Sequence record: NC_071007.1 | DNA: 64,000 bases | Reading direction: 5' to 3' (one strand) | Shown: in pieces, positions 1 to 64,000 of the stretch | Position numbering within the stretch: the first letter of the stretch is position 1 | Layout of the letters: each line of letters opens with the position of its first letter | Notes under the pieces: model-generated | What the model was told of the DNA's origin: nothing | The model's database searches: none | Seen by the model: only the letters and a program-made list of their open reading frames with translations | Program-made: the position numbers and the translations under genes

Positions 1-1
1 T

Positions 2-1405
2 ACAAAATCAGGGAAAGAGCCAGCTAAAGTCATTATTGACGAATCTCATAACTATGCTGAACATAGCAGTTTACAGTCGCAAGGGATTATTGAGTTCGGT
101 ACAAATAAATTTATCTCTGATGTATTGTTTATGTCAGGAACCCCGATTAAAGCACAGGGTAAAGAAACATACACACTCTTTGCAACAATCGATAAGTTCT
201 TTGATGATAAGGTCAGAACGTCTTTCTTAAAACTTTATGGTCGCGATAATTACTACCTTAATGAAATGTTAGCACATAGATTAGGTAGAATTAAATTTAC
301 CATTCCAGCAATTACTGAAATGAATAATCCTCCAGAACCTGTTGTAATTAAGATTAAATTTCCTGGAGTTGAGAAATTCACATTAAATTCTATTAGACTT
401 GACATGGTCGCATTTATAAACGAGCGTGTAAAGTTTTATAAGAATCACATGCCTCAGTATATCGCCGATTGGGAAGATGTGTTAAGAATGTATCGAAACA
501 CTATCTCTAGAGATCCAGCAGCGATACATGAATTAGACCAGTATGTTAAAATTGTAAACCATTTTAGAAAACACGGTTACAATAATTTTACTGATTCTGA
601 TAAAAGTAAATTTGCAGGGAAAGTAGAAAAACAAATTGAAAGCCATTTAAAGGGCGACGATTTAAAATATTTTCGACACATTAAATCTGCAGTTAAATAT
701 GTTGCATTAAAAATCAGGGGTGAGGCGCTGGGGAACGTTTTAGGTAAAGCAAGAATGGACGCAGTTAAAGAAACCATTCTTCATGCTGGTTTACCTGAGA
801 TGGTCAATTCCGTTAAAAAGAAGACACTGGTTTATACTTCCTATATTGAAGTAATCAAGGAACTTGAAAATCATTTCCAATTAAACGGGATGAAACCTAT
901 TAGTGTTTACGGCGATAATTCAAAAGAAATTGATCAGGTTGTTGATACATTTGCTAATGATAAGAATGTGAATCCTCTTATCACCACCTTTGCTACATTA
1001 CGTGAAGGTAAGCCAATGATTATGGCAAACCAGATTATTTTGATGAATTCCCCATTTAGGTCTTTTGAACTAAAACAAACCATTGCACGAATTTATCGGC
1101 GTGGGCAAGATGAAGAATGTTTTGTTTATTTAATTGATCTGGACACTGGGAGTGAAGAAAATATCACTTCTCGCTCTATTGACATTATGCAGTGGTCAGC
1201 AGAACAAGTTGATCAACTTTTAGGTGGGGGTGAATTCCCAGGACAAGTATTTGAAGGGATTGGTCCAACAGATATTTCCGGTTTTGAATCTCGGGAATAT
1301 GTTTGGGATATTGCTAAACTAGATCCTAATCTTGACATTAGCTTAGATGTACCACACCGTTCTATCCCAACATTTAATCGTCAATGTTTAACAGATATAT
1401 TTTAA
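2..1405 (+). CDS. SF2 (SNF2/DExH-like) helicase, 5' end outside window
   Basis: Frame is open from nt 2: VIIDESHN (motif II), MSGTP (motif III), QTIARIYRRGQ (motif VI); the ORF track start at 125 is internal. Confidence 0.85.
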   Translation, partial: TKSGKEPAKVIIDESHNYAEHSSLQSQGIIEFGTNKFISDVLFMSGTPIKAQGKETYTLFATIDKFFDDKVRTSFLKLYGRDNYYLNEMLAHRLGRIKFTIPAITEMNNPPEPVVIKIKFPGVEKFTLNSIRLDMVAFINERVKFYKNHMPQYIADWEDVLRMYRNTISRDPAAIHELDQYVKIVNHFRKHGYNNFTDSDKSKFAGKVEKQIESHLKGDDLKYFRHIKSAVKYVALKIRGEALGNVLGKARMDAVKETILHAGLPEMVNSVKKKTLVYTSYIEVIKELENHFQLNGMKPISVYGDNSKEIDQVVDTFANDKNVNPLITTFATLREGKPMIMANQIILMNSPFRSFELKQTIARIYRRGQDEECFVYLIDLDTGSEENITSRSIDIMQWSAEQVDQLLGGGEFPGQVFEGIGPTDISGFESREYVWDIAKLDPNLDISLDVPHRSIPTFNRQCLTDIF

Positions 1406-1415
1406 GGAAACAGAG

Positions 1416-2387
1416 ATGGAATATTCTCCTAGTCATCATGAACACAATCTTAAATTGATTTATGGTTTTGAAAGCTATTTAGAAAATCCTTCTGAAAATA
1501 CACCAGAAGCTATTTATTTAAAATCAACACTATCACTTCATGGGATGACCTTCGATGCGGTTGAAGGAACAGAAGGTTGGGTGGATCAATTAAAATCAGC
1601 TGGAAAGCGTTTCTATGAATTTATTCTCAGCATCCTCCGAGCGATTAAAAACTTCTTCTTCGGACCAAAGGGAAGTAAAGACGACAAGAAAATCACGCAA
1701 GCAGTTGCCTCATTGGATGTCACTGCTCGCAAGCTTCCTGATCTAATTAAACAAGCTGAACCTGAAGTTCAACAACACATTGAACAAAAAGCTGAGCAAC
1801 TAGTGGAAGGGATCTCGCTTCCTTTTAACGTTGCTAAAGGACATAACAAGTTTTTTGATAATGTCAATGGTGTAGTAACAGATGCTTATAAAGCAGCTAA
1901 ATTGGCTGGGTTAACACTTCCTAATTTGGATGCTGAAATTAAACGTGCCAATGAGCTTTATGAAAATCTTCAAAAGAATATTGAAAACATCAAGGTTGCT
2001 AAAAAATCTGGCGACATGATGGGTGTGATTAGTACATTGAGTCAAGCCGCTTATTTGGGTGGTATTTATAAAGGTCTGCGGGATGAGTATAAAAAGATCT
2101 TGGATAAGTTAACTCCTGCTCTTGAAGCTGCTAATATCAATACTAATGACTTAGAGAAAAATCGTAATACAAGTCCTGATACAGATAAAGCATATCGTAC
2201 TTCTCGGAAAGTAACTGTGTTTTTGGCCGATTACGTTCAGTCAATGGAACGTGCAATTAATAACTGCACTAAGAACGTTTCGCGTATTGCTGAAAAGTTT
2301 AATAGCATGATTATTAAACTGAACTACGAATCACCCGCCACTGAACAGTTTAAAGATGTTCAAGACGTTAGTTACGGTATTGAATAA
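1416..2387 (+). CDS. phiKZ-type internal head (inner-body) protein with propeptide
   Basis: N-terminal region ends in AVEGTEG (S/A/G-x-E maturation motifs), followed by amphipathic KRFYEFILSILRAIKNFF and a helical body. Confidence 0.6.
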   Translation: MEYSPSHHEHNLKLIYGFESYLENPSENTPEAIYLKSTLSLHGMTFDAVEGTEGWVDQLKSAGKRFYEFILSILRAIKNFFFGPKGSKDDKKITQAVASLDVTARKLPDLIKQAEPEVQQHIEQKAEQLVEGISLPFNVAKGHNKFFDNVNGVVTDAYKAAKLAGLTLPNLDAEIKRANELYENLQKNIENIKVAKKSGDMMGVISTLSQAAYLGGIYKGLRDEYKKILDKLTPALEAANINTNDLEKNRNTSPDTDKAYRTSRKVTVFLADYVQSMERAINNCTKNVSRIAEKFNSMIIKLNYESPATEQFKDVQDVSYGIE

Positions 2388-2405
2388 AAAAAAAACATAA
2401 ATAGA

Positions 2406-2438
2406 AACTCCCTACTTCCATAATGGAAGTAGGGAGTT
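2406..2438. terminator. Bidirectional hairpin terminator between convergent genes
   Basis: 15-bp perfect stem AACTCCCTACTTCCA/TGGAAGTAGGGAGTT, 3-nt loop, A-run upstream. Confidence 0.85.
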
Positions 2439-2448
2439 AACTATGGTA

Positions 2449-3879
2449 TTATTTTAGACCCAATTCTTTTAAAGAATAAACCCGAAGGTTAGCACAACTG
2501 TTAGCATGGAGATAGGTGAAGTTTGGAGTGTCTACTACGGTGTAATATGCCACACCAGCAGTGTCATTAAAATCTAAACCTAACCATACTTTAAAATCAG
2601 GTATTTTGTTTAACAGTAATGAATTAAGAGGACTCCTGTCTGGCATGTCATATTTAACCGCAAGGTTAATTGTAACAGGTTTTACACATCCAGGAGCATC
2701 AATGGTAACTGGAACAGTTAATGTGTTCATTGTAAAGTTACTATTGATTTTCCACTTTCCTTTTGCATCTTGCTCAAACAACAAATGTGTGATATCGACA
2801 AATCGATGTTTCATAAATTCATTGTTTTCATCCCGCTTCCTAAAAATTTCATGGTAACGAGAAAGATGGTATTGGAAATCTTTAATGCGATAAGACAAAC
2901 CAGGAGGATCGATAAAATCAACAAGCACAGGCGATTCATTAATCCCGATTGCCATAGAGGCAATTAATTCATTTTTATTAATTACACCAGGAATAACATC
3001 AATAACACGACTAATCTCTTTTGATTTGATCATGTCAATATTCCCAGCAGCCAAAATGTTATACGGATTTGCCTTATTCTCTTTACAGAAATTGTAAAGT
3101 TTATCAAGAACTACAATAGGTTCTTTAGTAAACAAGGAAGAATAATAAACATCCGGTGTCGCTTTACCGTAATAATTCTTTTGTGGATCAATGCGTCCAA
3201 AACAATATTGACGGTACCCCCACTCATCTGCTTGGTAGAAAGTGGAGTTATCTCCAGTGTTAAAAAACCAACGTGAAGCAGTAACCAGTTTATTAAAATC
3301 ATTATCTGGATTTTTAAAATCTTTGATGCTCTCTTCTTCTAATGAAGAAGTAGGGACATTTGGAAGTTCTAGTAGTGCCTTGGCAAAATCCATTTGCTTG
3401 CTGGCCTGTTTACAACCATCACCACCATTTGCCCAAAGTTCACTTTCTAAAAAGATATTGGGTTCAAAAGTCTGAAACAATTCGCGAGCTTTAATTACTA
3501 TTTGATTGTCAGCAAACTTTTCAGTTAGCTTAGGTGCTTTTAGTAATTTAAAGGCATTAAAACAATTCCCAATAATGAGAATCTTATCAATGTTTTCTCG
3601 CTTAGCATATTCAAGTAATTCTGTAATTGCAACTAAACTTACTTCATGCTCGGTAGGTAAATTTAATGCTCTTCCAGAAAGAATATTAACCTGATCCACG
3701 GCGATACTTTGTAGCGTTGCTCCAACGTAATAACCATAACCAGTTGCTGCATTTTTGATCAGCTTTCGTTTACTTTCAACTGTCGCGTCATAGGTATAAC
3801 CATGTCCTCCGGCAATTGCCACACCTCTATCTTTTAGCATAGCGCTACTAAGATAATAAACGATATTCATTATCGACAC
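2449..3879 (-). CDS. Long phiKZ-type RNase H-like protein, catalytic acids apparently lost
   Basis: IVYYLSS..GGHGYTYD..TEHEVSLVAI..ILIIGNC pattern aligns by eye to RNase H strand/helix motifs, with S/S/N at the D/E/D positions. Confidence 0.5.
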   Translation of the reverse strand: MSIMNIVYYLSSAMLKDRGVAIAGGHGYTYDATVESKRKLIKNAATGYGYYVGATLQSIAVDQVNILSGRALNLPTEHEVSLVAITELLEYAKRENIDKILIIGNCFNAFKLLKAPKLTEKFADNQIVIKARELFQTFEPNIFLESELWANGGDGCKQASKQMDFAKALLELPNVPTSSLEEESIKDFKNPDNDFNKLVTASRWFFNTGDNSTFYQADEWGYRQYCFGRIDPQKNYYGKATPDVYYSSLFTKEPIVVLDKLYNFCKENKANPYNILAAGNIDMIKSKEISRVIDVIPGVINKNELIASMAIGINESPVLVDFIDPPGLSYRIKDFQYHLSRYHEIFRKRDENNEFMKHRFVDITHLLFEQDAKGKWKINSNFTMNTLTVPVTIDAPGCVKPVTINLAVKYDMPDRSPLNSLLLNKIPDFKVWLGLDFNDTAGVAYYTVVDTPNFTYLHANSCANLRVYSLKELGLK

Positions 3880-3925
3880 CTTCTAGGTCTCTTATGCATG
3901 GGACATTAGATTGCCTGACGAGTAC

Positions 3926-4348
3926 TTAATCAAGTTCTTCCTTCCGACATTTTTGACGAAGTTCTCGCCAAAGTCTTGCGTTTTCTTCACCCAATCTTTT
4001 ACTTTGGGTTGTGCTTAAGTACCAGTCTTTTTTCAGTAATTCATTTTCAGTATTTAACCGATAGATCATTTTTTGTTGGTCTTTATTGATCTCGAATAAC
4101 TGATTTATATTTTCTTGTTGTTTAAATATATGTTCATCAATTGTCTTGAAAGATGTATTGATGACTCTTGCTTCCATTTGCAGATTTACAAAACGACCAG
4201 TGATACCAATGGCAAAGATCGTAATGATAGTCGCATAGGTCGCAACCCGTGTGATTAGACGAACGTACCGCTGTTCCGGATCTTCGTCGGACCCGTAAAC
4301 ATATCGGACGATTCTTCTCCCGATTAACTCTCTTATGATTGCAAACAT
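3926..4348 (-). CDS. Single-pass membrane protein with C-terminal coiled coil
   Basis: Likely start MFAIIRE at 4348; hydrophobic VATYATIITIFAIGITG, then heptad-rich tail. Confidence 0.6.
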   Translation of the reverse strand: MFAIIRELIGRRIVRYVYGSDEDPEQRYVRLITRVATYATIITIFAIGITGRFVNLQMEARVINTSFKTIDEHIFKQQENINQLFEINKDQQKMIYRLNTENELLKKDWYLSTTQSKRLGEENARLWRELRQKCRKEELD

Positions 4349-4401
4349 GTCACCGTCCACACTTTCAGTTATTACACATACTCTACCCAAGGAATAACAA
4401 G

Positions 4402-5736
4402 ATGTCAAATCTTTATAGTTGTTTTGTTCAAATACCAGAATTAAAAATGAATGGGTCAGTTTCTCCTATTGGGGAATTAACTAACGAAACCATTACATAT
4501 TCAAAAACTCCTGATTACTACTATGTCGAAAATAAACCTTGTGAACTCGTTGGGTTCCGTGGGATAAATCAGAGTAATCCTGCTAATCGTTATGAGAAGA
4601 TCCCTACAACTCACGTTTCTCCAGTTATGAATGTTGTCAACTGGCTTTATGAAGAAGCAGTTAAAGGAAATTTAACTGAAAACTCATTGGTGACGTTACA
4701 AGCTCTTCAAGCTAATTTTTCAGCAGGTTGGGTTTGGAAAGATGTAGCCAATATGGTTACTAATAACCTTATATGGTTACCTTCCAGCATCAATTTTACA
4801 CATGAAGTGGGTGGAGTAATACATGAATTCAAGATTTGGTTTGCGAATGCACTGTTTGAAGTGGAATTCCCCTATCGTGAAATTTATGTGATTGATCCTA
4901 TTCCCGTTGACGGGATTGATTTCCTTGCTGAGAATAACTACAAGGAAGTTCGTAACCGGTTATATGAAGAAACTCCCGGCAAACGTCAAGAGCGTGAGGA
5001 TGCCATTGTAGGAACTAAATACCCTTATACTCGCCGGGAAACAATCCCCTTTGATGTATATGACCTTGTTAATAGACCTCAGAAAAACACCGCATTCTGG
5101 ACTATCATTTATTACGGTAATCCAAATGACGCTGAAGAAGAAGTCTACGAAGCAATCAGAAATAGCATTCTTTCTCATTCACAATACGATGAAAGTAAGT
5201 GGGAAGAAGTCATCCCAGATCTGTTCAATCCATTAGAGTTTATTTCTATTCCTCACTGGAACGATCCTGGTCTGGTAAACGAAACTATTTTAGGTTCTAC
5301 ATTAAGTCCGATTTACACCCACTTGGGCGGTGATGCACTTGCGAAAAAGTACGCTGACTTTTATTCGCAGGAGGATATCATAAAATCGTTACAAATTGTT
5401 CCGCACCTCTATAAATCCACCAAAATGTCTTTTGTAGGGAAACCTCAAAATACAGCAGGTAGATCTAAAATTACTGATATTTTCCCGCGTTATCAGTTAA
5501 TTCCAGCGACCGATAGCCAAGCTGGAATGATGGGATCAGAGACAATTAAATTCATTAATGATTTAGAAGCAATGATTGCAGCAGGGTTTGTAGTCACTCC
5601 TGATGGTGTTCCTCCTAAAGGTATTCAGCGCATTACTAGAAATGGGCGACTTTATATTACCAAACGTTCTGGTAAAGTAAAGATCACCATGGTGACGCGT
5701 TACCAGTTCATTAAGGATGGATTACTCAATGAATAA
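4402..5736 (+). CDS. Putative phiKZ-like virion structural protein
   Basis: 444-aa ORF from MSNLYSC (SD AAGGA upstream), on the plus strand shared with other structural genes; family assignment is inference. Confidence 0.5.
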   Translation: MSNLYSCFVQIPELKMNGSVSPIGELTNETITYSKTPDYYYVENKPCELVGFRGINQSNPANRYEKIPTTHVSPVMNVVNWLYEEAVKGNLTENSLVTLQALQANFSAGWVWKDVANMVTNNLIWLPSSINFTHEVGGVIHEFKIWFANALFEVEFPYREIYVIDPIPVDGIDFLAENNYKEVRNRLYEETPGKRQEREDAIVGTKYPYTRRETIPFDVYDLVNRPQKNTAFWTIIYYGNPNDAEEEVYEAIRNSILSHSQYDESKWEEVIPDLFNPLEFISIPHWNDPGLVNETILGSTLSPIYTHLGGDALAKKYADFYSQEDIIKSLQIVPHLYKSTKMSFVGKPQNTAGRSKITDIFPRYQLIPATDSQAGMMGSETIKFINDLEAMIAAGFVVTPDGVPPKGIQRITRNGRLYITKRSGKVKITMVTRYQFIKDGLLNE

Positions 5737-6361
5737 CATTATTCCATCATTAAGGTCAGCGGGTAAATTTGTTGCTGAAGCACCATTTAACCAAGTAGTA
5801 GATGAAAGTCGCTTTTATACAGTAGAAGCAATCCGAACTATTCCGGAGATGCAAGCATTAAAACTTGATTTATTTAAATTGGTTTTTGAACCAGTTGGAT
5901 TTAGTCAAGAAGATTATCAAATCCAAGTTCAAACAGCAATTGATAATAAAGCTGCTGTTATCTCTTTGACAAGTAGGGGGAAAGGTCCCGTTTATGTTTT
6001 ATCGACCTTTTTAAAATCCTTTCCAGTTATTGATGGCGTAGTCTATGAGCACATTGCATTAATTACTAGCTTAGGTGCTTGTCCTCCTTCTATGAAGGAA
6101 AAAATCGATAATGCAATTGAGCATATTAATAACTATATTAAAGGGAGTTTTGGGATTGATAATCCTAATACTACAATTGGGACTATTCCAACTCGCGGAT
6201 ATGTAAGCCGAGAAGATGCCGTTGCTTGGGAAAACTCCAGGCAACTAGCCATCATTGATGAACCGTCTGATGCAGTTAAGATTGCTAAATTGGAAAAAGA
6301 GAATATTGAACTGAAAGCTTACATTGCTGAATTAGAAGCGACAATCATAAATAATAGTTAA
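5729..6361 (+). CDS. Putative virion structural protein
   Basis: ATG overlaps the stop of the previous gene; coiled-coil C-terminus; followed by terminator. Confidence 0.5.
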   Translation: MNNIIPSLRSAGKFVAEAPFNQVVDESRFYTVEAIRTIPEMQALKLDLFKLVFEPVGFSQEDYQIQVQTAIDNKAAVISLTSRGKGPVYVLSTFLKSFPVIDGVVYEHIALITSLGACPPSMKEKIDNAIEHINNYIKGSFGIDNPNTTIGTIPTRGYVSREDAVAWENSRQLAIIDEPSDAVKIAKLEKENIELKAYIAELEATIINNS

Positions 6362-6369
6362 TAAATTAA

Positions 6370-6402
6370 AGCTACTCTTCTCCCAAAAGGAGAAGAGTAG
6401 CT
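6370..6402. terminator. Hairpin terminator between convergent genes
   Basis: 14-bp stem AGCTACTCTTCTCC/GGAGAAGAGTAGCT. Confidence 0.85.
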
Positions 6403-6414
6403 ATGAATTTTTAT

Positions 6415-7101
6415 TCAATGATTTTGTGTTTCTTTAAGTTTTTCATACCGACGTTTGGCAGCTTTGCTCATTACTTTCCTGACTTCCGCAGAATGTTTAC
6501 CAGTTGGTTTTCCGCTATCAAATAAGTTTGGAATTTTAGAACGTCCTTTTTCTAATACTTCAGGATAAATAATTCCAGAAATAACGGCAGTAATATGATA
6601 ACTAAAACCAATTCCATAAATAGATTCAACGTGAACACAATGCCTAGATTGCATTACTTCAGGATGTCTTTCAAACACCGTTACTTCTTTTTCACGTTTC
6701 CCTATTTTCCCAATAGCATGGTAATAATCATCTTTTATTTGACAAATTTTTCTGGCATCAAATACTGCACTAATATCTAGCGTGTAATCAAATTCTTTTG
6801 CAGGAACTTCTAATTTTCCGTAACCCCGTTCCCCATAAATTTTTAATAGTACAGGAGAGACTTCTGAGATAATGGGAGTTCCTCCACCATTTCTAATTAT
6901 TCCTCCTGTTTTGATAACGATGTTAATAAGTCTTGCAGGATCAATACTGCTTTTTGACTCATCCATCATTTTATATAGATTAGTCTTAAACCGATTAAGG
7001 ATTTGATTAACTTCGTACAAATACAAAATTGGTTCTAAGTCTGTTGATACTTTTGAAATACAGAGTCTAATGGCCTTTGCTATTGTAATTTCGTTTATCA
7101 T
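6415..7101 (-). CDS. Hypothetical protein with C-terminal NUMOD3-like DNA-binding motif
   Basis: C-terminus GKHSAEVRKVMSKAAKRR matches the KHSxExxxKMS pattern. Confidence 0.45.
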   Translation of the reverse strand: MINEITIAKAIRLCISKVSTDLEPILYLYEVNQILNRFKTNLYKMMDESKSSIDPARLINIVIKTGGIIRNGGGTPIISEVSPVLLKIYGERGYGKLEVPAKEFDYTLDISAVFDARKICQIKDDYYHAIGKIGKREKEVTVFERHPEVMQSRHCVHVESIYGIGFSYHITAVISGIIYPEVLEKGRSKIPNLFDSGKPTGKHSAEVRKVMSKAAKRRYEKLKETQNH

Positions 7102-7549
7102 TGAGTGTCTCTTTCATTACTTTACTAAATTGATAATAATGAGTTCTGAGAATACGTGTGTTTTTATGATAAATGGAAATCTTGTCATCAACTACTCGAT
7201 AATCAAAAGTTGCTTCGGACGTTTTGAAGCTTCCACCAAACTCTGACGGTAGTTGGGATCTAACATATCGAATTAAACTACGTTCACGATGAGTTAACCG
7301 TCCATTATCAAAAATAAACAAACGACCAAAAAGAGCAACTAACATTCGTTCTTTAGCATTAACAGGATTGTTAACACATTCATCAAACGGTAAATTATGG
7401 ATCTTCATAACAGCACGAGAACCATTATTCAAACGCTCATATTCTACTATTGTTCCTACTTCACCCAGAATTTTCTTGACAATGAATTTATCACCGAATT
7501 TAAATTCTGAGACACTAAGAGGAAGACGATCAGAGATAGATATTGTCAT
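7067..7549 (-). CDS. Hypothetical early protein
   Basis: 160-aa ORF directly downstream of the promoter motif at 7583. Confidence 0.6.
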   Translation of the reverse strand: MTISISDRLPLSVSEFKFGDKFIVKKILGEVGTIVEYERLNNGSRAVMKIHNLPFDECVNNPVNAKERMLVALFGRLFIFDNGRLTHRERSLIRYVRSQLPSEFGGSFKTSEATFDYRVVDDKISIYHKNTRILRTHYYQFSKVMKETLNDKRNYNSKGH

Positions 7550-7582
7550 TTTTAAGTTACCTTATTCTAATTATTCTTTTTA

Positions 7583-7600
7583 ATAATATCGATTTAAAAA
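7583..7600 (-). promoter_or_regulatory. Early-type promoter motif
   Basis: Minus strand TTTTTAAATCGATATTAT, about 35 nt upstream of ATG. Confidence 0.65.
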
Positions 7601-7656
7601 GATATAGAACAAAGATAAATAAGAGACACTCCCGTAGGAATGCCTCTTAAAATAAA

Positions 7657-8415
7657 TTAACGACGTTTGTTCTTGTTTTGGTATTTTTGAGTTACTTCAC
7701 CTTGGGGTTCTTTGGTGAGTTCTTTTTGATCTTGATTTTCACTGATCCCTTGATCAACATTTTTGGTTTCATCATCAGCTACCTTGGTAGTTTCTTCCAA
7801 CTGAGGTTTTATAAGATTTTCATCTTGAACATCTTGGAGTTGAGTTTCCGGAATTTGTTCAACCGGTTCCGGTTTAAGATAATTGACATAAATTTTGCCA
7901 GCCACTTGCGGATACTTAATATCTATAACTGCATCTGCATGAAGAACTTGATCAAATTCAACAAATTCTTCAAATGCAATATACTCTCGCTCAAATCGGT
8001 ATCCGGTAACTTCGATTGGATCTCGGGCACTATCTGAATCTTTATTAACGATCAGGTGGAAACAACCCGTTTCTTTATTTACATAGAAACCAGGTGTTTT
8101 TACCAGCTCAGGAAAACCTGTCAATACATTGGCTTTTTCCCCAATCATAGCACTGAGAGGGTAAGTCCGAAAAGTAATAGCGGGAGAAGCAAAACCACGT
8201 CCCTGACATTCAAAGCTAACTTTCCAGTAAGATTTCTCAACCACCATTTTTTCAATAAATTCAGGGATACTAAAAACAACTTCATTTTCATTCAAATTTT
8301 CATACAATTTTTTAATGTTAGCAATTTGTTCTTGATTGCCTGTTTTAACAACATCAGCGATTCGTTTTTTAGCAAACAAATCTAACAAGAATTGCCAAGG
8401 TGTAGGATTATGCAT
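7657..8415 (-). CDS. Hypothetical protein with acidic low-complexity C-terminal tail
   Basis: Last ~70 aa rich in E/Q/D/P/K. Confidence 0.65.
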   Translation of the reverse strand: MHNPTPWQFLLDLFAKKRIADVVKTGNQEQIANIKKLYENLNENEVVFSIPEFIEKMVVEKSYWKVSFECQGRGFASPAITFRTYPLSAMIGEKANVLTGFPELVKTPGFYVNKETGCFHLIVNKDSDSARDPIEVTGYRFEREYIAFEEFVEFDQVLHADAVIDIKYPQVAGKIYVNYLKPEPVEQIPETQLQDVQDENLIKPQLEETTKVADDETKNVDQGISENQDQKELTKEPQGEVTQKYQNKNKRR

Positions 8416-8492
8416 TGTCCGTTCCTTATAGATAAATAATGGTGTGACTCAAACATTTGGGTCATCATAAAATGAAAAAAAAAATAAGATTG

Positions 8493-8520
8493 AGGTTGCT
8501 GGGTGTAACCCCAGCAACCT
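8493..8520 (-). terminator. Rho-independent terminator
   Basis: 11-bp stem AGGTTGCTGGG/CCCAGCAACCT; long U-tract follows on the minus strand. Confidence 0.8.
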
Positions 8521-8522
8521 TA

Positions 8523-8951
8523 TCACAGCACATTGTCAACTGTTTCGACTTGCACAACTTCTACAACTTCTTTTTCTTGCGCAGGGAAATACTCAACAAC
8601 ATTGCGGCCGATGGTTTTGCAGACCTTGAAAGAGATCAGTCCCATAACCGTAGCGGTTACTTTGTTTTGCATCGGATGGTTCAGTGCTTTACGTGCACCG
8701 TAGATCATTGCTGCGCCAGTAAGTGCGGCGGCAGCGGCGCTGGCACGAGTACCGGTAGGGGAGATCAGTTCCAAGCCAGTTGCCAGGCCGGCCCCGATCA
8801 CAGCACCCATCATGTTGGAAGACATTCCCAGAGTAGTGTCCAGTTCTTGCGGATCGCCGCCGCCAATTTCATTCACCAGGGCTTCGGCTTGTTTTTGGAG
8901 TTGATCCAGACGGACGTCAGTAGCTACATTTGCTTCAGCGATGTTTTCCAT
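8523..8951 (-). CDS. Gly/Ala-rich putative membrane protein, monocistronic early gene
   Basis: MMGAVIGAGLATGLELI and ASAAAAALTGAAMIYG hydrophobic segments; own promoter and terminator. Confidence 0.7.
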   Translation of the reverse strand: MENIAEANVATDVRLDQLQKQAEALVNEIGGGDPQELDTTLGMSSNMMGAVIGAGLATGLELISPTGTRASAAAAALTGAAMIYGARKALNHPMQNKVTATVMGLISFKVCKTIGRNVVEYFPAQEKEVVEVVQVETVDNVL

Positions 8952-9006
8952 GATAAAATCCTTAATTAGTAAAGTGGGTTAAACATTGTTGTTGTTTATC
9001 ACTTTA

Positions 9007-9024
9007 GTAATATAGGTTTGAAAG
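9007..9024 (-). promoter_or_regulatory. Early-type promoter motif (TATTAC form)
   Basis: Minus strand CTTTCAAACCTATATTAC; TATTAC matches the phiKZ early promoter core. Confidence 0.7.
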
Positions 9025-9040
9025 TTTTATCATATTAAAC

Positions 9041-9733
9041 TTATTTGTAAATTCCGGCTTTCCAATGCCAACGGCACACCGAATGGTATAGGTCGTTTCC
9101 ACCTACGCAGATTTGGTCACCTTCTCGAATAACCTTGCCGTTACTATCTACACGAAGTACATGGGTTGCTTTACGTTTACAATGACAAATTCCTTTTGAT
9201 TCTTTTAGTTCTTCTGCATTGGCCATTAAAAAAGCAGACGCAGGAAACGGATTACCTTGAAAGTCATTACGAAGTCCAAACGCCAAAACAGGAATATCAA
9301 GATAATCGACAATATCGGTTAATTGCTTTGCCTGCTGTTCAGTCAAAAATTGGACTTCATCTATCAAGAAACAATCAACACGCTTATCAAAACTTTTACC
9401 GAAATCAACCAATTGTTCATGTTCGGTTGCTGGATTCTCTTCGTGCATTTCTCGCATGAACCTAGCTACACGAACATCGAAGTGGCGGTCAGTAGCGCCC
9501 GCCAAAGAAGCGGCCAAAAGGAAGAGGTTATCTTTCTCTTCAAAGAGAATAGCCGATGCTGACAAACCTGCACGACATTTAACCAGTGGTTCGGCACCAT
9601 CACGATTATCAAGAACTGGTTTTAGAATAACCGGGTTTTGGGCTTGTTCACGATAATTAAAATGGTTCATAATCAAAGTGGCGGTTTTTGATGAATTCAT
9701 TGGGCCAAAATTAAAATAAATCTTTTTAGGCAT
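9041..9733 (-). CDS. tdk: Thymidine kinase
   Basis: GPMNSSKT P-loop, LIDEVQFL, FGLRNDF, Zn-binding CHC...C. Confidence 0.95.
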   Translation of the reverse strand: MPKKIYFNFGPMNSSKTATLIMNHFNYREQAQNPVILKPVLDNRDGAEPLVKCRAGLSASAILFEEKDNLFLLAASLAGATDRHFDVRVARFMREMHEENPATEHEQLVDFGKSFDKRVDCFLIDEVQFLTEQQAKQLTDIVDYLDIPVLAFGLRNDFQGNPFPASAFLMANAEELKESKGICHCKRKATHVLRVDSNGKVIREGDQICVGGNDLYHSVCRWHWKAGIYK

Positions 9734-9748
9734 TTCCTAGTGTCCTTA

Positions 9749-10045
9749 TTAAAAATGACCATGGTTATTTATATAAATAGTGGAATCAACAACGATGGCA
9801 ATAACATAAATAATAATTTCTTTATTGCTAAACAATTTATCTTCTCTCCAGTAAAGAGATAATAGATACCAAATAGCAATTGGATACGTAAATGTCCCAA
9901 AACCTTTTAATTCAAAAATCCCAAATAAAGATCCGCATAACGCCATTAAAAAAGTAAATGTTTTATGCATAGGTTCTATCATAAACCAATTTTTGATCTT
10001 CTTAGAAAAAGTTTTCATATCCGTAATACCCAAAAATAATGACAA
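9749..10045 (-). CDS. Small multi-pass membrane protein
   Basis: Three hydrophobic stretches; true start may be MKTFS at 10018. Confidence 0.6.
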   Translation of the reverse strand: MSLFLGITDMKTFSKKIKNWFMIEPMHKTFTFLMALCGSLFGIFELKGFGTFTYPIAIWYLLSLYWREDKLFSNKEIIIYVIAIVVDSTIYINNHGHF

Positions 10046-10304
10046 TTATAATCCCAAACCCTAATACATGTTTAGGGTGTATAATAAAAACATCTTTTTG
10101 AAATAACACTTTCCAAATTCTAAATAATAGGAAATAAAGTATGATCTCACCTAGCCACCCAAAACCTAATGGTTGTGTTAAACAACACAATGGATAGATC
10201 AAGGTTAACATAATCAAATTGACCGGGGCTCGTAGCACTTCCCTTCCGTTTAATCCTAACTCCTCATTAGTCGGACCTTTCATAGTTTCTCTCAGAAATA
10301 ACAA
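10002..10304 (-). CDS. Small multi-pass membrane protein
   Basis: Three hydrophobic stretches. Confidence 0.6.
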   Translation of the reverse strand: MLFLRETMKGPTNEELGLNGREVLRAPVNLIMLTLIYPLCCLTQPLGFGWLGEIILYFLLFRIWKVLFQKDVFIIHPKHVLGFGIIIVIIFGYYGYENFF

Positions 10305-10343
10305 TTATACCACATGATTTCAAAAGAAAAATAAAAAGATTAA

Positions 10344-10373
10344 AAGTGTAGGGAGCTCACGCTCCCTACACTT
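10344..10373 (-). terminator. Terminator after chaperonin gene
   Basis: 13-bp stem AAGTGTAGGGAGC/GCTCCCTACACTT. Confidence 0.85.
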
Positions 10374-10376
10374 ATT

Positions 10377-11969
10377 TTAACCTACATAAGAACTATGAGA
10401 TCGCCCCATGATATTAGAAAGTTTACACAGTGTTTTTGCTGTAGCCCAAGCGCCAGAAAGTGCAGTCAATGTTGCCGCTGCATTATCAAACACTTTGGTT
10501 GGTTTACTTTCAATTTCACCAGTGACCAAATCCAGGAACTTTGGTTCAGATCCAAGCTCAAATTCGACGTCTCCGGAAAGATGTTTGTATTGAGCGAGAA
10601 GCACATTTAGAAATGTGTTAAACAATTCAACATTTTCTTCTTTTATTTCTTTACCCAATTTTTCCTTAATTTGATGAGCGGCACTCAAATAGCCATAACC
10701 AATTCCAGGAAGAATGCCATAAATAACACCAGTCTTAGCTGCTTTCATTGCATCTTCATATCGGTAATAACGTTCACTCGCTTCGCTAGGAACTGTACCA
10801 GTAACTTTGATAATGATATTGTTGCCGGTAAGTCTAGAGATACGATCAAACAGATTTTTACCAATAGGGGATTGGCGCTCAATGACGTTCATGACATCAT
10901 AACGCTTTTTAAGCTCCTGTACCAGCTTAGGAGCAGTTTCTTTAATCCATTCGTTGTCTTGGTCAACTACTAGTGAGTTCGGTCCCAGAATGAATCCAGG
11001 ACCGGTATAATCGTTTATTTCATTTTCGATATCGTGAAAATCATTAACGGAATTGATTTTGAGCAATTCACACAAATCACGAATAACGTTAGAACCAAGA
11101 CTACCTGGCGCATTCAGTTGGTAAGGAAGAATGCGTGTACCGAATTTACTGTTGACTTGTTTAAACAATGTTACAACAGACGGATCAAAGTTACGTGCCA
11201 TGATAATAATGTCACCGGCGTAAGCTGTGTCAGAATTATCATCTTTTACTATCTTGGTCAAAAGGTTAATATCAACTTTAGAAATATGGCCATCAACTAC
11301 AATAACACGGCAACCTGCTTCTTTGCTACAAGGCTTTTGACCATTGTCATTGGTACGAGGTCTAAATTCGTCGGTTGCATAACCACCCAAGAAATAAATG
11401 GCGCTATTGGTTTCAATAGTGTCTTTTGGAAGTGACGGGACTTTCTGGAGAATGACGTTTGGGTTGTCATATTTTCGATAAATATCCAGAATACGATCTA
11501 CAATTTCAGATTCATAGTTAGAGGTTGTCATCAACATGTTTCTGAAAAGTTCACTATTAACATCACCAGGAATGGTCATGTCCTTTAGGATTTCCCTAAC
11601 TTCCTCCACCCAACTATCGATTAGCCGGAAGTTATTAAATGAAACTTTATTTTTAAAAGCCTCATAAAAATGTCCAAGCATAAATACAGTTGTGGTAGTG
11701 CCATCGCCTACTTCAATGTCAGTTTTAATGGACGGTTCAGTAATAATTTTGGCAATAGCATTACGACGAGATTCGTTAAAATCAAGTGCCTTAGCTACAC
11801 TGACACCATCTTTAGTCACTTTGGGAAGATTCTTTTCCAAGATGGTTACATAACAGCCATCTGGACCCATCGTGCTACAAACAGCCTGTACTGCATTTTT
11901 AACAACTTCATCAACCAGTACACGGGTATCATCTTTATTAGTAAAGGTGATTTCAGTAAGAATAGACAT
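10377..11969 (-). CDS. groEL: Phage GroEL-like chaperonin
   Basis: TKDGVSVAK, GDGTTT, RYEDAMKA, GILPGIG; 530 aa; lacks GGM tail; no GroES nearby. Confidence 0.9.
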   Translation of the reverse strand: MSILTEITFTNKDDTRVLVDEVVKNAVQAVCSTMGPDGCYVTILEKNLPKVTKDGVSVAKALDFNESRRNAIAKIITEPSIKTDIEVGDGTTTTVFMLGHFYEAFKNKVSFNNFRLIDSWVEEVREILKDMTIPGDVNSELFRNMLMTTSNYESEIVDRILDIYRKYDNPNVILQKVPSLPKDTIETNSAIYFLGGYATDEFRPRTNDNGQKPCSKEAGCRVIVVDGHISKVDINLLTKIVKDDNSDTAYAGDIIIMARNFDPSVVTLFKQVNSKFGTRILPYQLNAPGSLGSNVIRDLCELLKINSVNDFHDIENEINDYTGPGFILGPNSLVVDQDNEWIKETAPKLVQELKKRYDVMNVIERQSPIGKNLFDRISRLTGNNIIIKVTGTVPSEASERYYRYEDAMKAAKTGVIYGILPGIGYGYLSAAHQIKEKLGKEIKEENVELFNTFLNVLLAQYKHLSGDVEFELGSEPKFLDLVTGEIESKPTKVFDNAAATLTALSGAWATAKTLCKLSNIMGRSHSSYVG

Positions 11970-11976
11970 ATTAACT

Positions 11977-12004
11977 TTTTCCTTTTCTAAATAGAGGAGT
12001 TAAA
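11977..12004 (-). repeat. Conserved intercistronic leader, copy 1
   Basis: TTTTCCTTTTCTAAATAGAGGAGTTAAA, identical to 45718-45745. Confidence 0.8.
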
Positions 12005-12773
12005 CGTTTTTACTTTCTTGTTTAGTCAGGTAATCAAGTCCACTGACCATTGTTTTAAAACTGGGGCGCTTTGGAGGTGTTGGTACAAATTGTTTTAACC
12101 CATACTGCTCCAAATATTCATCAGTTAACAATGCAGCTTTTCTAATTGTTTCTGGTGTATCGGAAGTATGTGCTAATTTCAATCCTTCCCTTGTTAAAAT
12201 AATCCAGTTCGATGGATTAATTTCTTTAAAGATAATCCCGTCAACAATTCCTTTTGTACCAAGCCAAATTGTTTCCATCCCAGTAAAGTAAATTGTTTTA
12301 CTATCAAACAACCTTGTTACTTCATTAATTGACATACCCGTTGTTTCAGCAATTTCTTTATGCGCTGTTTGGCTCTGGTTTACCAAAGTAGGGAGAGCAG
12401 AAAAAGCTTCTTCATGATCGATATCAGCTAAAGAGTAACTGGGTGAATGTTGAAACCAGACTGTATTAGCGTACGTCAAACGAAGGTATTTATCACTGGT
12501 AAATAAATACCAACCAGCACTTGCAATTCTTGACGTTGCAATAACAACAATATCTTGATGTCGTGATTCCAACATTTCTTTAATTACGAAACTTGTAGCT
12601 ACATCTCCGCCAGGTGTAGAAACATTTATTCTTATTGTATCTCTAGGATCAACTGCAATTTGAGGAAGGAAGTTAGTTGTAGCAAATTTTGCATTTAAAA
12701 TATCATGGATAAAAATGTTTCTGAGGTTTCCAGTTGAAACTTCTTGTTGGGTTTCTTTATTAGCTTTTGACAT
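12000..12773 (-). CDS. ClpP/crotonase-like protease
   Basis: RINVSTPGGDV, IASAG (catalytic Ser), FQHSP (His), GIVDGII. Confidence 0.75.
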   Translation of the reverse strand: MSKANKETQQEVSTGNLRNIFIHDILNAKFATTNFLPQIAVDPRDTIRINVSTPGGDVATSFVIKEMLESRHQDIVVIATSRIASAGWYLFTSDKYLRLTYANTVWFQHSPSYSLADIDHEEAFSALPTLVNQSQTAHKEIAETTGMSINEVTRLFDSKTIYFTGMETIWLGTKGIVDGIIFKEINPSNWIILTREGLKLAHTSDTPETIRKAALLTDEYLEQYGLKQFVPTPPKRPSFKTMVSGLDYLTKQESKNV

Positions 12774-13016
12774 TTAACGTTTCCTTTTCATTTCAATAAA
12801 AAGACAAAGAAGAAAAATTCCATATCCTAAATAAAATACTGGCCAACATGTTAACAACATAAATTGAATTAAAGACACCAATAATTTTTGTTTAAAAGTG
12901 TTTATGTAAGGGATACCAAAACACCACCAAAAATTACCTATTGTTATTAATCCAATGTACAAATAAATAACAAGAATAACTAAACATCCAAAAATCATTA
13001 ATAAAGAAGAAAGCAT
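12774..13016 (-). CDS. Small two-TM membrane protein
   Basis: Two long hydrophobic segments; first gene after promoter at 13044. Confidence 0.65.
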   Translation of the reverse strand: MLSSLLMIFGCLVILVIYLYIGLITIGNFWWCFGIPYINTFKQKLLVSLIQFMLLTCWPVFYLGYGIFLLCLFIEMKRKR

Positions 13017-13043
13017 AAATAATACTCTTATTGATACACAATA

Positions 13044-13066
13044 ATAATATCTGTCTGTAAAAATAT
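13044..13066 (-). promoter_or_regulatory. Early-type promoter, long variant
   Basis: ATAATATCTGTCTGTAAAAATAT, 22/23 identical to 51057-51079. Confidence 0.7.
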
Positions 13067-13075
13067 AAAGAAGTT

Positions 13076-13109
13076 AAAATACTCACCCAGTCTCCTAGGT
13101 GAGTATTTT
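13076..13109 (-). terminator. Terminator after DHFR
   Basis: 12-bp stem AAAATACTCACC/GGTGAGTATTTT. Confidence 0.75.
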
Positions 13110-13111
13110 AT

Positions 13112-13663
13112 TTACAGTTGTTTTTGTCTTAGTTCTTTGGGTTCTGGTCGAAGTCCTTGTTTAGTATAAAAATTAAGTTCTTCATCATGAATTGTTTTTT
13201 CCCAAATGTTAAAATCACATTTATCAGAAGTAAAACTATCATGGAACCGAAGATCCCAATCTTCCCATGTTCCTTCTACCTGAACATCAGCAAGATTAAC
13301 CGTTTTCACATTAGTAACGTAAACACGATCCACATATCTACGAAGTGTTCTGATTGTTTCAGCACCACCAATAATCATGATCTCTGGCAAAGTACTATAT
13401 TTATCCAATACTTTTTCAAAATCATCAAATACTTCAGCGCCGGGAATATTATCTACCCTGGTGCTCAAAACAACATTAATACGACCTGGCAATGGTTTTA
13501 AAGGAAGGGATTCCCAAGTCTTGTATCCCATTACCACAACTTTGTTTACTGTATGCTTTTTAAACCAAGCGAAATCTTCAGGAATAACTGGCCATGGAAG
13601 CTTATTATCATTTCCCATTCCGCCGCATTCATCAATAGCAAAAATCACACTAACAGTACTCAT
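13112..13663 (-). CDS. folA: Dihydrofolate reductase
   Basis: IFAIDECGGMG, LPWPVIPED, VVMGYKTWESLP, LPGRINVVLS, IIGG. Confidence 0.97.
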   Translation of the reverse strand: MSTVSVIFAIDECGGMGNDNKLPWPVIPEDFAWFKKHTVNKVVVMGYKTWESLPLKPLPGRINVVLSTRVDNIPGAEVFDDFEKVLDKYSTLPEIMIIGGAETIRTLRRYVDRVYVTNVKTVNLADVQVEGTWEDWDLRFHDSFTSDKCDFNIWEKTIHDEELNFYTKQGLRPEPKELRQKQL

Positions 13664-14172
13664 AGAAATTTACCTGCATTGATAGTTCCTTTGATCCAGC
13701 CAGTTTTGGTGTAGAATTCTACCGCATCTTTATTTCTGCCGTCGTAACAAAGAGAAAGAAAACTAAAATTCCGCATTCTTGCACCCCGACCAATCCTTTC
13801 CATTAACTCTCTCCCGTGTCCTTCTTTCCTGAATCCGGGGTTTGTCATGACATAAGTAATAATGAGTTCTTTAGAATAATCATCAATTCCATACGTGACT
13901 CTTGCAACACTGACTAATTGACCTTTATATCTAAGAACGACTAAATAAATCCCAGCATGTTCCCAATCAACAAAGAAAAGATCAGAAAGTGTATGGAGAG
14001 TCCGATTACGTTTATTTCCTTCTTGTTCGTAAGGAAAAGTTCTAAACGTTCTTTCATTATTGATAAGATCATTTCCCCAAGTCAAAATGTTACCAATTTC
14101 AATTTCGCTAAGAACTTCAATTGCACCTTCGTAATTTAACCACAAAAATTCATAGTCTTGATTATTGTTCAT
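13660..14172 (-). CDS. GNAT-family acetyltransferase
   Basis: VMTNPGFRKEGHGRELM acetyl-CoA motif A; NKDAVEFYTKTGW motif B. Confidence 0.8.
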   Translation of the reverse strand: MNNNQDYEFLWLNYEGAIEVLSEIEIGNILTWGNDLINNERTFRTFPYEQEGNKRNRTLHTLSDLFFVDWEHAGIYLVVLRYKGQLVSVARVTYGIDDYSKELIITYVMTNPGFRKEGHGRELMERIGRGARMRNFSFLSLCYDGRNKDAVEFYTKTGWIKGTINAGKFL

Positions 14173-14719
14173 TTGTCATTCGTTCCATCAATTCTTCATG
14201 AGTAATAAGACGATGTTTTTCTTTACCTGGCTTTAATAGTTTTAATAATGTTTCACTATTATCGGTTGGTTGTGTTTGGGTAATCTTTCCAGTAACTGTT
14301 AAAATGACTGGGTCATACCGTTCATCCCGCTCACCCATTTCGGAAACACAAGCAAACCAAATTGCTTGTTTAATAGGTTGGATATAGTAACCTTCTGGTA
14401 GACTCTCTTTCCTCATAAATCGATTTTCGTCTTCTAACCAGCAAGGAATATCATGCCCAAAATAACTGAGATCCCGAATCATTCTTTCCTTGCCAGTATA
14501 ATGATATTTTCTTACTTCATCATCGGGTATGGATCTAATTTCAGCAACTTCGTCATCATTAACTCTTCGCCCAGAACCATGCCAGCTGTTCCCATTCGGA
14601 TACATGGCTTTAAGTATTTCCCCGGTATGGAGTTTGATATCATAATCCGTTTTAAATCGCCAGCCGTTATAAGGGATCCAAACACCAGTTATAAATGTAG
14701 AGTGATTTAGTTTTTTCAT
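14162..14719 (-). CDS. Hypothetical protein
   Basis: 185-aa ORF overlapping neighbours in the operon. Confidence 0.65.
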   Translation of the reverse strand: MKKLNHSTFITGVWIPYNGWRFKTDYDIKLHTGEILKAMYPNGNSWHGSGRRVNDDEVAEIRSIPDDEVRKYHYTGKERMIRDLSYFGHDIPCWLEDENRFMRKESLPEGYYIQPIKQAIWFACVSEMGERDERYDPVILTVTGKITQTQPTDNSETLLKLLKPGKEKHRLITHEELMERMTNEQ

Positions 14720-15364
14720 TTAAACAACTCCCATGCGCTTTTTAGCGAGTTCCAATAGGTCACTTATCCCTTTGTATTCATATTGGTTCTGATACGCTGG
14801 AAAGCGATTCAAGCGATTATAAATAACCAATTCTTTCATTTCTGGATGAACGGTATGATGATCTCCCAATGGGTTATCGTCTAGCAAAAGAATTTCTTTA
14901 TCTGGATACTTTTCTTTTAGGAAAGTAATTTTGTTAGGGTTTTTCGCAGGATCAAGAACATGAATGTCATCAAAGAGATAATCAATCATTGTAGTCTTTA
15001 ACCAACGTTGTGTGTAGTTCAGACCTTCTTTATGATAACCCCGATGGGTACAAACTACGTATTCTACGTGATCAGGATATAACCGTTTAAAATCTTGGAA
15101 AAAACGCATTGATGCACGTGTACCAATAGGTGTTGGTTTTGCATAAAGCATGAAATGACCAGGACCAACAATTTCACGATCAATATGAGATTTAATATTT
15201 GGAGGGTAGTTTAGAGTTGAAGTATAATGTTCTAGTTCAGAAACTTGTTCAAGTTCTTCAGCCATGTTGTTTTTAGCAAAGAACAATTTAATTTGTTCAT
15301 TAATATAAGCACCAGTATTAACTAGCGTATCATCTTTATCAAATGCAATAACCAATTTCTTCAT
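14720..15364 (-). CDS. HAD-superfamily 5'(3')-deoxyribonucleotidase-like phosphatase
   Basis: Start MKKLVIAFDKDDTL (DxD motif I), VVCTHR (motif II), LLLDDNP (motif IV). Confidence 0.75.
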   Translation of the reverse strand: MKKLVIAFDKDDTLVNTGAYINEQIKLFFAKNNMAEELEQVSELEHYTSTLNYPPNIKSHIDREIVGPGHFMLYAKPTPIGTRASMRFFQDFKRLYPDHVEYVVCTHRGYHKEGLNYTQRWLKTTMIDYLFDDIHVLDPAKNPNKITFLKEKYPDKEILLLDDNPLGDHHTVHPEMKELVIYNRLNRFPAYQNQYEYKGISDLLELAKKRMGVV

Positions 15365-15431
15365 ATTGACCTCAAAAATAAAAGAGTATACTGCCACACG
15401 CAGTATACTCTTTTTAGTGTTATTTGAATGC

Positions 15432-15617
15432 TTAAAATGGTGTAGTGATCGCAAGTTTAACAAACATGGCGTAAAACCATCCGATCATTAAAATGGTCAG
15501 TGTTAACATTCCAGTAAACAATTTATCTTTGTTTATTTTCCCAACCTTTCTTCCAACTAAAGACCCAAAGCCTAACAGTAAAAGAAGAACGGAAATAACA
15601 ATTAAAAATTCAATCAT
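15432..15617 (-). CDS. Small two-TM membrane protein
   Basis: Hydrophobic-basic loop-hydrophobic, 61 aa. Confidence 0.6.
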   Translation of the reverse strand: MIEFLIVISVLLLLLGFGSLVGRKVGKINKDKLFTGMLTLTILMIGWFYAMFVKLAITTPF

Positions 15618-15901
15618 AGCGTTGCATACAAGAAAATGACCTGACCAAAATAAATACCAACTGCGTAAGCAACCATGATATAAATAATCCTTGGGAAAAG
15701 TGATCGGATACTTTCACACCAAGTCGGAGTCATAATCTTCAAAACATCACGATGATTTTTACCATAAATTAATTTGGTATTAGTTCGATCTTGATTGATT
15801 TTAGACAAAACTTTAATTAGGAAAATAACAATAAAAATCAAACAGGTAATATGAATATCGGTTACAAACAACTGTTGGAAAGCAAGCTCAAAAATATTCA
15901 T
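15614..15901 (-). CDS. Small two-TM membrane protein
   Basis: Two hydrophobic segments; ATGA overlap with next gene. Confidence 0.6.
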   Translation of the reverse strand: MNIFELAFQQLFVTDIHITCLIFIVIFLIKVLSKINQDRTNTKLIYGKNHRDVLKIMTPTWCESIRSLFPRIIYIMVAYAVGIYFGQVIFLYATL

Positions 15902-15913
15902 TTCATATCCTTA

Positions 15914-16303
15914 TTAGTGAACAGGGGACGTTGTAACAATTTCATCAACAATGGCATCAAATAGATCCTTTCTTTTCAAATCAACAATCATACTTGATGT
16001 ATCAAAATCATCTCGGAAACGTTTAATGTCTAATGGTTTCTCAATATGATACTGGCAGTAATCATTCCAATAAAACATCCACGTTTCTTTAATTGGAATA
16101 ATAATACACGTTCTACCCCCAATCTTCCCAGAGAAGATAGGTGTATCATTAATCAAATTGATGTTAATTAAAATCTTTCTTCCGTTAATACTCGAAGCGT
16201 AAAATCCCTTTTCTAATTGTTTATTTTCTATTAAGGTGGTTGCATAAATAAAATCAAATACATTTTTAGCATTAAAGAAAAGACTTTCCATTTTTAATAA
16301 CAT
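15914..16303 (-). CDS. Hypothetical protein
   Basis: 129-aa ORF in operon. Confidence 0.6.
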   Translation of the reverse strand: MLLKMESLFFNAKNVFDFIYATTLIENKQLEKGFYASSINGRKILININLINDTPIFSGKIGGRTCIIIPIKETWMFYWNDYCQYHIEKPLDIKRFRDDFDTSSMIVDLKRKDLFDAIVDEIVTTSPVH

Positions 16304-16322
16304 GAACTTTTATCCCTAAATT

Positions 16323-16346
16323 ATAAGGGGATTTTTATCCCCTTAT
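16323..16346 (-). terminator. Hairpin terminator
   Basis: 10-bp stem ATAAGGGGAT/ATCCCCTTAT. Confidence 0.7.
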
Positions 16347-16351
16347 CTTTA

Positions 16352-16456
16352 TTATTCAGTTTTATCGTTATCATCTTTGGAGAAAAACACTTTATATAAA
16401 AAGAACCCCATAGCAAGATTAAACAATAAATATAGTAAAACAAGCCAATTAAACAT
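16352..16456 (-). CDS. 34-aa single-TM peptide (below ORF-track cutoff)
   Basis: TAATG coupling to thyA stop; MFNWLVLLYLLFNLAMGFFLYKVFFSKDDNDKTE. Confidence 0.55.
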   Translation of the reverse strand: MFNWLVLLYLLFNLAMGFFLYKVFFSKDDNDKTE

Positions 16457-17541
16457 TAGACCGCCACAGGAAATTTAATAGCTGGTCCAACAAGTTCTCT
16501 TGAATAATTGATATATTCAAAATCATCAGGTTGGTATTGCGTAATTGAATCTCGTTTGGTTTTCAATTTAAACTGGGTAACTTCATCAAATACTGATTGA
16601 TGGTCATAAACATAATGAAGGTATTTTTCCAAGCCGTCAAAATGATTATGATAAAGATGAACATCACTCCCCGAATAGGTAAGGTTTCTTGCAACAAAAT
16701 TATGGGTATTGGCAATAAAATGCGCAAGGTGTGCGTACATATTAAAGTTTGCAGGAAGACCCAAGATAGTGTCACTGCTTCTCATAAAGAACTGAAGATC
16801 TGAGAACATTTTTGGGACGTTATGTTCATCAAATATCTTAGAGGATTCTTCTGTCCATTCAGCACCAGTTACTGGATAAATAAAATTAATTAGTTTGGGT
16901 GCATGTTTTTTAACCCATTCCAACCGATCAGAAAAACTCATAGGTTGACAAGTTACTGTCCAGGCAAAATGACACGGGGTCAATGCCTGTTTACCTACTT
17001 TGTAATTTTCTTTAGGCGGTGTTTTGGAATCCGGGATAAATGACGGATGCCAGCAGTTTACCAACATTCGACGAGATGTAGGGTTATGTTCCATCAGATT
17101 TTCAATGTATGCAATTTGGTCTGTTTTAGACCCATCTGGATTTGGCCAGTGTCTCCACAGATAACCATAAACGGGACCAAGTTCGCCTGTTGAATCAGCA
17201 AACTCTGACCAGAACGGGACACCCAATTTTGCCAGATCTTTTTCATTGGAAGAACCTGACAACATCCAAGTCATTTCTTTACCAGGGTTTTCAGGTTTTA
17301 GGAACCGTCCCCGTACGGATGGGAATGAGTGACGCAAGTCATGTGTATAAGAAACATGAGAGATGGAATTAACTCCAGTCCCAGTTCTATCTTCTTTTCC
17401 ATTTGTAATACTGTAAAGTTCTGTTAAGAGCTTTACGTACCAAAGCTCCCAGCTGTTATGAGCAACCACCGGCCAGTTAAATTTTAAACCTTTAATGTCA
17501 TTATCTTGCATCATTATTTCCATATGTTGTTGATCATTCAT
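16456..17541 (-). CDS. thyA: Thymidylate synthase
   Basis: DRTGTG, LGPVYG, RRMLV, PCHF, MRSSD, GLPANF, HLYHNH; likely start MNDQQH at 17541. Confidence 0.95.
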   Translation of the reverse strand: MNDQQHMEIMMQDNDIKGLKFNWPVVAHNSWELWYVKLLTELYSITNGKEDRTGTGVNSISHVSYTHDLRHSFPSVRGRFLKPENPGKEMTWMLSGSSNEKDLAKLGVPFWSEFADSTGELGPVYGYLWRHWPNPDGSKTDQIAYIENLMEHNPTSRRMLVNCWHPSFIPDSKTPPKENYKVGKQALTPCHFAWTVTCQPMSFSDRLEWVKKHAPKLINFIYPVTGAEWTEESSKIFDEHNVPKMFSDLQFFMRSSDTILGLPANFNMYAHLAHFIANTHNFVARNLTYSGSDVHLYHNHFDGLEKYLHYVYDHQSVFDEVTQFKLKTKRDSITQYQPDDFEYINYSRELVGPAIKFPVAV

Positions 17542-17569
17542 ATTTTTGTTATTCCAGTAACAAGAGAAA

Positions 17570-17758
17570 TTACTTTCTGTTTTTTCGATGAATATGTTTA
17601 TCATCAATAAAACATTCAGGAGCACTTGCGCCATTATTTTGAATATTTTTAGGTTGATACATTATCGATTTATAAGTCCTGTGAACTTTAATTTGGTGAA
17701 TATCTGTATTGAATACACCTTGTCCTAACAAAGCAAGTAAGACAGCATTTCCGTTCAT
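17570..17758 (-). CDS. Small hypothetical protein
   Basis: MNGNAVLL start immediately after upstream stop. Confidence 0.45.
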   Translation of the reverse strand: MNGNAVLLALLGQGVFNTDIHQIKVHRTYKSIMYQPKNIQNNGASAPECFIDDKHIHRKNRK

Positions 17759-17760
17759 AA

Positions 17761-18189
17761 TCATTCCTTTTGATTCCAAAATAACACCAGTGCATCAACC
17801 AACATTCTCATTTCAGCTGCTGTTGAAATTTTAATTTCCAATTTATCAATATAACGTTCTTGATAATACGACCAGTTATAATGATGTTTATTACCTTGTA
17901 AAGTAACATCGATTCTTTTTCTAATAAAAGAAAATTGTAAACAAACGTTAACTTTATGATAGTCTTCATTTGTTTTAATTAGGGATTCAATGTTTCCATA
18001 ATTAAGAGCAACCATGACATTTAAAACATCTTCTACAACACAATCTTCTTTATCAACATCAATTGGAAGAAGTTCTAGGATGCAAGAATAAAATTTACGT
18101 TTATTGTAATTGGGGATTCTAGCTTGTTCTATTTTAAAAACATCGTTAATCAGTTTTAAATAGAAATCAATAGACATTGCGTCCTCCAA
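17761..18189 (-). CDS. Hypothetical protein
   Basis: Tightly packed operon ORF. Confidence 0.6.
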   Translation of the reverse strand: MEDAMSIDFYLKLINDVFKIEQARIPNYNKRKFYSCILELLPIDVDKEDCVVEDVLNVMVALNYGNIESLIKTNEDYHKVNVCLQFSFIRKRIDVTLQGNKHHYNWSYYQERYIDKLEIKISTAAEMRMLVDALVLFWNQKE

Positions 18190-18191
18190 GA

Positions 18192-18959
18192 TTAATCACA
18201 AACAACAAGACCATGAGGTTCCACGGTCATATAAACCATATTATCACTTCCTTTAAGTCGAATTGATTTAACCCAGGTATCCACAGGGAGTGGTGTTAAC
18301 ATCGTAATAAATTTTTGAACTGTTAATGAACTGCTTATAACACAATCAGTAAATCCATCATAACTAGGGTGAATTTTGTAATTTTGGACTACTCTTAATT
18401 CACCACTAGAGAAGTCATTTGTGTAATGAACTAATGGGCCGTTATCAACTCTAAAATCGTCAATTAATATTTCTTTTGGAACCACCTGATTAAGGAAATC
18501 CAATAGATCTTTAACAGTTTTAATAGGCTGTTCCTTAATGGAGATCTTACTGTTTTTAATCCGTTCTTTTACTAAGTATTCATCGGCCCAATCTTCATCA
18601 AAATGTTCTTGAATTGTTTTTGACAATTGGACTAGTGGTCTAAATTCAATTTCTAAACGAACATCGGAATCAATAATTTTTGATAATTTTTCTGTATTGA
18701 AAATTAAAGAAAATATCCCAGACTCAATTTTATTTCCAATTAACGGACTAACAACATACGCTAATGCATCAGCGAGTTTTGTTGGTTGAATAGGAGCTGT
18801 CCACGGAATGTTAAAAATCTCTAATTGGTTTTTTAATCCAATTGAGTATAAACAAAGATCCCTTATTTTCTCATGGTCGACATATTGATAATAATTAAAA
18901 TTTTCAATATTATTTTCAAAACCAGCAACGCCCATATCGTGCAATGTTTTCATAATCAC
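18192..18959 (-). CDS. Hypothetical protein
   Basis: 255-aa ORF with GGAG SD. Confidence 0.65.
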   Translation of the reverse strand: MIMKTLHDMGVAGFENNIENFNYYQYVDHEKIRDLCLYSIGLKNQLEIFNIPWTAPIQPTKLADALAYVVSPLIGNKIESGIFSLIFNTEKLSKIIDSDVRLEIEFRPLVQLSKTIQEHFDEDWADEYLVKERIKNSKISIKEQPIKTVKDLLDFLNQVVPKEILIDDFRVDNGPLVHYTNDFSSGELRVVQNYKIHPSYDGFTDCVISSSLTVQKFITMLTPLPVDTWVKSIRLKGSDNMVYMTVEPHGLVVCD

Positions 18960-18964
18960 TCTCC

Positions 18965-19669
18965 TTAATAAACATTAATTGGATTAGATAGAAAATCCCT
19001 TCCTTTACTGACCCGTTCTTTTATTTTTGCAATTTCCTCTTCTTCATATTTCTTGATCATTGCACTAATACGAGAACTTCTAGTAAGTTTAGGGTGATCC
19101 AGTTTACCAGTATGGATGTTAAACCTGGATATCAACCCACCACATTTCTCAGGGAACATGGTATTTCCAAAAGAAACAATTTCAAGAGCATTGTTCCAAC
19201 CTTTACCAAGCTCCCATTCCGGCATATGTTGAATATACCCACCAACAGCCGGTTTAGTTGGATTACTGTAATACCACCGGAATTTCCTTGACAGGTAATC
19301 ATCGCTACGGAATACATCCATAGCGTAGGGTTTTAATTCCTCCCCAAAATGTTCGAGTCCGACCATCATTACATGACAGTCCACTCGCTCCACCAGCAAC
19401 CTTTGCATCCTGGTGAAATGATCTTTGGCGCATAAACCAATTCGACCTGCCACCATCAGTTCATCGATGACATCTCTGATATCAGAGGTGGTCCCCGTCC
19501 CTACCAATGCCTTTATGGTTGTTTTGGAGTTTTCATCATACCAGTCAAAGTTAGGAACAACGATTTTTGTCAGGTGAAAATTATCGCCAGTCTTCTTGTA
19601 TTTTGGATTGCTGTAAGTACTTGCACCATCAGCAACTAAATGAGTTCCATCAAAAGCTATAATAGTCAT
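18965..19669 (-). CDS. Ntn-hydrolase / HslV-proteasome-beta-like protein
   Basis: M-TIIAFDG..LVADG N-terminus gives an N-terminal Thr after Met removal; ALVGTG strand. Confidence 0.55.
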   Translation of the reverse strand: MTIIAFDGTHLVADGASTYSNPKYKKTGDNFHLTKIVVPNFDWYDENSKTTIKALVGTGTTSDIRDVIDELMVAGRIGLCAKDHFTRMQRLLVERVDCHVMMVGLEHFGEELKPYAMDVFRSDDYLSRKFRWYYSNPTKPAVGGYIQHMPEWELGKGWNNALEIVSFGNTMFPEKCGGLISRFNIHTGKLDHPKLTRSSRISAMIKKYEEEEIAKIKERVSKGRDFLSNPINVY

Positions 19670-19685
19670 TACGTAAATTCCTTAG

Positions 19686-20123
19686 TTACAATTTTTCAGA
19701 AGAAGATCTAATGGGTTTATCAGACATAATCCCAAAGAAACATTCTTCATCACAGAACCCAAAACCGAGACGATTATTAGAAAGGTCTAAAGTGTCAGGA
19801 AAAATTATCCCAATTACATAATCGTTGTAAGTAGTATAATCACAAAGGTAATAACATTCATCTTCCAAACAGTAAAGTAGTTTGCGAAGTGTCATATCTT
19901 CTTTGGAATTGTTTTGGTTATAAATAATATCGATATAATCGGACAACCAATCACACCAAGTAAACATATCCGGAGTGAATTCATGGACTACAGTAAAATC
20001 TGCTGGAAGTTTAAGTTCCTCCACAACAGTTCCTGCGCAACCAGAATAAAACAAAACAGCTTTGACTCCAGCTATTTCAATTTGATAAGCTTGAAGGTTA
20101 TTTGCTTGAGTAATGTGTTTCAT
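19686..20123 (-). CDS. Acidic hypothetical protein
   Basis: 23 D/E vs 10 K/R in 145 aa (hand count). Confidence 0.6.
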   Translation of the reverse strand: MKHITQANNLQAYQIEIAGVKAVLFYSGCAGTVVEELKLPADFTVVHEFTPDMFTWCDWLSDYIDIIYNQNNSKEDMTLRKLLYCLEDECYYLCDYTTYNDYVIGIIFPDTLDLSNNRLGFGFCDEECFFGIMSDKPIRSSSEKL

Positions 20124-20149
20124 AATCTTATCCTAATTTAAATATTGAA

Positions 20150-20548
20150 TTAACCTAAATCAATTTTAACCAGTTTACCTTCTTTTGTCTTACAGAACTG
20201 GTTAATGTGTGCATCATTATCCCAGAAGTCAAAATCTAAATCAGACTCTTCTAGGAGTTGGGTAAACAACTTTGCATACTCTTCTTTGTTATCAAGTGGA
20301 GTATAACGTTTCATAACTACAATTAAACCAAAAGGATCAGCAAAATAAAGTTTAGGTATTCCTACTTTCCCCTCATTCTTTCTGATACATTCTACTTCCC
20401 AACGGTTTGCATACATGTTGTTAGAAAGAACCTCAAAACTGGGATTCCATTCATCCCATGCCGACGCTCTTGGAAACTTGATAACAATCTTTGGTAACAT
20501 AAGTACGTGTCTACATGTACCAATTGCCTGTTTTTTCATTGATCGCAT
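20150..20548 (-). CDS. Minimal protein-kinase-like protein B
   Basis: GTCRHV, VIKFPR (VAIK Lys), RWEVE (helix C Glu), VVMKRY, DAHINQF, ends at KIDLG. Confidence 0.6.
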   Translation of the reverse strand: MRSMKKQAIGTCRHVLMLPKIVIKFPRASAWDEWNPSFEVLSNNMYANRWEVECIRKNEGKVGIPKLYFADPFGLIVVMKRYTPLDNKEEYAKLFTQLLEESDLDFDFWDNDAHINQFCKTKEGKLVKIDLG

Positions 20549-20970
20549 ATCCCCATATCAAGTTTAACTAAACGACCGTATTTATCCCACCCGTAGTTAA
20601 AAACTTTGTTATCTATAAACCAAATATCTACATATCTTGCATCTTCTTGGTCTTGAAGGATTGTGAGACGTTTTGCATAACGAAGATATTCTTTATGGGT
20701 ATCTTTAACTTCCGTGTATTTTTCCATTACAATACAGATGCCAAAGAACCATGTACTAATAACAACGGGAATAGATTCTGGATAGTTACCTTTATAGTTT
20801 TTAATGGTGTTTAATTCTTCTTTGTTAGATTTTAAACCCCTTTTAAAATCTTTCCAAGATTCTGTTCTAGGAAGTTTGATTACCTTGTTCTTAAAAACAA
20901 AAACTTGTCTATCTCGACCAGAAACCTTTTCTTTACAATTAAACAATTTGATCATTATAAAATTAAACAT
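20536..20970 (-). CDS. Minimal protein-kinase-like protein A
   Basis: GRDRQV, VIKLPR, NKEE, IVMEKY, DNKVFNYG (DxKxxN), KLDMG. Confidence 0.65.
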   Translation of the reverse strand: MFNFIMIKLFNCKEKVSGRDRQVFVFKNKVIKLPRTESWKDFKRGLKSNKEELNTIKNYKGNYPESIPVVISTWFFGICIVMEKYTEVKDTHKEYLRYAKRLTILQDQEDARYVDIWFIDNKVFNYGWDKYGRLVKLDMGICDQ

Positions 20971-21016
20971 AGTGTTTATTTCCCTAAATTAAATAAACAT
21001 GATAAGTGTACGTATT

Positions 21017-21034
21017 GATAATATAGGTTTAAAA
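21017..21034 (-). promoter_or_regulatory. Early-type promoter motif driving kinase operon
   Basis: Minus strand TTTTAAACCTATATTATC. Confidence 0.7.
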
Positions 21035-21099
21035 TATTTTACGGTCAAGATTGTTTGAATTGGACTCTAGACGCATGGTCATAACTTAGGTAGAAAAAT

Positions 21100-21690
21100 A
21101 TGATAACTGACTCAATTATTCGAACAAAGAGAATAAAAGATCCTTTATTTTCTTCTGTCAAATTGTATTTAGCTGATCTTGCCCAACAGATGTTAGAAAA
21201 ATATGGTTTAGCTAAATATGAAGAAATCACTAATAAATATTACAATCTTAAAAATGAAGACGTTCAAATAGAACCTCCAACACTGTTTCCTAATGGAAAA
21301 TTAATTGCTTGTTTTTTATCTAGAAAAAGTGGGCTGTTTTATGCTGACGCAATACTTCCTACAGTGGAATTAAAAGATATCTTTAGGGATTTACTTATCG
21401 CAATTCCAGAGAAAACAAAAGTACAGTTAGAAAATGAAATTACCTCAAATGTAGTTGATTTTGGGTGTTTTTATCTAACTGATCAAAGTAATTATGTTAT
21501 TGTATTAAACAACAATCAAAACACTATTGAAAGCGTGTATGAAGCTCTAGGATCAATTTATTGGGAAGAGATGACACTTACCCTAGAAGAAGAACAGAAT
21601 CCTTATACAAAGCTTTCAGGAAGCTTAAAAGTCAAATCTCCTAATATGTCTGAAATGACATTAGGGGTTTATTTTAAAGACCATTTTTAA
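21100..21690 (+). CDS. Stand-alone paralog of the N-terminal domain of the 32522-35719 protein
   Basis: DPLFS, VxLKDIF.D, IY.xE and SG...K motifs are co-linear with the first ~200 aa of the 1065-aa protein. Confidence 0.7.
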   Translation: MITDSIIRTKRIKDPLFSSVKLYLADLAQQMLEKYGLAKYEEITNKYYNLKNEDVQIEPPTLFPNGKLIACFLSRKSGLFYADAILPTVELKDIFRDLLIAIPEKTKVQLENEITSNVVDFGCFYLTDQSNYVIVLNNNQNTIESVYEALGSIYWEEMTLTLEEEQNPYTKLSGSLKVKSPNMSEMTLGVYFKDHF

Positions 21691-21703
21691 ATAAAAAATA
21701 ATA

Positions 21704-21734
21704 TAGCTCTGTGAACCAATGGTTCACAGAGCTA
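21704..21734. terminator. Bidirectional hairpin between convergent genes
   Basis: 15-bp arms TAGCTCTGTGAACCA/TGGTTCACAGAGCTA, 1-nt spacer. Confidence 0.8.
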
Positions 21735-21738
21735 ATCA

Positions 21739-22191
21739 TCAATAGTAATAAGATTCTTCAAATATTTCTTTGAAAATAGTGATGAACTCTTCTTTACTTA
21801 CTTTCTTATATTCGATAGGTGCCGGTTCATCAAACATGGTTCCTAGTGGTTTAAATCCTGCCGGAACAATCAATGCTACCATGTACTGGTTTCTAGCTTT
21901 TCCTACAAAGATATCATGGGGATTATCCAGAAGTTGTTTAAAGTGTTTTTGATCTTCCGGTGTTTTACATCTACAGGAGATCGATTCACCATTAAACCCT
22001 TCTACGGTGGGCTGATCCAACTTCAATTTGGAATTTGCAAACCCACCATAAAAAGCAGAGACCCAAGTATCTTGACCCATTTCACGGTGCTGATAACTAT
22101 CACACCGGCGAGTAATAGCAAGTGCATCAAATGACTCTTCACCTGTTTCTTCATTTTTCAGTTGAAGGAAACCGTACAAATATTTAAACAT
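21739..22191 (-). CDS. Hypothetical protein
   Basis: 150-aa operon ORF. Confidence 0.6.
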   Translation of the reverse strand: MFKYLYGFLQLKNEETGEESFDALAITRRCDSYQHREMGQDTWVSAFYGGFANSKLKLDQPTVEGFNGESISCRCKTPEDQKHFKQLLDNPHDIFVGKARNQYMVALIVPAGFKPLGTMFDEPAPIEYKKVSKEEFITIFKEIFEESYYY

Positions 22192-22193
22192 AA

Positions 22194-22640
22194 TCAGTCC
22201 TTATTAATTTTGATAAAAAGTTCATAATCACTTTGAACATCTTCATGTGTGATTTCTTTTTCAAACCATGCCGGAAAGTCTGTAAAATTGCTTGCCGTTA
22301 ACTCGTCAGTAAATTCTATTTGGACAATAGCCAAGTCATCCAAGAACAAAAAACGATCAAATTGAACTGGATTGTTACCAACCGAAAATTTTGTTCTTTC
22401 TTTAATAAGCATTTCAGGAGCAGATGCTTTTTCATATTCCTCTAGGAATTTTTCCATAGGAATGGTAACGTCATTTTCAAAACAAGTAACATGGTTATCT
22501 TTTCTATTTTTCTGATAACAAAATCTAGCTCTATCTTGGTTATAAAACTGACGAATATAAACTGTATTTTCATCAGTGATCACGCTAGATGGAAAATGAT
22601 CTAAATTAACCAGCCAGCGACGTCCAATTTTAGTGTCCAT
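22194..22640 (-). CDS. CYTH-like (triphosphate tunnel) protein, degenerate
   Basis: RRWLV..IRQFY..KER..FDRF..IVQIEF..FPAWFEKEITHED follows the CYTH pattern, but ExExK reads TKIGRR. Confidence 0.6.
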   Translation of the reverse strand: MDTKIGRRWLVNLDHFPSSVITDENTVYIRQFYNQDRARFCYQKNRKDNHVTCFENDVTIPMEKFLEEYEKASAPEMLIKERTKFSVGNNPVQFDRFLFLDDLAIVQIEFTDELTASNFTDFPAWFEKEITHEDVQSDYELFIKINKD

Positions 22641-22669
22641 TATTTAATCCTAAATAAAAACAATAGGTA

Positions 22670-22699
22670 AGTTGGGTGGAGGTTAACCTCCACCCAACT
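22670..22699 (-). terminator. 30-bp perfect palindrome / terminator
   Basis: AGTTGGGTGGAGGTTAACCTCCACCCAACT, no spacer. Confidence 0.8.
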
Positions 22700-22704
22700 A
22701 TTAA

Positions 22705-23079
22705 TTAAACAGTAAACTTACCCAAATCCAGTTTACAGTTCTTAGAGATCCACATACTGATCACGTTATCATCAGTTCCATCATCATAATAGAATTGATT
22801 AGACGATGTTGTAAGCGAATCTACCAGATCTTTCAACCGACGCCCTTGTTCCCCTTCAAGTTCTCTGGATTTGGCTTCAATAGCCTTTACCATTTTAACC
22901 GGAGTAGAAAGATCAGTTGCTTCGATAACAATAGGATCGGCAACCCAGGTAAAGTCAAGACCCAGATCTTCTACTGATCCCTTGTGGGCTGCGATGATAA
23001 CCTTACTTGGCAGAACACCAATCTGAGGATTCTTCACAACCCCAACGATGATCTGTTTTTCTTTGATAGATAAAGTCAT
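22705..23079 (-). CDS. Hypothetical protein
   Basis: 124-aa ORF with AGGA SD. Confidence 0.65.
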   Translation of the reverse strand: MTLSIKEKQIIVGVVKNPQIGVLPSKVIIAAHKGSVEDLGLDFTWVADPIVIEATDLSTPVKMVKAIEAKSRELEGEQGRRLKDLVDSLTTSSNQFYYDDGTDDNVISMWISKNCKLDLGKFTV

Positions 23080-23087
23080 AGCTTTCC

Positions 23088-23525
23088 TTATACGTTTGTT
23101 ATTTCACACAAAGTGTTGAACCCGTCTTCTTCAAAGACGGTATCCCAACTATCATAAAAACTGCGATGAATATCAACATCAGGAACAATCAACAAAGCTT
23201 CAAAACCATCTTCATAGATTTCAAAGCACCGGAAACTAGTTCCGGTCAATTGTTCGATAATATCGATAACGACTTCTATATCATCGTTAGAGTTTACTTC
23301 TTCCAAAGCAACTTTGATATCGACAATATCTTCCGCATATTGATCACAGCGTACAGTTTTTCCATACTGATCTTCAAACCCATCGGGAAGCGTTAACAGT
23401 TCATCATTGTTACTGTTTTCACTTCCAACCAACAAAAGGCAGGAATGCACCTCCTGCCTTGCATGATATTTCAATTCAAAAATATTGATAACATCTTTCT
23501 GAATTGGAAAACTGATTCTGGGCAT
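23088..23525 (-). CDS. Highly acidic hypothetical protein
   Basis: 32 D/E vs 9 K/R in 145 aa (hand count). Confidence 0.65.
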   Translation of the reverse strand: MPRISFPIQKDVINIFELKYHARQEVHSCLLLVGSENSNNDELLTLPDGFEDQYGKTVRCDQYAEDIVDIKVALEEVNSNDDIEVVIDIIEQLTGTSFRCFEIYEDGFEALLIVPDVDIHRSFYDSWDTVFEEDGFNTLCEITNV

Positions 23526-23534
23526 GATTATTCC

Positions 23535-23888
23535 TTAGCCTTGCGGGGTAAATGTCCAATCACCTTCATTGGTGTTTACTTTGATCTCTAACACTTCACA
23601 CGGGTAACTATTCCCATTGATGTTATTAAAGACCATCCAGCGCCAATCTTTACTTTGTCCAAACTTCAATACAGTCCCTTTTCCAGGGTTTCCCAAGGAA
23701 GGACGATCACACGCTCCACGGTTGACGACAACATTATTAACAACAACCTGATCAACCACAGACGTGAGCCTAACAACCAGGTAGTTATTAACGATAGCGG
23801 TTTGAAGTTTAAACGGATTTTGCGGTTGTGCTATGGAAGGGAAACTCATTGCTATTACCATAACCAGGAGTGCCTTAAAAATGCTCAT
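23535..23888 (-). CDS. Secreted/periplasmic small beta protein
   Basis: Signal peptide MSIFKALLVMVIAMSFPSIA; one Cys pair (VNRGAC...YPCEV). Confidence 0.7.
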   Translation of the reverse strand: MSIFKALLVMVIAMSFPSIAQPQNPFKLQTAIVNNYLVVRLTSVVDQVVVNNVVVNRGACDRPSLGNPGKGTVLKFGQSKDWRWMVFNNINGNSYPCEVLEIKVNTNEGDWTFTPQG

Positions 23889-23947
23889 CTTCTATTCCTT
23901 TTAGGTTAATTGTGATATGATAAAGGTTTCCCTTTTAAACCATATCG

Positions 23948-24337
23948 TTAAGGTTTACTACTGTCTACAGCTTCTTTGTTTTTCAAACAAGCTAACACAT
24001 TGGTCACTAAATTTTTGTAAATAGTGGAGGGTTCTTTGAGCGCAACCATTCCCGTGACCATGACTTGAAAAACATAATAAATCAGCTCCGGATTAAAATC
24101 GATTTCTGTCCGAGTGGTATGATGTATTTTGCAATATTCATCAATTGCATTTTCAATCATGTCTTTGGGAATGACGATGTCGTTGTAAGAACTGTTCTCA
24201 TACTTTATCAACAATTCTTTCAGAATTTTTCTGCCGAAACAATTCCCGACATCAGTAAAGAACTGTTGTTTAATATCATAAGGTTCACCCAAAAACCCGT
24301 ACAACCCTTCATTCATGAAAACACTTAATGTAGACAT
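23948..24337 (-). CDS. Hypothetical protein
   Basis: 129-aa ORF with AGGA SD. Confidence 0.6.
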   Translation of the reverse strand: MSTLSVFMNEGLYGFLGEPYDIKQQFFTDVGNCFGRKILKELLIKYENSSYNDIVIPKDMIENAIDEYCKIHHTTRTEIDFNPELIYYVFQVMVTGMVALKEPSTIYKNLVTNVLACLKNKEAVDSSKP

Positions 24338-24346
24338 GTTTGTTCC

Positions 24347-24742
24347 TTAAAGTTTACGGATAAAAACACGCATCGGAAATTCAGAAGTATTTTCGCCAGG
24401 TACTGAGGTTTTCCAGAATTTAGAACCATTCGGGTTATCAAGAAATCTGGCAACCAGCAACATTTTGTAAACAACATCAAATTGATGGCTGTTTTCTACC
24501 GCCCAGCGATAAACTTTGGCTTCCCAATTGGTGCCATGAAGAATCTCTTCGGCACGATAGGAAAGATGTTCTTCCAGGTGTTCTGGGGATTTGAACTGAA
24601 AAACGCCGTAACCAGCAACCAGAAACTGGTGGTCGTCTTGTTGTATAACTTCATTGTCCCCAAGAAAACGAAACTTATGTTTCAGTCCATAAAGTTTCAT
24701 TTTGAACTGGGTTTTCAGCATTTCATCAAGCAGGATATTCAT
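24347..24742 (-). CDS. Hypothetical protein, paralog of 30240-30638
   Basis: RFLGDNEVI..D.Q..VAG.G and FP...FIR.L motifs shared; likely start MNILL at 24742. Confidence 0.65.
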   Translation of the reverse strand: MNILLDEMLKTQFKMKLYGLKHKFRFLGDNEVIQQDDHQFLVAGYGVFQFKSPEHLEEHLSYRAEEILHGTNWEAKVYRWAVENSHQFDVVYKMLLVARFLDNPNGSKFWKTSVPGENTSEFPMRVFIRKL

Positions 24743-24772
24743 AGTCATTCCTTTTCTAAATAAAGAGTGAAT

Positions 24773-24801
24773 AGGTGAAAGGATCAATGATCCTTTCACC
24801 T
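24773..24801 (-). terminator. Hairpin (terminator and/or 5' leader stem)
   Basis: 14-bp arms AGGTGAAAGGATCA/TGATCCTTTCACCT, immediately downstream of the promoter motif at 24804. Confidence 0.7.
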
Positions 24802-24803
24802 TA

Positions 24804-24820
24804 ATAATGTATGTTTAAAA
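24804..24820 (-). promoter_or_regulatory. Early-type promoter motif (one mismatch)
   Basis: Minus strand TTTTAAACATACATTAT. Confidence 0.5.
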
Positions 24821-24831
24821 CTAAATGGAGA

Positions 24832-25329
24832 TTAAACTGGGAAAAAGTGTTTAAACAAATCCGGCCAAGTTTCTTTAATGGCGACCAGATCTTCTATGGT
24901 GGCATCAACCCAAGATTGTCGGTTAACAACGTTCTTAATAAATGCGCGCTTAGTACCAACAAAGATGGCATTCAAATAACCAGCTTTATTATAACGAAGT
25001 TGAACAGTAAGTGTTGCTTTCCCAAATTTTTCCAAAATAGATTTTGGAGCAGAATTACCGTAGCGATCTACTTTCAGATTACTAATGTAGTTGCCGCGCA
25101 ACTCTGTTTTAGGACCAAAAGGCGGTACATTAGAAGTATCAGGACCTTTAATATAATTAGGTTCTTGGAAAACACCATCCACTTCAATTGTTTCATCTTG
25201 GGTTTCTGGATTTTCTTTCAAGTATTCATCAACCGCTGTTTGGTTCAGATAAAAACACAGACCGTAATTTTTATTGTTATGACAAACAGAAGTCAGACGG
25301 AAAAATTTAACATGTTTAATCAATTTCAT
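24832..25329 (-). CDS. Hypothetical protein
   Basis: 165-aa ORF with AAGGA SD. Confidence 0.6.
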   Translation of the reverse strand: MKLIKHVKFFRLTSVCHNNKNYGLCFYLNQTAVDEYLKENPETQDETIEVDGVFQEPNYIKGPDTSNVPPFGPKTELRGNYISNLKVDRYGNSAPKSILEKFGKATLTVQLRYNKAGYLNAIFVGTKRAFIKNVVNRQSWVDATIEDLVAIKETWPDLFKHFFPV

Positions 25330-25340
25330 TTTATTTCCTT

Positions 25341-25742
25341 TTAGGCTTTAAAAATAGGAGAACGATTGTTCGTATCAACAATGAGGTGATTTAATTGTTT
25401 AACACTTACATCTAATTGCTTCATCAGTAAAATATATTTTTTAATTATTTCTTCTGGTTCTAATATATTGTCAGTTAAAAATGCGTTATCCTTGGGATAG
25501 TAAACACCGTTAGAAGATGGATAATTGATTCCTAATCGATATAAACGTTTTCTTCCGGTAACCCACATTGCTAAATAATAATTTATAACTTGTTCTTCTA
25601 CAACACAACTATGTATAGAACTCATTGTTGTAGGAATGTGTTCAACTGGTCCAAATAGGATGGTCATTAAACGATCATAGAAATTAAAATATTTTAATTG
25701 GAACAGTTTATACTTTACCCACCACAATTTAAAACGTAACAT
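25341..25742 (-). CDS. Hypothetical protein
   Basis: 133-aa operon ORF. Confidence 0.55.
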   Translation of the reverse strand: MLRFKLWWVKYKLFQLKYFNFYDRLMTILFGPVEHIPTTMSSIHSCVVEEQVINYYLAMWVTGRKRLYRLGINYPSSNGVYYPKDNAFLTDNILEPEEIIKKYILLMKQLDVSVKQLNHLIVDTNNRSPIFKA

Positions 25743-25756
25743 AAATAGATCCTTAT

Positions 25757-25784
25757 TTCCCTCCTCTCAATTGAGAGGAGGGAA
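25757..25784 (-). terminator. 28-bp perfect palindrome / terminator
   Basis: TTCCCTCCTCTCAATTGAGAGGAGGGAA. Confidence 0.75.
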
Positions 25785-25792
25785 CACGACTG

Positions 25793-26605
25793 TTACTTAG
25801 CAAGAAGTTTCTTAACCAAATTTGATTCAAGATCAAGATCTGGTCTAAGGAAAGAAATAATATCTTTCACTTCTTCAATTGTGTAACTCTCTTCATCGCA
25901 CAATTGAACAATTTCTTCTTGAGTTCTTACTTCTTCAATTTCCTGAACAACAGGTTCCAAGCGATTATGCAACCAGTCCGATAGAAAACTGTTGTTGGTA
26001 ATATAATCGATTACCCCCCCAACATGTTTAAACTTTTGATCGATTTGAGCAAAACTTCCATTTTTGCTGTACGGTTGTTCTGATGCCAAGATCAAACCAG
26101 ATTCAATTCCATTATCAGAATCAAAATACAGATACAGCCCTTGATCCTTCAAATGTTCAGGAATAAGCTCATTAAATGTAAATTCATCAATGAACTCACC
26201 AAAATAGTTTTCTTTATTATGGAGCTGGTAAACGCCATAACCAATGCGGTCAAAGAAAACATTACCTTCCCTACCTGGCTCATTTGATTTTTGTTTTTCT
26301 ACTATACTAATTTTGTAAGGAAGTTCTGGAAGTGTGATATAAATGACTTCTCCTGTCAAATGACTTCCTATGCGATTCAACGGAGGGGCTTCGTGAAGTT
26401 CAAAAATGACAACGTTATCACCATTCCGGATATAATTAGGTTCAACCCAAACTCCCCAGTTGCTTTTAAGTCCACATTGTTGTAATATTTTCTTAAAATC
26501 TTCTAGGGTAATGGATTGAAAACTGTTTAAATCTTGGTATCCATGTGCAACAAAACGAGTTGCTGAAACGCGGATAAAATGAACGTCGGACATATTAGAC
26601 CTCAA
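25793..26605 (-). CDS. Hypothetical protein
   Basis: 270-aa ORF. Confidence 0.65.
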   Translation of the reverse strand: MRSNMSDVHFIRVSATRFVAHGYQDLNSFQSITLEDFKKILQQCGLKSNWGVWVEPNYIRNGDNVVIFELHEAPPLNRIGSHLTGEVIYITLPELPYKISIVEKQKSNEPGREGNVFFDRIGYGVYQLHNKENYFGEFIDEFTFNELIPEHLKDQGLYLYFDSDNGIESGLILASEQPYSKNGSFAQIDQKFKHVGGVIDYITNNSFLSDWLHNRLEPVVQEIEEVRTQEEIVQLCDEESYTIEEVKDIISFLRPDLDLESNLVKKLLAK

Positions 26606-27450
26606 AATGTAGGATGAGTGTGTTCACTTTTAATCAGTTCGTATTTAGAATAGTCCAAATACTGTCGATCAGAAATGATAATGTAATCTTTAAAGCGTTC
26701 GGTCAAAACCCTTCCCCAATTAAGCTTATCACCTGCCACCAGATTTTTGGTGGTGTCATTTAGCAGTTGATGGTTAATAGCGCTCCCTGGAAGAGTAAAC
26801 AGAACATCAGTTTTACTTTCCATATCCATTGTCCATGCTTTTGCCAAATAAGGAAGATGATAAACCTTAATATGAATATTTTTGTTCTTAACAGAAAAAT
26901 GGACGGGTTGGCAACGATCCACTAACAATAGTGGAATTTGTTCAACTGGAATTTGAACAACGGTTTGGTCAGGATACTCTTTAGATATTTGAACCGCAGT
27001 TGCATAAACAAACTCCAGCATTGTTTCGGTATTGATTACCCACCAAGTTTTACGTGACGGTTTAACCATGACGGGTTTGATTAATGCCAAAGGAAGTGTC
27101 TTTTGTTTAAACTCTTCTTTTGTGTCCCACCCCAATCTGAATTCCAGCAGATTCATGAATGTCCGGTTCATTTCTTCAACCGTTGTTCTGAACAGTTCTA
27201 CTGAATTATGCCATGGATTAATGAACTTTTTAGGTTCATTGAGCTTAAACAAAAAGAGTTGTTCTTGAGGGGTGACGTGTACATGGATTTCATCTTCAGG
27301 CCACCCTTCAATGAGATCACTTCCCTTGTGTATATCAACTGATAAAGCACCGTGATTATCAGGATTGTAAGCAGGGTACAAATAAACATCTCCCCAGGGG
27401 TAAACAAGTTTAGACCACTCACTGCTAATACGGCGCGATACGTTAATCAT
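26602..27450 (-). CDS. Hypothetical protein
   Basis: 282-aa ORF with GGAG SD. Confidence 0.65.
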   Translation of the reverse strand: MINVSRRISSEWSKLVYPWGDVYLYPAYNPDNHGALSVDIHKGSDLIEGWPEDEIHVHVTPQEQLFLFKLNEPKKFINPWHNSVELFRTTVEEMNRTFMNLLEFRLGWDTKEEFKQKTLPLALIKPVMVKPSRKTWWVINTETMLEFVYATAVQISKEYPDQTVVQIPVEQIPLLLVDRCQPVHFSVKNKNIHIKVYHLPYLAKAWTMDMESKTDVLFTLPGSAINHQLLNDTTKNLVAGDKLNWGRVLTERFKDYIIISDRQYLDYSKYELIKSEHTHPTF

Positions 27451-27469
27451 GAATAACTCCCTAAATTGG

Positions 27470-27874
27470 TTATTTATTAATCAGTTGTTTAATAAGAGCT
27501 TTATGCTCTGGTTTTACTACTTCTAGTAAGATCAAGGAATGACCGGCCTTACTAAATTCTTTCACGTTGATCATAGGAAGCAAATCTTCGTGAAGAATTA
27601 AATCTAATTGACTTTTAGAAACCCGAGCTTCCAATGTTTTTACTACGTCATCTGGAAGATGGTGAGTCCAAATGTCACCCTCTCTAGAAATTGTGCAATG
27701 TTCTCTAATGTTGACTTTTGGGATAGCCAACCATGAACGATCTAGATCGGGGTTGATTGGAGTAATATCAATTTCAATTTGTGTATGGAATGCCCCACCC
27801 ATACGTTGGAGAACCCGGCTCCATGTTCTCCAATAACTGGAGTAGACAAACCAATCTTTATTATTGGAGATCAT
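27470..27874 (-). CDS. Hypothetical protein (SSYWRTWSRVL motif)
   Basis: Likely start MISNNK at 27874. Confidence 0.6.
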   Translation of the reverse strand: MISNNKDWFVYSSYWRTWSRVLQRMGGAFHTQIEIDITPINPDLDRSWLAIPKVNIREHCTISREGDIWTHHLPDDVVKTLEARVSKSQLDLILHEDLLPMINVKEFSKAGHSLILLEVVKPEHKALIKQLINK

Positions 27875-27890
27875 AGTAGTATCCTTTTGG

Positions 27891-28292
27891 TTAATCGTAA
27901 ATAATATCGCTAAGTTCTTTATATCTGTCCGGTAAACCAGATTGTAAAATACTGGCAATTAATTTTTCTTCTGCCTGTTCTCTATTTTCCTCATCTTCAA
28001 CATCATAACCTATTAAGTTATGTTGTTTAATAAATTCCTTGGTTTGATTTGGAAATTTATAATTAACTAAACGGTGTTGATTTATTTCAGTAATCAAACT
28101 TTCTGGGGAGCGATCATTACATTTATCGCAGGGAACAAAACCCGTTCCTTGCAATGTAAATGGGCCATTTTTATAATGAGCCATTTCGAAAACACTGCCT
28201 GTACTAAACGCTCTGACACAACAACTAGGATAACCAAGTAAAATCCCAGTTACGGTCCAAGAATCTAATTGGTGCATAATAGAACCTTTCAC
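27891..28292 (-). CDS. Putative metal-binding protein (GYPxCC...CxxC)
   Basis: GILLGYPSCCVRAF and GTGFVPCDKC give four Cys. Confidence 0.6.
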   Translation of the reverse strand: MKGSIMHQLDSWTVTGILLGYPSCCVRAFSTGSVFEMAHYKNGPFTLQGTGFVPCDKCNDRSPESLITEINQHRLVNYKFPNQTKEFIKQHNLIGYDVEDEENREQAEEKLIASILQSGLPDRYKELSDIIYD

Positions 28293-28900
28293 AATGGAAT
28301 GTATTGGGAATGAACGTGTTTACAGATCCGACATTTGCGTTTAATGATTGGACTAAACCAACTAACTAACTGGACTTGTTCTGCATGACACGCAGGGCAA
28401 ACATGATGAATTTTGCAGATCTCCTCTCTTCTTTTTGTGACGGTTAAAAAGAAATTTGCATTTTCTTCGGTTTGACTCCCAACAACCCCCAATTTTTCCG
28501 CGTACTTAATTGCTCCATTATTGAAACCAGAACCAATCGTGTTAATGACTCTTTTTCCAAGGTTAGGAACTTCTGTATGGACATATCGATCAGGTTCATT
28601 AAAAAAATGTCTAGTAATTGTCCTACTAGAATTTTCAATTTCCTTTTCAATTCTTTTCTTCATTTGTTTCTGGATAATATCCATTATTGAAACAGTTTGG
28701 ATAATATCTGAAATTGCACTTGCTAATTTAATAGGTTCTGGGTTTGATAAAGGTTTAGATTTCTTTTTATTGAGAAGATTAAAAAAGTCATTGAATGTAT
28801 CTTTTTCAAATTTTTCTGTTAGTTGTTTATACCATTTTTCATGCCCGGTTGGGCAAATAGAAATAACTCTTTTATCGGTCATGACCAGCTCCTTCATCAA
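28289..28900 (-). CDS. Protein with C-terminal zinc ribbon
   Basis: CPACHAEQVQL...KCRICKH. Confidence 0.6.
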   Translation of the reverse strand: MMKELVMTDKRVISICPTGHEKWYKQLTEKFEKDTFNDFFNLLNKKKSKPLSNPEPIKLASAISDIIQTVSIMDIIQKQMKKRIEKEIENSSRTITRHFFNEPDRYVHTEVPNLGKRVINTIGSGFNNGAIKYAEKLGVVGSQTEENANFFLTVTKRREEICKIHHVCPACHAEQVQLVSWFSPIIKRKCRICKHVHSQYIPL

Positions 28901-28905
28901 GAGTG

Positions 28906-29421
28906 TTATTTTACGATAGAATTCAAAACTTTAAATTGTTCCTCCGACAAAGAACAATTATTTTGGTTGAATAGTTTTACAATCTCAACCAATTGTACTT
29001 GGGATATACCAACACCGGTTTCTTCAGGCACTTCACCAGTGAAAACAAAATCAACTCCGCTGACTTTAGTACTGTTAAAAAATTGTGTTTCTGCCTGATA
29101 GAACAGTTCAGCAATTTCGGTCATCGCAGCATACTTTTGTATGAGAGGTTTTGTTTTAGAGAATCCAGGGAAGTTCCCTGCTGGAACAGCAGAAAGTCCA
29201 AAACAGAGCATTGAAAATCCTAACTCCAAACTGTAGTGACATTGAAAACGTTCTGATGGGAGTTTCCAATCTTTTTCTATTGGTTCAGGGTTCCCACTGA
29301 AATAGAAATCTGGATAATTACTTTTAACTACTTCCTTAAGAGCTTCAACAGTGTTTTCTTTGATAATGATCATGCGGACACGACGATCAGAACAGTTCAA
29401 AGCCAATTTAATATAAGACAT
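28906..29421 (-). CDS. Hypothetical protein
   Basis: 171-aa ORF preceded by conserved leader. Confidence 0.65.
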   Translation of the reverse strand: MSYIKLALNCSDRRVRMIIIKENTVEALKEVVKSNYPDFYFSGNPEPIEKDWKLPSERFQCHYSLELGFSMLCFGLSAVPAGNFPGFSKTKPLIQKYAAMTEIAELFYQAETQFFNSTKVSGVDFVFTGEVPEETGVGISQVQLVEIVKLFNQNNCSLSEEQFKVLNSIVK

Positions 29422-29447
29422 GGTATTTTCCTTTTCTAAATAGAGGA
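29416..29447 (-). repeat. Conserved intercistronic leader, 32-bp identical to 45708-45739
   Basis: AGACATGGTATTTTCCTTTTCTAAATAGAGGA. Confidence 0.8.
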
Positions 29448-29482
29448 TTATTACAAATACAGGTGGAAACGTTTACTATTTG

Positions 29483-29775
29483 TTAGATAACTTTAAACTT
29501 TTCCTTGTCTAGCAACTCGTCTCTACTAAACCATTTTTGAGTTCCTTGAAATCCAGGATTATCCCATGTATGCCATGTAACTTGGCAATGAACGCACAGT
29601 TCATTGCCATTTGAAAAGATTCGTTTAAGATAATAAACCAGCACCATTAAATCTTTATGCTGATAATGGACATTGATTTTTTTTCAATGATCTATACATC
29701 GCTACCAAAGGTCTTGTAACAAATTTTAATCAATTCCTTTAACAGAGCGTAGGTAGGACTGTAATTTGAACTCAT
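29483..29775 (-). pseudogene. Probable disrupted ~97-codon gene (in-frame TAG plus A8 frameshift)
   Basis: TAATG-coupled start gives MSSNYSPTYALLKELIKICYKTFGSDV*; after an A8 run a second frame continues INVHYQHKDLMVLVYY...KFKVI*. Confidence 0.45.
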
Positions 29776-30203
29776 TACAGTTTTTCCATTTCTGACTTAA
29801 ACCAGAGAACTGCAACTGGAATATCCTGATGGTCTTTTCTTTCCAACCATTTCAAGTCTTTCAACTTAATATTGATCCGGTTGTATTTGCGCCAGTTTCC
29901 TTGAAGAAACTCTTTGTGAATATGACGTTTAACATAGTTGATCATATTAGCAGTAGTCGGATACTCTTCGGCAAACAGGTCAAGCCAAGCATTTACTTCT
30001 TGACGAGGTCCAGTTAAACAAAAAGTATGTTCACCACCATTATGAGGTGATCCTATATGATTTGGTGCCATTTTAAACAATTGATCATTGTTATAAAGCA
30101 AATGAAAAAGTGCTTTACCGGTAACTGAAACTTGTGGTGCTGATAGATCAACACGAACGTCTACCGGACCCAGTGTTGTTTCCAAGTTATCTGCTTGATT
30201 CAT
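29775..30203 (-). CDS. Hypothetical protein
   Basis: 142-aa ORF with AGGAG SD. Confidence 0.65.
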   Translation of the reverse strand: MNQADNLETTLGPVDVRVDLSAPQVSVTGKALFHLLYNNDQLFKMAPNHIGSPHNGGEHTFCLTGPRQEVNAWLDLFAEEYPTTANMINYVKRHIHKEFLQGNWRKYNRINIKLKDLKWLERKDHQDIPVAVLWFKSEMEKL

Positions 30204-30239
30204 ATCTTCTCTCCTAAATTTGAGAATATAATTAAAAAT

Positions 30240-30638
30240 TTAAAGTCCTCGAATAAATGCAAAAGAGGGGAAATTTTTAACTATCCCATCTGAGCATACT
30301 GTAGGTTGAACAAAACCAGCATAGTCATCATTGGCTACTGAAGCAATAATCCAAGCAGGTCTTCCTTTATGAAAATATTGGGGATTTTTCAATAAGAAAG
30401 ATTTTACTTTAGCTTGGTGTTTAAACTTCTTTGGTATGGATAGATGAGAAAATATTTTAATCATCTCTTCTTTTGAACTATAATTTCTAAATCCAAACCC
30501 GGCCACTTGGATTTGATAGTCGGTTGGAAGAATAACTTCATCATCTTTTAAAAACCTTGCTTTTCCTTTAATTCCAAGCGGGAATGTATAAGGAAAAGGT
30601 TTGGATTTAATTTCTTCAATCAACTGGTCAATAGTCAT
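30240..30638 (-). CDS. Hypothetical protein, paralog of 24347-24742
   Basis: RFLKDDEVI..DYQIQVAGFG; FPSFAFIRGL. Confidence 0.65.
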   Translation of the reverse strand: MTIDQLIEEIKSKPFPYTFPLGIKGKARFLKDDEVILPTDYQIQVAGFGFRNYSSKEEMIKIFSHLSIPKKFKHQAKVKSFLLKNPQYFHKGRPAWIIASVANDDYAGFVQPTVCSDGIVKNFPSFAFIRGL

Positions 30639-30650
30639 AAAGCCATCTTC

Positions 30651-31043
30651 CTATTCTATTCCGGAAATAAACTCGTCTTTAAACAAAATAACAGCATCTT
30701 TAAACGTTTCTACTGAAATTTCATTCAAAGAAACCGGGATAGATTTACCTGGTGTTTTAGTACTAATAATTTTTGAGTTTGGACCAATAACCAAACTAAT
30801 GACATTTTTAGCAATAAAACTATCTACATCTACTTGAACACACTGTTTCCCCAATTGAAAAATAACATGAGTGTCTTCATCGTATTTCATTACCCTACTG
30901 TACACATTAAAATCACCAATTGGAGTAACTTCTATTCCCTCTGGTAGTGGCTGATTATGTTTCAATATATACTGGATCCCGGTGGAATAACCGAACATAA
31001 AACCAGAGAGCTTTTCTATTACATCATTGATTTGATTAGACAT
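30651..31043 (-). CDS. Hypothetical early protein
   Basis: First gene after promoter motif at 31073. Confidence 0.65.
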   Translation of the reverse strand: MSNQINDVIEKLSGFMFGYSTGIQYILKHNQPLPEGIEVTPIGDFNVYSRVMKYDEDTHVIFQLGKQCVQVDVDSFIAKNVISLVIGPNSKIISTKTPGKSIPVSLNEISVETFKDAVILFKDEFISGIE

Positions 31044-31072
31044 GTTTATTTCCTTTTGTCAATTGCATATAA

Positions 31073-31089
31073 ATAATATCTAGTTAAAG
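31073..31089 (-). promoter_or_regulatory. Early-type promoter motif
   Basis: Minus strand CTTTAACTAGATATTAT. Confidence 0.6.
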
Positions 31090-31289
31090 ATTTATGGAAA
31101 TAAATAAATAAGGATGGTTATTACGCTTCGCTACATAACCGCTAATTAAGCAAAAACCCCTTCCCCTATCCTAACGGATACATCTAGTTCCATTATATTG
31201 ACTAACTACTTAAAAAATAAATATTTAACATTTTAATATTGTTGTAATATTTCGTGTAAGTCAACCAATAACCAATAGGGATAAAAGTA

Positions 31290-32423
31290 ATGTCTTATAG
31301 TGTTTTTAATCAAACTAAAAATGATCAGCTTAAAGAAAATATGTTCTTTGGGCAAAATGTTAACGTCTCTCGATATGACCAACAACGTTATCCAATTTTT
31401 GAAAAATTAAGTGAAAAACAACTTTCTTTCTTTTGGCGTCCCGAAGAAGTTGATGTATCTAAAGACCGTATTGATTTTCAATCTCTCCCTGATAATGAAA
31501 AACATATATTCCTTTCTAATTTGAAATATCAAACTCTGCTGGATTCTATTCAAGGTCGTTCTCCAAACGTTGCATTTCTTCCACTTGTTTCTATCCCTGA
31601 ATTGGAAACGTGGATCGAAACTTGGTCTGCTTTTGAAACTATTCATTCCCGTTCTTATACGCACATCATCAGGAACATTGTTAATGACCCGTCAACCATA
31701 TTTGATGACATTGTTTCCAATGAAGAAATTCAAAAACGTGCCAAAGATGTTTCTCGGTATTATGATCGTCTAATTTATCTTTCTAATCTTTATAATTCCA
31801 TTGGACTTGGCACACATGTTATCAATGGTGAAACTATTGTTATTAGTTTAAAAGAACTTAAGAAAGCACTTTATCTTGCCATTGTTGCGGTTAATGCGCT
31901 TGAGGCAATTCGGTTCTATGTTTCTTTTGCTTGCAGTTTTGCTTTTGCAGAAAGAGAGTTAATGGAGGGTAATGCAAAGATCATAGGGCTCATTGCCAGA
32001 GATGAGGCTACACACCTTACTGGAACGCAATGGATGATCAACCTAATGGCTGACGGACATGACGATCCAGAGATGCAATTGATTGCAATGAACTGTGCTC
32101 AAGAAGCTCAAGCAATTATGAAAAACGCCGCTATTCAAGAAAAAGAATGGGCAGAATACCTTTTTAAAGATGGTTCTATGATTGGTTTGAATAAGACCAT
32201 TTTGTCTCAATACGTGGAATATATCACCAACATTCGTTGTGACGCTATTAAATTTCCACGTCCATTTCCAGAAGTTAAAGCAAATCCGATCCCGTGGATT
32301 AATACTTATTTAAGTTCTGATAATGTTCAAGCTGCCCCGCAAGAAGTACAAAGTTCTCAATATCTTACTGGGCAAATTGAATCCACTATAGAAGATGGTG
32401 CATTTGCTGACATTGAAATTTAA
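31290..32423 (+). CDS. nrdB: Class Ia ribonucleotide reductase beta subunit
   Basis: [43 protein letters not shown] diiron motifs; 377 aa. Confidence 0.97.
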
Positions 32424-32437
32424 ACTGTAATTATTAT

Positions 32438-32467
32438 GAGAACTACTGACTAATGTCAGTAGTTCTC
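32438..32467 (+). terminator. Hairpin after nrdB
   Basis: 13-bp stem GAGAACTACTGAC/GTCAGTAGTTCTC. Confidence 0.75.
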
Positions 32468-32521
32468 TATAAAGCTTTTGTATGGATTTTATGGCTCTTT
32501 CAATAGACAAGGTTACTGATT

Positions 32522-35500
32522 ATGACAACTGAAAAGAAAACGTTTCCTAGGTGGGTTAGAGATCCTTTATTTTCACCTATTAAACAATTCTTAAATAAAC
32601 GTTTAAAGATTATTACAGAACAAGGCGATTTGGTTGAACAGTTATTGGCAAATGACCGTTACAAGCAAATGAAACCAGAGGACTTTGTTGCGGAAGATAT
32701 TTTTAATTCACTGGATGGAAAGAAACGTTTCTGTTTAGTGAGAAGAAATAAACAATTTGCCAGAGTTGATTTAGAATTAGAACATGTTAGATTAAAAGAT
32801 ATTTTTACTGATCAAGATATCTCTTTTATTAGTTTAACAAATCAAGCTGAATTTATTCGTCGCTTTAAACTAGGTGAAGTACAAGGTAAATTGTTGTACT
32901 TGGTTTGGAGAGATAGTTTTGCTGTTTGTTTTGAAAACAACAAAATAATGAACCTTACCGAAGTAGATAAACTATTTAATCATATCTACTTTGATGAACT
33001 TCATTTAGAGCGTGTAGATGAAACTACAATTGATCCTAATACATTAACCAGTGGGGTTGTTAGGATTAAAGACAGAAGTTGCTCAGATGAGCTTGTACAC
33101 GTTTTTGTTACAGAAAATATCGTTGAACAGCTTGCTTTAGACAGGATTGTAGATAACTATCCTCCAACTATGATTTTGAGGCGCGGGGATAGTTTTAGAC
33201 ACCTTACCAAAATTATGATTGGTGATGAGGATGTTACTGGTTTAGCTGAAATTTCTTATATAAGTAATAATGGTCGTATTAATGTTTCTCAGACTACAAA
33301 TAAACTTGAAACTATTTTCAAAGCAGTTAGAGGATCAAGTACCGAAGAGTTGCAGGAAACAGTAACCATTAATATTTCTGTCAACTTTATGGGGGAAGTG
33401 TTTAATAAACAATCTGTTATTGCCACCAGGATTGTCCCTGATGTTGTCAGTGAGCTGAAATTAGAAGGTTATCCCGTAGAAGTTACTGTTCCGACGGGTA
33501 GACAAATAGGTATTGTTGTAAAAGGTAAGTTTAACAATAATTTTGTTTCTTTTACACAAGCACCTAATTTACTGACTAGTTTAGTAACAGGAATGACATT
33601 AACCAACCAAGGTAATTATCGGGATGGGATTCTTTATTTGGGGACCTGTAATGTCGATATTACTTCTGGAGTAATAAACGATTTATTAAAGGGTAATTTT
33701 ATTTATACAATAGCTGGGGCGACACATACGGCCAGTTCCTTTGTAGAATTAAACATTACGCCTGTAAATCCTAATTTACCAGAATTAGTTAATACTAGTT
33801 TAACCCCAACTCTGTTACAAGGTAATAATAACAGTAATGGAAGTTTTACTTATGTTAACAAATTAAACAATGTCATCATCCCCAATACCAAATTAGATAT
33901 CCCAACCACTGACTTGGGAAGTAAACGGTTAATTCGTTTTACTGGATTTACAACTAACAAAGTAAACTATACATTGTTAAACCTTGCCGGTAATCCAGGA
34001 ACTGTGGAGAGCGAACAAGTTACCTTTACAACAAGATACATTGATCCAACTACTGGTTTAGTTTATACTAGACAGGATAAAGTTACTCCTAAAGTAATTA
34101 CTTTATCAGATTTAGCGTTGATCTCTTTATTTGACCAACCCATTTCGGTTAAAAAATATGAATCTGGATTAGTTCCTTTTAAAATGTTAATCAATGGTAA
34201 TGAAGATAAAACAAAAATTACTACTATTGAAATCATTGATAATAAAAATTATTTAGCCGGAACTATTTTTGGTAATAAACCAAAAGGTTCTTGGCAGGTA
34301 TTTGGAACTGGTCAAACTGAAGAAACTATTCCCGTTAGTTTTAAAGTTGGTTTTAACGTTGATGAAACAATTAGGTATGTAACAGGAATTCAAAATTTTA
34401 TTGTTTCACCATGGATCGGAAATTCAATTGGCGTTATTCCAAGTGAATTAAATATTTCTGGAAGAGCAGGGGAAAGTGGAGAGTTTACATTATCTTTCTT
34501 TGAGGATGTAACTTTTGCTAATACTCGTTTAAATTACATTCCTGATTTGAGTATTGTCCCAAGTCAATTAAATATTGTTGGTAAACTACAAAGTAATACT
34601 GAATGGATAAAAGGGAGCTATCAGCTATTTGGAGTAGGGAACCATTTAGGACATTTGACATATAGTTTAACCGATGGAACAAATCCTGATGATACTATCA
34701 AAGTGCCTTTAAAAGTTACAATATTACCTGGAGAAGAATTATTCTTTAATGTCACAGGGCTCACTGAAGCAAAACCGCTCCTTCCAGGAATAATCAATTG
34801 TGATATCCAATATAAAGGAATAAACATTCCATTAAACGACCCTAGAGTACGTTTAGAAGTAGAGTTAGGGGAAAGAGCTAAGACTGTATTCACAATTGGA
34901 CAAACAACGTCTGAAGGGATTACATTCAACAGCATTGTAGATGATATCCCAATGGGAGGAAATGTTATTTATGACATGACCTCTGAACTTAATTTTATTG
35001 ATGATTTAGGAGTTACACAAACTCGCAGTAAAGAAATTGCTGTTAAACTTTATCGAAATAATTTTACTTCTGTTATTGCTACATTAATAACGAATCCAGT
35101 AAAACCAATTATTTCTGATCAACCAATCGTCATTAATATTAAAGATCTCGATAATGATCCTCTTCCGGGAGCAATATTGGAAAGTGTTGTTATTGCAAAT
35201 GACAGCAATCACTTAGGTCCTATTCAGAGTTATCGAAATTCACTCGTTGAACGCAGAACTCAAAGTCTAGGTAATTATGAATTAAAGGCAACAACAAACC
35301 ATTTTGGTGGGAATCTAAATACCACATTAAAAATTATCATAGGCGGGTCTATAGTTGATGTTGTTATTCCCGATACAATAGTCGGAATTTCTCCAATTAA
35401 ATCTTTGGCTGGAAACACAGGCATCGCGGTTAACAATATTGGTAGTACAATTAACTTCACATTAAAACAAGATCGTTTAAATAATTTAAATGTCCCTGTC

Positions 35501-35719
35501 ATTGCAAAACGAATTGAAAATATTCGATATAGCAATGAGATGTTTAAAGAGCTAACTAATTTGGTTATGCTTGATAATAATGGAAATTACAAATTAGATC
35601 TTGTTTCTGCTGGAACAGTAGGTATTGGTGTTGTTGATTTTACACTAATCACTAATGAAACTAATAATGTTGAAGTTGCTTGGGAAATTCGTTTAGAAAT
35701 TAATATGGTTAGAGAATAA
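32522..35719 (+). CDS. Large virion fibre/structural protein: ~200-aa anchor plus tandem beta-rich (Ig-like) modules
   Basis: 1065 aa; T/V/I/N/G-rich repeats of about 100 aa; N-terminal domain paralogous to 21100-21690. Confidence 0.6.
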   Translation: MTTEKKTFPRWVRDPLFSPIKQFLNKRLKIITEQGDLVEQLLANDRYKQMKPEDFVAEDIFNSLDGKKRFCLVRRNKQFARVDLELEHVRLKDIFTDQDISFISLTNQAEFIRRFKLGEVQGKLLYLVWRDSFAVCFENNKIMNLTEVDKLFNHIYFDELHLERVDETTIDPNTLTSGVVRIKDRSCSDELVHVFVTENIVEQLALDRIVDNYPPTMILRRGDSFRHLTKIMIGDEDVTGLAEISYISNNGRINVSQTTNKLETIFKAVRGSSTEELQETVTINISVNFMGEVFNKQSVIATRIVPDVVSELKLEGYPVEVTVPTGRQIGIVVKGKFNNNFVSFTQAPNLLTSLVTGMTLTNQGNYRDGILYLGTCNVDITSGVINDLLKGNFIYTIAGATHTASSFVELNITPVNPNLPELVNTSLTPTLLQGNNNSNGSFTYVNKLNNVIIPNTKLDIPTTDLGSKRLIRFTGFTTNKVNYTLLNLAGNPGTVESEQVTFTTRYIDPTTGLVYTRQDKVTPKVITLSDLALISLFDQPISVKKYESGLVPFKMLINGNEDKTKITTIEIIDNKNYLAGTIFGNKPKGSWQVFGTGQTEETIPVSFKVGFNVDETIRYVTGIQNFIVSPWIGNSIGVIPSELNISGRAGESGEFTLSFFEDVTFANTRLNYIPDLSIVPSQLNIVGKLQSNTEWIKGSYQLFGVGNHLGHLTYSLTDGTNPDDTIKVPLKVTILPGEELFFNVTGLTEAKPLLPGIINCDIQYKGINIPLNDPRVRLEVELGERAKTVFTIGQTTSEGITFNSIVDDIPMGGNVIYDMTSELNFIDDLGVTQTRSKEIAVKLYRNNFTSVIATLITNPVKPIISDQPIVINIKDLDNDPLPGAILESVVIANDSNHLGPIQSYRNSLVERRTQSLGNYELKATTNHFGGNLNTTLKIIIGGSIVDVVIPDTIVGISPIKSLAGNTGIAVNNIGSTINFTLKQDRLNNLNVPVIAKRIENIRYSNEMFKELTNLVMLDNNGNYKLDLVSAGTVGIGVVDFTLITNETNNVEVAWEIRLEINMVRE

Positions 35720-35726
35720 ACTAGCT

Positions 35727-35760
35727 TTACCTACCTAGCTCAAATGAGCTAGGTAGGTAA
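35727..35760. terminator. Bidirectional hairpin
   Basis: 16-bp arms TTACCTACCTAGCTCA/TGAGCTAGGTAGGTAA. Confidence 0.85.
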
Positions 35761-35774
35761 TTATTTATGTTTTT

Positions 35775-36029
35775 TTATTCTTCAAGACCTAAACGACTTG
35801 ATACTTCAGCCACTACAGTAACTTGGAGTGCTTTAGTGCCACCATTGGTTAAATTAATATTAATTGAAACTTTGTCTGATACTCCATTTGTAGGAGTGAT
35901 CGCATTGGGATCAATACCGTACGTTCCATATTTGGCACTAAAATCTAATGCGACAGTATTTCCAACGACACGATACATACCCGTTACTTTAAAACAAGAT
36001 GTATTGTTACTAGCAGGATCTCTTGTCAT
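35775..36029 (-). CDS. Small beta-rich protein downstream of tailspike 1
   Basis: 84-aa ORF between two hairpins; weak SD. Confidence 0.4.
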   Translation of the reverse strand: MTRDPASNNTSCFKVTGMYRVVGNTVALDFSAKYGTYGIDPNAITPTNGVSDKVSININLTNGGTKALQVTVVAEVSSRLGLEE

Positions 36030-36062
36030 TACCCAAAGTGAAACCCCTCTAATGATCTTTGA

Positions 36063-36093
36063 AACTTTAGGAACTCATTGAGTTCCTAAAGTT
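36063..36093 (-). terminator. Hairpin after tailspike 1
   Basis: 15-bp arms AACTTTAGGAACTCA/TGAGTTCCTAAAGTT. Confidence 0.8.
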
Positions 36094-36094
36094 T

Positions 36095-37951
36095 TTATTT
36101 AAATATAATTCCATCTGTTGTTACTGTGTTTATCGCGACGTTTAACTTGTCGCCGATCCCAGAATGGAATGATACAATTCCACCTGCCTTTACTTCTACA
36201 GAAAGGTACCCTGCACGATCACAGTTAGCGCCACGAGCAGATACTCGCCCGCCATCCCGACATGTTATTGCTCGATCTAAGGAGTCTGTTATAATTCCGT
36301 CGATAACATTAACAGTTCCGCCATCAATACAAGAAACTCCACGTTGTTTAGAACTTGAAAGATTCGCACCTCTGGCGTCTATAGAACCGGTATCTCTAGC
36401 TTCAACAGCTCTGTCACATCGCAGGGCCTGAATCCCGGTAGCGTCTATTCTTCCGCCACCAGCGACAAGTGCACCAAACCCGCAATCATTGATCTTAGCT
36501 TGTTTGCTTGCGCTCTGGGCGGCTATCGTAGCCACACCAATTGCGTACATACCTATCGGGTTAGTCGAGGCGTCAGCGCCATCTGCCTGAATATGCGCCG
36601 CACCCGATGCAAATATTCCTTTATCGGCGCAACCGTTAGCTATTCCAAGTTGGAAAGAAACACTAGAGCTATCACTCGCGATAACACCAGCTTGACCAGT
36701 GCACCCAGATACGTCAACTTCTGCACCTTCTATTTGGGAACAACCAGAAGCTATAATACCGTATTCGGAACACCCCCTTGCACTATCTTTAACCCACATT
36801 GCTGCTTCAGGTGTTTGTTTACTACGGGCATTAATTCTCCCACCATGGAGGGCGTGATAACCTCGCTTACTTCTGGCGGCGCAAGACTCTCGACAGTTTA
36901 CTATGGACCCGTCCCTAGAACAAAATGCCGTACCGGCGGCCCCTGAAGCATCAGACTGATAAAGATCAGCCATTGAATTCCAAATACAATAAACACCATA
37001 ATCGCCTAATGAATTTGCAAAATTACTTCTTGGAAATCCAACGACAGATCCATGGGCTACATGAAGCCCTCTATTTCTGGCATTAGAGAAATCAACCCCA
37101 GTTGTGTTTCCTGCCCCACCTCCACCGCCGCTTAAAACAAGCCCCCGCATATAGCAAAAACCCCAACCACCATAGAGAGCTTTAAATCCGTTCCTGGATT
37201 TTTGAACTCCAGAACCTGGATAAAGATAAACACCTGCGGCTTCAATAACAGCGACACCGTCTTTAGAGGTAGTATTGCTATCATAATAAAATAAGGCTTT
37301 TATGCTTGGTAAAACGGACTGATTACTTGCCCCAAAAATAGGGATTAAATCATCTTCATCGGATAATTTAGTGGTTATTTTTGTGTGATCAATCCTGACG
37401 GGAACATCACTTTCTATAATGATCCAGTTTAAATCGGAACCATTGATAACCAAGATTTGTTCCGCCATGACAAAACCAGATAAAAGTTTTATTTTACATT
37501 TGGCTTGGCCATTTTTAAATAACGGTCTCATTTTTACTAATTGATGGATGGCGGCTGTTATTGTTTTAAATTGAACAGCTGGACCAACTTCAATAGTAAA
37601 ACTTTCTTCTAAATCTAATACGGCTGCCGAAGAACTTAGTGCAGCCAATATTGTATTTTGAGGAGTGTCAAAATCAGTAGTGGATAAAAATGCCATTAAT
37701 CTTTGAGCAATGTTTTTTGTAATTCCACCAGGCGCTGGATTCTTATACCCAACTTTTGTTGCTCCAGTGGGGCCAGAAATATTATTAATTAATTCTGTAA
37801 CGTTCCTTTCCATATAGGAATAAGTAACGCGCTCTATTCCAAACCGATCTCGCCACATATCAGATGACGAGTTTAGTGCTTTGTCTAAATTACCAGCATT
37901 AAAAAATAAATCTGTCATGGCTGTGGAGCCAATAGGATTATTGCTTCCCAT
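36095..37951 (-). CDS. Tailspike 1, parallel beta-helix receptor-binding protein
   Basis: Shared NPIGS..DL..NAGNLD..DRFG anchor; Gly/Ala/Ser/Cys-rich beta-helix repeats; start MGSNN with GAGG SD. Confidence 0.8.
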   Translation of the reverse strand: MGSNNPIGSTAMTDLFFNAGNLDKALNSSSDMWRDRFGIERVTYSYMERNVTELINNISGPTGATKVGYKNPAPGGITKNIAQRLMAFLSTTDFDTPQNTILAALSSSAAVLDLEESFTIEVGPAVQFKTITAAIHQLVKMRPLFKNGQAKCKIKLLSGFVMAEQILVINGSDLNWIIIESDVPVRIDHTKITTKLSDEDDLIPIFGASNQSVLPSIKALFYYDSNTTSKDGVAVIEAAGVYLYPGSGVQKSRNGFKALYGGWGFCYMRGLVLSGGGGGAGNTTGVDFSNARNRGLHVAHGSVVGFPRSNFANSLGDYGVYCIWNSMADLYQSDASGAAGTAFCSRDGSIVNCRESCAARSKRGYHALHGGRINARSKQTPEAAMWVKDSARGCSEYGIIASGCSQIEGAEVDVSGCTGQAGVIASDSSSVSFQLGIANGCADKGIFASGAAHIQADGADASTNPIGMYAIGVATIAAQSASKQAKINDCGFGALVAGGGRIDATGIQALRCDRAVEARDTGSIDARGANLSSSKQRGVSCIDGGTVNVIDGIITDSLDRAITCRDGGRVSARGANCDRAGYLSVEVKAGGIVSFHSGIGDKLNVAINTVTTDGIIFK

Positions 37952-37998
37952 AACCAACCTCAAGTATTTTGTTTGTTAACAAATGATCTTAAAAAAAT

Positions 37999-38029
37999 AA
38001 CTTCTCCTAGGCATTATCTAGGAGAAGTT
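37999..38029 (-). terminator. Hairpin after tailspike 2
   Basis: 12-bp stem AACTTCTCCTAG/CTAGGAGAAGTT. Confidence 0.75.
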
Positions 38030-38036
38030 CTATACT

Positions 38037-40253
38037 TTATTCTAATTTATTTAATCTTTCTTCGATGTGCTTTAACTGAGTTTGAATTTCATCTATCTTT
38101 AACTCCAATCTAAGATTTGTTCTTCGTTGGGATGCATGAAGTAACCAATGACATTGATCGACTCTTAGCGAATAACGATCCCCTGCCGGTAAAACCAATA
38201 TCTTTTTACCAGTCGGAACTGTTTTTAAATCACCATCTTCTTGGATTACTGTAATGAACTCGTCCTCAAATACATCTTTCCATTTATCATAACAAAGTAA
38301 TCCAAACTCAGTGGCATCTTCACCGTGTTTGTTGAACGCTTCAACTATTTGTTGCGCAAACGCTCCTGCGTGCTTTCTAGCATTCTCTTCCCCCTTTTCT
38401 TTTATTGCCGACAGCCATTTAAATAAAATTATTTTAACATCATCAATAGCGTCTAAAACTGTTTCAGGGATTTCAAATGCTGAAGATTTTTCACGTTTAT
38501 CGGAAGTGGTGTTAACACCGTTAACACTAAAGATTTCTTTATTTCTAAAAGAAAAGCTACCGCAAGTAACATCGTTATCAACAAAGGGCCCGTAAGCTGT
38601 TGATGTAAAACGATACTTACTCACGTTTTCCAACCGATAAAAAATACTTCCTGCTTGGTGCCTGAGAATCGCTCTAGTAGGACTCACTTCATCCCCAAAT
38701 GCAATTCCAGAAAAGCTATTGCTTTTTGCACCAACGCCAAAATAATTGGCGCCTTCGCTGGCCCAATCTAAAACAAAATTCACACCAGCACCAGATGACC
38801 AATCAATAATAGATGGTAATCCATCAGCTGAAAATTGGTATGTTTTAAATGGTGCTGTAATGGCATTGTATCCAATTGCCCACCGACCACTAGTTCCAAA
38901 ATAAGGATAAAATTGAATGTTTCTAGTATCTCTATTTTGATCAGTTAAGTCAGTATTTAATCCCAAAAAGCCAAATAGTTTTCTTGCTTTTGAAACAGAG
39001 GGTTCATTAATAAAAGTCGGATTAGAGGTATTAATTGTACTTGAATCCCTAGATTCCCAAGCGACTCTTACAGTATCAAATGTATTATTATAGTTAGTGC
39101 TATGACTTTCATATTCGGATATTATTCCGTACTTGGTGTTAATAAAGTCAATATAATCACTATGTGAATATGAACTTCCTGTAACATCAACGCCAGTATC
39201 GGAATTTCGACATCTAACCCTAACTCCATTATAACCAATGTAAGCGGTTGAATTTCCGTAAACGCGAAGTGAAGTGGCATCAGCTTCATAATCACCGCCA
39301 GATACAACTAATCGACAACGAATGTTGGCATTAACACCATTTTGTTCACAATTTCTTGTCCAGACGTTATTAAGTCGGCCAGTGACACCGGCGTCCATCA
39401 CCAGTCCAGATGCTAACCCTGTCCCATTTCTTGCACCTTTTAATAAAATATTCGACATTAAAAAGCGCATTTCATTTCCAATCCAAATGGCGTAACCCTC
39501 GGTTCTTCCGGTTACATCTATTATGGTTGTCGGTTCTTGTGTTACTGGATCAACTGTTGAAGAACCTAAAATCTGGATTTGGTTTTTAGATCTTATTCCA
39601 GTTATAATTCCTTGTTCAGTAAACGTTCCTGAAGAAAGCTGTATTTTCCATGTTCCAAATAGTGTATTGCCAAAATTCTCTAAGATGTTAAAGGCATCTT
39701 GTATTGTTCTAATTGGATAGTTACTAGTTATACCGTCATTAATATCATACCCAGATGGTGAGACATGAATGGTATTATTTATTTTTGTCCCAGTAAATGT
39801 AAATGTGGTATCATCTCTTTTTAATACCCCCCGGCCGGTATGTACCACATCTTTAAAGTAAGGTATATTTTTAGTAGAAACATATGTTCCAACCGGCCAT
39901 AACAGTTCTTTACCCGTTTGTTTAGCAATTAAAACAGCCTTTTCAATACCGTCTTGATTACTAGTAATGCCGTCTATATTTGTTGTGATAAAATCACGAA
40001 CAGATAAAAATTCAGCGTTTTTATCCGCTTGTGTTCTCCCGTTCCCGATCCCTACTTTTGTTGCTCCATTTGGACCAGAAATGTTATTGATTAAATCAGT
40101 AACGTTTTTCTCCATGTAAGAATAGGTAATACGCTGTATTCCGAACCTATCCGTCCAGCTATTTTCTTCCGAATGCAATGCTCGATCTAAATTCCCTGCA
40201 TTAAGGAAAAGATCAGGGATCGTGGTCGATCCAATTGGATTTGTACTGCCCAT
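38037..40253 (-). CDS. Tailspike 2, beta-helix with C-terminal intramolecular chaperone (peptidase S74)
   Basis: Shared anchor; TSDKREK autocleavage Ser-Lys motif, HAGAFAQQI, GLLCYDKW, GDRYSLR. Confidence 0.85.
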   Translation of the reverse strand: MGSTNPIGSTTIPDLFLNAGNLDRALHSEENSWTDRFGIQRITYSYMEKNVTDLINNISGPNGATKVGIGNGRTQADKNAEFLSVRDFITTNIDGITSNQDGIEKAVLIAKQTGKELLWPVGTYVSTKNIPYFKDVVHTGRGVLKRDDTTFTFTGTKINNTIHVSPSGYDINDGITSNYPIRTIQDAFNILENFGNTLFGTWKIQLSSGTFTEQGIITGIRSKNQIQILGSSTVDPVTQEPTTIIDVTGRTEGYAIWIGNEMRFLMSNILLKGARNGTGLASGLVMDAGVTGRLNNVWTRNCEQNGVNANIRCRLVVSGGDYEADATSLRVYGNSTAYIGYNGVRVRCRNSDTGVDVTGSSYSHSDYIDFINTKYGIISEYESHSTNYNNTFDTVRVAWESRDSSTINTSNPTFINEPSVSKARKLFGFLGLNTDLTDQNRDTRNIQFYPYFGTSGRWAIGYNAITAPFKTYQFSADGLPSIIDWSSGAGVNFVLDWASEGANYFGVGAKSNSFSGIAFGDEVSPTRAILRHQAGSIFYRLENVSKYRFTSTAYGPFVDNDVTCGSFSFRNKEIFSVNGVNTTSDKREKSSAFEIPETVLDAIDDVKIILFKWLSAIKEKGEENARKHAGAFAQQIVEAFNKHGEDATEFGLLCYDKWKDVFEDEFITVIQEDGDLKTVPTGKKILVLPAGDRYSLRVDQCHWLLHASQRRTNLRLELKIDEIQTQLKHIEERLNKLE

Positions 40254-40266
40254 AAAAGGTCTCCTA

Positions 40267-40292
40267 AAGAGAAGAAATAAATTTCTTCTCTT
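40267..40292 (-). terminator. Hairpin upstream of tailspike 2
   Basis: 12-bp arms AAGAGAAGAAAT/ATTTCTTCTCTT. Confidence 0.65.
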
Positions 40293-40366
40293 TTCCCATT
40301 ATTAAAATCGTTTAGATTTTAATAAAATTATACTGTTAATTTAATAAAAGATTATTAAATGTTTAA

Positions 40367-40741
40367 TTAATTTCCCATTGTTACTTTACCGCAGCCTAAA
40401 AATGTAACAGTGATTTTGTTCTCTACTCCACTTCTATTTTCTATATAGAAAATATTTGCGTTTACACCACAGGTAGTTTTACCATCTGCACCAGTTGTTC
40501 CAGTTAATGCGGTATTTACTGCATCTAAAGCGGTTCCTGAAAAGTATTTTATCAATGCCGAACCACGACACCAAAGTAAACCATGTACTTGAGTTGAAAG
40601 GGATGAAATAAGCACATGACCTGCTGAAAGAGGCATTTCAATTTCACAAACTTCGTTATTAGGGATAGTGACAACGTAACTCCCAAATGTACTTGCAGTT
40701 TGATCTAATGCGCCAGAAAGAGCAGTTATACGAATAGCCAT
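40367..40741 (-). CDS. Tailspike accessory beta-sandwich protein
   Basis: Starts 1 nt after tailspike 3 stop; LTGTTGADGK...YIENR motif recalls C-terminal modules of capsule depolymerases. Confidence 0.6.
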   Translation of the reverse strand: MAIRITALSGALDQTASTFGSYVVTIPNNEVCEIEMPLSAGHVLISSLSTQVHGLLWCRGSALIKYFSGTALDAVNTALTGTTGADGKTTCGVNANIFYIENRSGVENKITVTFLGCGKVTMGN

Positions 40742-40742
40742 C

Positions 40743-42872
40743 TTATCCTCTCCTTAATATTTTATTACCAGTGTTTATGCTTCCTGGTTTTATTGATGTA
40801 TTAGGAGCAGCTACGGTAAACCCTTCAGGACCAACAATAATGTTATCACTACAAATATAAGTTGTTACCACACTTGTAATGTTTATTGCAGCTGGGGTTG
40901 CTGGATAACCAGTTCCTTCTTTAGCGATTATTTTATTTGAAACCACAATTGCTAGTCCAATGTGTTCTATGCGCAATAAAGGATATTTTTCCCAAAGCTT
41001 GTTATCAGAAACAATACTTTCGGCAGTCCCATAAATACTAATGGCACTAGAAAGTTCAGAGCTAGGCAAATACGATTTAAATACGGTCCCGGTAATTTCT
41101 ATTGTTCCGCCAGCGGCAGGGAAATTGAAAACAACAGAGCCTGAGCGCCAACCTTTATTACCGTCAACAATTATTAACCCACGATTAAAATTGTATTCGT
41201 TAATCCCAGCCGAAGCACTTGCTATTAATTGTAAACAATCATAGAAATGATTACCAGTAATTTCCAGATCGGACCAGTATTCAGATAGATAAACACCAAT
41301 CTTACAAAAATGTAATTTATTGTTTTTAGCAACAGAATTCCAGGTTCTTAAGTTCACGCCATAACGACAACCACTAATAACGTTATCGTGGACAAAAACG
41401 TACTCGGCATCAGTGTGAGTCGCAATCCCGGCATGAGCTCTGACATAACCTGTTGTATTAGTATCACCATAGTTAGTTTCAATAAAGTTATTATGAATAT
41501 CGATAAATCGACTAACACCATAAATAGCTGTATTTCTAGAGAGATGAGAACTAATAATACCGTGACGGCAATTGATAGTGTGATTATTAAAAATATTCAC
41601 AAACTGACTAGAGCTATAAACAATAGCGTAAGAAATAATATTGATATCACCTAATGGATTATGTTCAATGTTGTTACCGGAGATTTCTACATTATAGCAA
41701 GAAACAACTTCTAATGATCCTGTATCGACAAATTTAATTCGGTTATTGGTTAATTTAACGTTTTGTCCAAAAATAACCTTTAAACCTTGATCAGCATTCC
41801 CGTCCGGATTTCTGCCCTTACCTATAATACCAACGTTATTTATTGTGATATCTTTTATGGGGTTAATTTTTCGGATTCTTGCTGATTTAGAAACTTCCAA
41901 AGTTTCAAAAATAGGTGTACTTAACAATATGTTATTGGTAGTTGGGAAAACATTTGTTACTATAGCAAGTTGTCCCGCTGTGACTTGAACAGATGTATCA
42001 AACCACTTACCCCTATCATTAATTGAAAGTTCAATTAAATCACCAATTTTAAAATCATTAGCATTCGGGACATTGATTTTATTGTTTCCGGCAACCAAAT
42101 CACTTGTTGGGTAAATAAAATCACCAGTAGTCCCTCTATACGTTATGAGACCTACTTCCCGAGTGGTGTTATAGTTCGCCATTAAGGTAAAATCTAACCA
42201 AGAGTTTGATTCACCAAGTAAATTCACATTTGGTTGACCTACAATGACACCAGCCATCTTAAATGTATGACCAGCATCAAAGATTAATGTCCCGCCACCT
42301 AAGTTGGAAATTAAAAGCATTGCTGCATTTAATAATGCGGATTGATCAGTCCCATCATTTTTAATAAAATCAGAAGCATGGTATAACTTACCAACTTTAT
42401 TATTCAATGAATGTTTGATCCACCCATCTCGCATAAAAGAGATCAGTTTGGAACCGCCATCATCAGAGAACAAATTTTCTCTTAATGTTAATGTTTTACT
42501 TACCCAATCACTATTTGGGACTGAATTTTTGCTTACTGCTTTTGGATAATCGTTACCAACTAATCCAAATACCAACCCGGTGTTTTCTTGCAAAAGTACA
42601 TCAGCTGGTCCTGTGACTGTACCACCTGCTTCAAAACTACCATCTACTAAATTCAAACCAGCTTCAGCATAACTACGTTTTAATGCTTCTCTGGATAACT
42701 TAAAACTTTGTTGCATTTTTGCAACACGTTCCATTTTACCATAAGTCATTCGCTGGATATTAAATCGATCTATCCAGTAATCATCTTGACTATGTAAAGC
42801 TCTATCAAGGTTACCTGCATTAAAGAGCAGGTCAGCCATTGTACTAGAACCAATTGGGTTCTGACTACTCAT
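40743..42872 (-). CDS. Tailspike 3, pectate-lyase-like beta-helix depolymerase
   Basis: Shared anchor, then REALKRSYAEAGLNLVDGSFEAGG (Tail_spike_N/TSP1-Gp66-type domain), DGTDQSALLNAA and Asn-ladder repeats. Confidence 0.85.
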   Translation of the reverse strand: MSSQNPIGSSTMADLLFNAGNLDRALHSQDDYWIDRFNIQRMTYGKMERVAKMQQSFKLSREALKRSYAEAGLNLVDGSFEAGGTVTGPADVLLQENTGLVFGLVGNDYPKAVSKNSVPNSDWVSKTLTLRENLFSDDGGSKLISFMRDGWIKHSLNNKVGKLYHASDFIKNDGTDQSALLNAAMLLISNLGGGTLIFDAGHTFKMAGVIVGQPNVNLLGESNSWLDFTLMANYNTTREVGLITYRGTTGDFIYPTSDLVAGNNKINVPNANDFKIGDLIELSINDRGKWFDTSVQVTAGQLAIVTNVFPTTNNILLSTPIFETLEVSKSARIRKINPIKDITINNVGIIGKGRNPDGNADQGLKVIFGQNVKLTNNRIKFVDTGSLEVVSCYNVEISGNNIEHNPLGDINIISYAIVYSSSQFVNIFNNHTINCRHGIISSHLSRNTAIYGVSRFIDIHNNFIETNYGDTNTTGYVRAHAGIATHTDAEYVFVHDNVISGCRYGVNLRTWNSVAKNNKLHFCKIGVYLSEYWSDLEITGNHFYDCLQLIASASAGINEYNFNRGLIIVDGNKGWRSGSVVFNFPAAGGTIEITGTVFKSYLPSSELSSAISIYGTAESIVSDNKLWEKYPLLRIEHIGLAIVVSNKIIAKEGTGYPATPAAINITSVVTTYICSDNIIVGPEGFTVAAPNTSIKPGSINTGNKILRRG

Positions 42873-42889
42873 ATTTAACACCTCTAAAA

Positions 42890-42919
42890 AGTTAACATCT
42901 CCTAACAGAGATGTTAACT
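42890..42919 (-). terminator. Hairpin after tailspike 4
   Basis: 12-bp stem AGTTAACATCTC/GAGATGTTAACT. Confidence 0.75.
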
Positions 42920-42923
42920 AAAA

Positions 42924-44978
42924 TTATATTTTAAAAACAGTTAATGCTTTTAAAATAACTTCACCACCTAATAAATTTAATGTTTTATTAGAGTAGTAAC
43001 CGCCAACAATACCGCCCATATGAACAGGAAGTCCAGAGGGAGCAACTATTTCTGTAGTTTGTAAAAGCTTAGTATCTAATGGTTTAAAACCATCATAAAC
43101 TTTTACAACTTGTTTCCCGCCTCCGTAATTACCTAAAAGGAAACTACGTGATATTTCAATTCTCAATAAAATTGAACCATTTGACTGTGTTGGTGTAAAT
43201 GCTACGTTAATAGGTGTTGAAAGTACTTCGTTTGCAATTAAACCGTATTTGGCATTTGCAATTCGATAGCGAGTATCGTCATGTCGATAAAGAACAGTGG
43301 ATTGAATACTACCGTACCCATCTTGTTTATCATTTCCTAATCCGAAGAATGTACTTGAACCAAGCAAAGAAATTCCGGTTCCAACAGCCATTTCTGCTTC
43401 AACCAAAAACACAAGTTTTTCTTCACTCATCACACCAAACGTTCGGTCAAATCCTTCGGTCGTAATAATATCTGCTAAAGGTAAAAAACTATGTATTCTA
43501 GGACCATTTAAACAAGGTGGTGTTGGTGGTTTAAAATCAAAGAACCCGTAAAAGAACAGACTCTTACTTCCCCTGACATAGTGACCGAGATCTCCACATA
43601 AATATTGGATTTTATTTAATCCATATTTAAGTTTACCAACAGTATATGGGATGTCGGAGGGTTTTAATACCCCACTGTATCTAAATCCAACAGTAGGGGG
43701 GATTTTAGTTACAGTTTCGTTATTGACAAAACTTTTTATTGCAACAGCCGGAGGTAATGGATTATTAATTGGGGTATCTGGTATATCCGTTCCCCATCCT
43801 TCTCCAATTAAACCGTTATAGATAACTTCGCAATCAGGGATTTCCGACCACACCCAAATTGTTGACATAGGCGCCCGTGGACCAGATGGCTGATGGGTAA
43901 GATTGGGATCTTTATAATCAACTCTAAAGGTAAATCCTTGTTTGCTATTACTAGAACTATCGCCAGATAAAGTTAATAAGAAATTACCAAAACTATTACT
44001 TCTGGAATCATTAGAAGTAATACTTTCTGGTTTACCTGTTATAATAACAGTATTTTTAAAGAAAGTTTTAGCTAGAATTTGAGCTTTAATACGATGACCA
44101 ATATCTTTAAAATGTAACCCTACGTCGTCGCCAGTACTGAAGTCCCCGTCAGAATCGACATCGGTTGATTGTTCTAAGAACCAACGATAACCATTGCCAT
44201 TATTGTTAGCCCAATCTCTAAGTTGCTCGCCCTTATTAATAATGGGGATATTTCTTAACTTAGCAACATCGTACTTTACCATGTCGATCTGTTTTGTTAT
44301 CTCTCCGTTAAATACCGCATTTGGAACATTATAATTACGAAGAACTGGGTCACATGTTAAAATAACAGGAAGTACTCCATAAGAAACAATTTTATCAATT
44401 AATAAAAAGAGTTGTTCTTTAAATGGTACTATTTGAGAACCTTCCGGTCTTGCGTCATTTAAACCAAAATCAATAAAAACAACGTCCGGTTTACCGTAAA
44501 AGGGATTATCAATAATTGCTTTATCAAAGTTCGCAAGCGCCCAACCGTCAACCAAAGATTTTCCTGAATACCCTGCGTTGTACATAAAAATGTTATTATT
44601 GTTGAACATTTCACGCAATAGGGTTTCTAAAATAACAGGATAAGAATTTGGTGCATTTAAATTATGATTACTGTTTCCAACCGCATTACCACCAGAAGTA
44701 GGGTTACCGATCCAATCAGTTGTCCCAAATCCATCTACAGTACTGTCTCCGTAAAAGGCAAATTTGACAGTTTCTCCAGCATCCATTTTTGCAGATAAAT
44801 ATTCTAGGGATCCTTTTGGTAAAGCTTTTTTCTCCATCCCATGTAAAGTCGGTCGGGTTACACCGAATCGATCCACATAAGTATCGTCTTCACCATTTAT
44901 TGCATAATCTAAATTGGTCGCATTTAAATAGGCGTCACGGAAGTCCGGACTCCCTATGGGATTACCTGTTGATGACAT
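42924..44978 (-). CDS. Tailspike 4 with SGNH/GDSL esterase domain
   Basis: Shared anchor; FYGDSTVDG (block I Ser), NAGYSG (II), DFGLND (III), DDVGLHF (V His). Confidence 0.8.
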   Translation of the reverse strand: MSSTGNPIGSPDFRDAYLNATNLDYAINGEDDTYVDRFGVTRPTLHGMEKKALPKGSLEYLSAKMDAGETVKFAFYGDSTVDGFGTTDWIGNPTSGGNAVGNSNHNLNAPNSYPVILETLLREMFNNNNIFMYNAGYSGKSLVDGWALANFDKAIIDNPFYGKPDVVFIDFGLNDARPEGSQIVPFKEQLFLLIDKIVSYGVLPVILTCDPVLRNYNVPNAVFNGEITKQIDMVKYDVAKLRNIPIINKGEQLRDWANNNGNGYRWFLEQSTDVDSDGDFSTGDDVGLHFKDIGHRIKAQILAKTFFKNTVIITGKPESITSNDSRSNSFGNFLLTLSGDSSSNSKQGFTFRVDYKDPNLTHQPSGPRAPMSTIWVWSEIPDCEVIYNGLIGEGWGTDIPDTPINNPLPPAVAIKSFVNNETVTKIPPTVGFRYSGVLKPSDIPYTVGKLKYGLNKIQYLCGDLGHYVRGSKSLFFYGFFDFKPPTPPCLNGPRIHSFLPLADIITTEGFDRTFGVMSEEKLVFLVEAEMAVGTGISLLGSSTFFGLGNDKQDGYGSIQSTVLYRHDDTRYRIANAKYGLIANEVLSTPINVAFTPTQSNGSILLRIEISRSFLLGNYGGGKQVVKVYDGFKPLDTKLLQTTEIVAPSGLPVHMGGIVGGYYSNKTLNLLGGEVILKALTVFKI

Positions 44979-45065
44979 GTCCATCTCCTAAAATTATAAA
45001 TATTTTACCAACTCCACATAGGATCGACAGTAATATTTTATGGTATTTCCTAAGAGAAAATTCAA

Positions 45066-45416
45066 ATGGACCAATTTCAATTTAAAAATCCAAAGTTAGA
45101 ATTTATTGTCGAGACAGGTAAATTTAGATTACTGGAAGATTATGTTACTCCAGAGTGTACAGTTCCCAAAGGTTTTGTTACCAATGGTGCATCTTCGGGT
45201 AGAATATTACAAACTTTATTTCCTTCTTATTATACTTATTTTCCTGCCGCTCTTGTTCACGACTATATGTATGCAACAGGCATTGTTCCTAAAGAAGAAG
45301 CAGACCGATTATTTAGATACAATATTGAAGTTCGTTTAAAAATGTCGGCTAGATATTATATTCCGATGTATTATGCTGTTCGGTGGTTTGGTGGTTCACA
45401 TTACAAACAAAAATAA
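45066..45416 (+). CDS. DUF1353-like protein
   Basis: TVPKGFVTNGAS..AALVHDYMY..EEADRLF..AVRWFG. Confidence 0.75.
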   Translation: MDQFQFKNPKLEFIVETGKFRLLEDYVTPECTVPKGFVTNGASSGRILQTLFPSYYTYFPAALVHDYMYATGIVPKEEADRLFRYNIEVRLKMSARYYIPMYYAVRWFGGSHYKQK

Positions 45417-45619
45417 AACTAATTACCGAAACCTTAAAGACAGTGATGATAGTAAACTAAAATGCACTGTCGAAAAAATTAGGGTATTCTGTAATAAGAT
45501 AGTAATTCCATCAAACAAACTAACTGAGTTAATTAAACATTGTGACAACAAAATTATTAAAATTAGCCAAGTTATGGTGTCAGTAAAAGATTTAACTGCT
45601 TAAATAAATAAAAAAAGAT

Positions 45620-45655
45620 ATAACTCTCTGGAGCCCAAACGGGCTCCAGAGAGTT
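45620..45655. terminator. Bidirectional hairpin
   Basis: 16-bp stem TAACTCTCTGGAGCCC/GGGCTCCAGAGAGTTA. Confidence 0.85.
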
Positions 45656-45692
45656 AATAATTAACTAAAGACAAATTTAATTTATTTAAATT

Positions 45693-45713
45693 CTATTTGG
45701 TATAAGTAGACAT
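45693..45713 (-). other. 6-codon mini-ORF MSTYTK behind a full conserved leader
   Basis: Leader 45714-45745 followed by ATG TCT ACT TAT ACC AAA TAG. Confidence 0.5.
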
Positions 45714-45745
45714 GGTATTTTCCTTTTCTAAATAGAGGAGTTAAA

Positions 45746-46057
45746 TTAAACTTTCCCACCTTCCAGATATCCTTCACCAATCCAGGACTTCCAGTAGTGT
45801 GAACATTGAGCTTTACCTAATTTCATTCTGCACTCTTTGTAAACGTTATTTCCTTTCTTAACTTTGTTATCAACAACATCGGGAACTAATACGCCATCCT
45901 TGTTAAGAATAACCATGCAGATATCATTTCCCTCATTAGGAACACACCCATCTACATGTTCGACTGTCGCTATCTGATAACGCTTTTGAACATTATCATT
46001 AGCCATGGTATTAAAAGAGATAACAAATGCAATACAGAGAGCTACAGAGGCTTTCAC
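45746..46057 (-). CDS. Secreted Cys-containing small protein
   Basis: Signal peptide MKASVALCIAFVISFNTMA; four further Cys. Confidence 0.65.
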   Translation of the reverse strand: MKASVALCIAFVISFNTMANDNVQKRYQIATVEHVDGCVPNEGNDICMVILNKDGVLVPDVVDNKVKKGNNVYKECRMKLGKAQCSHYWKSWIGEGYLEGGKV

Positions 46058-46085
46058 GACATAATCCTTAACTAAATAAAAAGAA

Positions 46086-46676
46086 TTATTGATAAAAGAA
46101 ATTATGGATTTCTTCAGGAGTGGCGGAGTTAAAATTGAAATGACCTACTTTATCTTTCCCTTTAATCACCAAAGTGGTCTCGGAACTTTCATTTGAAATT
46201 TCCATCCCCATCAGTTTCAATGCTTTTACTAATCCACGGGTCAGACAGTGATTATCAATGCACCATTTTACAATAACAGTAATAGGATATCCTTGGGTTT
46301 TCAAATCAGCCAAGAAATAATCTTCAATATCATCCCTGACATTATCAATAATGCTCCAATCAAGAATCCGTTTAACAGATTTCAATCCGATTCCTTGAAC
46401 GCCGTCATGTAATACGGCTGCTTCATTACGAGCTTTAGAAATAGTGATATTGTCGCTATGGATGAACCCTACTATGAGAAAACTCCCAGTGACACGGGTC
46501 AAGGTTACCCTGTATTCAAGCCCGTTAAAAACTCCACCCAGGCGTTTTTCTCCGACGTTTTCAATTTTCATGTAAAGCTCAGGATTCATGGCATCAACCA
46601 AAGCTTTAACAATAGGGTTTTCTCTTACTTCAATTCCGTAAAGTTCTTCCATTTTGTTATGCTCCTTTCTTAACAC
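46086..46676 (-). CDS. Hypothetical protein
   Basis: Likely start MEELY at 46652 (AAGGAG SD). Confidence 0.6.
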   Translation of the reverse strand: MLRKEHNKMEELYGIEVRENPIVKALVDAMNPELYMKIENVGEKRLGGVFNGLEYRVTLTRVTGSFLIVGFIHSDNITISKARNEAAVLHDGVQGIGLKSVKRILDWSIIDNVRDDIEDYFLADLKTQGYPITVIVKWCIDNHCLTRGLVKALKLMGMEISNESSETTLVIKGKDKVGHFNFNSATPEEIHNFFYQ

Positions 46677-46998
46677 GTTCTACCCACTCTTGCAGGAAGA
46701 TGATAAAGTTTTCTTTATTGCTCAACCCGACAGCAATAGGCTCACAAACGTGCCCGCCCATACGACGTTGGAATTTAGCCAGGTAAACATCTTCTTTTCT
46801 AACCATGTTGATATGCTGCCAGTCGATGTACCCTGTCAGTGTCATTTCATTAGCTTCGTAAGAAACGCACAGTTCAAACGTCCCCAGTTCTTCGGTCGAC
46901 CCACCCAGGCGAAATTCCCCTTGGTTCGGAAGAACACGGTGAGTAGACTTTGGGTTGGTCATCAGATCGGCAATTTTTTCCAGGTATGCGGCTTTCAT
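46657..46998 (-). CDS. Hypothetical protein
   Basis: 113-aa ORF with AAGGA SD. Confidence 0.6.
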   Translation of the reverse strand: MKAAYLEKIADLMTNPKSTHRVLPNQGEFRLGGSTEELGTFELCVSYEANEMTLTGYIDWQHINMVRKEDVYLAKFQRRMGGHVCEPIAVGLSNKENFIIFLQEWVERVKKGA

Positions 46999-47044
46999 GA
47001 TTTTTTCCTTTATAAAAGATATTGTAATGGCGAGATTATTAATT

Positions 47045-47389
47045 TTACACTTCAGCTTTATTCAGTTTGTAATCAACAATAAGTTCCGCTGTTCTGCCAG
47101 CAAGTTCCGCACCCCACTTAGCATAAAGTTGTTTTCTTCCAATCTTGCACAATTCAAAAATAACTTCAGCTGTTTCAACAATTTTGCATTTGGGGTTAGA
47201 GATTTTGGTGGTAATTGAGATGTTACCATTAATTGTTCTTTTCATTTTAACCAAAACCGATGAACCATTCCCAATGTTAAAACGTCGGAAATCGTTTACA
47301 CTCGCCCACATCCCCACGACACTTTGTTCTACTCCCTTAAGGAGTTTAGCTTGCTGAACTTCTGTCATGTTTTCAAAAACAGATTCCAT
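47045..47389 (-). CDS. Hypothetical protein
   Basis: 114-aa ORF. Confidence 0.6.
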   Translation of the reverse strand: MESVFENMTEVQQAKLLKGVEQSVVGMWASVNDFRRFNIGNGSSVLVKMKRTINGNISITTKISNPKCKIVETAEVIFELCKIGRKQLYAKWGAELAGRTAELIVDYKLNKAEV

Positions 47390-47401
47390 AATAATTTCCT
47401 T

Positions 47402-48073
47402 CTAAATTCGGTTTATCATTAATGAATTTTTTAACTGATCGTTAACTTCAATGTAATCAGTTTTTATGACATCTTTAGCAGTAATGCTAAATTTTTCTTT
47501 GGCTACTTGATCGACAATGTCAAAACCATTGACAGTGACCTTTTCTCGATCAAGTGATGAAAAGTCTTTTGACACTTTAATTAAACCAAGAATAATTTCT
47601 TGATCCATTTTATCAAAGTTTAAACCGTCTTCATTAATCCAACTATAATAATAACCGTAGGTTAAATAATTGGATTTAAATGGTGAGTACTCTTCTGAAT
47701 CAAACAACATTTCTTTTGTTTTAATTCCCAGTTCAGTAATACTGTCAGCTCCCCCAGACATTGTGACGCCTGTAATAGAACACTCCACAGGGACGGCCTC
47801 GATAAAATCATCAAACTGGAAAAAGTGATAAATCATTAAACACCAATCTCTTGGTTCCCCAAAAAGAAAATCAACAATTAACCGTTTAGCTATAATTAAA
47901 TCTTCTCCCTTTAATTTCATATAAAGTTCTGAAAAATTGAAACTAGAAGGAAGTGTAAATTCATCGCCAATCATGTAATACTTTCCAACAACGGAATTGA
48001 CTACATATTTTATTCCGCTAATACGATCCCGTTTTTTATTTTGATTCTTTTTACGGACCTTGTTCCCAGCCAT
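47402..48073 (-). CDS. Hypothetical protein with basic N-terminus
   Basis: MAGNKVRKKNQNKKRDR; GAGG SD. Confidence 0.65.
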   Translation of the reverse strand: MAGNKVRKKNQNKKRDRISGIKYVVNSVVGKYYMIGDEFTLPSSFNFSELYMKLKGEDLIIAKRLIVDFLFGEPRDWCLMIYHFFQFDDFIEAVPVECSITGVTMSGGADSITELGIKTKEMLFDSEEYSPFKSNYLTYGYYYSWINEDGLNFDKMDQEIILGLIKVSKDFSSLDREKVTVNGFDIVDQVAKEKFSITAKDVIKTDYIEVNDQLKNSLMINRI

Positions 48074-48117
48074 GGTAATACCTCTAAATTGTAAAACGCA
48101 TTTATCTTATCATATTA

Positions 48118-48133
48118 ATAATATATGTTCTAT
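48118..48133 (-). promoter_or_regulatory. Possible early-type promoter variant
   Basis: Minus strand ATAGAACATATATTAT. Confidence 0.35.
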
Positions 48134-48166
48134 TTTTTATGGGAATAAATAAAACATAAACATAGT

Positions 48167-48194
48167 AGGTAGGGAAGGATATCCTTCCCTACCT
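48167..48194 (-). terminator. 28-bp perfect palindrome / terminator
   Basis: AGGTAGGGAAGGATATCCTTCCCTACCT. Confidence 0.8.
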
Positions 48195-48199
48195 GTTTA

Positions 48200-48970
48200 C
48201 TATGGATTAAGATAATCGTTAGTATCAATCACCGCATAACGTTTTGATTCTTTATTATAAAGAAGTGTTGAGTTAACTACGGGGATAATTGTTCTGGTAA
48301 AAAGATCTGTATTTTTATTTGAAATAAGATGAGTTTTACCATTGTTATCTTTGACTTTAAACTTCCAATTATCTTTGGTAAAAATAAAGCCATTGTTTTT
48401 ACCAGAAGGATTTTCTAAACATTGAATTGTTGTAACAAAATCATAGTTTAGATTAACCATGGCTAACCCTAAGATAGTTTCATTACTTAGTAGTTTTATA
48501 CAACAAGTAATAACACAATCATCATCATGATAGATTTCTTTAAACCAAGCATTCTTAGTTTGATCTTCTAAATCTTGTTCAATCTCTTTCAATACTTCTA
48601 GCCATTGATTTTCATCAATAACGTATTTTTCATTTGAAGGAAGATCGAGCAAAGGGGTAATTTCCAACCCCTTTAAAAAATCAAACAATTGGTCTTTTGC
48701 ACAACACTCATCATTATCATCGGAATAAAGAGTACCTGGACAAGGGCTTATTCGCATTTGAATAAAGGGCTGTTTAATTCCTTCTTTATTCTTAAAAGCG
48801 ACCTTTCCTTCGCCAGAGAGAGCCAAGTAAATAGTTCCGTTATTACGAAGCATCTTGGTCATTGTTTCTTCGAATAAACGAGTTCGCTTTTTGATAAGGT
48901 TAGTGGTTTCCTCATCCATTTTTATTTTACCCATAGTTAACCTTACTTTAGTGATTCCATCATCTCCCAC
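48200..48970 (-). CDS. Hypothetical protein
   Basis: 256-aa ORF. Confidence 0.6.
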   Translation of the reverse strand: MGDDGITKVRLTMGKIKMDEETTNLIKKRTRLFEETMTKMLRNNGTIYLALSGEGKVAFKNKEGIKQPFIQMRISPCPGTLYSDDNDECCAKDQLFDFLKGLEITPLLDLPSNEKYVIDENQWLEVLKEIEQDLEDQTKNAWFKEIYHDDDCVITCCIKLLSNETILGLAMVNLNYDFVTTIQCLENPSGKNNGFIFTKDNWKFKVKDNNGKTHLISNKNTDLFTRTIIPVVNSTLLYNKESKRYAVIDTNDYLNP

Positions 48971-50136
48971 AAATTCAAGCGGGATTCAATCTGCGCTTTA
49001 ATGTGGTCGTATTGCGACCAGATAGATTGATTAGTAAAAGTACTTGATGATAGATTCGGGGTATATTGATTATTAAACAAAGAGAAAATGAATTTTTGAA
49101 TATTGTTCTCCGGCACAATCGTCGGGACATTTGGTTGGTAAGAGAAACTTTCTGGAATCGGCTGAAAAGCAGGTTTGAAACGATCATCATTTTTCAAATC
49201 GGCTGCTGTTACAATACGATCTTTAACGTACATCCCAACGATTTCTGAGCGATGGTCGTTAGTGGTAACCAACATAAATTCATTGGAATCAATCCCTTGA
49301 ATAACACCATAATGAGATCGATGTTTAACAGTATAGACCCCTGGTGATCTGGCATTGATATTAAAATCCCAAATGCTTACATCATTAATGACAAACGAAA
49401 CGTCATCAATGGACCAATTTGAAAACCTGAATTTATTAAGATTTGATTTTGAAATAGTAATTCGGCTTTTCACGTTAATGCTAGATTCTTTACATTCATT
49501 TTCATTTATAAAAACGTGATTACCGACAATAGAACTACTAGAGATTGTAGAATTTTTAATACAACCCGAACTTGTTTCTAATTTGGAAGAATGAACACAG
49601 ACCTTACTAAGATCAAGTGAGTTTTCAATTTTACATAGACTATTATAAAAATTAACAAGATTGTTTATGTAAAGTGATCCACCTTCAATCATTCCGGCGT
49701 TTAAAATAAGTATGTTATTATTCCGATCTGCTAGATCAAGTTCAGAATCTGAATACGATGGTTCAATGGCTTTTAATTTTATTTTACTTCCCAAGGAAAT
49801 ATAGATTTTAACCTCATTAACTAATGCGTAAAACCATTTATTATTTTTTCTTGTACTTTGAAAAGCATCTTGATGAAATGCATTAAAATATCCTTTACTG
49901 CATGTTTCATTACGGGCATTAGAATAACGATTTCTTAGACTAGGAACGTTAAACGCTTCAATCTCTGTTAATTCAATTTGTTTTTCATTTATAAATACTG
50001 TTGGGATATCTTCGGGTTCTAATCTCGGCCAGGATACAGATTGATTCTTAATTTCAGAAAGATTTGTTGTTTGCTCAGTTGGTTCCATGGCTTTTTCAAT
50101 ACTATCAATCATCAGTGATTTTTTCTTACTGGTCAT
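48943..50136 (-). CDS. Hypothetical protein with Ser/Ile/Asn-rich beta-solenoid-like centre
   Basis: KNSTISSSSIVGN..KESSINVKSRITISKSNLN short-period repeats. Confidence 0.6.
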   Translation of the reverse strand: MTSKKKSLMIDSIEKAMEPTEQTTNLSEIKNQSVSWPRLEPEDIPTVFINEKQIELTEIEAFNVPSLRNRYSNARNETCSKGYFNAFHQDAFQSTRKNNKWFYALVNEVKIYISLGSKIKLKAIEPSYSDSELDLADRNNNILILNAGMIEGGSLYINNLVNFYNSLCKIENSLDLSKVCVHSSKLETSSGCIKNSTISSSSIVGNHVFINENECKESSINVKSRITISKSNLNKFRFSNWSIDDVSFVINDVSIWDFNINARSPGVYTVKHRSHYGVIQGIDSNEFMLVTTNDHRSEIVGMYVKDRIVTAADLKNDDRFKPAFQPIPESFSYQPNVPTIVPENNIQKFIFSLFNNQYTPNLSSSTFTNQSIWSQYDHIKAQIESRLNLWEMMESLK

Positions 50137-50163
50137 AACAATTTCCTTTTTTGAACAAAAATA

Positions 50164-50190
50164 AAAAGGAGGAAACTGTTTCCTCCTTTT
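50164..50190 (-). terminator. Hairpin terminator
   Basis: 13-bp arms AAAAGGAGGAAAC/GTTTCCTCCTTTT. Confidence 0.75.
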
Positions 50191-50286
50191 ACTACAAAAC
50201 GTTATTTGCTAAAGTACATTGGGATTATAAAACCGACTAATCCCCAAAATACAACAATTATCCCAATTGCTAGCAAACCTCGTTTT

Positions 50287-50619
50287 TTATTCTTTAATCC
50301 TACCACCTTTGTACTCCATATTGATTGGAGGAGAAAAATCGTAGATACAAAAATTTTCTACAACTCTTTCTCCAGTTTTAGGATCAGTTACTCTAGATGT
50401 CCAACCGTGTTCATCTCGACATTCCATCAAAAAGTTAGGGTAAACAAGCACATCCCGCTTACCCATTTCAACTAATCTTTTTGTTAGATCTGTCTGTTCT
50501 TTTGCAATGATAACCACATCGGTGATTATCCCAGGTAGAACTAAAACAAACGCAATTAAGAAAATCCAGGCTAACTCGGATTTGACTCGTTGTGTGATAT
50601 TATATTTATCTTCCATCAA
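50287..50619 (-). CDS. Single-TM membrane protein
   Basis: LAWIFLIAFVLVLPGIITDVVIIA followed by a domain with two Cys. Confidence 0.6.
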   Translation of the reverse strand: MMEDKYNITQRVKSELAWIFLIAFVLVLPGIITDVVIIAKEQTDLTKRLVEMGKRDVLVYPNFLMECRDEHGWTSRVTDPKTGERVVENFCIYDFSPPINMEYKGGRIKE

Positions 50620-50625
50620 TACACC

Positions 50626-50985
50626 TTAGTGATGTGTGTGACTCCTTTCCATGGCAGTCTTTTTGAACTGGTGTTTCTTTTGGAGCGAGGCTTCCATTTC
50701 CAAATAGCTTGGGAAGACAACGCTGACATTATGAATACCATTTGTACGTTCCAGAGTGACAGTAAAGTCGACTCCAAGACGATCACAAATGGTCAACAGA
50801 TGTTCAAAGGAAACTTGTTCTACCTTACCATTTTTAATAGCAAGAAGACCATGGTAAGAGGCGGTGGTATCATCAGCGATGTTTTTGACACTGCGTCCCT
50901 GGTTCATCAACAGATTGATGACATAACCAAGACGGATAACCAGAACTTTCTTTGCATTTTTTACAGTATTATGATTATAACGCAT
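50626..50985 (-). CDS. XRE/Cro-like helix-turn-helix transcriptional regulator
   Basis: SVKNIADDT..SYHGLLAIKNGK...SFEHLLTICDRLGV. Confidence 0.7.
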   Translation of the reverse strand: MRYNHNTVKNAKKVLVIRLGYVINLLMNQGRSVKNIADDTTASYHGLLAIKNGKVEQVSFEHLLTICDRLGVDFTVTLERTNGIHNVSVVFPSYLEMEASLQKKHQFKKTAMERSHTHH

Positions 50986-51026
50986 CGTTTTATTTTCCTA
51001 AATAAATAAAAGTGAAGGTCTTACAG

Positions 51027-51050
51027 TAGAAGAAACGATTTTCTTCTTAC
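51027..51050 (-). promoter_or_regulatory. 5' leader hairpin directly after promoter
   Basis: 10-bp stem GTAGAAGAAA/TTTCTTCTAC, no adjacent U-tract. Confidence 0.5.
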
Positions 51051-51056
51051 ACATCG

Positions 51057-51079
51057 ATAATATCTATCTGTAAAAATAT
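51057..51079 (-). promoter_or_regulatory. Early-type promoter, long variant
   Basis: ATAATATCTATCTGTAAAAATAT, near-identical to 13044-13066. Confidence 0.7.
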
Positions 51080-51180
51080 GGACATCAAATATCGGACAAA
51101 AGTTTAGCCAATTTCAATTTTCCTTTTATTATAATTACACATAAGTTAGCCACAGTTGTTATTAAAAACATAACAAAAAT

Positions 51181-51211
51181 AGAAACTAATCGGAGTATCC
51201 GATTAGTTTCT
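51181..51211 (-). terminator. Hairpin terminator
   Basis: 14-bp stem AGAAACTAATCGGA/TCCGATTAGTTTCT. Confidence 0.8.
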
Positions 51212-51222
51212 AAATGTATAGT

Positions 51223-52212
51223 TTATTTAACTGAGTAAAGGATCCAGTTTTCCAAAAACTTAACTAGTTCAAATAACACTTTTGAAATACTCGACTCCAT
51301 TGGTGAGAACAGTGTGTCATTAATGCGATGCCACTCTACAGCATCCCAAACCTTGGTAAGCGTTTCTTCGGGAACATTATCCCAGAAAGAACTATCCCAG
51401 AAATCACTGGTGTCCATTGTATCACTTGCAAAAATTTCCCAATCTGTTTCCATTTTAAATGTAAGCCCGCCCAGTTTTGCCATTAGCTGTGATACGTCCT
51501 TTACCATGTCTTTGGTCAAAACAGGAATAGAGGCAGGAACATAACCAGTTCCAACCAGTTCCAAATAGGCTTGTTTATCAAAATCACTAATCTCTGGTTT
51601 AATAGGGAGTGCTTTTTTGACTTCTTGAAGATACTTCTCGTCCCACTCTTTGGACTTATATTTGTTAAACAATGTAAGTCCCGTGCTCAACCGTTTTTCC
51701 ATGTCTTTCATGTTGGCATTAAAATCAGTTTCACACTGCTTAAAGATACCGTCGATAATTTTCTTTGCATCATCCAGAGTTTTGACATCTTTGAAAATAC
51801 TAGGAACTTGAAACTTAACATTCCCAATATTGATGAACGTTTGCTCATCTAGCCATTTGGTGCTTTCGTACACTTTGGCTGCTTTAGTTGCTTCGTATGC
51901 CGCAGTTTTTATCACCGCCAGACGCTGTTTGTTGGGTTTTGATTTAAGTGCCTCAGTAACTTGTTTAAATCCAGCTTTCAACTTTTCAACAAAACTCTCC
52001 ACACCCGCAATATCAGGAGAAACTTCTTCATTGTAAGTTTCTTTAATGTAGTCGGCAATTCGGGCCAAGCGTTGACCTTGCTCACTAAATGACTCACAAC
52101 CGCTGTATTGATCTTTATTATCAATAATACTCGTTTGGATTACTTCAATATCGATTTTTACTTTCAAATGAAAGTCTTTTAATTCAGTGGTAGAAAAATT
52201 ATCAAATTTCAT
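51223..52212 (-). CDS. Putative internal head protein with propeptide
   Basis: SGCESF and AGVESFVEKLK (S/A/G-x-E motifs) followed by amphipathic helix; likely start MKFDNF. Confidence 0.55.
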   Translation of the reverse strand: MKFDNFSTTELKDFHLKVKIDIEVIQTSIIDNKDQYSGCESFSEQGQRLARIADYIKETYNEEVSPDIAGVESFVEKLKAGFKQVTEALKSKPNKQRLAVIKTAAYEATKAAKVYESTKWLDEQTFINIGNVKFQVPSIFKDVKTLDDAKKIIDGIFKQCETDFNANMKDMEKRLSTGLTLFNKYKSKEWDEKYLQEVKKALPIKPEISDFDKQAYLELVGTGYVPASIPVLTKDMVKDVSQLMAKLGGLTFKMETDWEIFASDTMDTSDFWDSSFWDNVPEETLTKVWDAVEWHRINDTLFSPMESSISKVLFELVKFLENWILYSVK

Positions 52213-52264
52213 AATAAACTCTCCTAATAGTTCAAACAATTCTATTAAAAAAAAATAAAGAAGA

Positions 52265-52294
52265 GCTTAACAGAACCAGACGGTTCTGTTAAGC
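52265..52294 (-). terminator. Hairpin terminator
   Basis: 13-bp stem GCTTAACAGAACC/GGTTCTGTTAAGC. Confidence 0.8.
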
Positions 52295-52305
52295 AATTAT
52301 AGTAA

Positions 52306-52848
52306 TTATTTTTTATGGAATTTATTTTTCCAATTCCATTTTGGTTTTGTTGCAGTAGATTTTGGTATTTGGCTAGTAGGAATAAATCCAGCGTCTGTTT
52401 CTGTTGGACTTCTAGCAGCTTCACCGGCTAACCGGTCAGCAGCTTCATTTCCTGGGTCACCAGAATGACCCTTAACCTTTACAAATGTTACTTTATGGAA
52501 TTTTACCAGTTTAAAAAGTTGTTGAAACAAATCTTTGTTTTTAACAGGTTCACCGCTGGCAGTTTCCCAGTTATTTTTAATCCAACCATAAATCCATTTA
52601 GTAATTGCATTAATTACATATTCGGAATCTGTTCTAATAACAATCTCAACTGGTTCTTGAAATTGTTCTAGTGTTTTAATAACCGCCATTATTTCCATTC
52701 GGTTATTGGTTGTTTTAAAATAACCAACACCCCACTCAACAGGTGGTTCGTCTTTATAAATTAGCTGTATTCCATAACCGCCAGGACCTCCCTCTGGGTC
52801 TGCATTTTTAAGTGCAGACCCGTCAGTACTAGCTACCCAAGGAGCCAT
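52306..52848 (-). CDS. rnhA: Ribonuclease HI
   Basis: TDGS, TTNNRME, TDSEY, WIKNNW, VKGHSGDPGNEAADRLA; all catalytic residues present. Confidence 0.95.
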   Translation of the reverse strand: MAPWVASTDGSALKNADPEGGPGGYGIQLIYKDEPPVEWGVGYFKTTNNRMEIMAVIKTLEQFQEPVEIVIRTDSEYVINAITKWIYGWIKNNWETASGEPVKNKDLFQQLFKLVKFHKVTFVKVKGHSGDPGNEAADRLAGEAARSPTETDAGFIPTSQIPKSTATKPKWNWKNKFHKK

Positions 52849-52885
52849 GATGTTCTCCTACTATTGATCTCTTAGTATCATGGAA

Positions 52886-53533
52886 TTAGTTATAATTTAA
52901 CCGTATTTCTTTAACGTAGTTTTCCATGTTTTTTATTGAAGGAAGTTGGACATCTTTGTCCCAAGTCATCATAAACTCTAACATCCCTCCGCCTGTAACG
53001 TCCACACTAAATCCAGTTTCGCAGATATCAGTAATTGTGTAACTAATAAATGCTTTTGATTTACCGATCATGTAAGGAAATACACCAGAAAGATATTCGC
53101 GTTCTTCAGATACTGCCCGTATCCCTGCCATTAAAACATCATAGCAAAAATTATGATTAATGAGATGTTCATCAAGCACAATTCCTTTGAATTTAAACAG
53201 CTCATTTATCTTACGATTAGGAACTGATTTAGACAACATTTCTGTGAACAACAAAGAAAAAGTATTGACCGGGAATTTACTATGACTTTTATCAAAGGGA
53301 TTAATTACGCACCAAGTAACACCTTTATCGTCAGTATTAAAAATAAAGGTATCACGAACACTTAAATATTTGACAATGAACATTTTCTCTTTAATTTTAA
53401 TCCCTACTTCTTCGTCAGGGATGGTCATTAATTCCTTTAAGCCATCATGAAGAGAACACAACATTTCATGAAAGTCTTTAATTTTCAAATCTGGTTTTGC
53501 GTAGTTAATGATATCAATCAATCTGGCGTGCAT
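52886..53533 (-). CDS. Hypothetical protein
   Basis: 215-aa ORF with AAGGA SD. Confidence 0.6.
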   Translation of the reverse strand: MHARLIDIINYAKPDLKIKDFHEMLCSLHDGLKELMTIPDEEVGIKIKEKMFIVKYLSVRDTFIFNTDDKGVTWCVINPFDKSHSKFPVNTFSLLFTEMLSKSVPNRKINELFKFKGIVLDEHLINHNFCYDVLMAGIRAVSEEREYLSGVFPYMIGKSKAFISYTITDICETGFSVDVTGGGMLEFMMTWDKDVQLPSIKNMENYVKEIRLNYN

Positions 53534-53550
53534 AGTAAAATCCTTCTAAA

Positions 53551-53928
53551 TTAATGGATTGTGGTATTTTGACCAATTTCAACTTCTGATAAAAGTTGTG
53601 TCATTAATTGGATACTTTCATCATCCAGTTCATCGATTAGTTCAGGAGATTCTTTTAATTGCTTGTTGATAACTAACGCTGCCTTTACAGCAATTTCTTC
53701 TTGTGGCGGTGGATCAAATTCTTCTGGGTAAGTTCTTTGATTCCATTCTTCTGCCATTTCTTTTAACAGTAATGTTGAAAATGCAGTTGGAGATTCAACT
53801 AGTTGACAATAACCCCACTCGCCGGCTTTGGTTGAATATAGATATTTACCGTTTACGTAACGGTTTGTTCTAAACCAAAAGGCAGGGCTGGTGGGAATAA
53901 AGGGATTCTTTTTAGGGTCTCTCATCAT
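53551..53928 (-). CDS. Hypothetical protein with acidic helical C-terminus
   Basis: 125-aa ORF. Confidence 0.6.
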   Translation of the reverse strand: MMRDPKKNPFIPTSPAFWFRTNRYVNGKYLYSTKAGEWGYCQLVESPTAFSTLLLKEMAEEWNQRTYPEEFDPPPQEEIAVKAALVINKQLKESPELIDELDDESIQLMTQLLSEVEIGQNTTIH

Positions 53929-53934
53929 TCATCC

Positions 53935-54240
53935 TTAAAATAGATTTTGAGCACGTTGTTGAGCAGCTTGTTGGAGATCGTCATTACGACTAAATTTAAC
54001 AATCTCAGCTTCCTCGGCCGTACCGACTCGGATAAGTTCCATACCAGAGAAACAATTTTTAATAATGTCTTTAGAACGTGATAATTCACTTTCTGTGACA
54101 TAAGTGACAATACTAAAATTACTTATGTTCTCAATTGTCATAGAAGGTATAATTTTATTTAACTTTTTAGCAAAATCCATTGCTTGATGGATTTCAATAA
54201 AATCAAACCCAATAACTAATTTAGTAAATTTATGGTACAT
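53935..54240 (-). CDS. Hypothetical protein
   Basis: 101-aa ORF with AAGGA SD. Confidence 0.6.
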   Translation of the reverse strand: MYHKFTKLVIGFDFIEIHQAMDFAKKLNKIIPSMTIENISNFSIVTYVTESELSRSKDIIKNCFSGMELIRVGTAEEAEIVKFSRNDDLQQAAQQRAQNLF

Positions 54241-54286
54241 AACAATTCCTTAAAATAAGAGGGGATGTTTCTCCCCCCCCAAATGG

Positions 54287-56227
54287 TTATTTTTGAAGTA
54301 ACTTCACTAACATTTCATAACTTGTATTAGCGTTAATTTGAACAATACGAATTCCGTATTGTTCAGCCTTAATGACTTTGGCAGGAGACGGGTCCTTTCC
54401 AACAATCAATTGCGTAACGCTTTTAGTGACTTTATCAACCAACCCAAAACCTTCATTGAATAATTTCTTTTTCAACTCGTCTCTTGAAATGACCCAACTT
54501 CCTGTAATTGCAATTGGGAGCAAATCAGGGATTGTTTTGACTGGATTATCAAAGTTATGATGCATGAAAAATTGAGATAATGTTTCTTCATTCTCCCTTA
54601 CATACTTACTCATCACAATCCCATCAACACCAAACAGTTCCATCATGGTCGTTTGTGTTTTCAATACCTCTAACATCTCGGAAAGATCATTATAACGCTT
54701 TCCTTGTTCCTGTGCAAACTCCAGTGCTGCAACAGTACCCATGTTCGGAATGCAAGAAGCATAAAGCCAACGTTCCAATCCAAGCAAAGATGTTTCTGAT
54801 AGTTGTTCCAAAATGTTATCAACTTGGTTCTGATCAAAGACATCAAGATTTAAGAAATCTTCCCTGGATATTTGAAATAGATCACATGGAATTGAAAGAT
54901 AACCTGCATCAACCAGTGCTTCCAAACCTTTTGGTCCTAGACCTTTAATATTCAAACCTTGTGTATCAACAATACGAGAAAGTTGTTTTAAGAACTTTCC
55001 CATGCAGTTATCATTTATACAACGTCGAATACTCGGTGTCTCTACAATCAAGATAGAGTCACAGCAAGGACATTTTTCAGGGAATGCAATTTTCTTTCCT
55101 TTTCCTAGTTCTTTGATCCCAACCAGCTTAGGAATAATTTCATTTGCTTTTGTTACCTCAATCACTGAACCAATTCTAATCCCCGCTCTAATATACTCGT
55201 CAGGATAATCAAACTTGGCGCGTTGTAGCACAGTTCCGTCGTATTCAACTGGGTCGTAAATAATTACACCGGTAAGACAACCCTGTGTTGTTAAGTTCCA
55301 AATAACATCTCTTAGTTTGGTGACAAGAGCAATAGTCGGAAATTTATAACAAGCAGTGTAAGTATAATACCCTGTCATATGACTATCATTCCAATTCATG
55401 AGATCGTTATCTTTAACGACAATACCATCAATTGGATACCCGAAGTTTGGTTTGGATGTTACTTTAAACAAATCTTTTAATAAAAGACCGTCCAGTTGTT
55501 GTGGAACATCAAAACCCCAGTCTTCAAATTTATTTCTAAGAACAGTATATTCTTTACATTGTTCTCTTGTTCGCTTATCAGCATTAAACGCTCTGAAATA
55601 CATGGTTAGTGTATCGGTTTCATGATCTTTCAAACGTTTGATCATTCCGGATACAGTGGTTCTAGGTTCCGTTTCTGCGTAATCTTTGTCCCACTTTTCG
55701 CAATACTTTTCTAGGTCAGCAAACGTACAGAAAACTTCTCCGTCCACATGCATGTATTCAACATTAACCAGTTCAGCAATTTCGGTTGGAATATTTTTAA
55801 CCAGTTTTAATCGATGGGTAACATCAATTCCTTCCAAAGAGTTAGACCCTCTTAAATGTCCTTGGGAAAGAATACCGTGTTCATAAATAACCCTGAGACT
55901 GACACCGTCTAGTTTTTCCTCAAAAATTCCAATTGTTTCAATATTCTTTTTAATCCAGGCGTTAAAATCTTCTAGATTCTTTTTCTTTACAATAGAGATT
56001 AACGGTTCTTTAATTTTAATTAGTTTAAACCCAGTTGGGTTTTCAACAAACCCTGGAGTATGGCTAGGTTTGAATTCTGGATTTGCTTCTAAAATTTCAT
56101 GGTATTCCTGAACCATTCTATCATATTCAGCATCGGAAATAATTGGTTTATCTACAACTGTATAAAGATAATCATGGTATTTAATTTGTTTTTCTAATTC
56201 AACAAAATCAAGATATGTTTTTGACAT
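54287..56227 (-). CDS. ligA: NAD-dependent DNA ligase
   Basis: HDYLY...ISDAEYD (Ia), EEKLDG (motif I), CPCC..C Zn finger, BRCT; likely start MSKTY. Confidence 0.93.
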   Translation of the reverse strand: MSKTYLDFVELEKQIKYHDYLYTVVDKPIISDAEYDRMVQEYHEILEANPEFKPSHTPGFVENPTGFKLIKIKEPLISIVKKKNLEDFNAWIKKNIETIGIFEEKLDGVSLRVIYEHGILSQGHLRGSNSLEGIDVTHRLKLVKNIPTEIAELVNVEYMHVDGEVFCTFADLEKYCEKWDKDYAETEPRTTVSGMIKRLKDHETDTLTMYFRAFNADKRTREQCKEYTVLRNKFEDWGFDVPQQLDGLLLKDLFKVTSKPNFGYPIDGIVVKDNDLMNWNDSHMTGYYTYTACYKFPTIALVTKLRDVIWNLTTQGCLTGVIIYDPVEYDGTVLQRAKFDYPDEYIRAGIRIGSVIEVTKANEIIPKLVGIKELGKGKKIAFPEKCPCCDSILIVETPSIRRCINDNCMGKFLKQLSRIVDTQGLNIKGLGPKGLEALVDAGYLSIPCDLFQISREDFLNLDVFDQNQVDNILEQLSETSLLGLERWLYASCIPNMGTVAALEFAQEQGKRYNDLSEMLEVLKTQTTMMELFGVDGIVMSKYVRENEETLSQFFMHHNFDNPVKTIPDLLPIAITGSWVISRDELKKKLFNEGFGLVDKVTKSVTQLIVGKDPSPAKVIKAEQYGIRIVQINANTSYEMLVKLLQK

Positions 56228-56231
56228 ATAA

Positions 56232-56405
56232 CTACCCTTCTTTAATTTCACAAACTTGTTTAATTAATCGCTCAATTTTATCTTGGCGATGTTTGTGTCC
56301 ACTTAGCGGGATACTAATATTTTTACTATCAATAGTAATAATGCTAAATTTCTCAAAATTTAATACAATTTCTTCCACTTGATAGGTGGGTATGTTTTTA
56401 TTCAT
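56232..56405 (-). CDS. 57-aa hypothetical protein (below ORF-track cutoff)
   Basis: MNKNIPTYQVEEIVLNFEKFSIITIDSKNISIPLSGHKHRQDKIERLIKQVCEIKEG fills the gap upstream of ligase. Confidence 0.55.
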   Translation of the reverse strand: MNKNIPTYQVEEIVLNFEKFSIITIDSKNISIPLSGHKHRQDKIERLIKQVCEIKEG

Positions 56406-56443
56406 TTTTTACATCCCTGCTTCTAAAATGTAACAAAAATAGT

Positions 56444-56473
56444 AACTCAGAGCAACCGTAGCTGCTCTGAGTT
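56444..56473 (-). terminator. Hairpin terminator
   Basis: 11-bp stem AACTCAGAGCA/TGCTCTGAGTT. Confidence 0.7.
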
Positions 56474-56486
56474 TAAATAATAGATG

Positions 56487-56750
56487 TCATAGACTGTTAA
56501 CAATGTTTACTAATGATTGTAAAACTGCGGGATCTTCATATGCTGGCGTAAACCCAATGACGATATTACTTTCTGCTGCAAAATGTAAAAATCCTTGTAC
56601 GGAACCGGCCCAACTGACAGTACCTGTACGACCAGTAAGAGGATCTTCCATAATAGTAATACTAACGTCAATAGGAGTTCCGAGCATTCCAGAATTGACA
56701 TGATGAAGAATACGATTTTGATCAAATACACAGGGAAGTTGTGAAAGCAT
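56487..56750 (+). other. Placeholder: plus strand here is antisense shadow only
   Basis: The coding ORF lies on the minus strand (next entry). Confidence 0.05.
56487..56750 (-). CDS. Hypothetical protein
   Basis: 87-aa ORF with AAGGA SD, followed by terminator. Confidence 0.6.
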   Translation of the reverse strand: MLSQLPCVFDQNRILHHVNSGMLGTPIDVSITIMEDPLTGRTGTVSWAGSVQGFLHFAAESNIVIGFTPAYEDPAVLQSLVNIVNSL

Positions 56751-56812
56751 CTTTAAAATCCTTGAAAATAAAAATTATTATTGTTTCACAACATCCCATT
56801 GCTGGTAATACA

Positions 56813-57568
56813 TTAAGTTACAGGAATAGTTGATCTTGCTAGTAATGCAACTTGTCCTGCGTCTTTAATATTATCAATGAAGTTGTGAATAGGTTTAAAG
56901 AACCGTTTAACTTGATATTCCATGATTGCTTTTTCATAAACTGCTAGCTCATTTTTAGCAAGCGCGTCCATATACAATCTAAACTCTCTAGCGGTTCTAA
57001 TCTGCCCATTAGGTTTGTAATAGTAACGTTTATTACCTTTATGAATTTGAACAATTTGATTAATTGGCTTGTGCGAATAAGAATTAATCAATTTTGCTGC
57101 ACCATTCTCACCAAGGAAATGTGAAATATAAACATCGCCTAAACGTACAGTGTCCAATGTTAAGTGGGTATTTTCAATTAACCATTCTTTTGTTTGGCTA
57201 AGATCTTTGCTTCCAATGAGCAAATTTGCGCGAAGATTGATAGGTTGCGCATTGGAATCAATACCAAGTTCTTGAGCATACTTACCACGTTTGTATTTCC
57301 ACGTGCGTTTAGTGTATTGCAACACACCAGTTGCAGTACTATTAGGGTTTTTAACCTTACCCTGAAGTTTTGATTCAAGTGAAGCAATGGCAGTCAACTC
57401 GGCCATGTTAATTCCAGTTTTGCTGGAAGCTTCAAATAGGTGATCTGCTACATTGCTAAACCGTTCCAACATAACTTGTTTAGCATGGTCGTTATACTGG
57501 GAAATACCACTACCGGCGTAGGTGAATGTACTCATTACAAGCGCAATGAGAATCAGAAACGTCTTCAT
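56813..57568 (-). CDS. Lytic transglycosylase (SLT family) with signal peptide
   Basis: MKTFLILIALVMSTFTYA signal; IASLES (catalytic Glu), ATGVLQY, YISHFLG. Confidence 0.85.
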   Translation of the reverse strand: MKTFLILIALVMSTFTYAGSGISQYNDHAKQVMLERFSNVADHLFEASSKTGINMAELTAIASLESKLQGKVKNPNSTATGVLQYTKRTWKYKRGKYAQELGIDSNAQPINLRANLLIGSKDLSQTKEWLIENTHLTLDTVRLGDVYISHFLGENGAAKLINSYSHKPINQIVQIHKGNKRYYYKPNGQIRTAREFRLYMDALAKNELAVYEKAIMEYQVKRFFKPIHNFIDNIKDAGQVALLARSTIPVT

Positions 57569-57627
57569 GTTTATTTTCTCCTAAGAGTGAAGTATAGTAA
57601 GAATTACTCTTCTCATTCTTACTTTAA

Positions 57628-57644
57628 GATAATATCGGTTTGAC
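57628..57644 (-). promoter_or_regulatory. Early-type promoter motif
   Basis: Minus strand GTCAAACCGATATTATC. Confidence 0.55.
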
Positions 57645-57681
57645 TTATTTTAGAAGCCCTAAAAGATATAATTAAACAAAC

Positions 57682-57715
57682 CTCGTTCTACCGCTCTAGG
57701 AGCGTGTAGAACGAG
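57682..57715 (-). terminator. Bulged hairpin terminator after sbcC
   Basis: CTCGTTCTAC-CGCTC-TAG-GAGCG-T-GTAGAACGAG. Confidence 0.75.
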
Positions 57716-57790
57716 AACCTTACATAGTATCGATCAATCTATGACCAAATACTCGGACACTTCCAGAATCCTTTCTAAGAGTGTTAAACG

Positions 57791-60265
57791 TCATCTTATT
57801 CTAGATGACTTGTTTACAGCGAGACCAATATTCAAACCTTCTGTATTAAGTGCAATAATGTTAGCATTTTGGAATAATCCAAATTGTTTCACATAATGAC
57901 TAATCATGAAGATTTGTGGAAGTTTATCCAATCTAAGTTGTTCTTCCAGCCACATTCCAAATCTACCTCTGTGAAGTTCGTCAAATGCAACGCCGACTTC
58001 ATCCATCAGTAACGGTAATCCGGAATGTTTTCCAAGGTAACGTAACAATGTAACTCTAAAAGCGAAGTTAATGATCTCACGTTCACCACCTGAACAATAT
58101 GCGATATCATCGTTAACTTCATTTTCATCTCCAGTCACTACTGGAAATTGGTAATCCAGGTCAACACTATCATCATCACCTTTAGTCGGTTGGCAATTTA
58201 GAACATGAAGCCGCGTGCTCCAGATTGGATTAATAATGGCATTAACATTAGAGACAACAGCTTTTAGAAAATCATTCATTAAATGACCAATAAACCCTTT
58301 TACTGGAGAAAGTCCATCCATTAATACTAATAAATGTTTTTCTTTCTTTTCCAAGTCTTGAATGTTTTCTTTTATTGATTGTATTACTGAGGACAAAGAT
58401 TGCGCACGAATCAATCCGGAAATAGCCTGATCTTTTCGAGGTGATATATCATTTATTACTTCTTCAATTTTTGCTTTCAGTGTGTATTTACCGTTGTTCT
58501 CAACATGTTCTTTTATTTCATTAATTAAAATACTTAATTGGTCTCTTAAAAAATTGTCGTGATTGATTAATTCAATGGATTGTTCAATCTCCTTTATTTC
58601 ATCTTTAATTCGGTATATCTGACGTTGCGTAATTGCCAATTCACGCTCAGTATCTTCGGCACGTTGAAACAAAGCAGACATATCAGAATTTTTTAAGAAT
58701 TTAATTTGTGCGGTTAATTGGGCTTGTTCATTTTCCAACTGATTAAGTTGATTGTTTAATGACTTAATCATTAAACTTTTTCGAATTGATTCAATTAACA
58801 ATCCACAGTCATTTTTACCAACCTTAAATTGTTTAATTACATTAATCAATTCTAATGAATCATGTTGTCTCTTCAAATACCGCATTAAACTGTCCATAGA
58901 GTAGAACCAGCCTTCATTAGACTCTATGTACTCACTTATCTCTTTAATCTCTTTAGAGAGTGTTTCAGAATGGTTGCTGAACTCTATTAGTTTCCCTTTC
59001 ATTTCAGACAGGTTAAACTTTTCGAATCCTAACTTAAAGTTAGTTTTACATTCAGGACAGTTAATATTTTCGGCATTATTAAAATGTTTTAACTGGTGGT
59101 TAATAGACTCGATGTCTCTTTGCAAATTTTCATAACGGTTTTGTTTCTCAATCAACTTTTCTTTACATTGATTAAATGTAACAGAGGTAATATCGGGATC
59201 AGGTGCTCTGACAATCTGTTGCAGTTGATTAATAAATTCTTCACCGTATTTTTCAAACAAAGGACAAAGTGAATCATCAATTTCTTTGTATCTAAGAAAA
59301 TCAATGCATTGGTCGCGTTCCTTTTGATACAAGTCAATTAAATCACAAACTTGTTTTAATCTTAACTCATACCCTTCTAGATTTTCTGTTCCATTTTCAA
59401 ATCCTTGAAGTTGGGTTGTTATTTCTGTTAATATTGCTCCCAATTTAGTATTAAAAGTAATCGTCTTTTCTAATCTAATTAAACGTTGATCTCTTTGCTG
59501 AATGTATTGTGATTTCGTAAATTTAATTCTTCCACAATTACTGAGAAGTTGACTGATAATATTATTAATCGAATTTCTAATTTCAGTAATATCAACATGT
59601 TCGTATTGAGATAACGTTCCATGGAGAACCAATGCATTTTTTAATTGGTCATCCATTATTGCAATTTCTTTAGTTAGCTGTTCAACGTCCATTGATGCCA
59701 GTTGATTCATTCTATTCTCTTCAACAGCTAAACGCTGATGCTGAGTTTTTAATCCACCTTTAATTGTATTATAATTTGTTTTTAATTTGTTAAAAACTTT
59801 TACACCATATGAGGTGTCATTTGGATTAACAGCCATTAAGAATTCTTTTCTTCTAAGAGAAGACATTGTTGTAAACAAATCTCTTAGATCAAGGCCAGTT
59901 AAAATACCTTTAATGTTAGGTGTAATGCCAAAATGAATCTTAACCAATTCTTTTTGTACAGAGAGTGTATTACCTTCATTTAAATTTTTACCATTAAAGA
60001 TAAACTCATGTTTTGAGTTCTTACCAGTCTCTGAAATTAATACGTATGTTCCGCGGTCATCTCTATAACGCCACTCTTTATAACCGCCTTTAGCATAATG
60101 TGCGTTATCAGGTGGCATCGGAGACATTTCTCTTAAAAGGGATGTTTTACCATATCCATTCCTTCCAAGAATGATGTTTAGCATATCTCGTGTATCTAAT
60201 TCAACTATACTAACTCCTTTTAATAAAAGAGGTGTATAGTTTTTCAAAATTAAACCAATGATCAT
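57791..60265 (-). CDS. sbcC: SbcC/Rad50-like SMC ATPase
   Basis: GRNGYGKT, coiled coils with CPEC zinc hook, CSGGE signature, LLMDE, ISH. Confidence 0.92.
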   Translation of the reverse strand: MIIGLILKNYTPLLLKGVSIVELDTRDMLNIILGRNGYGKTSLLREMSPMPPDNAHYAKGGYKEWRYRDDRGTYVLISETGKNSKHEFIFNGKNLNEGNTLSVQKELVKIHFGITPNIKGILTGLDLRDLFTTMSSLRRKEFLMAVNPNDTSYGVKVFNKLKTNYNTIKGGLKTQHQRLAVEENRMNQLASMDVEQLTKEIAIMDDQLKNALVLHGTLSQYEHVDITEIRNSINNIISQLLSNCGRIKFTKSQYIQQRDQRLIRLEKTITFNTKLGAILTEITTQLQGFENGTENLEGYELRLKQVCDLIDLYQKERDQCIDFLRYKEIDDSLCPLFEKYGEEFINQLQQIVRAPDPDITSVTFNQCKEKLIEKQNRYENLQRDIESINHQLKHFNNAENINCPECKTNFKLGFEKFNLSEMKGKLIEFSNHSETLSKEIKEISEYIESNEGWFYSMDSLMRYLKRQHDSLELINVIKQFKVGKNDCGLLIESIRKSLMIKSLNNQLNQLENEQAQLTAQIKFLKNSDMSALFQRAEDTERELAITQRQIYRIKDEIKEIEQSIELINHDNFLRDQLSILINEIKEHVENNGKYTLKAKIEEVINDISPRKDQAISGLIRAQSLSSVIQSIKENIQDLEKKEKHLLVLMDGLSPVKGFIGHLMNDFLKAVVSNVNAIINPIWSTRLHVLNCQPTKGDDDSVDLDYQFPVVTGDENEVNDDIAYCSGGEREIINFAFRVTLLRYLGKHSGLPLLMDEVGVAFDELHRGRFGMWLEEQLRLDKLPQIFMISHYVKQFGLFQNANIIALNTEGLNIGLAVNKSSRIR

Positions 60266-60288
60266 AAAGACCTCAACGGGATTTTTAT

Positions 60289-61230
60289 ATGAATGTACTT
60301 GAGTGCTACGGTGTTGGAACCGTAATGCAGGATAAAGATAATGACAGTGACGAAGTCTTTGTCCATTGCCCTGGAATTTTTAGTGGTGCGGATGGTGAAG
60401 CACTTGCCACCGTAGAAGAAAAGAAAACTGACATCAAAACACCCACAGGAGATTCAACTTCTAGTTTTGGTTTAAGTAGCAACGGAATTCCCTGTAAATG
60501 GATGGCTTTTAATACTAACCGTGTCACTCCCCCAAACGTTAGAAAAGGGAGTAAGGTAGTTGTTTATAAGTTTTCAGGTTCAAATCAATACCGTTGGATG
60601 TATTTTGGATTAGATGGAACAATGCGTTTGGAAACGGTTGTTTATGCTTGGTCAGCTTCTCCAAAGGTTAATGAGAACTCTCCTTTAACTCCTGAAAACT
60701 ATTATATCTTAATGATTTCAACGCATACTGGTAAGATCCAATTACTGACCGGTCAAGGTAATGGAGAGAAAGCTGCCTATGCATTTACAATTGACACGGC
60801 TAACGCTATTTTTTCTTTAACAGACAGTGAAGAAAATTTAATGGCTTTAAATTCCGTAGAACACACTTGGAGTTTTAGCAATCAAGAAAAAAGTGTTATT
60901 GCGATTGATAAAAAGAAAATATTAATTAGTTGTGAAGAACAGCTTGCAGTTAAAGGAAAAGAAAACATTACGATTCAAACTAAGACATTGGATGTTAATG
61001 TTGGACAAACTTTTAACTTGAATGTGGGTGAAGTAACAACTATGAGATCTCCTACATTTAATTTCACTGGCGATATGAATCATACAGGAAATACAAAACA
61101 AACCGGTGAATTTAAAGCAACAGGCGTGATTGAATCCGATACTGATTGTATATCGGCCGGTAAGTCTGGTAAAAGTCATAAACACACTGGCGTTGAAAGA
61201 GGTAATGGAGAAACTGATCCAGTATCTTAA
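60289..61230 (+). CDS. Baseplate central spike (gpV/gp138-like; phiKZ gp164-like position next to SbcC)
   Basis: OB-like N-terminus, short beta-repeat C-terminus, SHKHTG HxH apex metal motif. Confidence 0.75.
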   Translation: MNVLECYGVGTVMQDKDNDSDEVFVHCPGIFSGADGEALATVEEKKTDIKTPTGDSTSSFGLSSNGIPCKWMAFNTNRVTPPNVRKGSKVVVYKFSGSNQYRWMYFGLDGTMRLETVVYAWSASPKVNENSPLTPENYYILMISTHTGKIQLLTGQGNGEKAAYAFTIDTANAIFSLTDSEENLMALNSVEHTWSFSNQEKSVIAIDKKKILISCEEQLAVKGKENITIQTKTLDVNVGQTFNLNVGEVTTMRSPTFNFTGDMNHTGNTKQTGEFKATGVIESDTDCISAGKSGKSHKHTGVERGNGETDPVS

Positions 61231-61244
61231 TAAAATAAAGAAAG

Positions 61245-61277
61245 AACCTCTAGTCCTCCAAAGGAGGACTAGAGGTT
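61245..61277. terminator. Bidirectional hairpin
   Basis: 15-bp stem AACCTCTAGTCCTCC/GGAGGACTAGAGGTT. Confidence 0.85.
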
Positions 61278-61280
61278 TAA

Positions 61281-63998
61281 TCAACGTGTGTAAGTCGGGA
61301 ACGTTGGTTTTGGAAGTGTCCAAGCAGTTGTTCCATTATCCCAATTAAAGAATGTTGCGACTCGATTCATGTACCAATTAGAAAGATCTTGGTTAAAATT
61401 ACTTGCACCAAAGAAACATTCATTCATGGTATAGACATGTCCGACATCCCAAAACTCTAATCCAGGGTAAGAAGTGGCAACTGAGTTCTTAAATACCCCA
61501 TTGAAGTTTGCAATATTTTTAGAAAGGGTAGCTGTAATTTTAAACCCTTCTGAATTACTGAAATCTAATTCAGTCACTCGTGAGCCGATGGTTAAAAGTT
61601 CAGTTAAACCCAGACCCCATTTTAATACTGAAACTCCAAAAATATCAATAGTAACAATTCCAGTATAACTACCTGGAATAGTAAAACTATTTAATCCAGA
61701 TAACTGATATACTGTTCCATTAACTAATAGGTATGGAGATCCACCCACGCGATTAATAATGGGTATCACACGACCTTTTGACGTATCCCAAAGTAATCGA
61801 GTTGCAACGGTTTGTTTAAAGAATCGGTTTATAGGAAGGCCGCTACCAGGTTTTCCTAAGAAAACGGGGAAAGAACTACCGTCACTACTGACATTCATTC
61901 GTTTCCTAGCGATCACAGGTAACAAAGAGTTTCGCCACCCAGACTGATCTTGGTAACTGAATTCTGTTCCGTTAATAAATCCAGCAGGAACAGAACCAAG
62001 TTGTGGTTCTATTTCATAACCAGTTGGATTATTATACCGACCATATGCGTACAATTCATTACCGATTTGTGTTACAAATAGTTCATCGTATCCGAAGAAC
62101 TCCTCAACTCTAGCCTTAACCGGTTTCTTGACCAATGTATTTTTACCATTGACCATAATTACACCACCGACAGGATAAAGAGTAAATCCTTCTGTAGTGC
62201 CCATTACACCACCTGTCAAGGTTAAGAAACCATGTTCTCTGGTAAATACACCGTAATTATTAGGTGTCTTTCTAAACGCCCACATTCCTTTAGATAACAT
62301 TACAGGACTTTGATAATTGATATGTAATCTGTGCGGAAGTTTGGTTCCATAACAAATTTCTTTATCATAATCTATCTGGTATCCATGTTCAGGATCATAA
62401 GGAAAAATGGGATCTACTGAATCTAACTTTGGACCAAAGGTAAAACTTCCTGTCAAGGGATTATGGACAATTTGCAGTTCAATATAGAAGTTATTAAAAG
62501 GTGCCACATTAAGCATGACATCATATTTAACTTGGTTCAACGCATCTGACATCTTCATGATATAAACATCTTGGGATTTAAAACTATCGTATCCAAGAAT
62601 TGCACCATGGTTAATCTGAAGAGTTGACTTTTTGTTAACATTCATTGTGTTAACAACAATACTACTAGCAATTGATCCCTGCGGTTTAATCGTTTTGCGG
62701 CCAGTTCCGTCAGTATGAACATAACAGTTTTTGATGATCCCGTAATAACAATCTTTTTCATTTGTAGGGTAATCGCCATGACCAACACACTGGTTCATCC
62801 AAAATAAAGTTGATTTAAAGAAAAAGAATGTTTTATGCTGTTTAAACCATCCGCCGGCATTTTTACTAATCCAATTTAAAATATCTTCATGGATAGAAAC
62901 TGGATTGTTAAACGTAATGGGGGTTTCAAGATTATTGGGATCAACTTCATAATTCAGATAGTTAGTGTACCCATTCCCATCATTGAATACCATATTGTTA
63001 ATATTCATAGTGCTAGAAAGATCATCATTTTCAATTAAGAAAGATGGAATATCCTCCATTGAACCGGTTATCCAATTTACGCTATCTGTTTTGGGACCTA
63101 AATAACTACCATAAGGGTTTCCTTGTAAATAACTAGTTCCTGCATCAACAGTTACTAACCCCCACTTATAACGATTACGATAATCGCGACTATAAGTCAA
63201 ATATGTAATCTTTAATTTAGTAGCGACACCAGGATCTGGAACAGGGACAGGATCATCAGTTAAACCATCATACCTTGGCCAACGGTTATTCATTGCAATA
63301 TCAAGAATGGCACGTTCTTGTTCTGTTGCAGTTCCCAATGCAATTTTTACCGGTATGTGCCTTAAATGGTCACCATACATTCCATCATGTTCGATGTTGG
63401 ATTGCGCGACGTAACTGTATTTTGTTGGTTTTGGAAAATAATTATTACCATTATCAATAAAGCTAGTTACTGACGAAATAGAATGGTCGTAACTCCCTAT
63501 GTACTGACGATTATAAAAAGTAAATGTTTTTAAATGTCCGCCAGCAGGATCAAACACACCATCTTGACAAAGAGGGTGTTCAGGCTGTTCTTTGACATGA
63601 GGGGTATAAGCTTTAAACAAGCCAGTGTCGGTTAAATCCCAATTACTATCCAGGGTTTGTTTTGCTTGTTCAAAAACTTGATCAGTAACAATATTTACTG
63701 ACATTTGTTTAGTAGCGTCATTAAAGACAAAATCTAAACGGAAATCAAGATAACCATGCCAGTATTTTGTTTTATCTTTATTAAACCAACCAAAGTAAAT
63801 CCGCATCAGACCTTTATGTCTAATACGCATCTCCCACCCAAACGTTAATTTATTTAATCGCTTAATATCTAATGAATTAAAAAATTCCTCATTTTCTTCA
63901 TCTTGGATATTAAAAAGATTTTTAAATGGAATGACTAAATTTACTTCACCTGTACCGTTAGTATCAACAGCCAGAATTTTAGAATTAACCGGGACTGT
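61281..63998 (-). CDS. Large putative tail/fibre protein with C-terminal DUF285/BspA-type repeat, 5' end outside window
   Basis: Frame stays open from the window edge (TVPVNSKILAVD...GWEMRIR); C-terminus WDVGHVYTMNECFFGASNFNQDLSNW...WTLPKP. Confidence 0.65.
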   Translation of the reverse strand, partial: TVPVNSKILAVDTNGTGEVNLVIPFKNLFNIQDEENEEFFNSLDIKRLNKLTFGWEMRIRHKGLMRIYFGWFNKDKTKYWHGYLDFRLDFVFNDATKQMSVNIVTDQVFEQAKQTLDSNWDLTDTGLFKAYTPHVKEQPEHPLCQDGVFDPAGGHLKTFTFYNRQYIGSYDHSISSVTSFIDNGNNYFPKPTKYSYVAQSNIEHDGMYGDHLRHIPVKIALGTATEQERAILDIAMNNRWPRYDGLTDDPVPVPDPGVATKLKITYLTYSRDYRNRYKWGLVTVDAGTSYLQGNPYGSYLGPKTDSVNWITGSMEDIPSFLIENDDLSSTMNINNMVFNDGNGYTNYLNYEVDPNNLETPITFNNPVSIHEDILNWISKNAGGWFKQHKTFFFFKSTLFWMNQCVGHGDYPTNEKDCYYGIIKNCYVHTDGTGRKTIKPQGSIASSIVVNTMNVNKKSTLQINHGAILGYDSFKSQDVYIMKMSDALNQVKYDVMLNVAPFNNFYIELQIVHNPLTGSFTFGPKLDSVDPIFPYDPEHGYQIDYDKEICYGTKLPHRLHINYQSPVMLSKGMWAFRKTPNNYGVFTREHGFLTLTGGVMGTTEGFTLYPVGGVIMVNGKNTLVKKPVKARVEEFFGYDELFVTQIGNELYAYGRYNNPTGYEIEPQLGSVPAGFINGTEFSYQDQSGWRNSLLPVIARKRMNVSSDGSSFPVFLGKPGSGLPINRFFKQTVATRLLWDTSKGRVIPIINRVGGSPYLLVNGTVYQLSGLNSFTIPGSYTGIVTIDIFGVSVLKWGLGLTELLTIGSRVTELDFSNSEGFKITATLSKNIANFNGVFKNSVATSYPGLEFWDVGHVYTMNECFFGASNFNQDLSNWYMNRVATFFNWDNGTTAWTLPKPTFPTYTR

Positions 63999-64000
63999 TA

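Follow-up and report, generated by a model that had tools for sequence, protein, structure and literature searches.

The chaperonins of phages OBP, EL and AR9 (gp246, gp146 and gp228) are GroEL-like proteins that function alone in vitro and are independent of GroES (PMC9598537). OBP gp246 assembles as a single heptameric ring, needs no co-chaperonin and has no known lid, and the phage chaperonins exemplified by OBP gp246 and EL gp146 have been proposed as a third, lid-less chaperonin group, which raises the question of how an always-open single ring folds or releases its clients (PMC9598537). Earlier in vitro work on these proteins dealt with the chaperonin alone, and in the searchable literature we found no paper linking a ClpP-like protein or a membrane protein to the chaperonin. 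Here we describe a window of 64,000 nucleotides from the giant (jumbo) Aeromonas phage ZPAH34 (RefSeq record NC_071007), in which an earlier reading made from the letters alone (the sequence-only reading) had pointed to a promoter, a small membrane protein, a ClpP-like protease and a chaperonin lacking GroES, closed by a terminator. The trio is a real, conserved and previously unanalysed cassette.

All three open reading frames are present on the minus strand, in the order membrane protein, ClpP-like protein, chaperonin, as had been claimed. The first (12774-13016) encodes an 80-residue membrane protein with two transmembrane (TM) segments (phrog_9878, E 2e-7), and its stop codon abuts the start codon of the second (12000-12773), which encodes a 257-residue homologue of ClpP-family (S14-like) peptidases, assigned by PF00574 and by its AF2 fold. 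After a spacer of 30 nt follows the gene for a 530-residue GroEL-like chaperonin of the OBP gp246 type (10377-11969; PF00118, phrog_5725 and PDB 6hdd). The upstream boundary of the unit is a terminator-like hairpin with a 16 bp stem (13075-13110, minus strand), located directly 3' of the stop codon of the DHFR gene, and the downstream boundary is a second terminator-like hairpin (10344-10373, minus strand; 13 bp stem, 7 GC pairs, T-rich tail) 4 nt 3' of the chaperonin stop codon, where a terminator had indeed been proposed. These hairpins enclose exactly the three genes, with none inside the unit, and together with the spacers of 0 and 30 nt they bear out the description of the locus as a discrete three-gene unit. 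The architecture of the corresponding locus in phage CF8 matches that of ZPAH34.

Our preferred reading, which we hold to be probable though well short of certain, is that these genes form a proteostasis cassette, conserved and insulated in its transcription, in the branch of the phiKZ-related jumbo phages that comprises the OBP-like and Aeromonas phages. A single mRNA would probably begin at an early-type phage promoter (core ATATTAT) and end at the hairpin after the chaperonin gene. It would encode the small membrane protein with its two TM segments, a serine peptidase with a diverged ClpP fold that keeps Ser-His and the oxyanion GG but has lost Asp in the genus of ZPAH34, and a chaperonin that, as one of the type of the single-ring heptamer OBP gp246, needs no co-chaperonin. 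The chaperonin would hold and fold phage proteins, while the ClpP-like protein may serve as a chambered, largely ungated peptidase that removes peptides or unfolded polypeptides and does so without host ClpX/ClpA docking in the canonical way. The two could be coupled through co-expression and a shared substrate pool, and a physical complex would not be necessary. In the OBP/Aeromonas branch the chaperonin gene is embedded in a conserved insulated unit with an atypical, apparently ungated ClpP-fold peptidase and a membrane protein, providing two concrete candidate partners for an established in vitro chaperonin system.

The assignment of the chaperonin to the OBP gp246 type is supported by its match to the OBP chaperonin structure (PDB 6hdd, 7 chains; E 2.7e-150 over residues 5-528). 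EL gp146 is also a detectable homologue (PDB 6tmt, E 1.5e-44). The protein scores 53 bits against PF00118 (cut-off 34.3), matches phrog_5725 with E 8e-112, is 48% identical to OBP gp246 by tblastn and carries the nucleotide-binding motif GDGTTT at residue 88. A six-frame HMM search for GroES/Cpn10 (PF00166), which was positive in 12 of 14 named control genomes, returned no match at E<=1 in the whole ZPAH34, OBP and CF8 genomes, so the absence of GroES noted earlier holds for the entire ZPAH34 record. Unlike ZPAH34, the EL and AR9 genomes have no ClpP-family gene anywhere, and no gp245-type gene was detectable upstream of their chaperonin genes.

Transcription of the unit may be driven by a phage-type element. 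The promoter-like sequence ACAGATATTATT (core ATATTAT; 13043-13054, minus strand) lies ~27 nt 5' of the membrane-protein start codon; it is the same in ZPAH34 and CF8 and differs by a single change in AerS_266. Its core is identical to that of the annotated early promoters of AR9, AAATATATATTAT, and by analogy with that distant phage ACAGATATTATT is a candidate promoter; ZPAH34 itself encodes phiKZ-type RNA polymerases. Of 16 related loci, 15 have the motif NATATTATY ahead of the unit, 10 of them at positions -38 to -59 relative to the ClpP start, and none has it between the ClpP-like and chaperonin genes; by a rough composition estimate, about 0.01 occurrences would be expected by chance in any 60 nt. 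Across the window the exact 12-mer ACAGATATYATT shows no clear repetition (5 matches with at most one mismatch against 1.7 expected, only 2 of them intergenic), while the shorter core DATATTATY occurs more often than expected (23 times against 12). What stands of the promoter proposed by the sequence-only reading is therefore a conserved phage motif upstream of the unit, whereas sigma-70-like sites in ZPAH34 DNA are not above chance (11 found, 16 expected). The hairpins are conserved as well. The upstream one has a predicted dG of -23 kcal/mol and its pairing is kept through compensatory changes in AerS_266 and CF8, and all 16 related loci have an equivalent of the downstream one behind the chaperonin gene, with dG of -17 to -29 kcal/mol. 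A search of RNA sequencing runs found none that contains this sequence. From the arrangement of motif and hairpins we infer that the three genes are co-transcribed, and early.

The second protein belongs to the ClpP family by both sequence and predicted structure. It scores 38.1 bits against PF00574, above the curated cut-off of 20.2, and covers profile positions 17-181 of 182. The AF2 monomer model (pLDDT 91.6) has the ClpP alpha/beta fold with the handle helix, and it superimposes on ClpP structures with Z 19.8 and rmsd 2.1-2.2 A over ~165 residues (VIA) and on ClpP chains with TM 0.77-0.81 (Foldseek). Fold, catalytic Ser and His, oxyanion GG and the long handle helix are thus common to the phage protein and bacterial ClpP (MEROPS S14, PF00574; for example that of E. 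coli), yet the two are only about 20% identical. The catalytic residues Ser85 (IASAG, codon 12519-12521) and His109 (FQHSP, codon 12447-12449), both recognized earlier, align with the Ser and His of E. coli ClpP and are kept in all 12 aligned members from isolate phages; together with G55-G56, the oxyanion GG, they are invariant across 35 homologues that are 18-63% identical to the ZPAH34 protein. The sequence-only reading had expressed doubt about the third triad position at FDSKTIYF, and this doubt was justified, since the column of E. coli Asp171 is filled in ZPAH34 by Thr160 (codon 12294-12296). Most members of the subfamily have D or E at this position, but AerS_266 has T and CF8 has G, and T or G also covers P0003. 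The enzyme of ZPAH34, AerS_266 and CF8 may therefore be weak or inactive, judging from these substitutions. Carried further, the same observation would make the Chaoshanvirus (ZPAH34) protein a catalytically dead pseudo-enzyme that acts as a scaffold, cage or regulator, and such a role would agree with the fact that the nearby D157 is not conserved in CF8. We regard this as quite unlikely, because Ser85, His109 and the oxyanion GG are invariant in those same proteins (40-63% identity to ZPAH34), which would be unexpected had catalysis been abandoned.

The ends of the ClpP-like protein set it apart from canonical ClpP, with the N-terminal axial loops and helix A missing and a C-terminal extension added. 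Functional coupling of E. coli ClpP to ClpX/ClpA depends on its N-terminal axial loops and helix A. These elements, which gate the pore, are absent from the ZPAH34 protein: the structural alignment begins only at model residue 16, equivalent to ClpP residue 25-26, residues 1-10 are modelled with a pLDDT of 60, and the multiple sequence alignment has a gap opposite the N-terminal segment of E. coli ClpP. The extension (residues ~179-257) begins where canonical ClpP ends and is conserved. It comprises ~80 residues in ZPAH34 and about 45-50 in shorter members (OBP, N1M2), its residues 179-202 are modelled with pLDDT ~98, and R195 and G197 are nearly invariant in the 35-homologue alignment. A search of a structure atlas with the extension gave only sub-threshold look-alikes, with TM <0.5 and feature scores at chance. 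An origin of the ZPAH34 C-terminal tail from OBP gp245 was considered and rejected, as neither BLAST nor HMM comparison revealed similarity.

These features bear directly on the earlier proposal that the ClpP-like ring hijacks host ClpX/ClpA. Under that proposal the phage ring would replace or join host ClpP and be driven by the host unfoldases, its adjacency to the chaperonin gene being incidental. Iyer et al. 2021 raised the idea that jumbo-phage ClpP is deployed against the host, and the PS1 member of the family (QDJ96709.1 = PS1_0198) has been named as a patchy peptidase possibly aimed at it (PMC7824862). The intact ClpP core fold and handle helix would suit this use, and no phage Clp ATPase is apparent within the region examined. 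The proposal is nevertheless weakened because the N-terminal loops and helix A are missing, and the extra C-terminal domain sits at the very face where unfoldase loops dock; the loss of Asp in the ZPAH34 protein also speaks against it. We rate it as unlikely. For the preferred proteostasis cassette we infer instead a ClpP-like protein with peptidase activity, independence of ClpX/ClpA and a functional link to the chaperonin. The subfamily defined by these features, which may work without an AAA+ partner, is small and phage-only: an exhaustive search of 1.84 billion representatives gave 60 matches, where a word-based protein search had retrieved only 2 proteins. A search of IMG/VR for related loci found none.

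Conservation of the gene order was among the points on which, according to the sequence-only reading, its proposal would stand or fall, and the ClpP-chaperonin adjacency proved to be widely conserved. The ClpP-like gene lies directly upstream of the chaperonin gene, or is parted from it only by a membrane-protein gene, in ~16 phage lineages, and 7 of 8 distant relatives from metagenomes show the same adjacency. The two genes are direct neighbours in Aeromonas phages belonging to at least 4 named genera, while OBP, N1M2, SXP01, Kc263, Sureiya and Yubaba have one gene of the gp245 family in between; in AH04 this intervening gene is split in two. The counterpart in Pseudomonas phage OBP, gp244-gp245-gp246, is the same module in the same block (GNAT, DHFR, ..., ClpP-like, chaperonin, two small genes, TK). 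The ClpP-like proteins of the two phages share the features of the subfamily, but OBP gp244 retains Asp and that of ZPAH34 adds a tail of ~30 residues. What the sequence-only reading missed is that these phages share one gene order across the entire block thyA-GNAT-DHFR-...-chaperonin-...-TK. The proximity of the chaperonin and TK genes is conserved even in phages without ClpP. The adjacency could therefore reflect inherited gene order rather than function, and any inference from adjacency alone is weakened. Furthermore, no PF00574 gene is present in seven chaperonin-bearing phages, namely EL, Miami, pTD1, RisingSun, AR9, pEt-SU and Survivor, indicating that the chaperonin does not need the ClpP-like protein and weakening the case for an obligate partnership. 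Neither EL ORF145 nor Miami gp203/204 is ClpP-like, and the same holds for the genes that precede the chaperonin gene of pTD1.

The sequence-only reading had also proposed a dedicated fold-or-degrade unit in which the ClpP-like ring might partner the chaperonin. The same comparisons make a physical coupling of the two proteins speculative, given that seven phages have the chaperonin without ClpP and that the entire block is collinear. In such a complex the ClpP-like heptamer would use its seven C-terminal extensions to dock onto the chaperonin ring, itself seven-fold, as a proteolytic cap. The outcome would be either a true fold-or-degrade machine or a lid like GroES that contains a protease chamber, and the membrane protein might anchor the assembly. 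Both families do form seven-fold rings, as ClpP structures are heptameric and OBP gp246 is a single-ring heptamer (PMC9598537); the subfamily-specific extension is conserved and, over residues 179-202, confidently modelled, and genes of this ClpP-like subfamily hardly ever occur without a chaperonin gene nearby. Against this, the OBP, EL and AR9 chaperonins are active without a partner in vitro (PMC9598537), and a second ClpP-like paralogue with the same extension adjoins the gene for RNR beta, far from any chaperonin gene (Kc263b; P0016). There is also no signal of ClpP-chaperonin co-evolution beyond shared phylogeny. We consider docking of this kind improbable, a shade more so than the use of host unfoldases. 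Its most elaborate form, in which the ClpP-like ring caps the lid-less chaperonin through the extensions to create a symmetry-matched chamber, possibly tethered to the membrane, and misfolded clients pass straight to the protease with no AAA+ unfoldase, is in our view more doubtful still. A point against the proteostasis cassette itself is that the ClpP-like protein evolves at roughly double the rate of the chaperonin, with mean pairwise identities of 25% and 46%, respectively.

The RefSeq record labels the ClpP-like gene 'head maturation protease', which would make its product a prohead protease. Besides this product name, there are weak PHROG matches of the protein to 'head maturation protease' (phrog_1684, E 1.5e-5; phrog_94, E 7e-5). 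Tailed phages encode prohead proteases of a ClpP-like kind, and phiKZ encodes gp175 (MEROPS S80); these too are serine peptidases, and the similarity to ClpP-type head proteases seen in PHROG is weak; the protein described here differs from them in genomic context and predicted timing. Its gene is located in a nucleotide-metabolism block, with DHFR, GNAT, TK and thyA as neighbours and no head module, the motif upstream of the unit is of the early promoter type, and there are closely related phages entirely without a ClpP-like gene. A separate S80 enzyme homologous to phiKZ gp175 is encoded elsewhere in the ZPAH34 record (32844-33488, E 7.8e-22), as it is in OBP and CF8, and for this reason we do not take the ClpP-like protein to be the head protease. 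The PF03420 profile (T4 gp21 protease) did not detect the phiKZ-type enzyme, which was found by direct search with phiKZ gp175. The AerS_266 protein gp171 has been described in the same way (PMC10673249). A role of the ClpP-like protein in head maturation thus seems to us hardly credible, and the misleading label is corrected here.

The remaining member of the unit, the 80-residue two-TM protein, is not annotated in RefSeq NC_071007, and we add its gene to the record of the locus. It is a conserved member of the module, which the sequence-only reading overlooked. HMM searches identify the protein as a homologue of the N-terminal TM module found in the OBP gp245 family, at E 7e-4 initially and at 4e-17 once iterated over 13 loci; it has the two TM segments with the conserved G...G...W-P pattern and is encoded beside the ClpP-like gene. 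The soluble C-terminal domain of gp245 (GKGGxYE...GAG...vYqD...lfHR) matches no Pfam family, and an HMM of it gave no hit in either the 64-kb window or the loci of the Aeromonas phages. OBP has the membrane module and this soluble domain fused in one protein (gp245, 189 aa), encoded between the ClpP-like and chaperonin genes, whereas in ZPAH34 the TM module stands alone, upstream of the ClpP-like gene. The TM module switches sides between phages, yet it remains inside the unit.

The best-supported reading of this locus is a conserved, insulated and probably early proteostasis unit. Positions 10000-13400 match Aeromonas phage ZPAH34 (NC_071007.1/OM810292.1, 234,546 bp, genus Chaoshanvirus) at 100% identity. 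This jumbo phage is related to phiKZ; it has a gene homologous to that of phiKZ RNA polymerase subunit gp180 (E 2e-67), and chimallin, PhuZ and two RNAP subunit sets have been described in its close relative AerS_266 (PMC10673249). On the minus strand (window positions are record positions minus 62,000), we found an 80-aa ORF with two hydrophobic stretches (12774-13016; phrog_9878 match, function unknown), a 257-aa ClpP-like ORF (12000-12773; Pfam CLP_protease 38.1 bits, cut-off 20.2) and a 530-aa chaperonin ORF (10377-11969; Cpn60_TCP1 53 bits; phrog_5725 'chaperonin groEL', E 8e-112). The 80-aa ORF ends immediately before the ClpP-like ATG; a spacer of 30 nt, with an AAGGA-type ribosome-binding site, separates the end of the ClpP-like ORF from the chaperonin start codon. 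Two strong coding-strand hairpins, one directly 3' of the DHFR stop (13110-13075, minus) and one 4 nt past the chaperonin stop (10373-10344, minus), enclose exactly these three genes. A six-frame HMM search detected no Cpn10/GroES in ZPAH34, OBP or CF8, with the control positive in 12 of the 14 named control genomes. Given the ORFs, family matches, flanking hairpins and blank Cpn10/GroES search, the three genes, terminator and lack of GroES described in the sequence-only reading are all confirmed, its promoter apart. The 80-aa ORF is missing from both the RefSeq and GenBank annotations of ZPAH34, which leave a gap between clpP and dhfrIII. Its equivalents in AerS_266 and SXP01 are apparently unannotated too, as is the SXP01 ClpP-like gene itself (3875-4537 of that locus, L016). 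Past the chaperonin terminator and before thymidine kinase (TK) lie two small hydrophobic proteins of 100 and 98 aa (9749-10304, minus), and small genes also fill this slot in OBP (gp247, gp248), CF8, AerS_266 and most metagenomic loci.

The promoter first proposed had to be corrected, as sigma-70-like sites (11) are rarer than in shuffled sequence (16) and the phage uses its own polymerases. In the DHFR-to-membrane-gene spacers of ZPAH34, AerS_266 and CF8 the hairpin is preserved through compensatory changes and is followed by a conserved ACAGATAT(T/C)ATT element. NATATTATY is found 5' of the unit in 15 of the 16 loci compared and in none of the ClpP-chaperonin spacers; all 16 have a hairpin (-17 to -29 kcal/mol) past the chaperonin stop. 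In the ten loci with the motif directly 5' of the ClpP-like gene, its position relative to the ClpP start is -38 to -59; where a small gene comes before the ClpP-like gene, it is -253 to -312. In most loci this copy is one of only 1-3 in about 8.5 kb. The ZPAH34 unit shares the core ATATTAT with annotated AR9 early promoters, AAATATATATTAT. Within the window (G/T)ATATTAT(T/C) is enriched (23 copies versus 12 expected), with 17 of the 23 on the main coding strand, and it resembles AR9 early promoters and is a candidate early-promoter consensus of ZPAH34. Intergenic copies stand 5' of several main-strand units (e.g. 13043, 21017, 31072, 48117 and 57628, minus). From these comparisons we infer that a single early-type promoter would drive the whole cassette.

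Synteny, proposed earlier as a check, proved to be conserved. OBP shares the ZPAH34 block, in the order GNAT gp240, DHFR gp241, gp242, gp243, ClpP-like gp244, gp245, chaperonin gp246, gp247, gp248 and TK gp249. As read from tblastn coordinates and annotations, the ClpP-like gene is immediately 5' of the chaperonin gene in ZPAH34, AerS_266, CF8, AhC3_1, PS1, PS2, ACP1, AVP1, LAh10, D3, D6 and D9; one gene intervenes in OBP, N1M2, Sureiya, Yubaba, SXP01 and Kc263, and in AH04 this OBP-type intervening gene is split in two. Seven of eight distant metagenomic relatives (18-35% identity, different samples) likewise have the ClpP-like gene directly upstream of Cpn60, one of the seven having a downstream gene that is cut off before it could be identified. 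The eighth adjoins the RNR small subunit, like the second ClpP-like paralogue of Kc263. This second type, found in Kc263 (L017:4881-5495), which carries both types, and in the metagenomic member P0016 (L031:4001-4642), keeps the C-terminal extension and adjoins ribonucleotide reductase beta, far from any chaperonin gene. Because the entire thyA…TK block is collinear, adjacency alone is weak evidence; the hairpin insulation, the single promoter motif and a membrane-protein gene that moves but stays in the unit are stronger.

The genes between ClpP-like and chaperonin in OBP (gp245), N1M2, SXP01, AH04 (split) and Kc263 form one family, with an N-terminal two-TM module and a soluble domain. An HMM of the TM module matches the ZPAH34 80-aa ORF and its equivalents in AerS_266, CF8, AhC3_1, LAh10 and two metagenomic loci, reaching 13 loci after iteration (E from 1e-13 to 1e-21). 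The TM gene switches side relative to the ClpP-like gene without ever leaving the cassette, and the membrane protein is a member of the module. The conserved soluble domain (GKGGxYE...GAG...vYqD...lfHR..dF), carried by the family members at L002:6543-7112 (OBP gp245), L020:3423-3971, L021:3393-3965 and L019:3657-3965, has no Pfam match and is missing from the Aeromonas phage loci examined. Although they lack ClpP, pEt-SU and Survivor also have a gene of this family immediately 5' of the chaperonin gene, and members of the family could be chaperonin accessories in their own right.

Phmmer against the PDB matched the ClpP-like protein to ClpP chains only (best E 2e-6). Ser (IASAG, S85) and His (FQHSP, H109), both noticed first in the sequence alone, fall in columns that are filled in every sequence of an alignment with the E. 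coli enzyme and eleven homologues from isolate phages. The doubt raised over the third triad residue was justified: the Asp171 column holds D in AhC3_1, LAh10, N1M2, AH04, Kc263a, OBP and SXP01, E in PS1 and Kc263b, T in ZPAH34 and AerS_266, and G in CF8. The subfamily is small: searched exhaustively with phmmer, 1.84 billion cluster representatives gave only 60 proteins at E<=1e-3, and 13 at E<=1e-10. Across 35 aligned sequences G55, G56, S85, H109, G146, G172, G175, D178 and I181 are invariant and R195 and G197 nearly so. That Ser, His and the oxyanion GG never vary among proteins only 18-63% identical to that of ZPAH34 speaks for a putative working peptidase; the Chaoshanvirus enzyme, if active, would be a Ser-His dyad enzyme.

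The AF2 model of this protein is confident (pLDDT 91.6, pTM 0.85) and matches ClpP structures with Z 19.8 and rmsd 2.1-2.2 A. The superposition pairs residues 16 to about 185-202 of the model with ClpP residues 25/26 to about 193-198, so that the canonical N-terminal axial loops and helix A have no counterpart and the chain runs past the canonical C-terminus. In the model the extension forms a beta-meander (179-202, pLDDT ~98) that bears the nearly invariant TRxG motif and is followed by short helices; Aeromonas phage proteins add a further tail with a helix at its end. We found no recognisable relative of the extension. In E. coli ClpP the N-terminal elements are required for coupling to ClpX/ClpA. 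Since these are missing here, the hijack of host ClpX/ClpA suggested by the sequence-only reading looks unlikely in its canonical form.

Against the PDB the chaperonin matched 6hdd ('Putative chaperonin GroEL', 7 chains; E 2.7e-150) and 6tmt (EL gp146; 1.5e-44); we take 6hdd as the OBP chaperonin because the ZPAH34 protein, which keeps the GDGTTT motif, is 48% identical to OBP gp246. The latter is a single-ring heptamer active without co-chaperonin, and open conformations are the only ones seen for phage chaperonins (PMC9598537). A putative physical ClpP-chaperonin complex is attractive in view of symmetry and the family-specific C-terminal extension, but is weakened by the chaperonin phages without ClpP and by the second ClpP-like paralogue with its other gene context. 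No PF00574 gene was found anywhere in chaperonin-bearing EL, Miami, pTD1, RisingSun, AR9, pEt-SU or Survivor, which places the ClpP-like gene in one nested branch of such phages; on this sampling, and counted without a phage tree, its history suggests one gain and two losses. The chaperonin is plainly independent of the ClpP-like protein. In the conserved block of Erwinia phage RisingSun, a GIY-YIG homing endonuclease gene separates the two parts in which thymidylate synthase is annotated (L007:1622-3847). In the proteostasis unit the ClpP-fold member would be a real but atypical peptidase, ungated, with an extra C-terminal domain and Asp-less in Chaoshanvirus, and its co-expression partners would be the membrane protein and the lid-less chaperonin.

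In the searchable literature we found no paper tying the ClpP-like or gp245-family gene to the chaperonin. Iyer et al. 2021 list PS1 ClpP, of the same family, as a patchy peptidase possibly host-directed (PMC7824862), and the Z90 paper lists adjacent ORFs as 'virion assembly-related' (PMC12837969). RefSeq names the ClpP-like product 'head maturation protease'. The type S80 prohead protease of phiKZ is gp175 (PMC5694885), which has a clear, separate ZPAH34 homologue at record 32844-33488, outside the window (E 8e-22), and homologues in OBP and CF8. With that homologue and with thyA, GNAT, DHFR and TK as neighbours of the ClpP-like gene, we rejected a head-protease role. The gp175-type match in ZPAH34 (locus L024) has one TAA within a 535-aa open frame, which may be two adjacent genes read through.

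Follow-up and report, generated by a model that had tools for sequence, protein, structure and literature searches.

The sequence analyzed is a stretch of 64,000 nucleotides from record NC_071007.1 (the window), which originates from the phiKZ-like jumbo phage ZPAH34 of Aeromonas. Two adjacent genes of this window, designated A and B, are described here. The coordinates of both genes, of the motifs within them, and of the flanking signals are presented in Table 1. Both open reading frames are intact, and both are annotated. The longest open reading frame for B extends over positions 20150..20548 of the minus strand and would encode 132 residues, and the shorter form that starts at 20539 is preferred on the basis of the deposited annotation and the position of the ribosome-binding site. 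A BLASTP comparison of A with B gave 28% identity over 135 residues with an E value of 1e-14. Two overlapping paralogues had been proposed for this locus in an earlier note; the similarity and the ATGA overlap confirm this proposal, with a length of 129 residues for B rather than 132. An identical 4-base overlap is found in the annotated coordinates of the two-gene pair of phage AerS_266, and the gene pair of phage PS1 overlaps by one base.

Table 1. Features of the A/B locus in the window (A numbering or B numbering for residues, as indicated)
Feature	Position	Strand	Description
Gene A (UOX39523)	20536..20970	minus	144 aa; miniature protein-kinase-like, full catalytic residue set
Gene B (UOX39522)	20150..20539	minus	129 aa; diverged paralogue of A, altered catalytic loop
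ATGA, A stop / B start overlap	20536..20539	minus	from the sequence and the deposited annotation
A G-x-x-R-x-V, residues 18-23	20902..20919	minus	phosphate-loop equivalent, invariant Arg
A Lys32	20875..20877	minus	strand-3 ATP-binding Lys; conserved in 167/167
A Glu52	20815..20817	minus	helix-C Glu; conserved in 166/167
A D-N-K-V-F-N, residues 120-125	20596..20613	minus	catalytic loop
A D-M-G, residues 138-140	20551..20559	minus	Mg-binding motif; 4 residues before stop
B D-A-H-I-N-Q, residues 109-114	20198..20215	minus	catalytic loop; Lys to His, Asn to Gln
B D-L-G, residues 127-129	20153..20161	minus	last three residues of B
Phage promoter-like motif	21008..21027	minus	yMGATATTATYnnTrTGTAA type; 37 nt upstream of the A start codon
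Sigma-70-like TTGACC-17-TATATT	21020..21048	minus	10/12 match; overlaps the phage motif
Terminator-like hairpin	21704..21734	minus	14-bp stem, then T run; end of the preceding leftward operon

The A/B pair is found in Chaoshanvirus, Ferozepurvirus, and Ludhianavirus. Most other phages carry one copy only, for example the T4-like phage JS10 and the Seuratvirus Skure, and the occurrence of single copies in such different phages indicates that pairing is not general. The terminator-like hairpin closes the preceding operon, and a new unit therefore begins with A and B. The operon headed by these two genes runs on into nucleotide-metabolism genes, which include thymidylate synthase and dihydrofolate reductase. 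The gene downstream of B (19686..20123) has a counterpart in AerS_266 only, and the neighboring genes differ in JS10, Skure, PS1, and LAh10. The family genes lie within runs of small unannotated phage genes; in JS10 the gene adjoins RNA ligase 2. The family neighborhoods showed no association with genes for defence or counter-defence. Two annotations found near homologues were discarded. The label "virion structural protein" near the homologue in Shewanella phage SXP01 belongs to the neighboring CDS, and the "putative serine/threonine protein phosphatase" beside the A-type gene of LAh10 has neither support from Pfam nor a homologue in the window.

With a 20-nt matrix, the promoter-like motif upstream of A reaches a score of 22.3 bits. 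This motif was initially recognized by reading the long intergenic regions, and the first pattern count was made post hoc; the motif was then tested on 150 kb outside of the window and on other phages. Over 214 kb of ZPAH34, 17 of the 19 matches are located in non-coding DNA, which represents ~9% of the sequence, and 18 of the 19 are on the minus strand. Outside of the training set, 10 of the 12 matches are intergenic. A fuzzy search and a 9-mer enrichment analysis returned no repeated motif, and the signals from a Gibbs sampler were limited to T-rich stretches and ribosome-binding sites. In AerS_266 the motif block is retained between diverged flanks, and in AerS_266, LAh10, and PS1 alike it directly precedes the A-type gene, which brings the total to four phage genera.

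The early promoters of phiKZ-like phages were previously described as a conserved AT-rich motif of about 10 nt located just upstream of presumed early operons (PMC7598289), and the motif at 21008-21027 fits this description. The same motif precedes three operons with RNA-polymerase-subunit genes that are not labelled as virion-associated, and among the matches in ZPAH34 none precedes the capsid, tail-sheath, or tail-tube genes. The position of the motif before both the A-type genes and the RNA-polymerase-subunit operons fits early expression. From the motif and by analogy, early expression of A and B is considered somewhat probable.

The sigma-70-like match that overlaps the phage motif was also evaluated. 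In this region 14 such sites were found, compared with 10.3 ± 4.0 in shuffled sequences, which is not above chance. The -35 hexamer of the match is not conserved in AerS_266, and ZPAH34 encodes both virion and non-virion RNA polymerases of its own. For these reasons the sigma-70-like promoter before A is probably coincidental. A and B had been described as the first genes after a strong early-type promoter. The first-gene position is upheld by the conserved phage motif and the word "early" is plausible, but sites like the sigma-70 match occur at chance level in this region.

A and B were matched to PHROG 4301, annotated as "unknown function", with E values of 4.9e-21 and 1.2e-10, respectively. 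Their relatives match the same group with E values from 7e-20 to 2.6e-35. The family consists of 317 clusters at 50% identity, with proteins of 115-145 residues encoded by jumbo, T4-like, and other virulent phages. No relative was obtained when 185,579 representative bacterial and archaeal genomes were scanned with a narrow A-type-specific pattern, which argues only weakly for absence; the family appears to be restricted to phages. No paper on the PHROG 4301 family was found in the literature searches.

Direct searches of Pfam and NCBIfam with A and B identified no kinase family, and searches of the PDB sequences gave chance-level matches only. When 150 relatives were searched against Pfam, the only matches were five below threshold, for ABC1 (2), FAM69 (2), and APH (1); NCBIfam gave none, and the family is without a Pfam model, an NCBIfam model, or a name. 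A profile built from 150 members was then compared with the PDB sequences. Only weak matches were obtained (E values of 0.02-0.6); eukaryotic-type kinases account for 59 of the 60 listed. Against the kinase TTK, the alignment of the profile is free of gaps from the catalytic loop through DFG.

The C-terminal end lies within 3 residues of the final D-x-G in 96 of the 133 relatives. An ending at D-x-G is therefore the normal form of a large family and not a product of decay, and the term "truncated", as applied earlier to A and B, does not hold in the sense of damage. A and B could in principle have decayed from a full-length kinase gene through truncation in ZPAH34, and the only observation in favor of this reading is the impression of truncation at D-x-G. 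The size of the family, the shared end, and the conservation of the catalytic residues refute it, and the confident models and the intact annotated reading frames are also contrary to it; the probability of decay is judged to be practically nil. A minority of relatives are longer (e.g., P0043, P0044, P0083, and P0125) and contain a conserved segment of ~50 residues after D-Y-G that is followed by divergent tails. No second copy of the domain was found in the long relatives, and their tails are mutually unrelated.

Conservation was counted over an alignment of 169 relatives in A numbering, with denominators that vary by column. In addition to Lys32 and Glu52 (Table 1), Asn49, which is located one helical turn before Glu52, is conserved in 159 of 167 sequences, and Met82 of the hinge in 141 of 168. 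In the phosphate-loop equivalent, Gly18, Arg21, and Val23 are found in 164/164, 165/165, and 161/166 sequences, respectively. The Gly loop listed in the earlier note is present in the form G-x-x-R-x-V, which departs from the classical glycine-rich loop in that a single Gly is invariant and is accompanied by an invariant Arg. In the catalytic loop, position 120 is Asp in 113 and Glu in 19 of 135 sequences, Lys122 is found in 93 of 136, and Asn125 in 110 of 136. The Mg-binding Asp138 and Gly140 are invariant (132/132 and 103/103), and D-x-G takes the form D-(Y/L/M/I)-G in the family, where it is mostly D-Y-G.

The spacing of the catalytic Asp, the Asn, and the Mg-binding Asp that is typical of kinases is present in A as D120, N125, and D138. 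At the same positions in B both Asp residues are kept and Gln is found instead of Asn; B also retains the Lys (K21) and the helix-C Glu (E48). The motifs read earlier from the two genes (the VIK Lys, helix-C Glu, hinge, catalytic loop, and D-x-G) are thus all present and are conserved among the 169 relatives, and the loops D-N-K-V-F-N of A and D-A-H-I-N-Q of B are as given. The assignment of B as a pseudokinase is weak, because the B-type orthologues of PS1 and LAh10, from other genera, retain the catalytic-loop Asn, because the loop Lys varies across the family, and because B itself has the Lys, the Glu, and both Asp residues.

The AlphaFold2 model of A has a pLDDT of 88.5 and a pTM of 0.80, and the corresponding values for B are 93.8 and 0.84. 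Both models contain a five-stranded N-lobe sheet with helix C, the hinge, the catalytic loop, and the Mg-binding loop, in the order found in kinases. The models were compared with the PDB using Foldseek. All 50 matches listed for A are kinase-like, as are 49 of the 50 listed for B, where the exception is SAICAR synthetase at rank 40. The best E values are 3.6e-4 for A and 1.5e-3 for B, with a probability of 1.00 and a query TM of about 0.55-0.6. The matches listed include MELK, WbdD, PRPK/Bud32, PknB, Rio2, AceK, CK1, and BRAF, together with capreomycin and aminoglycoside phosphotransferases and the methylthioribose, fructosamine, and choline kinases. In the BFVD, Foldseek retrieved phage homologues, a "Protein kinase domain-containing protein" of RP12, T7-like entries named "Protein kinase", and giant-virus Ser/Thr kinases. 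A predicted fold unlike that of protein kinases had been named as an outcome that would count against the assignment, and both models were found to be kinase-like. The kinase-like fold and the family assignment of A and B are regarded as nearly certain.

Of the C-lobe, the models retain a single helix (A residues 92-108), the catalytic loop, and a beta-hairpin that bears D-x-G. Since A stops 4 residues past D-M-G and B stops at D-L-G, both lack the activation segment and the core helices beyond DFG. The statement that A and B have no activation segment or C-lobe is accurate in that both proteins end at D-x-G, but the helix, the loop, and the hairpin stay. Each protein is thus predicted to consist of an N-lobe, a hinge, one C-lobe helix, a catalytic loop, and a Mg-binding D-x-G, at which the chain stops. 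Neither the activation segment nor the helical substrate-binding lobe is present in the family at large.

The kinase of phage T7 (gp0.7, T7K) acts early, is promiscuous, and disarms defence systems, and its homologues have D-P-V instead of DFG and a C-terminal DNA-binding shut-off domain (PMC13645617). The likeness of A and B to T7 gp0.7 and its relative JSS1_004 (PHROG 15752) consists of a phage-encoded kinase-like fold and a probably early gene, and T7-like entries appear in the BFVD list. B gave a weak profile match to PHROG 15752 (E 1.2e-3) over 68 residues of the hinge and catalytic-loop region, and A gave no match to it in the PHROG profile search. In contrast to T7K, the motif in A and B is D-M-G or D-L-G rather than D-P-V, the protein ends there without a shut-off domain, and the whole amounts to roughly half of a full kinase domain. 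A and B are regarded as lying outside of the T7 gp0.7 kinase family.

Bud32/PRPK and the RIO kinases share with A and B a small size, a kinase-like fold, and the lack of a classical activation segment. The Foldseek E values are 7.6e-4 for A with PRPK, 1.8e-3 for A with Rio2, and 4.5e-3 for B with Rio2. The matched chains are 225-270 residues long, of which the query covers about a third with a target TM of about 0.3-0.38, and both Bud32/PRPK and the RIO kinases retain a helical C-lobe. No match to these kinases was found in Pfam, NCBIfam, or the PDB sequences, and the likeness is at the level of the fold only. The kinase domain of WbdD and other bacterial phosphotransferases are among the top Foldseek matches, with E values of 4.3e-4 for A and 1.5e-3 for B. 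WbdD, the capreomycin and aminoglycoside phosphotransferases, AceK, and the kinase domains of lanthipeptide synthetases are much larger, have substrate-binding C-terminal parts, and are 12-19% identical. The bacterial effectors of the HopBF1 type, with a "minimal protein kinase fold", are pared down yet active, at about 200 residues and with the C-lobe kept. The idea of a pared-down fold is shared with A and B; this likeness is by description only, as HopBF1 is absent from the search matches.

The matches to small-molecule phosphotransferases raise the question of whether A and B phosphorylate a metabolite, a nucleotide, a sugar, or a lipid head group, which would be held by Arg21 and Asn49. 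WbdD, the capreomycin and aminoglycoside phosphotransferases, and others of this type are among the Foldseek matches listed, and the sub-threshold Pfam matches include APH in one member and ABC1 in two. The continuation of the operon into thymidylate synthase and dihydrofolate reductase, and the location of the JS10 gene beside RNA ligase 2, also agree with such a substrate. Nearly all PDB sequence matches of the profile are protein kinases, however, and the spacing of the loop Lys, two residues past the Asp, agrees with that of the aligned Ser/Thr kinase. In small-molecule kinases of this fold the substrate is held by a large helical C-terminal subdomain, and that subdomain is missing here. 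A small-molecule kinase is considered improbable.

A and B could alternatively be nucleotide binders without catalytic activity (pseudokinase-like switches, scaffolds, or binders of ATP or of a signalling nucleotide) that act by binding to a partner. Known kinases rely for catalysis on a structural core that is absent here, the strictly invariant residues K32, E52, D138, and R21 are those expected to serve as ligands of the nucleotide, Mg, or phosphate, and phage accessory regions are rich in these small proteins. The catalytic-loop Lys (93/136) and Asn (110/136) are more variable, and B has lost both. The catalytic position is nevertheless Asp or Glu in 132 of 135 sequences, and the Asn, where present, is at the spacing of active kinases. 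Conservation of the Asp/Glu and the Asn to this degree would be surprising if no chemistry took place at the gamma-phosphate, and a purely non-catalytic role is viewed as unlikely.

The missing C-lobe might be supplied in trans by a phage or host protein, or the one remaining C-lobe helix might be covered by homo- or hetero-oligomerisation. The models imply that the surface normally packed on the C-lobe core must be either exposed or covered, and the minority of relatives with the conserved segment after D-Y-G would fit a divided kinase. A bacterial precedent is HipBST, in which HipS and HipT each represent one end of HipA (PMC9325769). In HipBST the parts of a kinase from a different family are encoded by separate, adjacent genes, whereas A and B both encode the same half (the N-lobe and the catalytic loop) and not complementary halves. 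Provision of a C-lobe by a neighboring gene is rejected because no neighbor is conserved among the phages compared, the gene at 19686..20123 being shared with AerS_266 only. The long forms, without a second domain copy and with unrelated tails, likewise argue against a split enzyme, for which only a slim chance is allowed.

For the preferred explanation, a kinase-like pair of translationally coupled paralogues that is made early and acts in takeover, the chances are placed at even when it is taken as a whole. A would bind Mg-ATP and transfer or hydrolyze the gamma-phosphate using the residues of Ser/Thr kinases, and the invariant loop Arg21 and the helix-C Asn49 may replace some of the missing parts. 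In the absence of a substrate-binding lobe, the specificity could be low or supplied by a partner. This partner could be B, in which the nucleotide and Mg ligands are kept and the catalytic loop is changed. The overlapping stop and start codons and the retention of the pair in three genera are the only hints that A and B may form a heterodimer. For the substrate-completed kinase suggested in the earlier note, no conserved partner gene was identified in the neighborhoods compared. The pair would be produced early from a promoter of the virion RNA polymerase. Like the T7 kinase, it would target proteins of the host (or of the phage) during takeover and may counter defence systems.

The strength of this proposal differs among its parts. 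Nucleotide binding or catalysis by A and B, as suggested by the conservation of the residues, is judged reasonably probable. Phosphorylation of proteins for takeover or anti-defence is put forward tentatively by analogy with the T7 kinase. To our knowledge, in all characterized kinases of this fold the active site is organized by a helix and a hydrophobic core that are missing here, and therefore catalysis is not assured. The non-canonical phosphate loop, and a loop in B without the usual Lys and Asn, are further points against the proposal. It is doubtful that the family members are self-sufficient active kinases of 115-145 residues, with a catalytic A and the loop-altered B pairing in Aeromonas jumbo phages and broadly phosphorylating host proteins in the first minutes of infection. 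If this were true, they would be much smaller than any other catalytic unit of the kinase fold and would work without an activation segment, core C-lobe helices, or a substrate-binding groove.

What is new here is an extremely reduced variant of the kinase-like fold in a widespread and unnamed phage family. Phage kinases were recently shown to disarm bacterial defences broadly (PMC13645617), and the present family, if active, would be a second widespread class of phage kinase beside the T7 type. Activity would also set a new lower limit for an enzyme of the kinase fold, at about 120 residues without a C-lobe core, and would bear on the roles of the core helices and the activation segment in catalysis versus regulation. 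Even if A and B bind nucleotides only, a large family of presumably early phage proteins with 317 clusters at 50% identity gains a fold, a likely ligand, and residues that can be tested.

The window region is identical (100%) to Aeromonas phage ZPAH34 (OM810292, 234.5 kb, genus Chaoshanvirus), with window position equal to record position minus 62000. ZPAH34 and its relative AerS_266 are phiKZ-like jumbo phages that encode chimallin and both virion and non-virion multisubunit RNA polymerases (PMC10321303, PMC10673249); a kinase is mentioned in neither of these two papers. Genes A and B are both deposited as encoding hypothetical proteins, and the stop codon of A overlaps the annotated start codon of B in the tetranucleotide ATGA. 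The two products are paralogues (E 1e-14, 28% identity over 135 residues). All of the kinase motifs listed in the earlier note were found in these sequences. The catalytic loop of A reads D-N-K-V-F-N and the protein ends four residues past D-M-G. The loop of B reads D-A-H-I-N-Q and the protein ends with D-L-G.

Structures of A and B were predicted with AlphaFold2 using family alignments. Both models are confident (pLDDT 88.5 and pTM 0.80 for A; pLDDT 93.8 and pTM 0.84 for B) and contain three strands, a long helix, two strands, a hinge, one helix of 14-17 residues, a short helix and a hairpin, at the end of which the D-x-G motif is located. When A and B were compared with the PDB using Foldseek, 99 of the 100 matches listed were protein-kinase-like structures, including MELK, WbdD, PRPK/Bud32, PknB, Rio2, AceK, CK1, BRAF, phosphorylase kinase, and the capreomycin and aminoglycoside phosphotransferases. 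The sole non-kinase among them was SAICAR synthetase, at rank 40 for B. The best E values were 3.6e-4 for A and 1.5e-3 for B, with a probability of 1.00 and query TM scores of 0.5-0.6. A small-molecule kinase is a rival explanation for these proteins. In a comparison with predicted structures of viral proteins, homologues from Aeromonas phages D6 and PS1 were among the best matches, together with a protein of Ralstonia phage RP12 labelled in UniProt as "Protein kinase domain-containing protein", "Protein kinase" entries of T7-like phages and giant-virus Ser/Thr kinases. The kinase-like fold proposed in the earlier note is therefore not refuted by the models.

In sequence searches, A and B matched no curated kinase family in Pfam or NCBIfam and no sequence in the PDB. 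Both matched PHROG 4301, of unknown function (E 4.9e-21 for A and 1.2e-10 for B), and B weakly matched the T7-kinase PHROG 15752 (E 1.2e-3); by the membership tests of the T7 kinase family, A and B fall outside it. A profile built from 150 family members gave weak matches to PDB sequences (E 0.02-0.6), 59 of the 60 listed being eukaryotic-type kinases (TTK, p38, KSR, MAP3K8). In the ungapped alignment with TTK, the family catalytic loop and terminal D-Y-G fall on the catalytic loop and DFG of TTK. When the 150 members were scanned singly against Pfam, the only recurrent meaningful signals were sub-threshold matches to ABC1, FAM69-kinase and APH in five members.

When 1.84 billion representative proteins were searched with a family profile, 317 clusters were detected (E <= 1e-3), most of them 115-135 residues long. 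No relative carries a name beyond "hypothetical protein" or a precomputed Pfam domain. The D-x-G motif is followed by at most three residues in 96 of the 133 relatives whose alignments reach the end of the profile. This ending is thus, as judged from the alignments, the normal architecture of the family; the description of A and B as truncated kinases does not hold in the sense of damage, and decay of a full-length kinase gene is excluded. A few long forms (269-350 aa) exist, one of them found repeatedly on contigs of up to 224 kb. Four metagenomic members of 274-350 aa (P0043, P0044, P0083 and P0125) share a segment of about 50 residues after D-Y-G, followed by mutually unrelated tails of 100-200 residues. 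Neither a second copy of the domain nor a Pfam domain was found in the long forms.

Conservation was counted in 169 family sequences, with residues numbered as in A. The phosphate loop retains G18 (164/164) and R21 (165/165), followed by K32 (167/167) and P34 (163/167); helix C retains N49 (159/167) and E52 (166/167), and G77 is found in 164/168. In the catalytic loop, position 120 is Asp in 113 and Glu in 19 of 135 sequences, K122 is present in 93/136 and N125 in 110/136. D138 (132/132) and G140 (103/103) of the Mg-binding motif are invariant. Thus the putative ATP-binding Lys, its partner Glu, the catalytic Asp and Asn, and the Mg-binding Asp are under strong constraint. The same constraint holds for two family-specific positions, the phosphate-loop Arg and the Asn that precedes the helix-C Glu by one helical turn. 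A rival to the phosphotransferase reading is a non-catalytic nucleotide binder.

B keeps K21, E48, D109 and D127 in its own numbering, and its loop Lys and Asn are replaced by His and Gln, respectively. The suggestion that B is a pseudokinase is weak, as the B-type orthologues of PS1 and LAh10 keep the loop Asn and differ only in the residue that replaces the loop Lys, a position that is the least conserved of the set across the family. B is best described from its sequence as a diverged paralogue with an altered loop. A-type proteins are mostly basic (pI about 8.6-9.7; family median 9.1) and ZPAH34-type B proteins are near neutral (6.1-6.7), a difference that is compatible with an A-B complex without being evidence for one.

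Family members were detected by tblastn in 71 phage records, including several genera of Aeromonas jumbo phages, the T4-like coliphages JS10, NC-G and IME341, Erwinia and Ralstonia jumbo phages, very large coliphages and the 59-kb Seuratvirus Skure. A narrow-pattern scan of representative bacterial and archaeal genomes returned no member; two relatives are placed in metagenome bins labelled as bacteria. The genes generally lie in runs of small, co-directional, unannotated genes. In JS10 the member (3531-3899) is located between 24.3 and rnlB (RNA ligase 2), co-directional with both, and the late head-vertex gene 24 has the reverse orientation. The match in NC-G also adjoins an RNA ligase gene. 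AerS_266, PS1 and LAh10 also carry the A/B pair, as neighbouring genes in PS1 and with one gene separating them in LAh10; some related contigs carry three copies, and JS10 and Skure carry one each. Conservation of the gene that follows B is limited to AerS_266, so no general partner gene was found. Directly upstream of the A-type gene of LAh10, a gene at 2782-3390 is deposited as a "putative serine/threonine protein phosphatase". It is without a Pfam match or a window homologue, and the genes that occupy its position on two related contigs (L007 and L008) share 70% identity with it.

The gap upstream of A (129 bp) contains a sigma-70-like site. It is probably coincidental, being not above chance in the region and having a -35 element that is not conserved in AerS_266, in a phage with its own RNA polymerases. 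The block upstream of A that is conserved in AerS_266 contains ATATTATCAATACG, and inspection of the long intergenic stretches showed an element of this kind before several leftward operons. The pattern derived from these has 5 occurrences in the window (0.06 expected; a post hoc count) and 3 in 150 kb outside it (0.33 expected). A 20-nt matrix built from seven sites was then used to scan 214 kb of the phage at a cut-off of at least 14 bits. It gave 19 matches, 17 within the ~9% of DNA that is non-coding and 18 on the minus strand, located 15-60 nt ahead of start codons; 10 of the 12 outside the training set are intergenic. Motif copies in the window are given in the table.

Genes, promoter-like motif copies and terminator-like hairpin in the window
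Feature	Position	Strand	Details
Gene A	20536..20970	-	ORF, 144 aa, UOX39523
Gene B	20150..20548	-	longest ORF, 132 aa; annotated start 20539, 129 aa; UOX39522
Promoter-like motif before A	21008-21027	-	22.3 bits
Further motif copies	13034-13053, 24794-24813, 31063-31082	-	intergenic, upstream of leftward operons; yMGATATTATYnnTrTGTAA
Further motif copies	48108-48127, 51047-51066, 57619-57638	-	intergenic, upstream of leftward operons
Further motif copy	51054-51073	+	intergenic, upstream of leftward operon
Motif match	19914-19933		inside coding region
Terminator-like hairpin	21704-21734	-	strong; closes preceding leftward operon

One copy precedes clpP-groL and another the long series of small genes that extends from 31043 to the terminator at 21704. 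Among the sites of the 214 kb, some precede three operons with RNA-polymerase-subunit genes that are not labelled virion-associated. No site was found in the 214 kb before capsid, tail-sheath, tail-tube or "virion-associated" polymerase genes. The matrix also places a site immediately before the A-type gene of AerS_266 (21.1 bits), of LAh10 (17.0 bits) and of PS1 (13.0 bits), and a 12.6-bit site precedes the gene that opens the corresponding cluster on L007. Early promoters of phiKZ-like phages carry a conserved AT-rich motif of ~10 nt near -10 (PMC7598289), a description that the sequence before A fits. The motif and the hairpin therefore lend sequence support to the claim that A and B are the first genes behind an early-type promoter. 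The leftward run that they head continues (12000-17634, minus strand) through genes annotated as thymidylate synthase, acetyltransferases and dihydrofolate reductase, and the ClpP and GroEL homologues follow this run.

Other genes of the window were also compared. The 196-aa gene divergent from A (21100-21690, plus strand) resembles part of a 1065-aa protein encoded 11 kb away (32522-35719, plus strand; E 4e-10, 24.5% over 200 residues); neither product has a Pfam or PHROG match. In LAh10 and on related metagenomic contigs, the homologue of the 196-aa gene has the same placement, immediately ahead of the cluster of kinase-like genes and on the other strand. A module of ~50-96 residues recurs with up to 65% identity in four consecutive large genes at 36095-44984 (minus strand; 622, 738, 712 and 686 aa), and the two that were scanned match tail-fibre and tail-spike PHROGs; the four look like tandem receptor-binding protein paralogues. 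Two small paralogues at 24347-24799 and 30240-30638 (both minus strand; 30% identity over 135 residues, E 3e-10) lie inside one leftward gene run and have no PHROG match.

By predicted fold and catalytic motifs, the family belongs to the known kinase superfamily, and it is without the helical C-lobe that is common to every characterised member. The literature and family databases searched yielded no paper, model or name for the family. The parts retained would be those that hold Mg-ATP and carry out phosphotransfer, and what is missing would be the parts that place protein substrates and control activity. A further rival is a kinase completed in trans. The T7 kinase is a promiscuous early phage kinase that can redirect the host and disarm defence systems (PMC13645617), and such a role for A and B is an analogy only. 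The most economical reading is an ATP-dependent phosphotransferase that would have little built-in substrate selectivity and be produced as infection begins. The missing elements would be made up for by the invariant loop Arg and the helix-C Asn, and B, a duplicate translationally coupled to A, may serve as a partner subunit in Aeromonas jumbo phages.

What the first reader, a model, noticed from the sequence alone, without database searches (positions are those of the whole stretch)
36095..44978. Four-tailspike cassette array: one shared anchor, four different receptor-attack bodies
Seen: four tandem genes each begin with the same ~50-aa module (NPIGS-x4-D-x3-NA-x-NLD-x-A...DRF-x3-R-x-T). Their bodies differ: beta-helix (TSP1), beta-helix plus S74 chaperone (TSP2), Tail_spike_N plus pectate-lyase-like helix with a coupled accessory gene (TSP3), and SGNH esterase (TSP4). 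Each gene has its own SD and is bounded by a hairpin. Known: multi-tailspike systems occur in CBA120 and phiK64-1, usually with hierarchical branching adaptors. Inference: a phiKZ-like jumbo phage has built a plug-and-play multi-serotype adsorption apparatus in which equivalent anchors compete for or share one docking site, with no visible branching domains.
Basis: partly seen in the sequence, partly recalled or inferred. Interest (0 to 1): 0.8.

Follow-up and report, generated by a model that had tools for sequence, protein, structure and literature searches.

The report
Tailspike gene array sharing one anchor
Four neighbouring tailspike genes of the jumbo Aeromonas phage ZPAH34 (a fifth lies elsewhere in the genome) share a short N-terminal attachment module but carry different sugar-attacking bodies; the arrangement is real, but it was already noted in print and is common in related phages.

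Summary
The window is Aeromonas phage ZPAH34 (Chaoshanvirus, Chimalliviridae). Four minus-strand genes (36095-44978) open with the same ~55-aa module and carry different bodies. Each has its own Shine-Dalgarno site and a downstream hairpin.

It is not new. The 2023 AerS_266 paper (PMC10673249) reported the shared N-termini of AerS_266 and ZPAH34 receptor-binding proteins and proposed that they attach the proteins to conserved tail proteins. The module is widespread: 2017 representative proteins and 77-223 phage records. It is homologous to residues 4-59 of the Shigella siphophage Sf11 tailspike gp13 (PDB 9OCC). There, the three N-terminal helices of a trimer bundle with one adaptor helix of a tail protein.

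Corrections to the finding:
- ZPAH34 has five such spikes, not four.
- Similar sets occur in AerS_266, CF8, two metagenomic relatives and two Miami-like jumbo phage genomes.
- The anchors are not equivalent. They fall into at least three classes that mostly follow gene position across phages.
- ZPAH34 also keeps a phiKZ-type gp131-like fibre set.

Body exchange is directly visible. An 84-codon leftover of a displaced spike lies downstream of the last gene. The same body sits on a different anchor class in a relative. The docking partner remains unidentified.

The parts
42924..44978 (-). Spike 4 (ZPAH34 gp133), first gene transcribed. Class II anchor (44808-44978), then an SGNH glycan acetylesterase domain (about residues 70-310), then a beta-sandwich C-terminal half.
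   Evidence: Pfam GDSL above cut-off. PDB 4QNL phage tail fibre protein, E 3e-8. S79/G136/N174/H289 invariant. AF2 pLDDT 87.7. Foldseek to the Moo19 gp82 and B2 gp48 phage appendages and to carbohydrate esterases. Anchor is 76% identical to AerS_266 gp6.
40743..42872 (-). Spike 3 (gp134). Class I anchor (42705-42872), a second N-terminal module (about residues 60-145, a divergent Tail_spike_N by transitive homology), then a right-handed beta-helix body.
   Evidence: Beta_helix and NosD above cut-off. Residues 4-124 match Sf11 gp13 residues 4-109, E 5.5e-9. 51% identity over 148 aa to CF8_0009, which carries Pfam Tail_spike_N. The body is distantly like Bacillus phage pre-neck appendage proteins.
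40367..40741 (-). gp135, a 124-aa accessory gene translationally coupled to spike 3. It is an orphan; its only weak likeness is to the C-terminus of a tailspike family.
   Evidence: Coupling seen in sequence. phrog_14558 positions 672-738 of 740, E 1.7e-5. No tblastn match in 50,697 phage records. No similar-length homologue in 5.8 billion proteins.
38037..40253 (-). Spike 2 (gp136). Class I anchor (40086-40253), a short shared linker, a pectate-lyase-like body and a C-terminal S74 intramolecular chaperone domain (about residues 584-644) with a terminal coiled segment.
   Evidence: Peptidase_S74 at 37.1 bits. PDB 9VVR, 3GUD, 3GW6 and 4UW8 match the C-terminal 180 aa. PHROG tailspike families. 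The body is 27% identical over 333 aa to gp227.
36095..37951 (-). Spike 1 (gp137). Class I anchor (37784-37951), a disordered linker (residues 59-79), then a Gly/Ala/Cys-rich beta-helix body.
   Evidence: AF2 model pLDDT 90.6 with anchor H12-27, a hairpin and H44-58. Foldseek 8EGR, E 5e-14; the anchor part matches 9OCC chains I and J, TM 0.70. The body is 85% identical to P0152, which sits at the gp227-type locus of a relative.
35775..36029 (-). orf84: the leftover last 84 codons of a displaced AerS_266-gp1-like spike (a recombination scar; possibly still translated).
   Evidence: 85.7% aa identity to residues 507-590 of AerS_266 gp1 and 83% nt identity. 84.5% identity to the C-terminus of the last spike in the metagenomic relative L018. 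phrog_20231 C-terminus, E 6e-19.
42890..42919 (-). 13-bp hairpin followed by U5, between spike 4 and spike 3.
   Evidence: -17.1 kcal/mol, z -5.2.
40266..40293 (-). 12-bp hairpin just upstream of the spike 2 ribosome-binding site, preceded by two AU-rich hairpins.
   Evidence: z -4.4 for the whole gap; sequence.
37999..38029 (-). 12-bp hairpin followed by U7, between spike 2 and spike 1.
   Evidence: Terminator scan and fold. The homologous gap is conserved in AerS_266.
36062..36094 (-). 15-bp hairpin directly after the spike 1 stop codon.
   Evidence: -22 kcal/mol, z -4.3.
35727..35760 (.). 15-bp bidirectional hairpin closing the array, between orf84 and the convergent 1065-aa gene.
   Evidence: z -7.8. 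Conserved in AerS_266.
45066..45416 (+). DUF1353 gene (gp132), divergently transcribed. It is a conserved neighbour of the class II spike in the relatives examined where the neighbour could be checked. Candidate assembly chaperone or adaptor.
   Evidence: Pfam DUF1353, E 2e-15, and phrog_1158 'tail assembly chaperone'. 87% nt identity to AerS_266 together with the spike 4 anchor. Present beside the SGNH spike in L018 and L019.

Best explanation
The region encodes four of the five receptor-attacking tailspikes of the chimallivirus ZPAH34.

Each spike is a presumed trimer (inferred). Its first ~55 residues form a helix / beta-hairpin / helix anchor homologous to residues 4-59 of Sf11 tailspike gp13. 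By analogy with the solved Sf11 tail, the three anchors of a trimer wrap one exposed helix of a conserved tail or baseplate protein to form a helical bundle (inferred). The variable body then acts on surface polysaccharide: an acetylesterase, or one of three different beta-helix enzymes, one of which is matured by an S74 chaperone.

The anchors are not interchangeable copies. They form at least three old classes (slots 1-3; slot 4; the distant fifth gene). Orthologues of each class are kept between phage species while the bodies are replaced. The most likely reading is therefore several distinct docking sites occupied at once, giving a virion that carries several enzymes together (inferred).

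Bodies are exchanged by recombination between related phages. The conserved anchor and upstream gap serve as the 5' homology. The 3' end or hairpin-containing gap serves as the 3' homology. This is shown by the sequence footprints.

The docking partner is not identified. Candidates are the phiKZ-type peripheral baseplate and fibre proteins, which ZPAH34 retains.
For: - Anchor shared.
- Anchor profile hits only Sf11 gp13 in the PDB, E 1.5e-10. The modelled anchor superposes on 9OCC chains I and J at TM 0.70 and 38-40% identity.
- The Sf11 paper shows three gp13 N-terminal helices bundling with one helix of tail protein gp17.
- Anchor classes cluster by gene position across ZPAH34, AerS_266, CF8, PS1 and ACP1. 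Orthologue identities are 76% for slot 4 and 94.7% for the fifth gene, against 37-54% between classes.
- The same pattern holds between KPN8 and BUCTxx100.
- The residue aligned to Sf11 Lys19, which makes three salt bridges to the adaptor helix, is Phe or Leu in class I, Tyr in class II and Gln in class III.
- Between ZPAH34 and AerS_266, only the anchors, gaps and flanks are conserved at the DNA level. No body of ZPAH34 has a homologue in AerS_266 or CF8.
- The orf84 scar.
- The spike 1 body sits on a class III anchor at the fifth-gene locus in a relative.
- The SGNH body occurs in other phages behind other N-terminal modules: Tail_spike_N, tail-collar, P22 head-binding and T7 tail-fibre N.
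- Anchor-bearing proteins carry at least 10 kinds of body domain.
- ZPAH34 has homologues of phiKZ gp26, gp27, gp130, gp131 (four paralogues), gp139, gp157 and gp164.
Against: - No homologue of the Sf11 adaptor protein gp17 exists in ZPAH34. The partner, and even the bundle geometry in a contractile-tail baseplate, are inferred.
- No virion proteomics exist for ZPAH34 or AerS_266 in the papers read, so co-display of all five spikes is unproven.
- The link between class and gene position is not strict. CF8 has no class III anchor, and its gene at the fifth locus carries a class I-like anchor.
- Clustering by position could reflect vertical inheritance of the 5' ends without any difference in docking.
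- Trimer formation is assumed from fold families, not tested.
Confidence: 0.65

Rival explanations
1. All anchors are functionally equivalent and compete for, or randomly share, one kind of docking site. Individual virions would then be stochastic mosaics of the spikes.
For: - The same body works behind class I and class III anchors.
- CF8 places a class I-like anchor at the locus that holds class III in ZPAH34 and AerS_266, and lacks class III altogether.
- The three class I anchors are 57-71% identical to each other and could plausibly share a site.
Against: - Anchor orthologues are kept distinct across species, with no sign of homogenisation. Only one pair shows a DNA-level repeat: 206 nt at 73% identity.
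- The classes differ at positions that contact the adaptor helix in Sf11.
- Paralogous anchors in KPN8 and BUCTxx100 are likewise 37-83% identical, with the same variants recurring in both genomes.
Confidence: 0.2
2. Hierarchical branching. Only some spikes touch the baseplate. The others dock on helices carried by the long gp131-like fibre proteins (gp108-gp110, 1212-1309 aa) or on another spike, giving a branched fibre as in Ackermannviridae or Alcyoneusvirus.
For: - ZPAH34 keeps four gp131-like paralogues beside a gp130-like platform. Three of them are much longer than phiKZ gp131.
- Spikes 3 and 5 carry an extra Tail_spike_N-like module that the others lack, so the N-terminal architectures are not uniform.
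Against: - No XD or gp10-like domain is detectable.
- No solved relative exists for gp108 or gp109.
- Nothing ties a specific helix to an anchor.
- This model partly overlaps with the best explanation rather than excluding it.
Confidence: 0.25
3. Part of the array is evolutionary debris. One or more of the spike genes are unexpressed leftovers of past exchanges, like orf84.
For: The locus does hold debris. orf84 is one case. A 76-aa ORF at 45373-45603 also matches only the 3' end of a 314-aa AerS_266 gene.
Against: All four large genes are intact full-length ORFs with ribosome-binding sites. The catalytic residues of the SGNH domain are conserved. The two spikes modelled give high-confidence full-length folds.
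Confidence: 0.07

Closest known systems
Shared N-termini of AerS_266 and ZPAH34 receptor-binding proteins (Microorganisms 2023, PMC10673249)
   Same: This is the same phage clade and partly the same ZPAH34 proteins. The paper reports a short similar 5' fragment in several tailspike genes and proposes that it attaches the spikes to conserved tail proteins.
   Different: The paper found the fragment in gp1, gp2 and gp5 only. It did not count five anchors per genome, did not link the module to a solved structure, did not separate anchor classes, and did not note the exchange scars. Here AerS_266 gp6 and a fifth gene also carry the anchor.
Shigella siphophage Sf11 tailspike gp13 docked on distal tail protein gp17 (PDB 9OCC; J Virol 2025, PMC12724387)
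   Same: The anchor is homologous (E 1.5e-10; TM 0.70). Spike 3 also shares the following Tail_spike_N-like stretch. Sf11 provides the only solved docking mode: three anchor helices plus one adaptor helix.
   Different: Sf11 is a 46-kb non-contractile-tail phage with a single spike type. ZPAH34 has no gp17 homologue. The salt-bridge residues Arg16 and Lys19 of gp13 are not conserved in class I anchors.
Ackermannviridae CBA120 TSP1-4 and phage G7C gp63.1/gp66
   Same: Several tandem tailspike genes with different enzymatic bodies. A Tail_spike_N domain family is present. G7C has an SGNH esterase spike (PDB 4QNL hit).
   Different: Those systems assemble through XD or gp10-like branching domains on particular spikes (from my own knowledge of that literature, not checked here). 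None is detectable in ZPAH34, where every spike carries the same kind of short anchor.
phiKZ gp131/gp133/gp134/gp135 fibre paralogues (Nat Commun 2026, PMC13250141)
   Same: Same virus family. Paralogous host-recognition proteins share an N-terminal attachment domain and differ at the C-terminus. Attachment involves a helical bundle.
   Different: The module is unrelated: the anchor HMM gives no signal on gp131-135. ZPAH34 has its own gp131-like set (gp107-gp110) in addition to the spikes.
Goslar DUF7941 module proteins (Sci Adv 2026, PMC13742148)
   Same: A chimallivirus-wide theme: one N-terminal module fused to various carbohydrate-binding or hydrolase domains.
   Different: DUF7941 is a globular domain plus a linker, reported as exclusive to chimalliviruses. 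It forms head-to-tail filaments. The ZPAH34 anchor is also common in small siphophages.

Membership tests
Sf11 gp13-type N-terminal tailspike anchor | Sequence homology to gp13 residues about 4-59 | tested here: met
   Profile of the four anchors against the PDB gives one hit only, 9occ_G residues 6-60, E 1.5e-10. Single-protein hits.
Sf11 gp13-type N-terminal tailspike anchor | Located at the extreme N-terminus of a tailspike-like protein | tested here: met
   All five ZPAH34 copies start within residues 1-8. Nearly all of the 150 best representative hits listed match at about residues 1-60.
Sf11 gp13-type N-terminal tailspike anchor | Helical fold of the anchor | tested here: met
   AF2 models give helix 12-27, a hairpin and helix 44-58 at pLDDT 77-88. 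Foldseek to 9OCC chains I and J gives TM 0.70-0.71. These are monomer predictions only.
Sf11 gp13-type N-terminal tailspike anchor | Three anchors of a trimer bundle with one adaptor helix of a tail protein | not testable with these tools
   No complex prediction tool and no virion structure were available.
Sf11 gp13-type N-terminal tailspike anchor | Partner is a gp17-like distal tail protein | tested here: not met
   phmmer of Sf11 gp17, and of its helix region, against all ZPAH34 ORFs found nothing below E 0.3.
Ackermannviridae-type branched tailspike complex | XD or T4 gp10-like branching domains on at least one spike | tested here: not met
   No such Pfam or PHROG match in any of the four proteins.
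Ackermannviridae-type branched tailspike complex | Tail_spike_N domain | tested here: inconclusive
   No direct Pfam hit in spike 3 or gp227. Their homologues CF8_0009, P0153 and Sf11 gp13 do carry it.
phiKZ gp131-type fibre paralogues | gp131-like N-terminal domain | tested here: not met
   phiKZ gp131-135 match ZPAH34 gp107-gp110, not the spikes. The anchor HMM scores E > 0.8 on phiKZ proteins.
SGNH glycan O-acetylesterase tailspikes (spike 4) | SGNH domain with conserved Ser, Gly, Asn and His | tested here: met
   Pfam Lipase_GDSL_2 above cut-off. S79, G136, N174 and H289 are invariant in 46 sequences. Fold matches carbohydrate esterases.
SGNH glycan O-acetylesterase tailspikes (spike 4) | Deacetylation of host O-antigen or capsule | not testable with these tools
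   Requires biochemical work.
S74 intramolecular-chaperone tailspikes (spike 2) | C-terminal Peptidase_S74 domain | tested here: met
   37.1 bits against a cut-off of 22. PDB 3GUD, 3GW6 and 9VVR. Self-cleavage was not tested.
Goslar DUF7941 module | N-terminal DUF7941 domain | tested here: inconclusive
   No Pfam hit, but I could not confirm that this Pfam copy holds DUF7941. The anchor's presence in siphophages argues against membership.

The most novel reading that the evidence does not exclude
Chimalliviruses of several genera have taken a docking module otherwise typical of small siphophages (a three-helix clamp on one adaptor helix) and diversified it into several orthogonal anchor/dock pairs. 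One contractile-tail baseplate, or its gp131-like fibres, could then display five to seven different glycan-attacking spikes at fixed positions. This would be a branching architecture with no gp10/XD domains and a still-unknown adaptor.
Probability: 0.3. Interest if true: 0.6.

Novelty: already known. Interest (0 to 1): 0.3.

Why it matters
Multi-spike jumbo phages are candidates for treating Aeromonas disease in aquaculture, and host range is set by these spikes. Two points help in reading host range from sequence. First, the anchor is a widespread module with a solved structure. Second, the bodies turn over between close relatives. The open question is where five anchors dock on a phiKZ-type baseplate, whose periphery is still largely unmodelled even in phiKZ and Goslar. 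That is a modest structural gap, not a new kind of system.

Tried and rejected
- **Docking partner by homology.** Sf11 gp17, whole and helix region alone, against all ZPAH34 ORFs gave nothing.
- **PDB sequence searches of gp108 and gp109.** No hits.
- **The convergent 1065-aa neighbour as an adaptor.** It has no significant Pfam or PHROG family and reads by eye as beta-rich rather than helical. Not pursued further.
- **GC rise over spike 1 (0.42-0.52 against 0.35) as a sign of recent foreign origin.** Rejected. GC3 is only 0.29 against 0.24-0.26 in the other spikes, so the rise comes from Gly/Ala/Arg-rich composition.
- **gp135 as a widespread accessory family.** Rejected. It has no homologue in phage records or in 5.8 billion proteins of similar length. 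Only a weak PHROG C-terminal match exists.
- **Shared repeat element in the intergenic hairpins.** They are four unrelated sequences.
- **Sigma-70 promoter scan.** Not above the shuffled expectation, and not relevant to a phage with its own RNA polymerases.
- **Fourth anchor site in CF8.** tblastn counts four places; I mapped only three.
- Consensus lines printed by the alignment tools were not used.

Full report
**Identity of the window.** Megablast places the region at 100% identity in Aeromonas phage ZPAH34 (OM810292.1 / NC_071007.1, 234,546 bp). Window position equals record position minus 62,000. The genus Chaoshanvirus is filed under Chimalliviridae in the current NCBI taxonomy. The genome carries split RNA polymerase subunits, PhuZ, and homologues of the phiKZ portal and major capsid protein. 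'phiKZ-like jumbo phage' is therefore correct.

**The observation.** Five minus-strand ORFs fill 36095-44984. The four large ones align over their first ~56 residues with 20 invariant columns and 43-71% identity. Pairwise BLASTP E-values run from 1e-8 to 2e-30 and are confined to the N-termini.

- Spike 4 is an SGNH esterase. The Pfam score is above the cut-off, the catalytic Ser/Gly/Asn/His are invariant, and the fold matches phage appendages and carbohydrate esterases.
- Spike 3 is a NosD/pectate-lyase-like beta-helix.
- Spike 2 carries an S74 chaperone.
- Spike 1 is a beta-helix most like the receptor-binding protein of phage Andhra.
- Caveat: Tail_spike_N is not detected directly in spike 3. 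Its residues 60-145 are 51% identical to CF8_0009 and match Sf11 gp13, and both of those carry that Pfam domain.

The 124-aa gene is translationally coupled to spike 3. Every downstream gap holds a perfect 12-15 bp hairpin, with z from -3.6 to -7.8. AGGAG-like sites precede the RefSeq starts at 44978, 42872, 40253 and 37951.

**What the anchor is.** A profile of the four anchors finds 2017 representative proteins at E <= 0.001 among 1.84 billion. In the 150 best hits listed, the match is almost always at residues ~5-55, and most of those proteins are 500-900 aa long. tblastn finds it in 77 phage records with a class I query and 223 with a class III query. Most of these are ~45-55 kb phages of Salmonella, Pseudomonas, Klebsiella, Escherichia and Shigella.

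Seventy such proteins were scanned with Pfam. They carry pectate-lyase-like, beta-helix, GDSL, S74, Tail_spike_N, SASA, CBM5/12, GDPD and deacetylase domains. No Pfam family covers the anchor itself.

Against the PDB, the profile hits one sequence only: Sf11 tailspike gp13, residues 6-60, E 1.5e-10. The AF2 models of spikes 1 and 4 give a helix, beta-hairpin, helix anchor. It superposes on 9OCC chains I and J at TM 0.70.

In the Sf11 cryo-EM structure, residues 4-59 of the three gp13 chains form a helical bundle with one adaptor helix of distal tail protein gp17. Salt bridges from gp13 Arg16 and Lys19 stabilise it. This is the only experimentally seen docking mode for the module, and it is the basis of my mechanism.

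**Prior description.** The AerS_266 paper (PMC10673249, 2023) reports three things:
- Its tailspike genes share a short 5' fragment.
- That fragment resembles the N-termini of ZPAH34 receptor-binding proteins.
- Such N-termini probably attach the proteins to conserved tail proteins.

The core of the finding is therefore published. The ZPAH34 paper itself does not discuss the phage's own spikes and has no virion proteomics.

**How common the array is.** An HMM of the anchor run on six-frame ORFs gives these counts:

| Phage or contig | Anchor-bearing genes |
|---|---|
| ZPAH34 | 5: the four in the array plus gp227 at record 10823-12997 |
| AerS_266 | 4 in the array (including gp6, which the paper excluded) plus 1 at the gp227-type locus |
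| CF8 | 2 at the syntenic locus plus 1 at the gp227-type locus (tblastn counts 4 places) |
| PS1, ACP1 | 1 mapped at the gp227-type locus (tblastn counts 3-4 places) |
| Metagenomic relative L018 | 4 |
| Metagenomic relative L019 | 2 |
| Klebsiella phage KPN8 | at least 4 |
| BUCTxx100 | 7, six of them tandem |

In ZPAH34, gp227 lies next to a DarB-like gene, the homologues of phiKZ gp26 and gp27, and the sheath and tube genes.

**Cassette exchange is visible.** Between ZPAH34 and AerS_266 (71.7% genome similarity), blastn conserves only the anchors, the intergenic gaps and the flanks, at 71-87% identity. No ZPAH34 body has a BLASTP match in AerS_266 or CF8. Two footprints stand out:
- **orf84 (35775-36029).** It is 85.7% identical to the last 84 residues of AerS_266 gp1. 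It is 84.5% identical to the end of the last spike in L018. ZPAH34 therefore once held a gp1-like spike in that slot, and its 3' end was left behind when the present spike 1 arrived.
- **The spike 1 body.** It recurs at 85% identity in protein P0152. P0152 is encoded at the gp227-type locus of a metagenomic relative, behind a class III anchor plus Tail_spike_N-like module.

The SGNH body also occurs elsewhere behind Tail_spike_N, tail-collar, P22 head-binding and T7 tail-fibre N-terminal modules. 'Plug-and-play' is therefore a fair description, and it is the familiar modular evolution of tailspikes.

**Are the anchors equivalent?** A neighbour-joining tree of 16 anchors groups them by gene position, not by phage:
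- Class III: ZPAH34 gp227 and its AerS_266 orthologue (94.7% identical), with PS1 and ACP1.
- Class II: spike 4, AerS_266 gp6 and CF8_0159 (68-76% identical).
- Class I: slots 1-3, with spike 2 pairing with gp2 and spike 3 with gp5.

Identity between classes within ZPAH34 is 37-54%. The residue aligned to Sf11 Lys19 is Phe or Leu in class I, Tyr in class II and Gln in class III. The residue aligned to Arg16 is Thr, Pro or Ala in class I and Arg in classes II and III.

KPN8 and BUCTxx100 show the same pattern. Paralogues are 37-83% identical, while the same variants recur in both genomes. At the DNA level only spikes 1 and 2 share a detectable repeat, 206 nt at 73%, so there is no sign of homogenisation.

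I read this as several long-maintained anchor specificities, which means several docking sites. The counter-evidence is real:
- CF8 lacks class III and puts a class I-like anchor at that locus.
- The same body works behind two classes.
- Position-wise clustering could arise from vertical inheritance alone.

**Where they might dock.** ZPAH34 has no gp17 homologue. It does retain the phiKZ peripheral baseplate and fibre system:

| ZPAH34 | phiKZ homologue |
|---|---|
| gp225 | gp26 |
| gp224 | gp27 |
| gp106 | gp130 |
| gp107, gp108, gp110 | gp131 N-terminal domain (gp109 matches gp132, E 2e-5, and shares its first ~400 aa with gp108) |
| gp101 | gp139 |
| gp186 (window 4402-5736) | gp157 |
| gp111 (window 60289-61230) | spike gp164 |

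In phiKZ, twelve fibres built from gp131 paralogues dock beneath gp130 through a helical bundle. Much of the periphery is still unmodelled in both phiKZ and Goslar. The spike anchors are unrelated to the gp131 N-terminal domain. The spikes are therefore an additional host-recognition layer. Their dock is most likely one of these conserved peripheral proteins or the long fibre paralogues. This step is inference only.

**Verdict.** It is wrong on the count. It is probably wrong on the equivalence of the anchors. It is wrong on novelty.
- the homology to the solved Sf11 anchor;
- the fifth spike;
- the anchor classes;
- the exchange scars;
- the coexistence with a gp131-type fibre set.

Noticed in passing
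window 35775-36029 (-): An 84-codon ORF, annotated as a hypothetical protein, is the orphaned C-terminal end of a displaced AerS_266-gp1-like tailspike (85.7% aa identity). It keeps an ATG and sits between two strong hairpins. Whether it is still made is unknown.
   Followed up: yes
window 45373-45603 (+): A 76-aa ORF overlaps the end of the DUF1353 gene. Its 3' 132 nt match, at 79% identity, only the 3' end of a 314-aa AerS_266 gene (record 4578-5522) that lies inside the AerS_266 spike array. It is probably another rearrangement scar.
   Followed up: partly
window 40367-40741 (-): The coupled accessory gene gp135 has no homologue in 50,697 phage records or among similar-length proteins of a 5.8-billion-protein collection. 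Its only likeness is a weak match to the C-terminus of a PHROG tailspike family. It may be a split-off C-terminal domain of the spike 3 cassette.
   Followed up: partly
window 32522-35719 (+): A convergent 1065-aa protein that looks beta-rich and has no significant Pfam or PHROG family closes the array. A gene of about 1070 aa occupies the same position in CF8 (CF8_0161, blastn match) and in L019. It is a fixed boundary of the variable locus, and its function is unknown.
   Followed up: partly
ZPAH34 record 10823-12997 (outside the window; L005): This is the fifth anchor-bearing spike, gp227. It has a class III anchor, a Tail_spike_N-like module and a pectate-lyase-like body distantly related to that of spike 2. 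It lies next to the homologues of phiKZ gp26 and gp27 and the sheath gene.
   Followed up: yes
window 61281-64000 (-) and record 127267-136911 (L007): ZPAH34 encodes four paralogues with a phiKZ gp131-like N-terminal domain (gp107-gp110, one of them a 1309-aa leucine-rich-repeat protein partly in the window) beside a gp130 homologue. This is a second, phiKZ-type fibre system that coexists with the spikes.
   Followed up: partly
window 60289-61230 (+) and 4402-5736 (+): The gene annotated 'baseplate assembly protein' (gp111) is the homologue of the phiKZ central spike gp164 (E 3e-24). gp186 is the homologue of the phiKZ outer-baseplate protein gp157 (E 3e-30).
   Followed up: partly
L013 20500-22398 (-) and L014 14226-16619 (+): Klebsiella phage KPN8 and the phage recorded as Stenotrophomonas phage BUCTxx100 share an identical first 60 residues in one spike, but the ORFs differ in length (633 and 798 aa). 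Either this is another case of one anchor with different bodies, or the two records are much closer relatives than their host labels suggest.
   Followed up: no
window 36100-37300: A local GC rise to 0.44-0.52 inside spike 1 against a 0.35 background comes from Gly/Ala/Arg/Cys-rich beta-helix repeats (GC3 only 0.29), not from foreign codon usage.
   Followed up: yes
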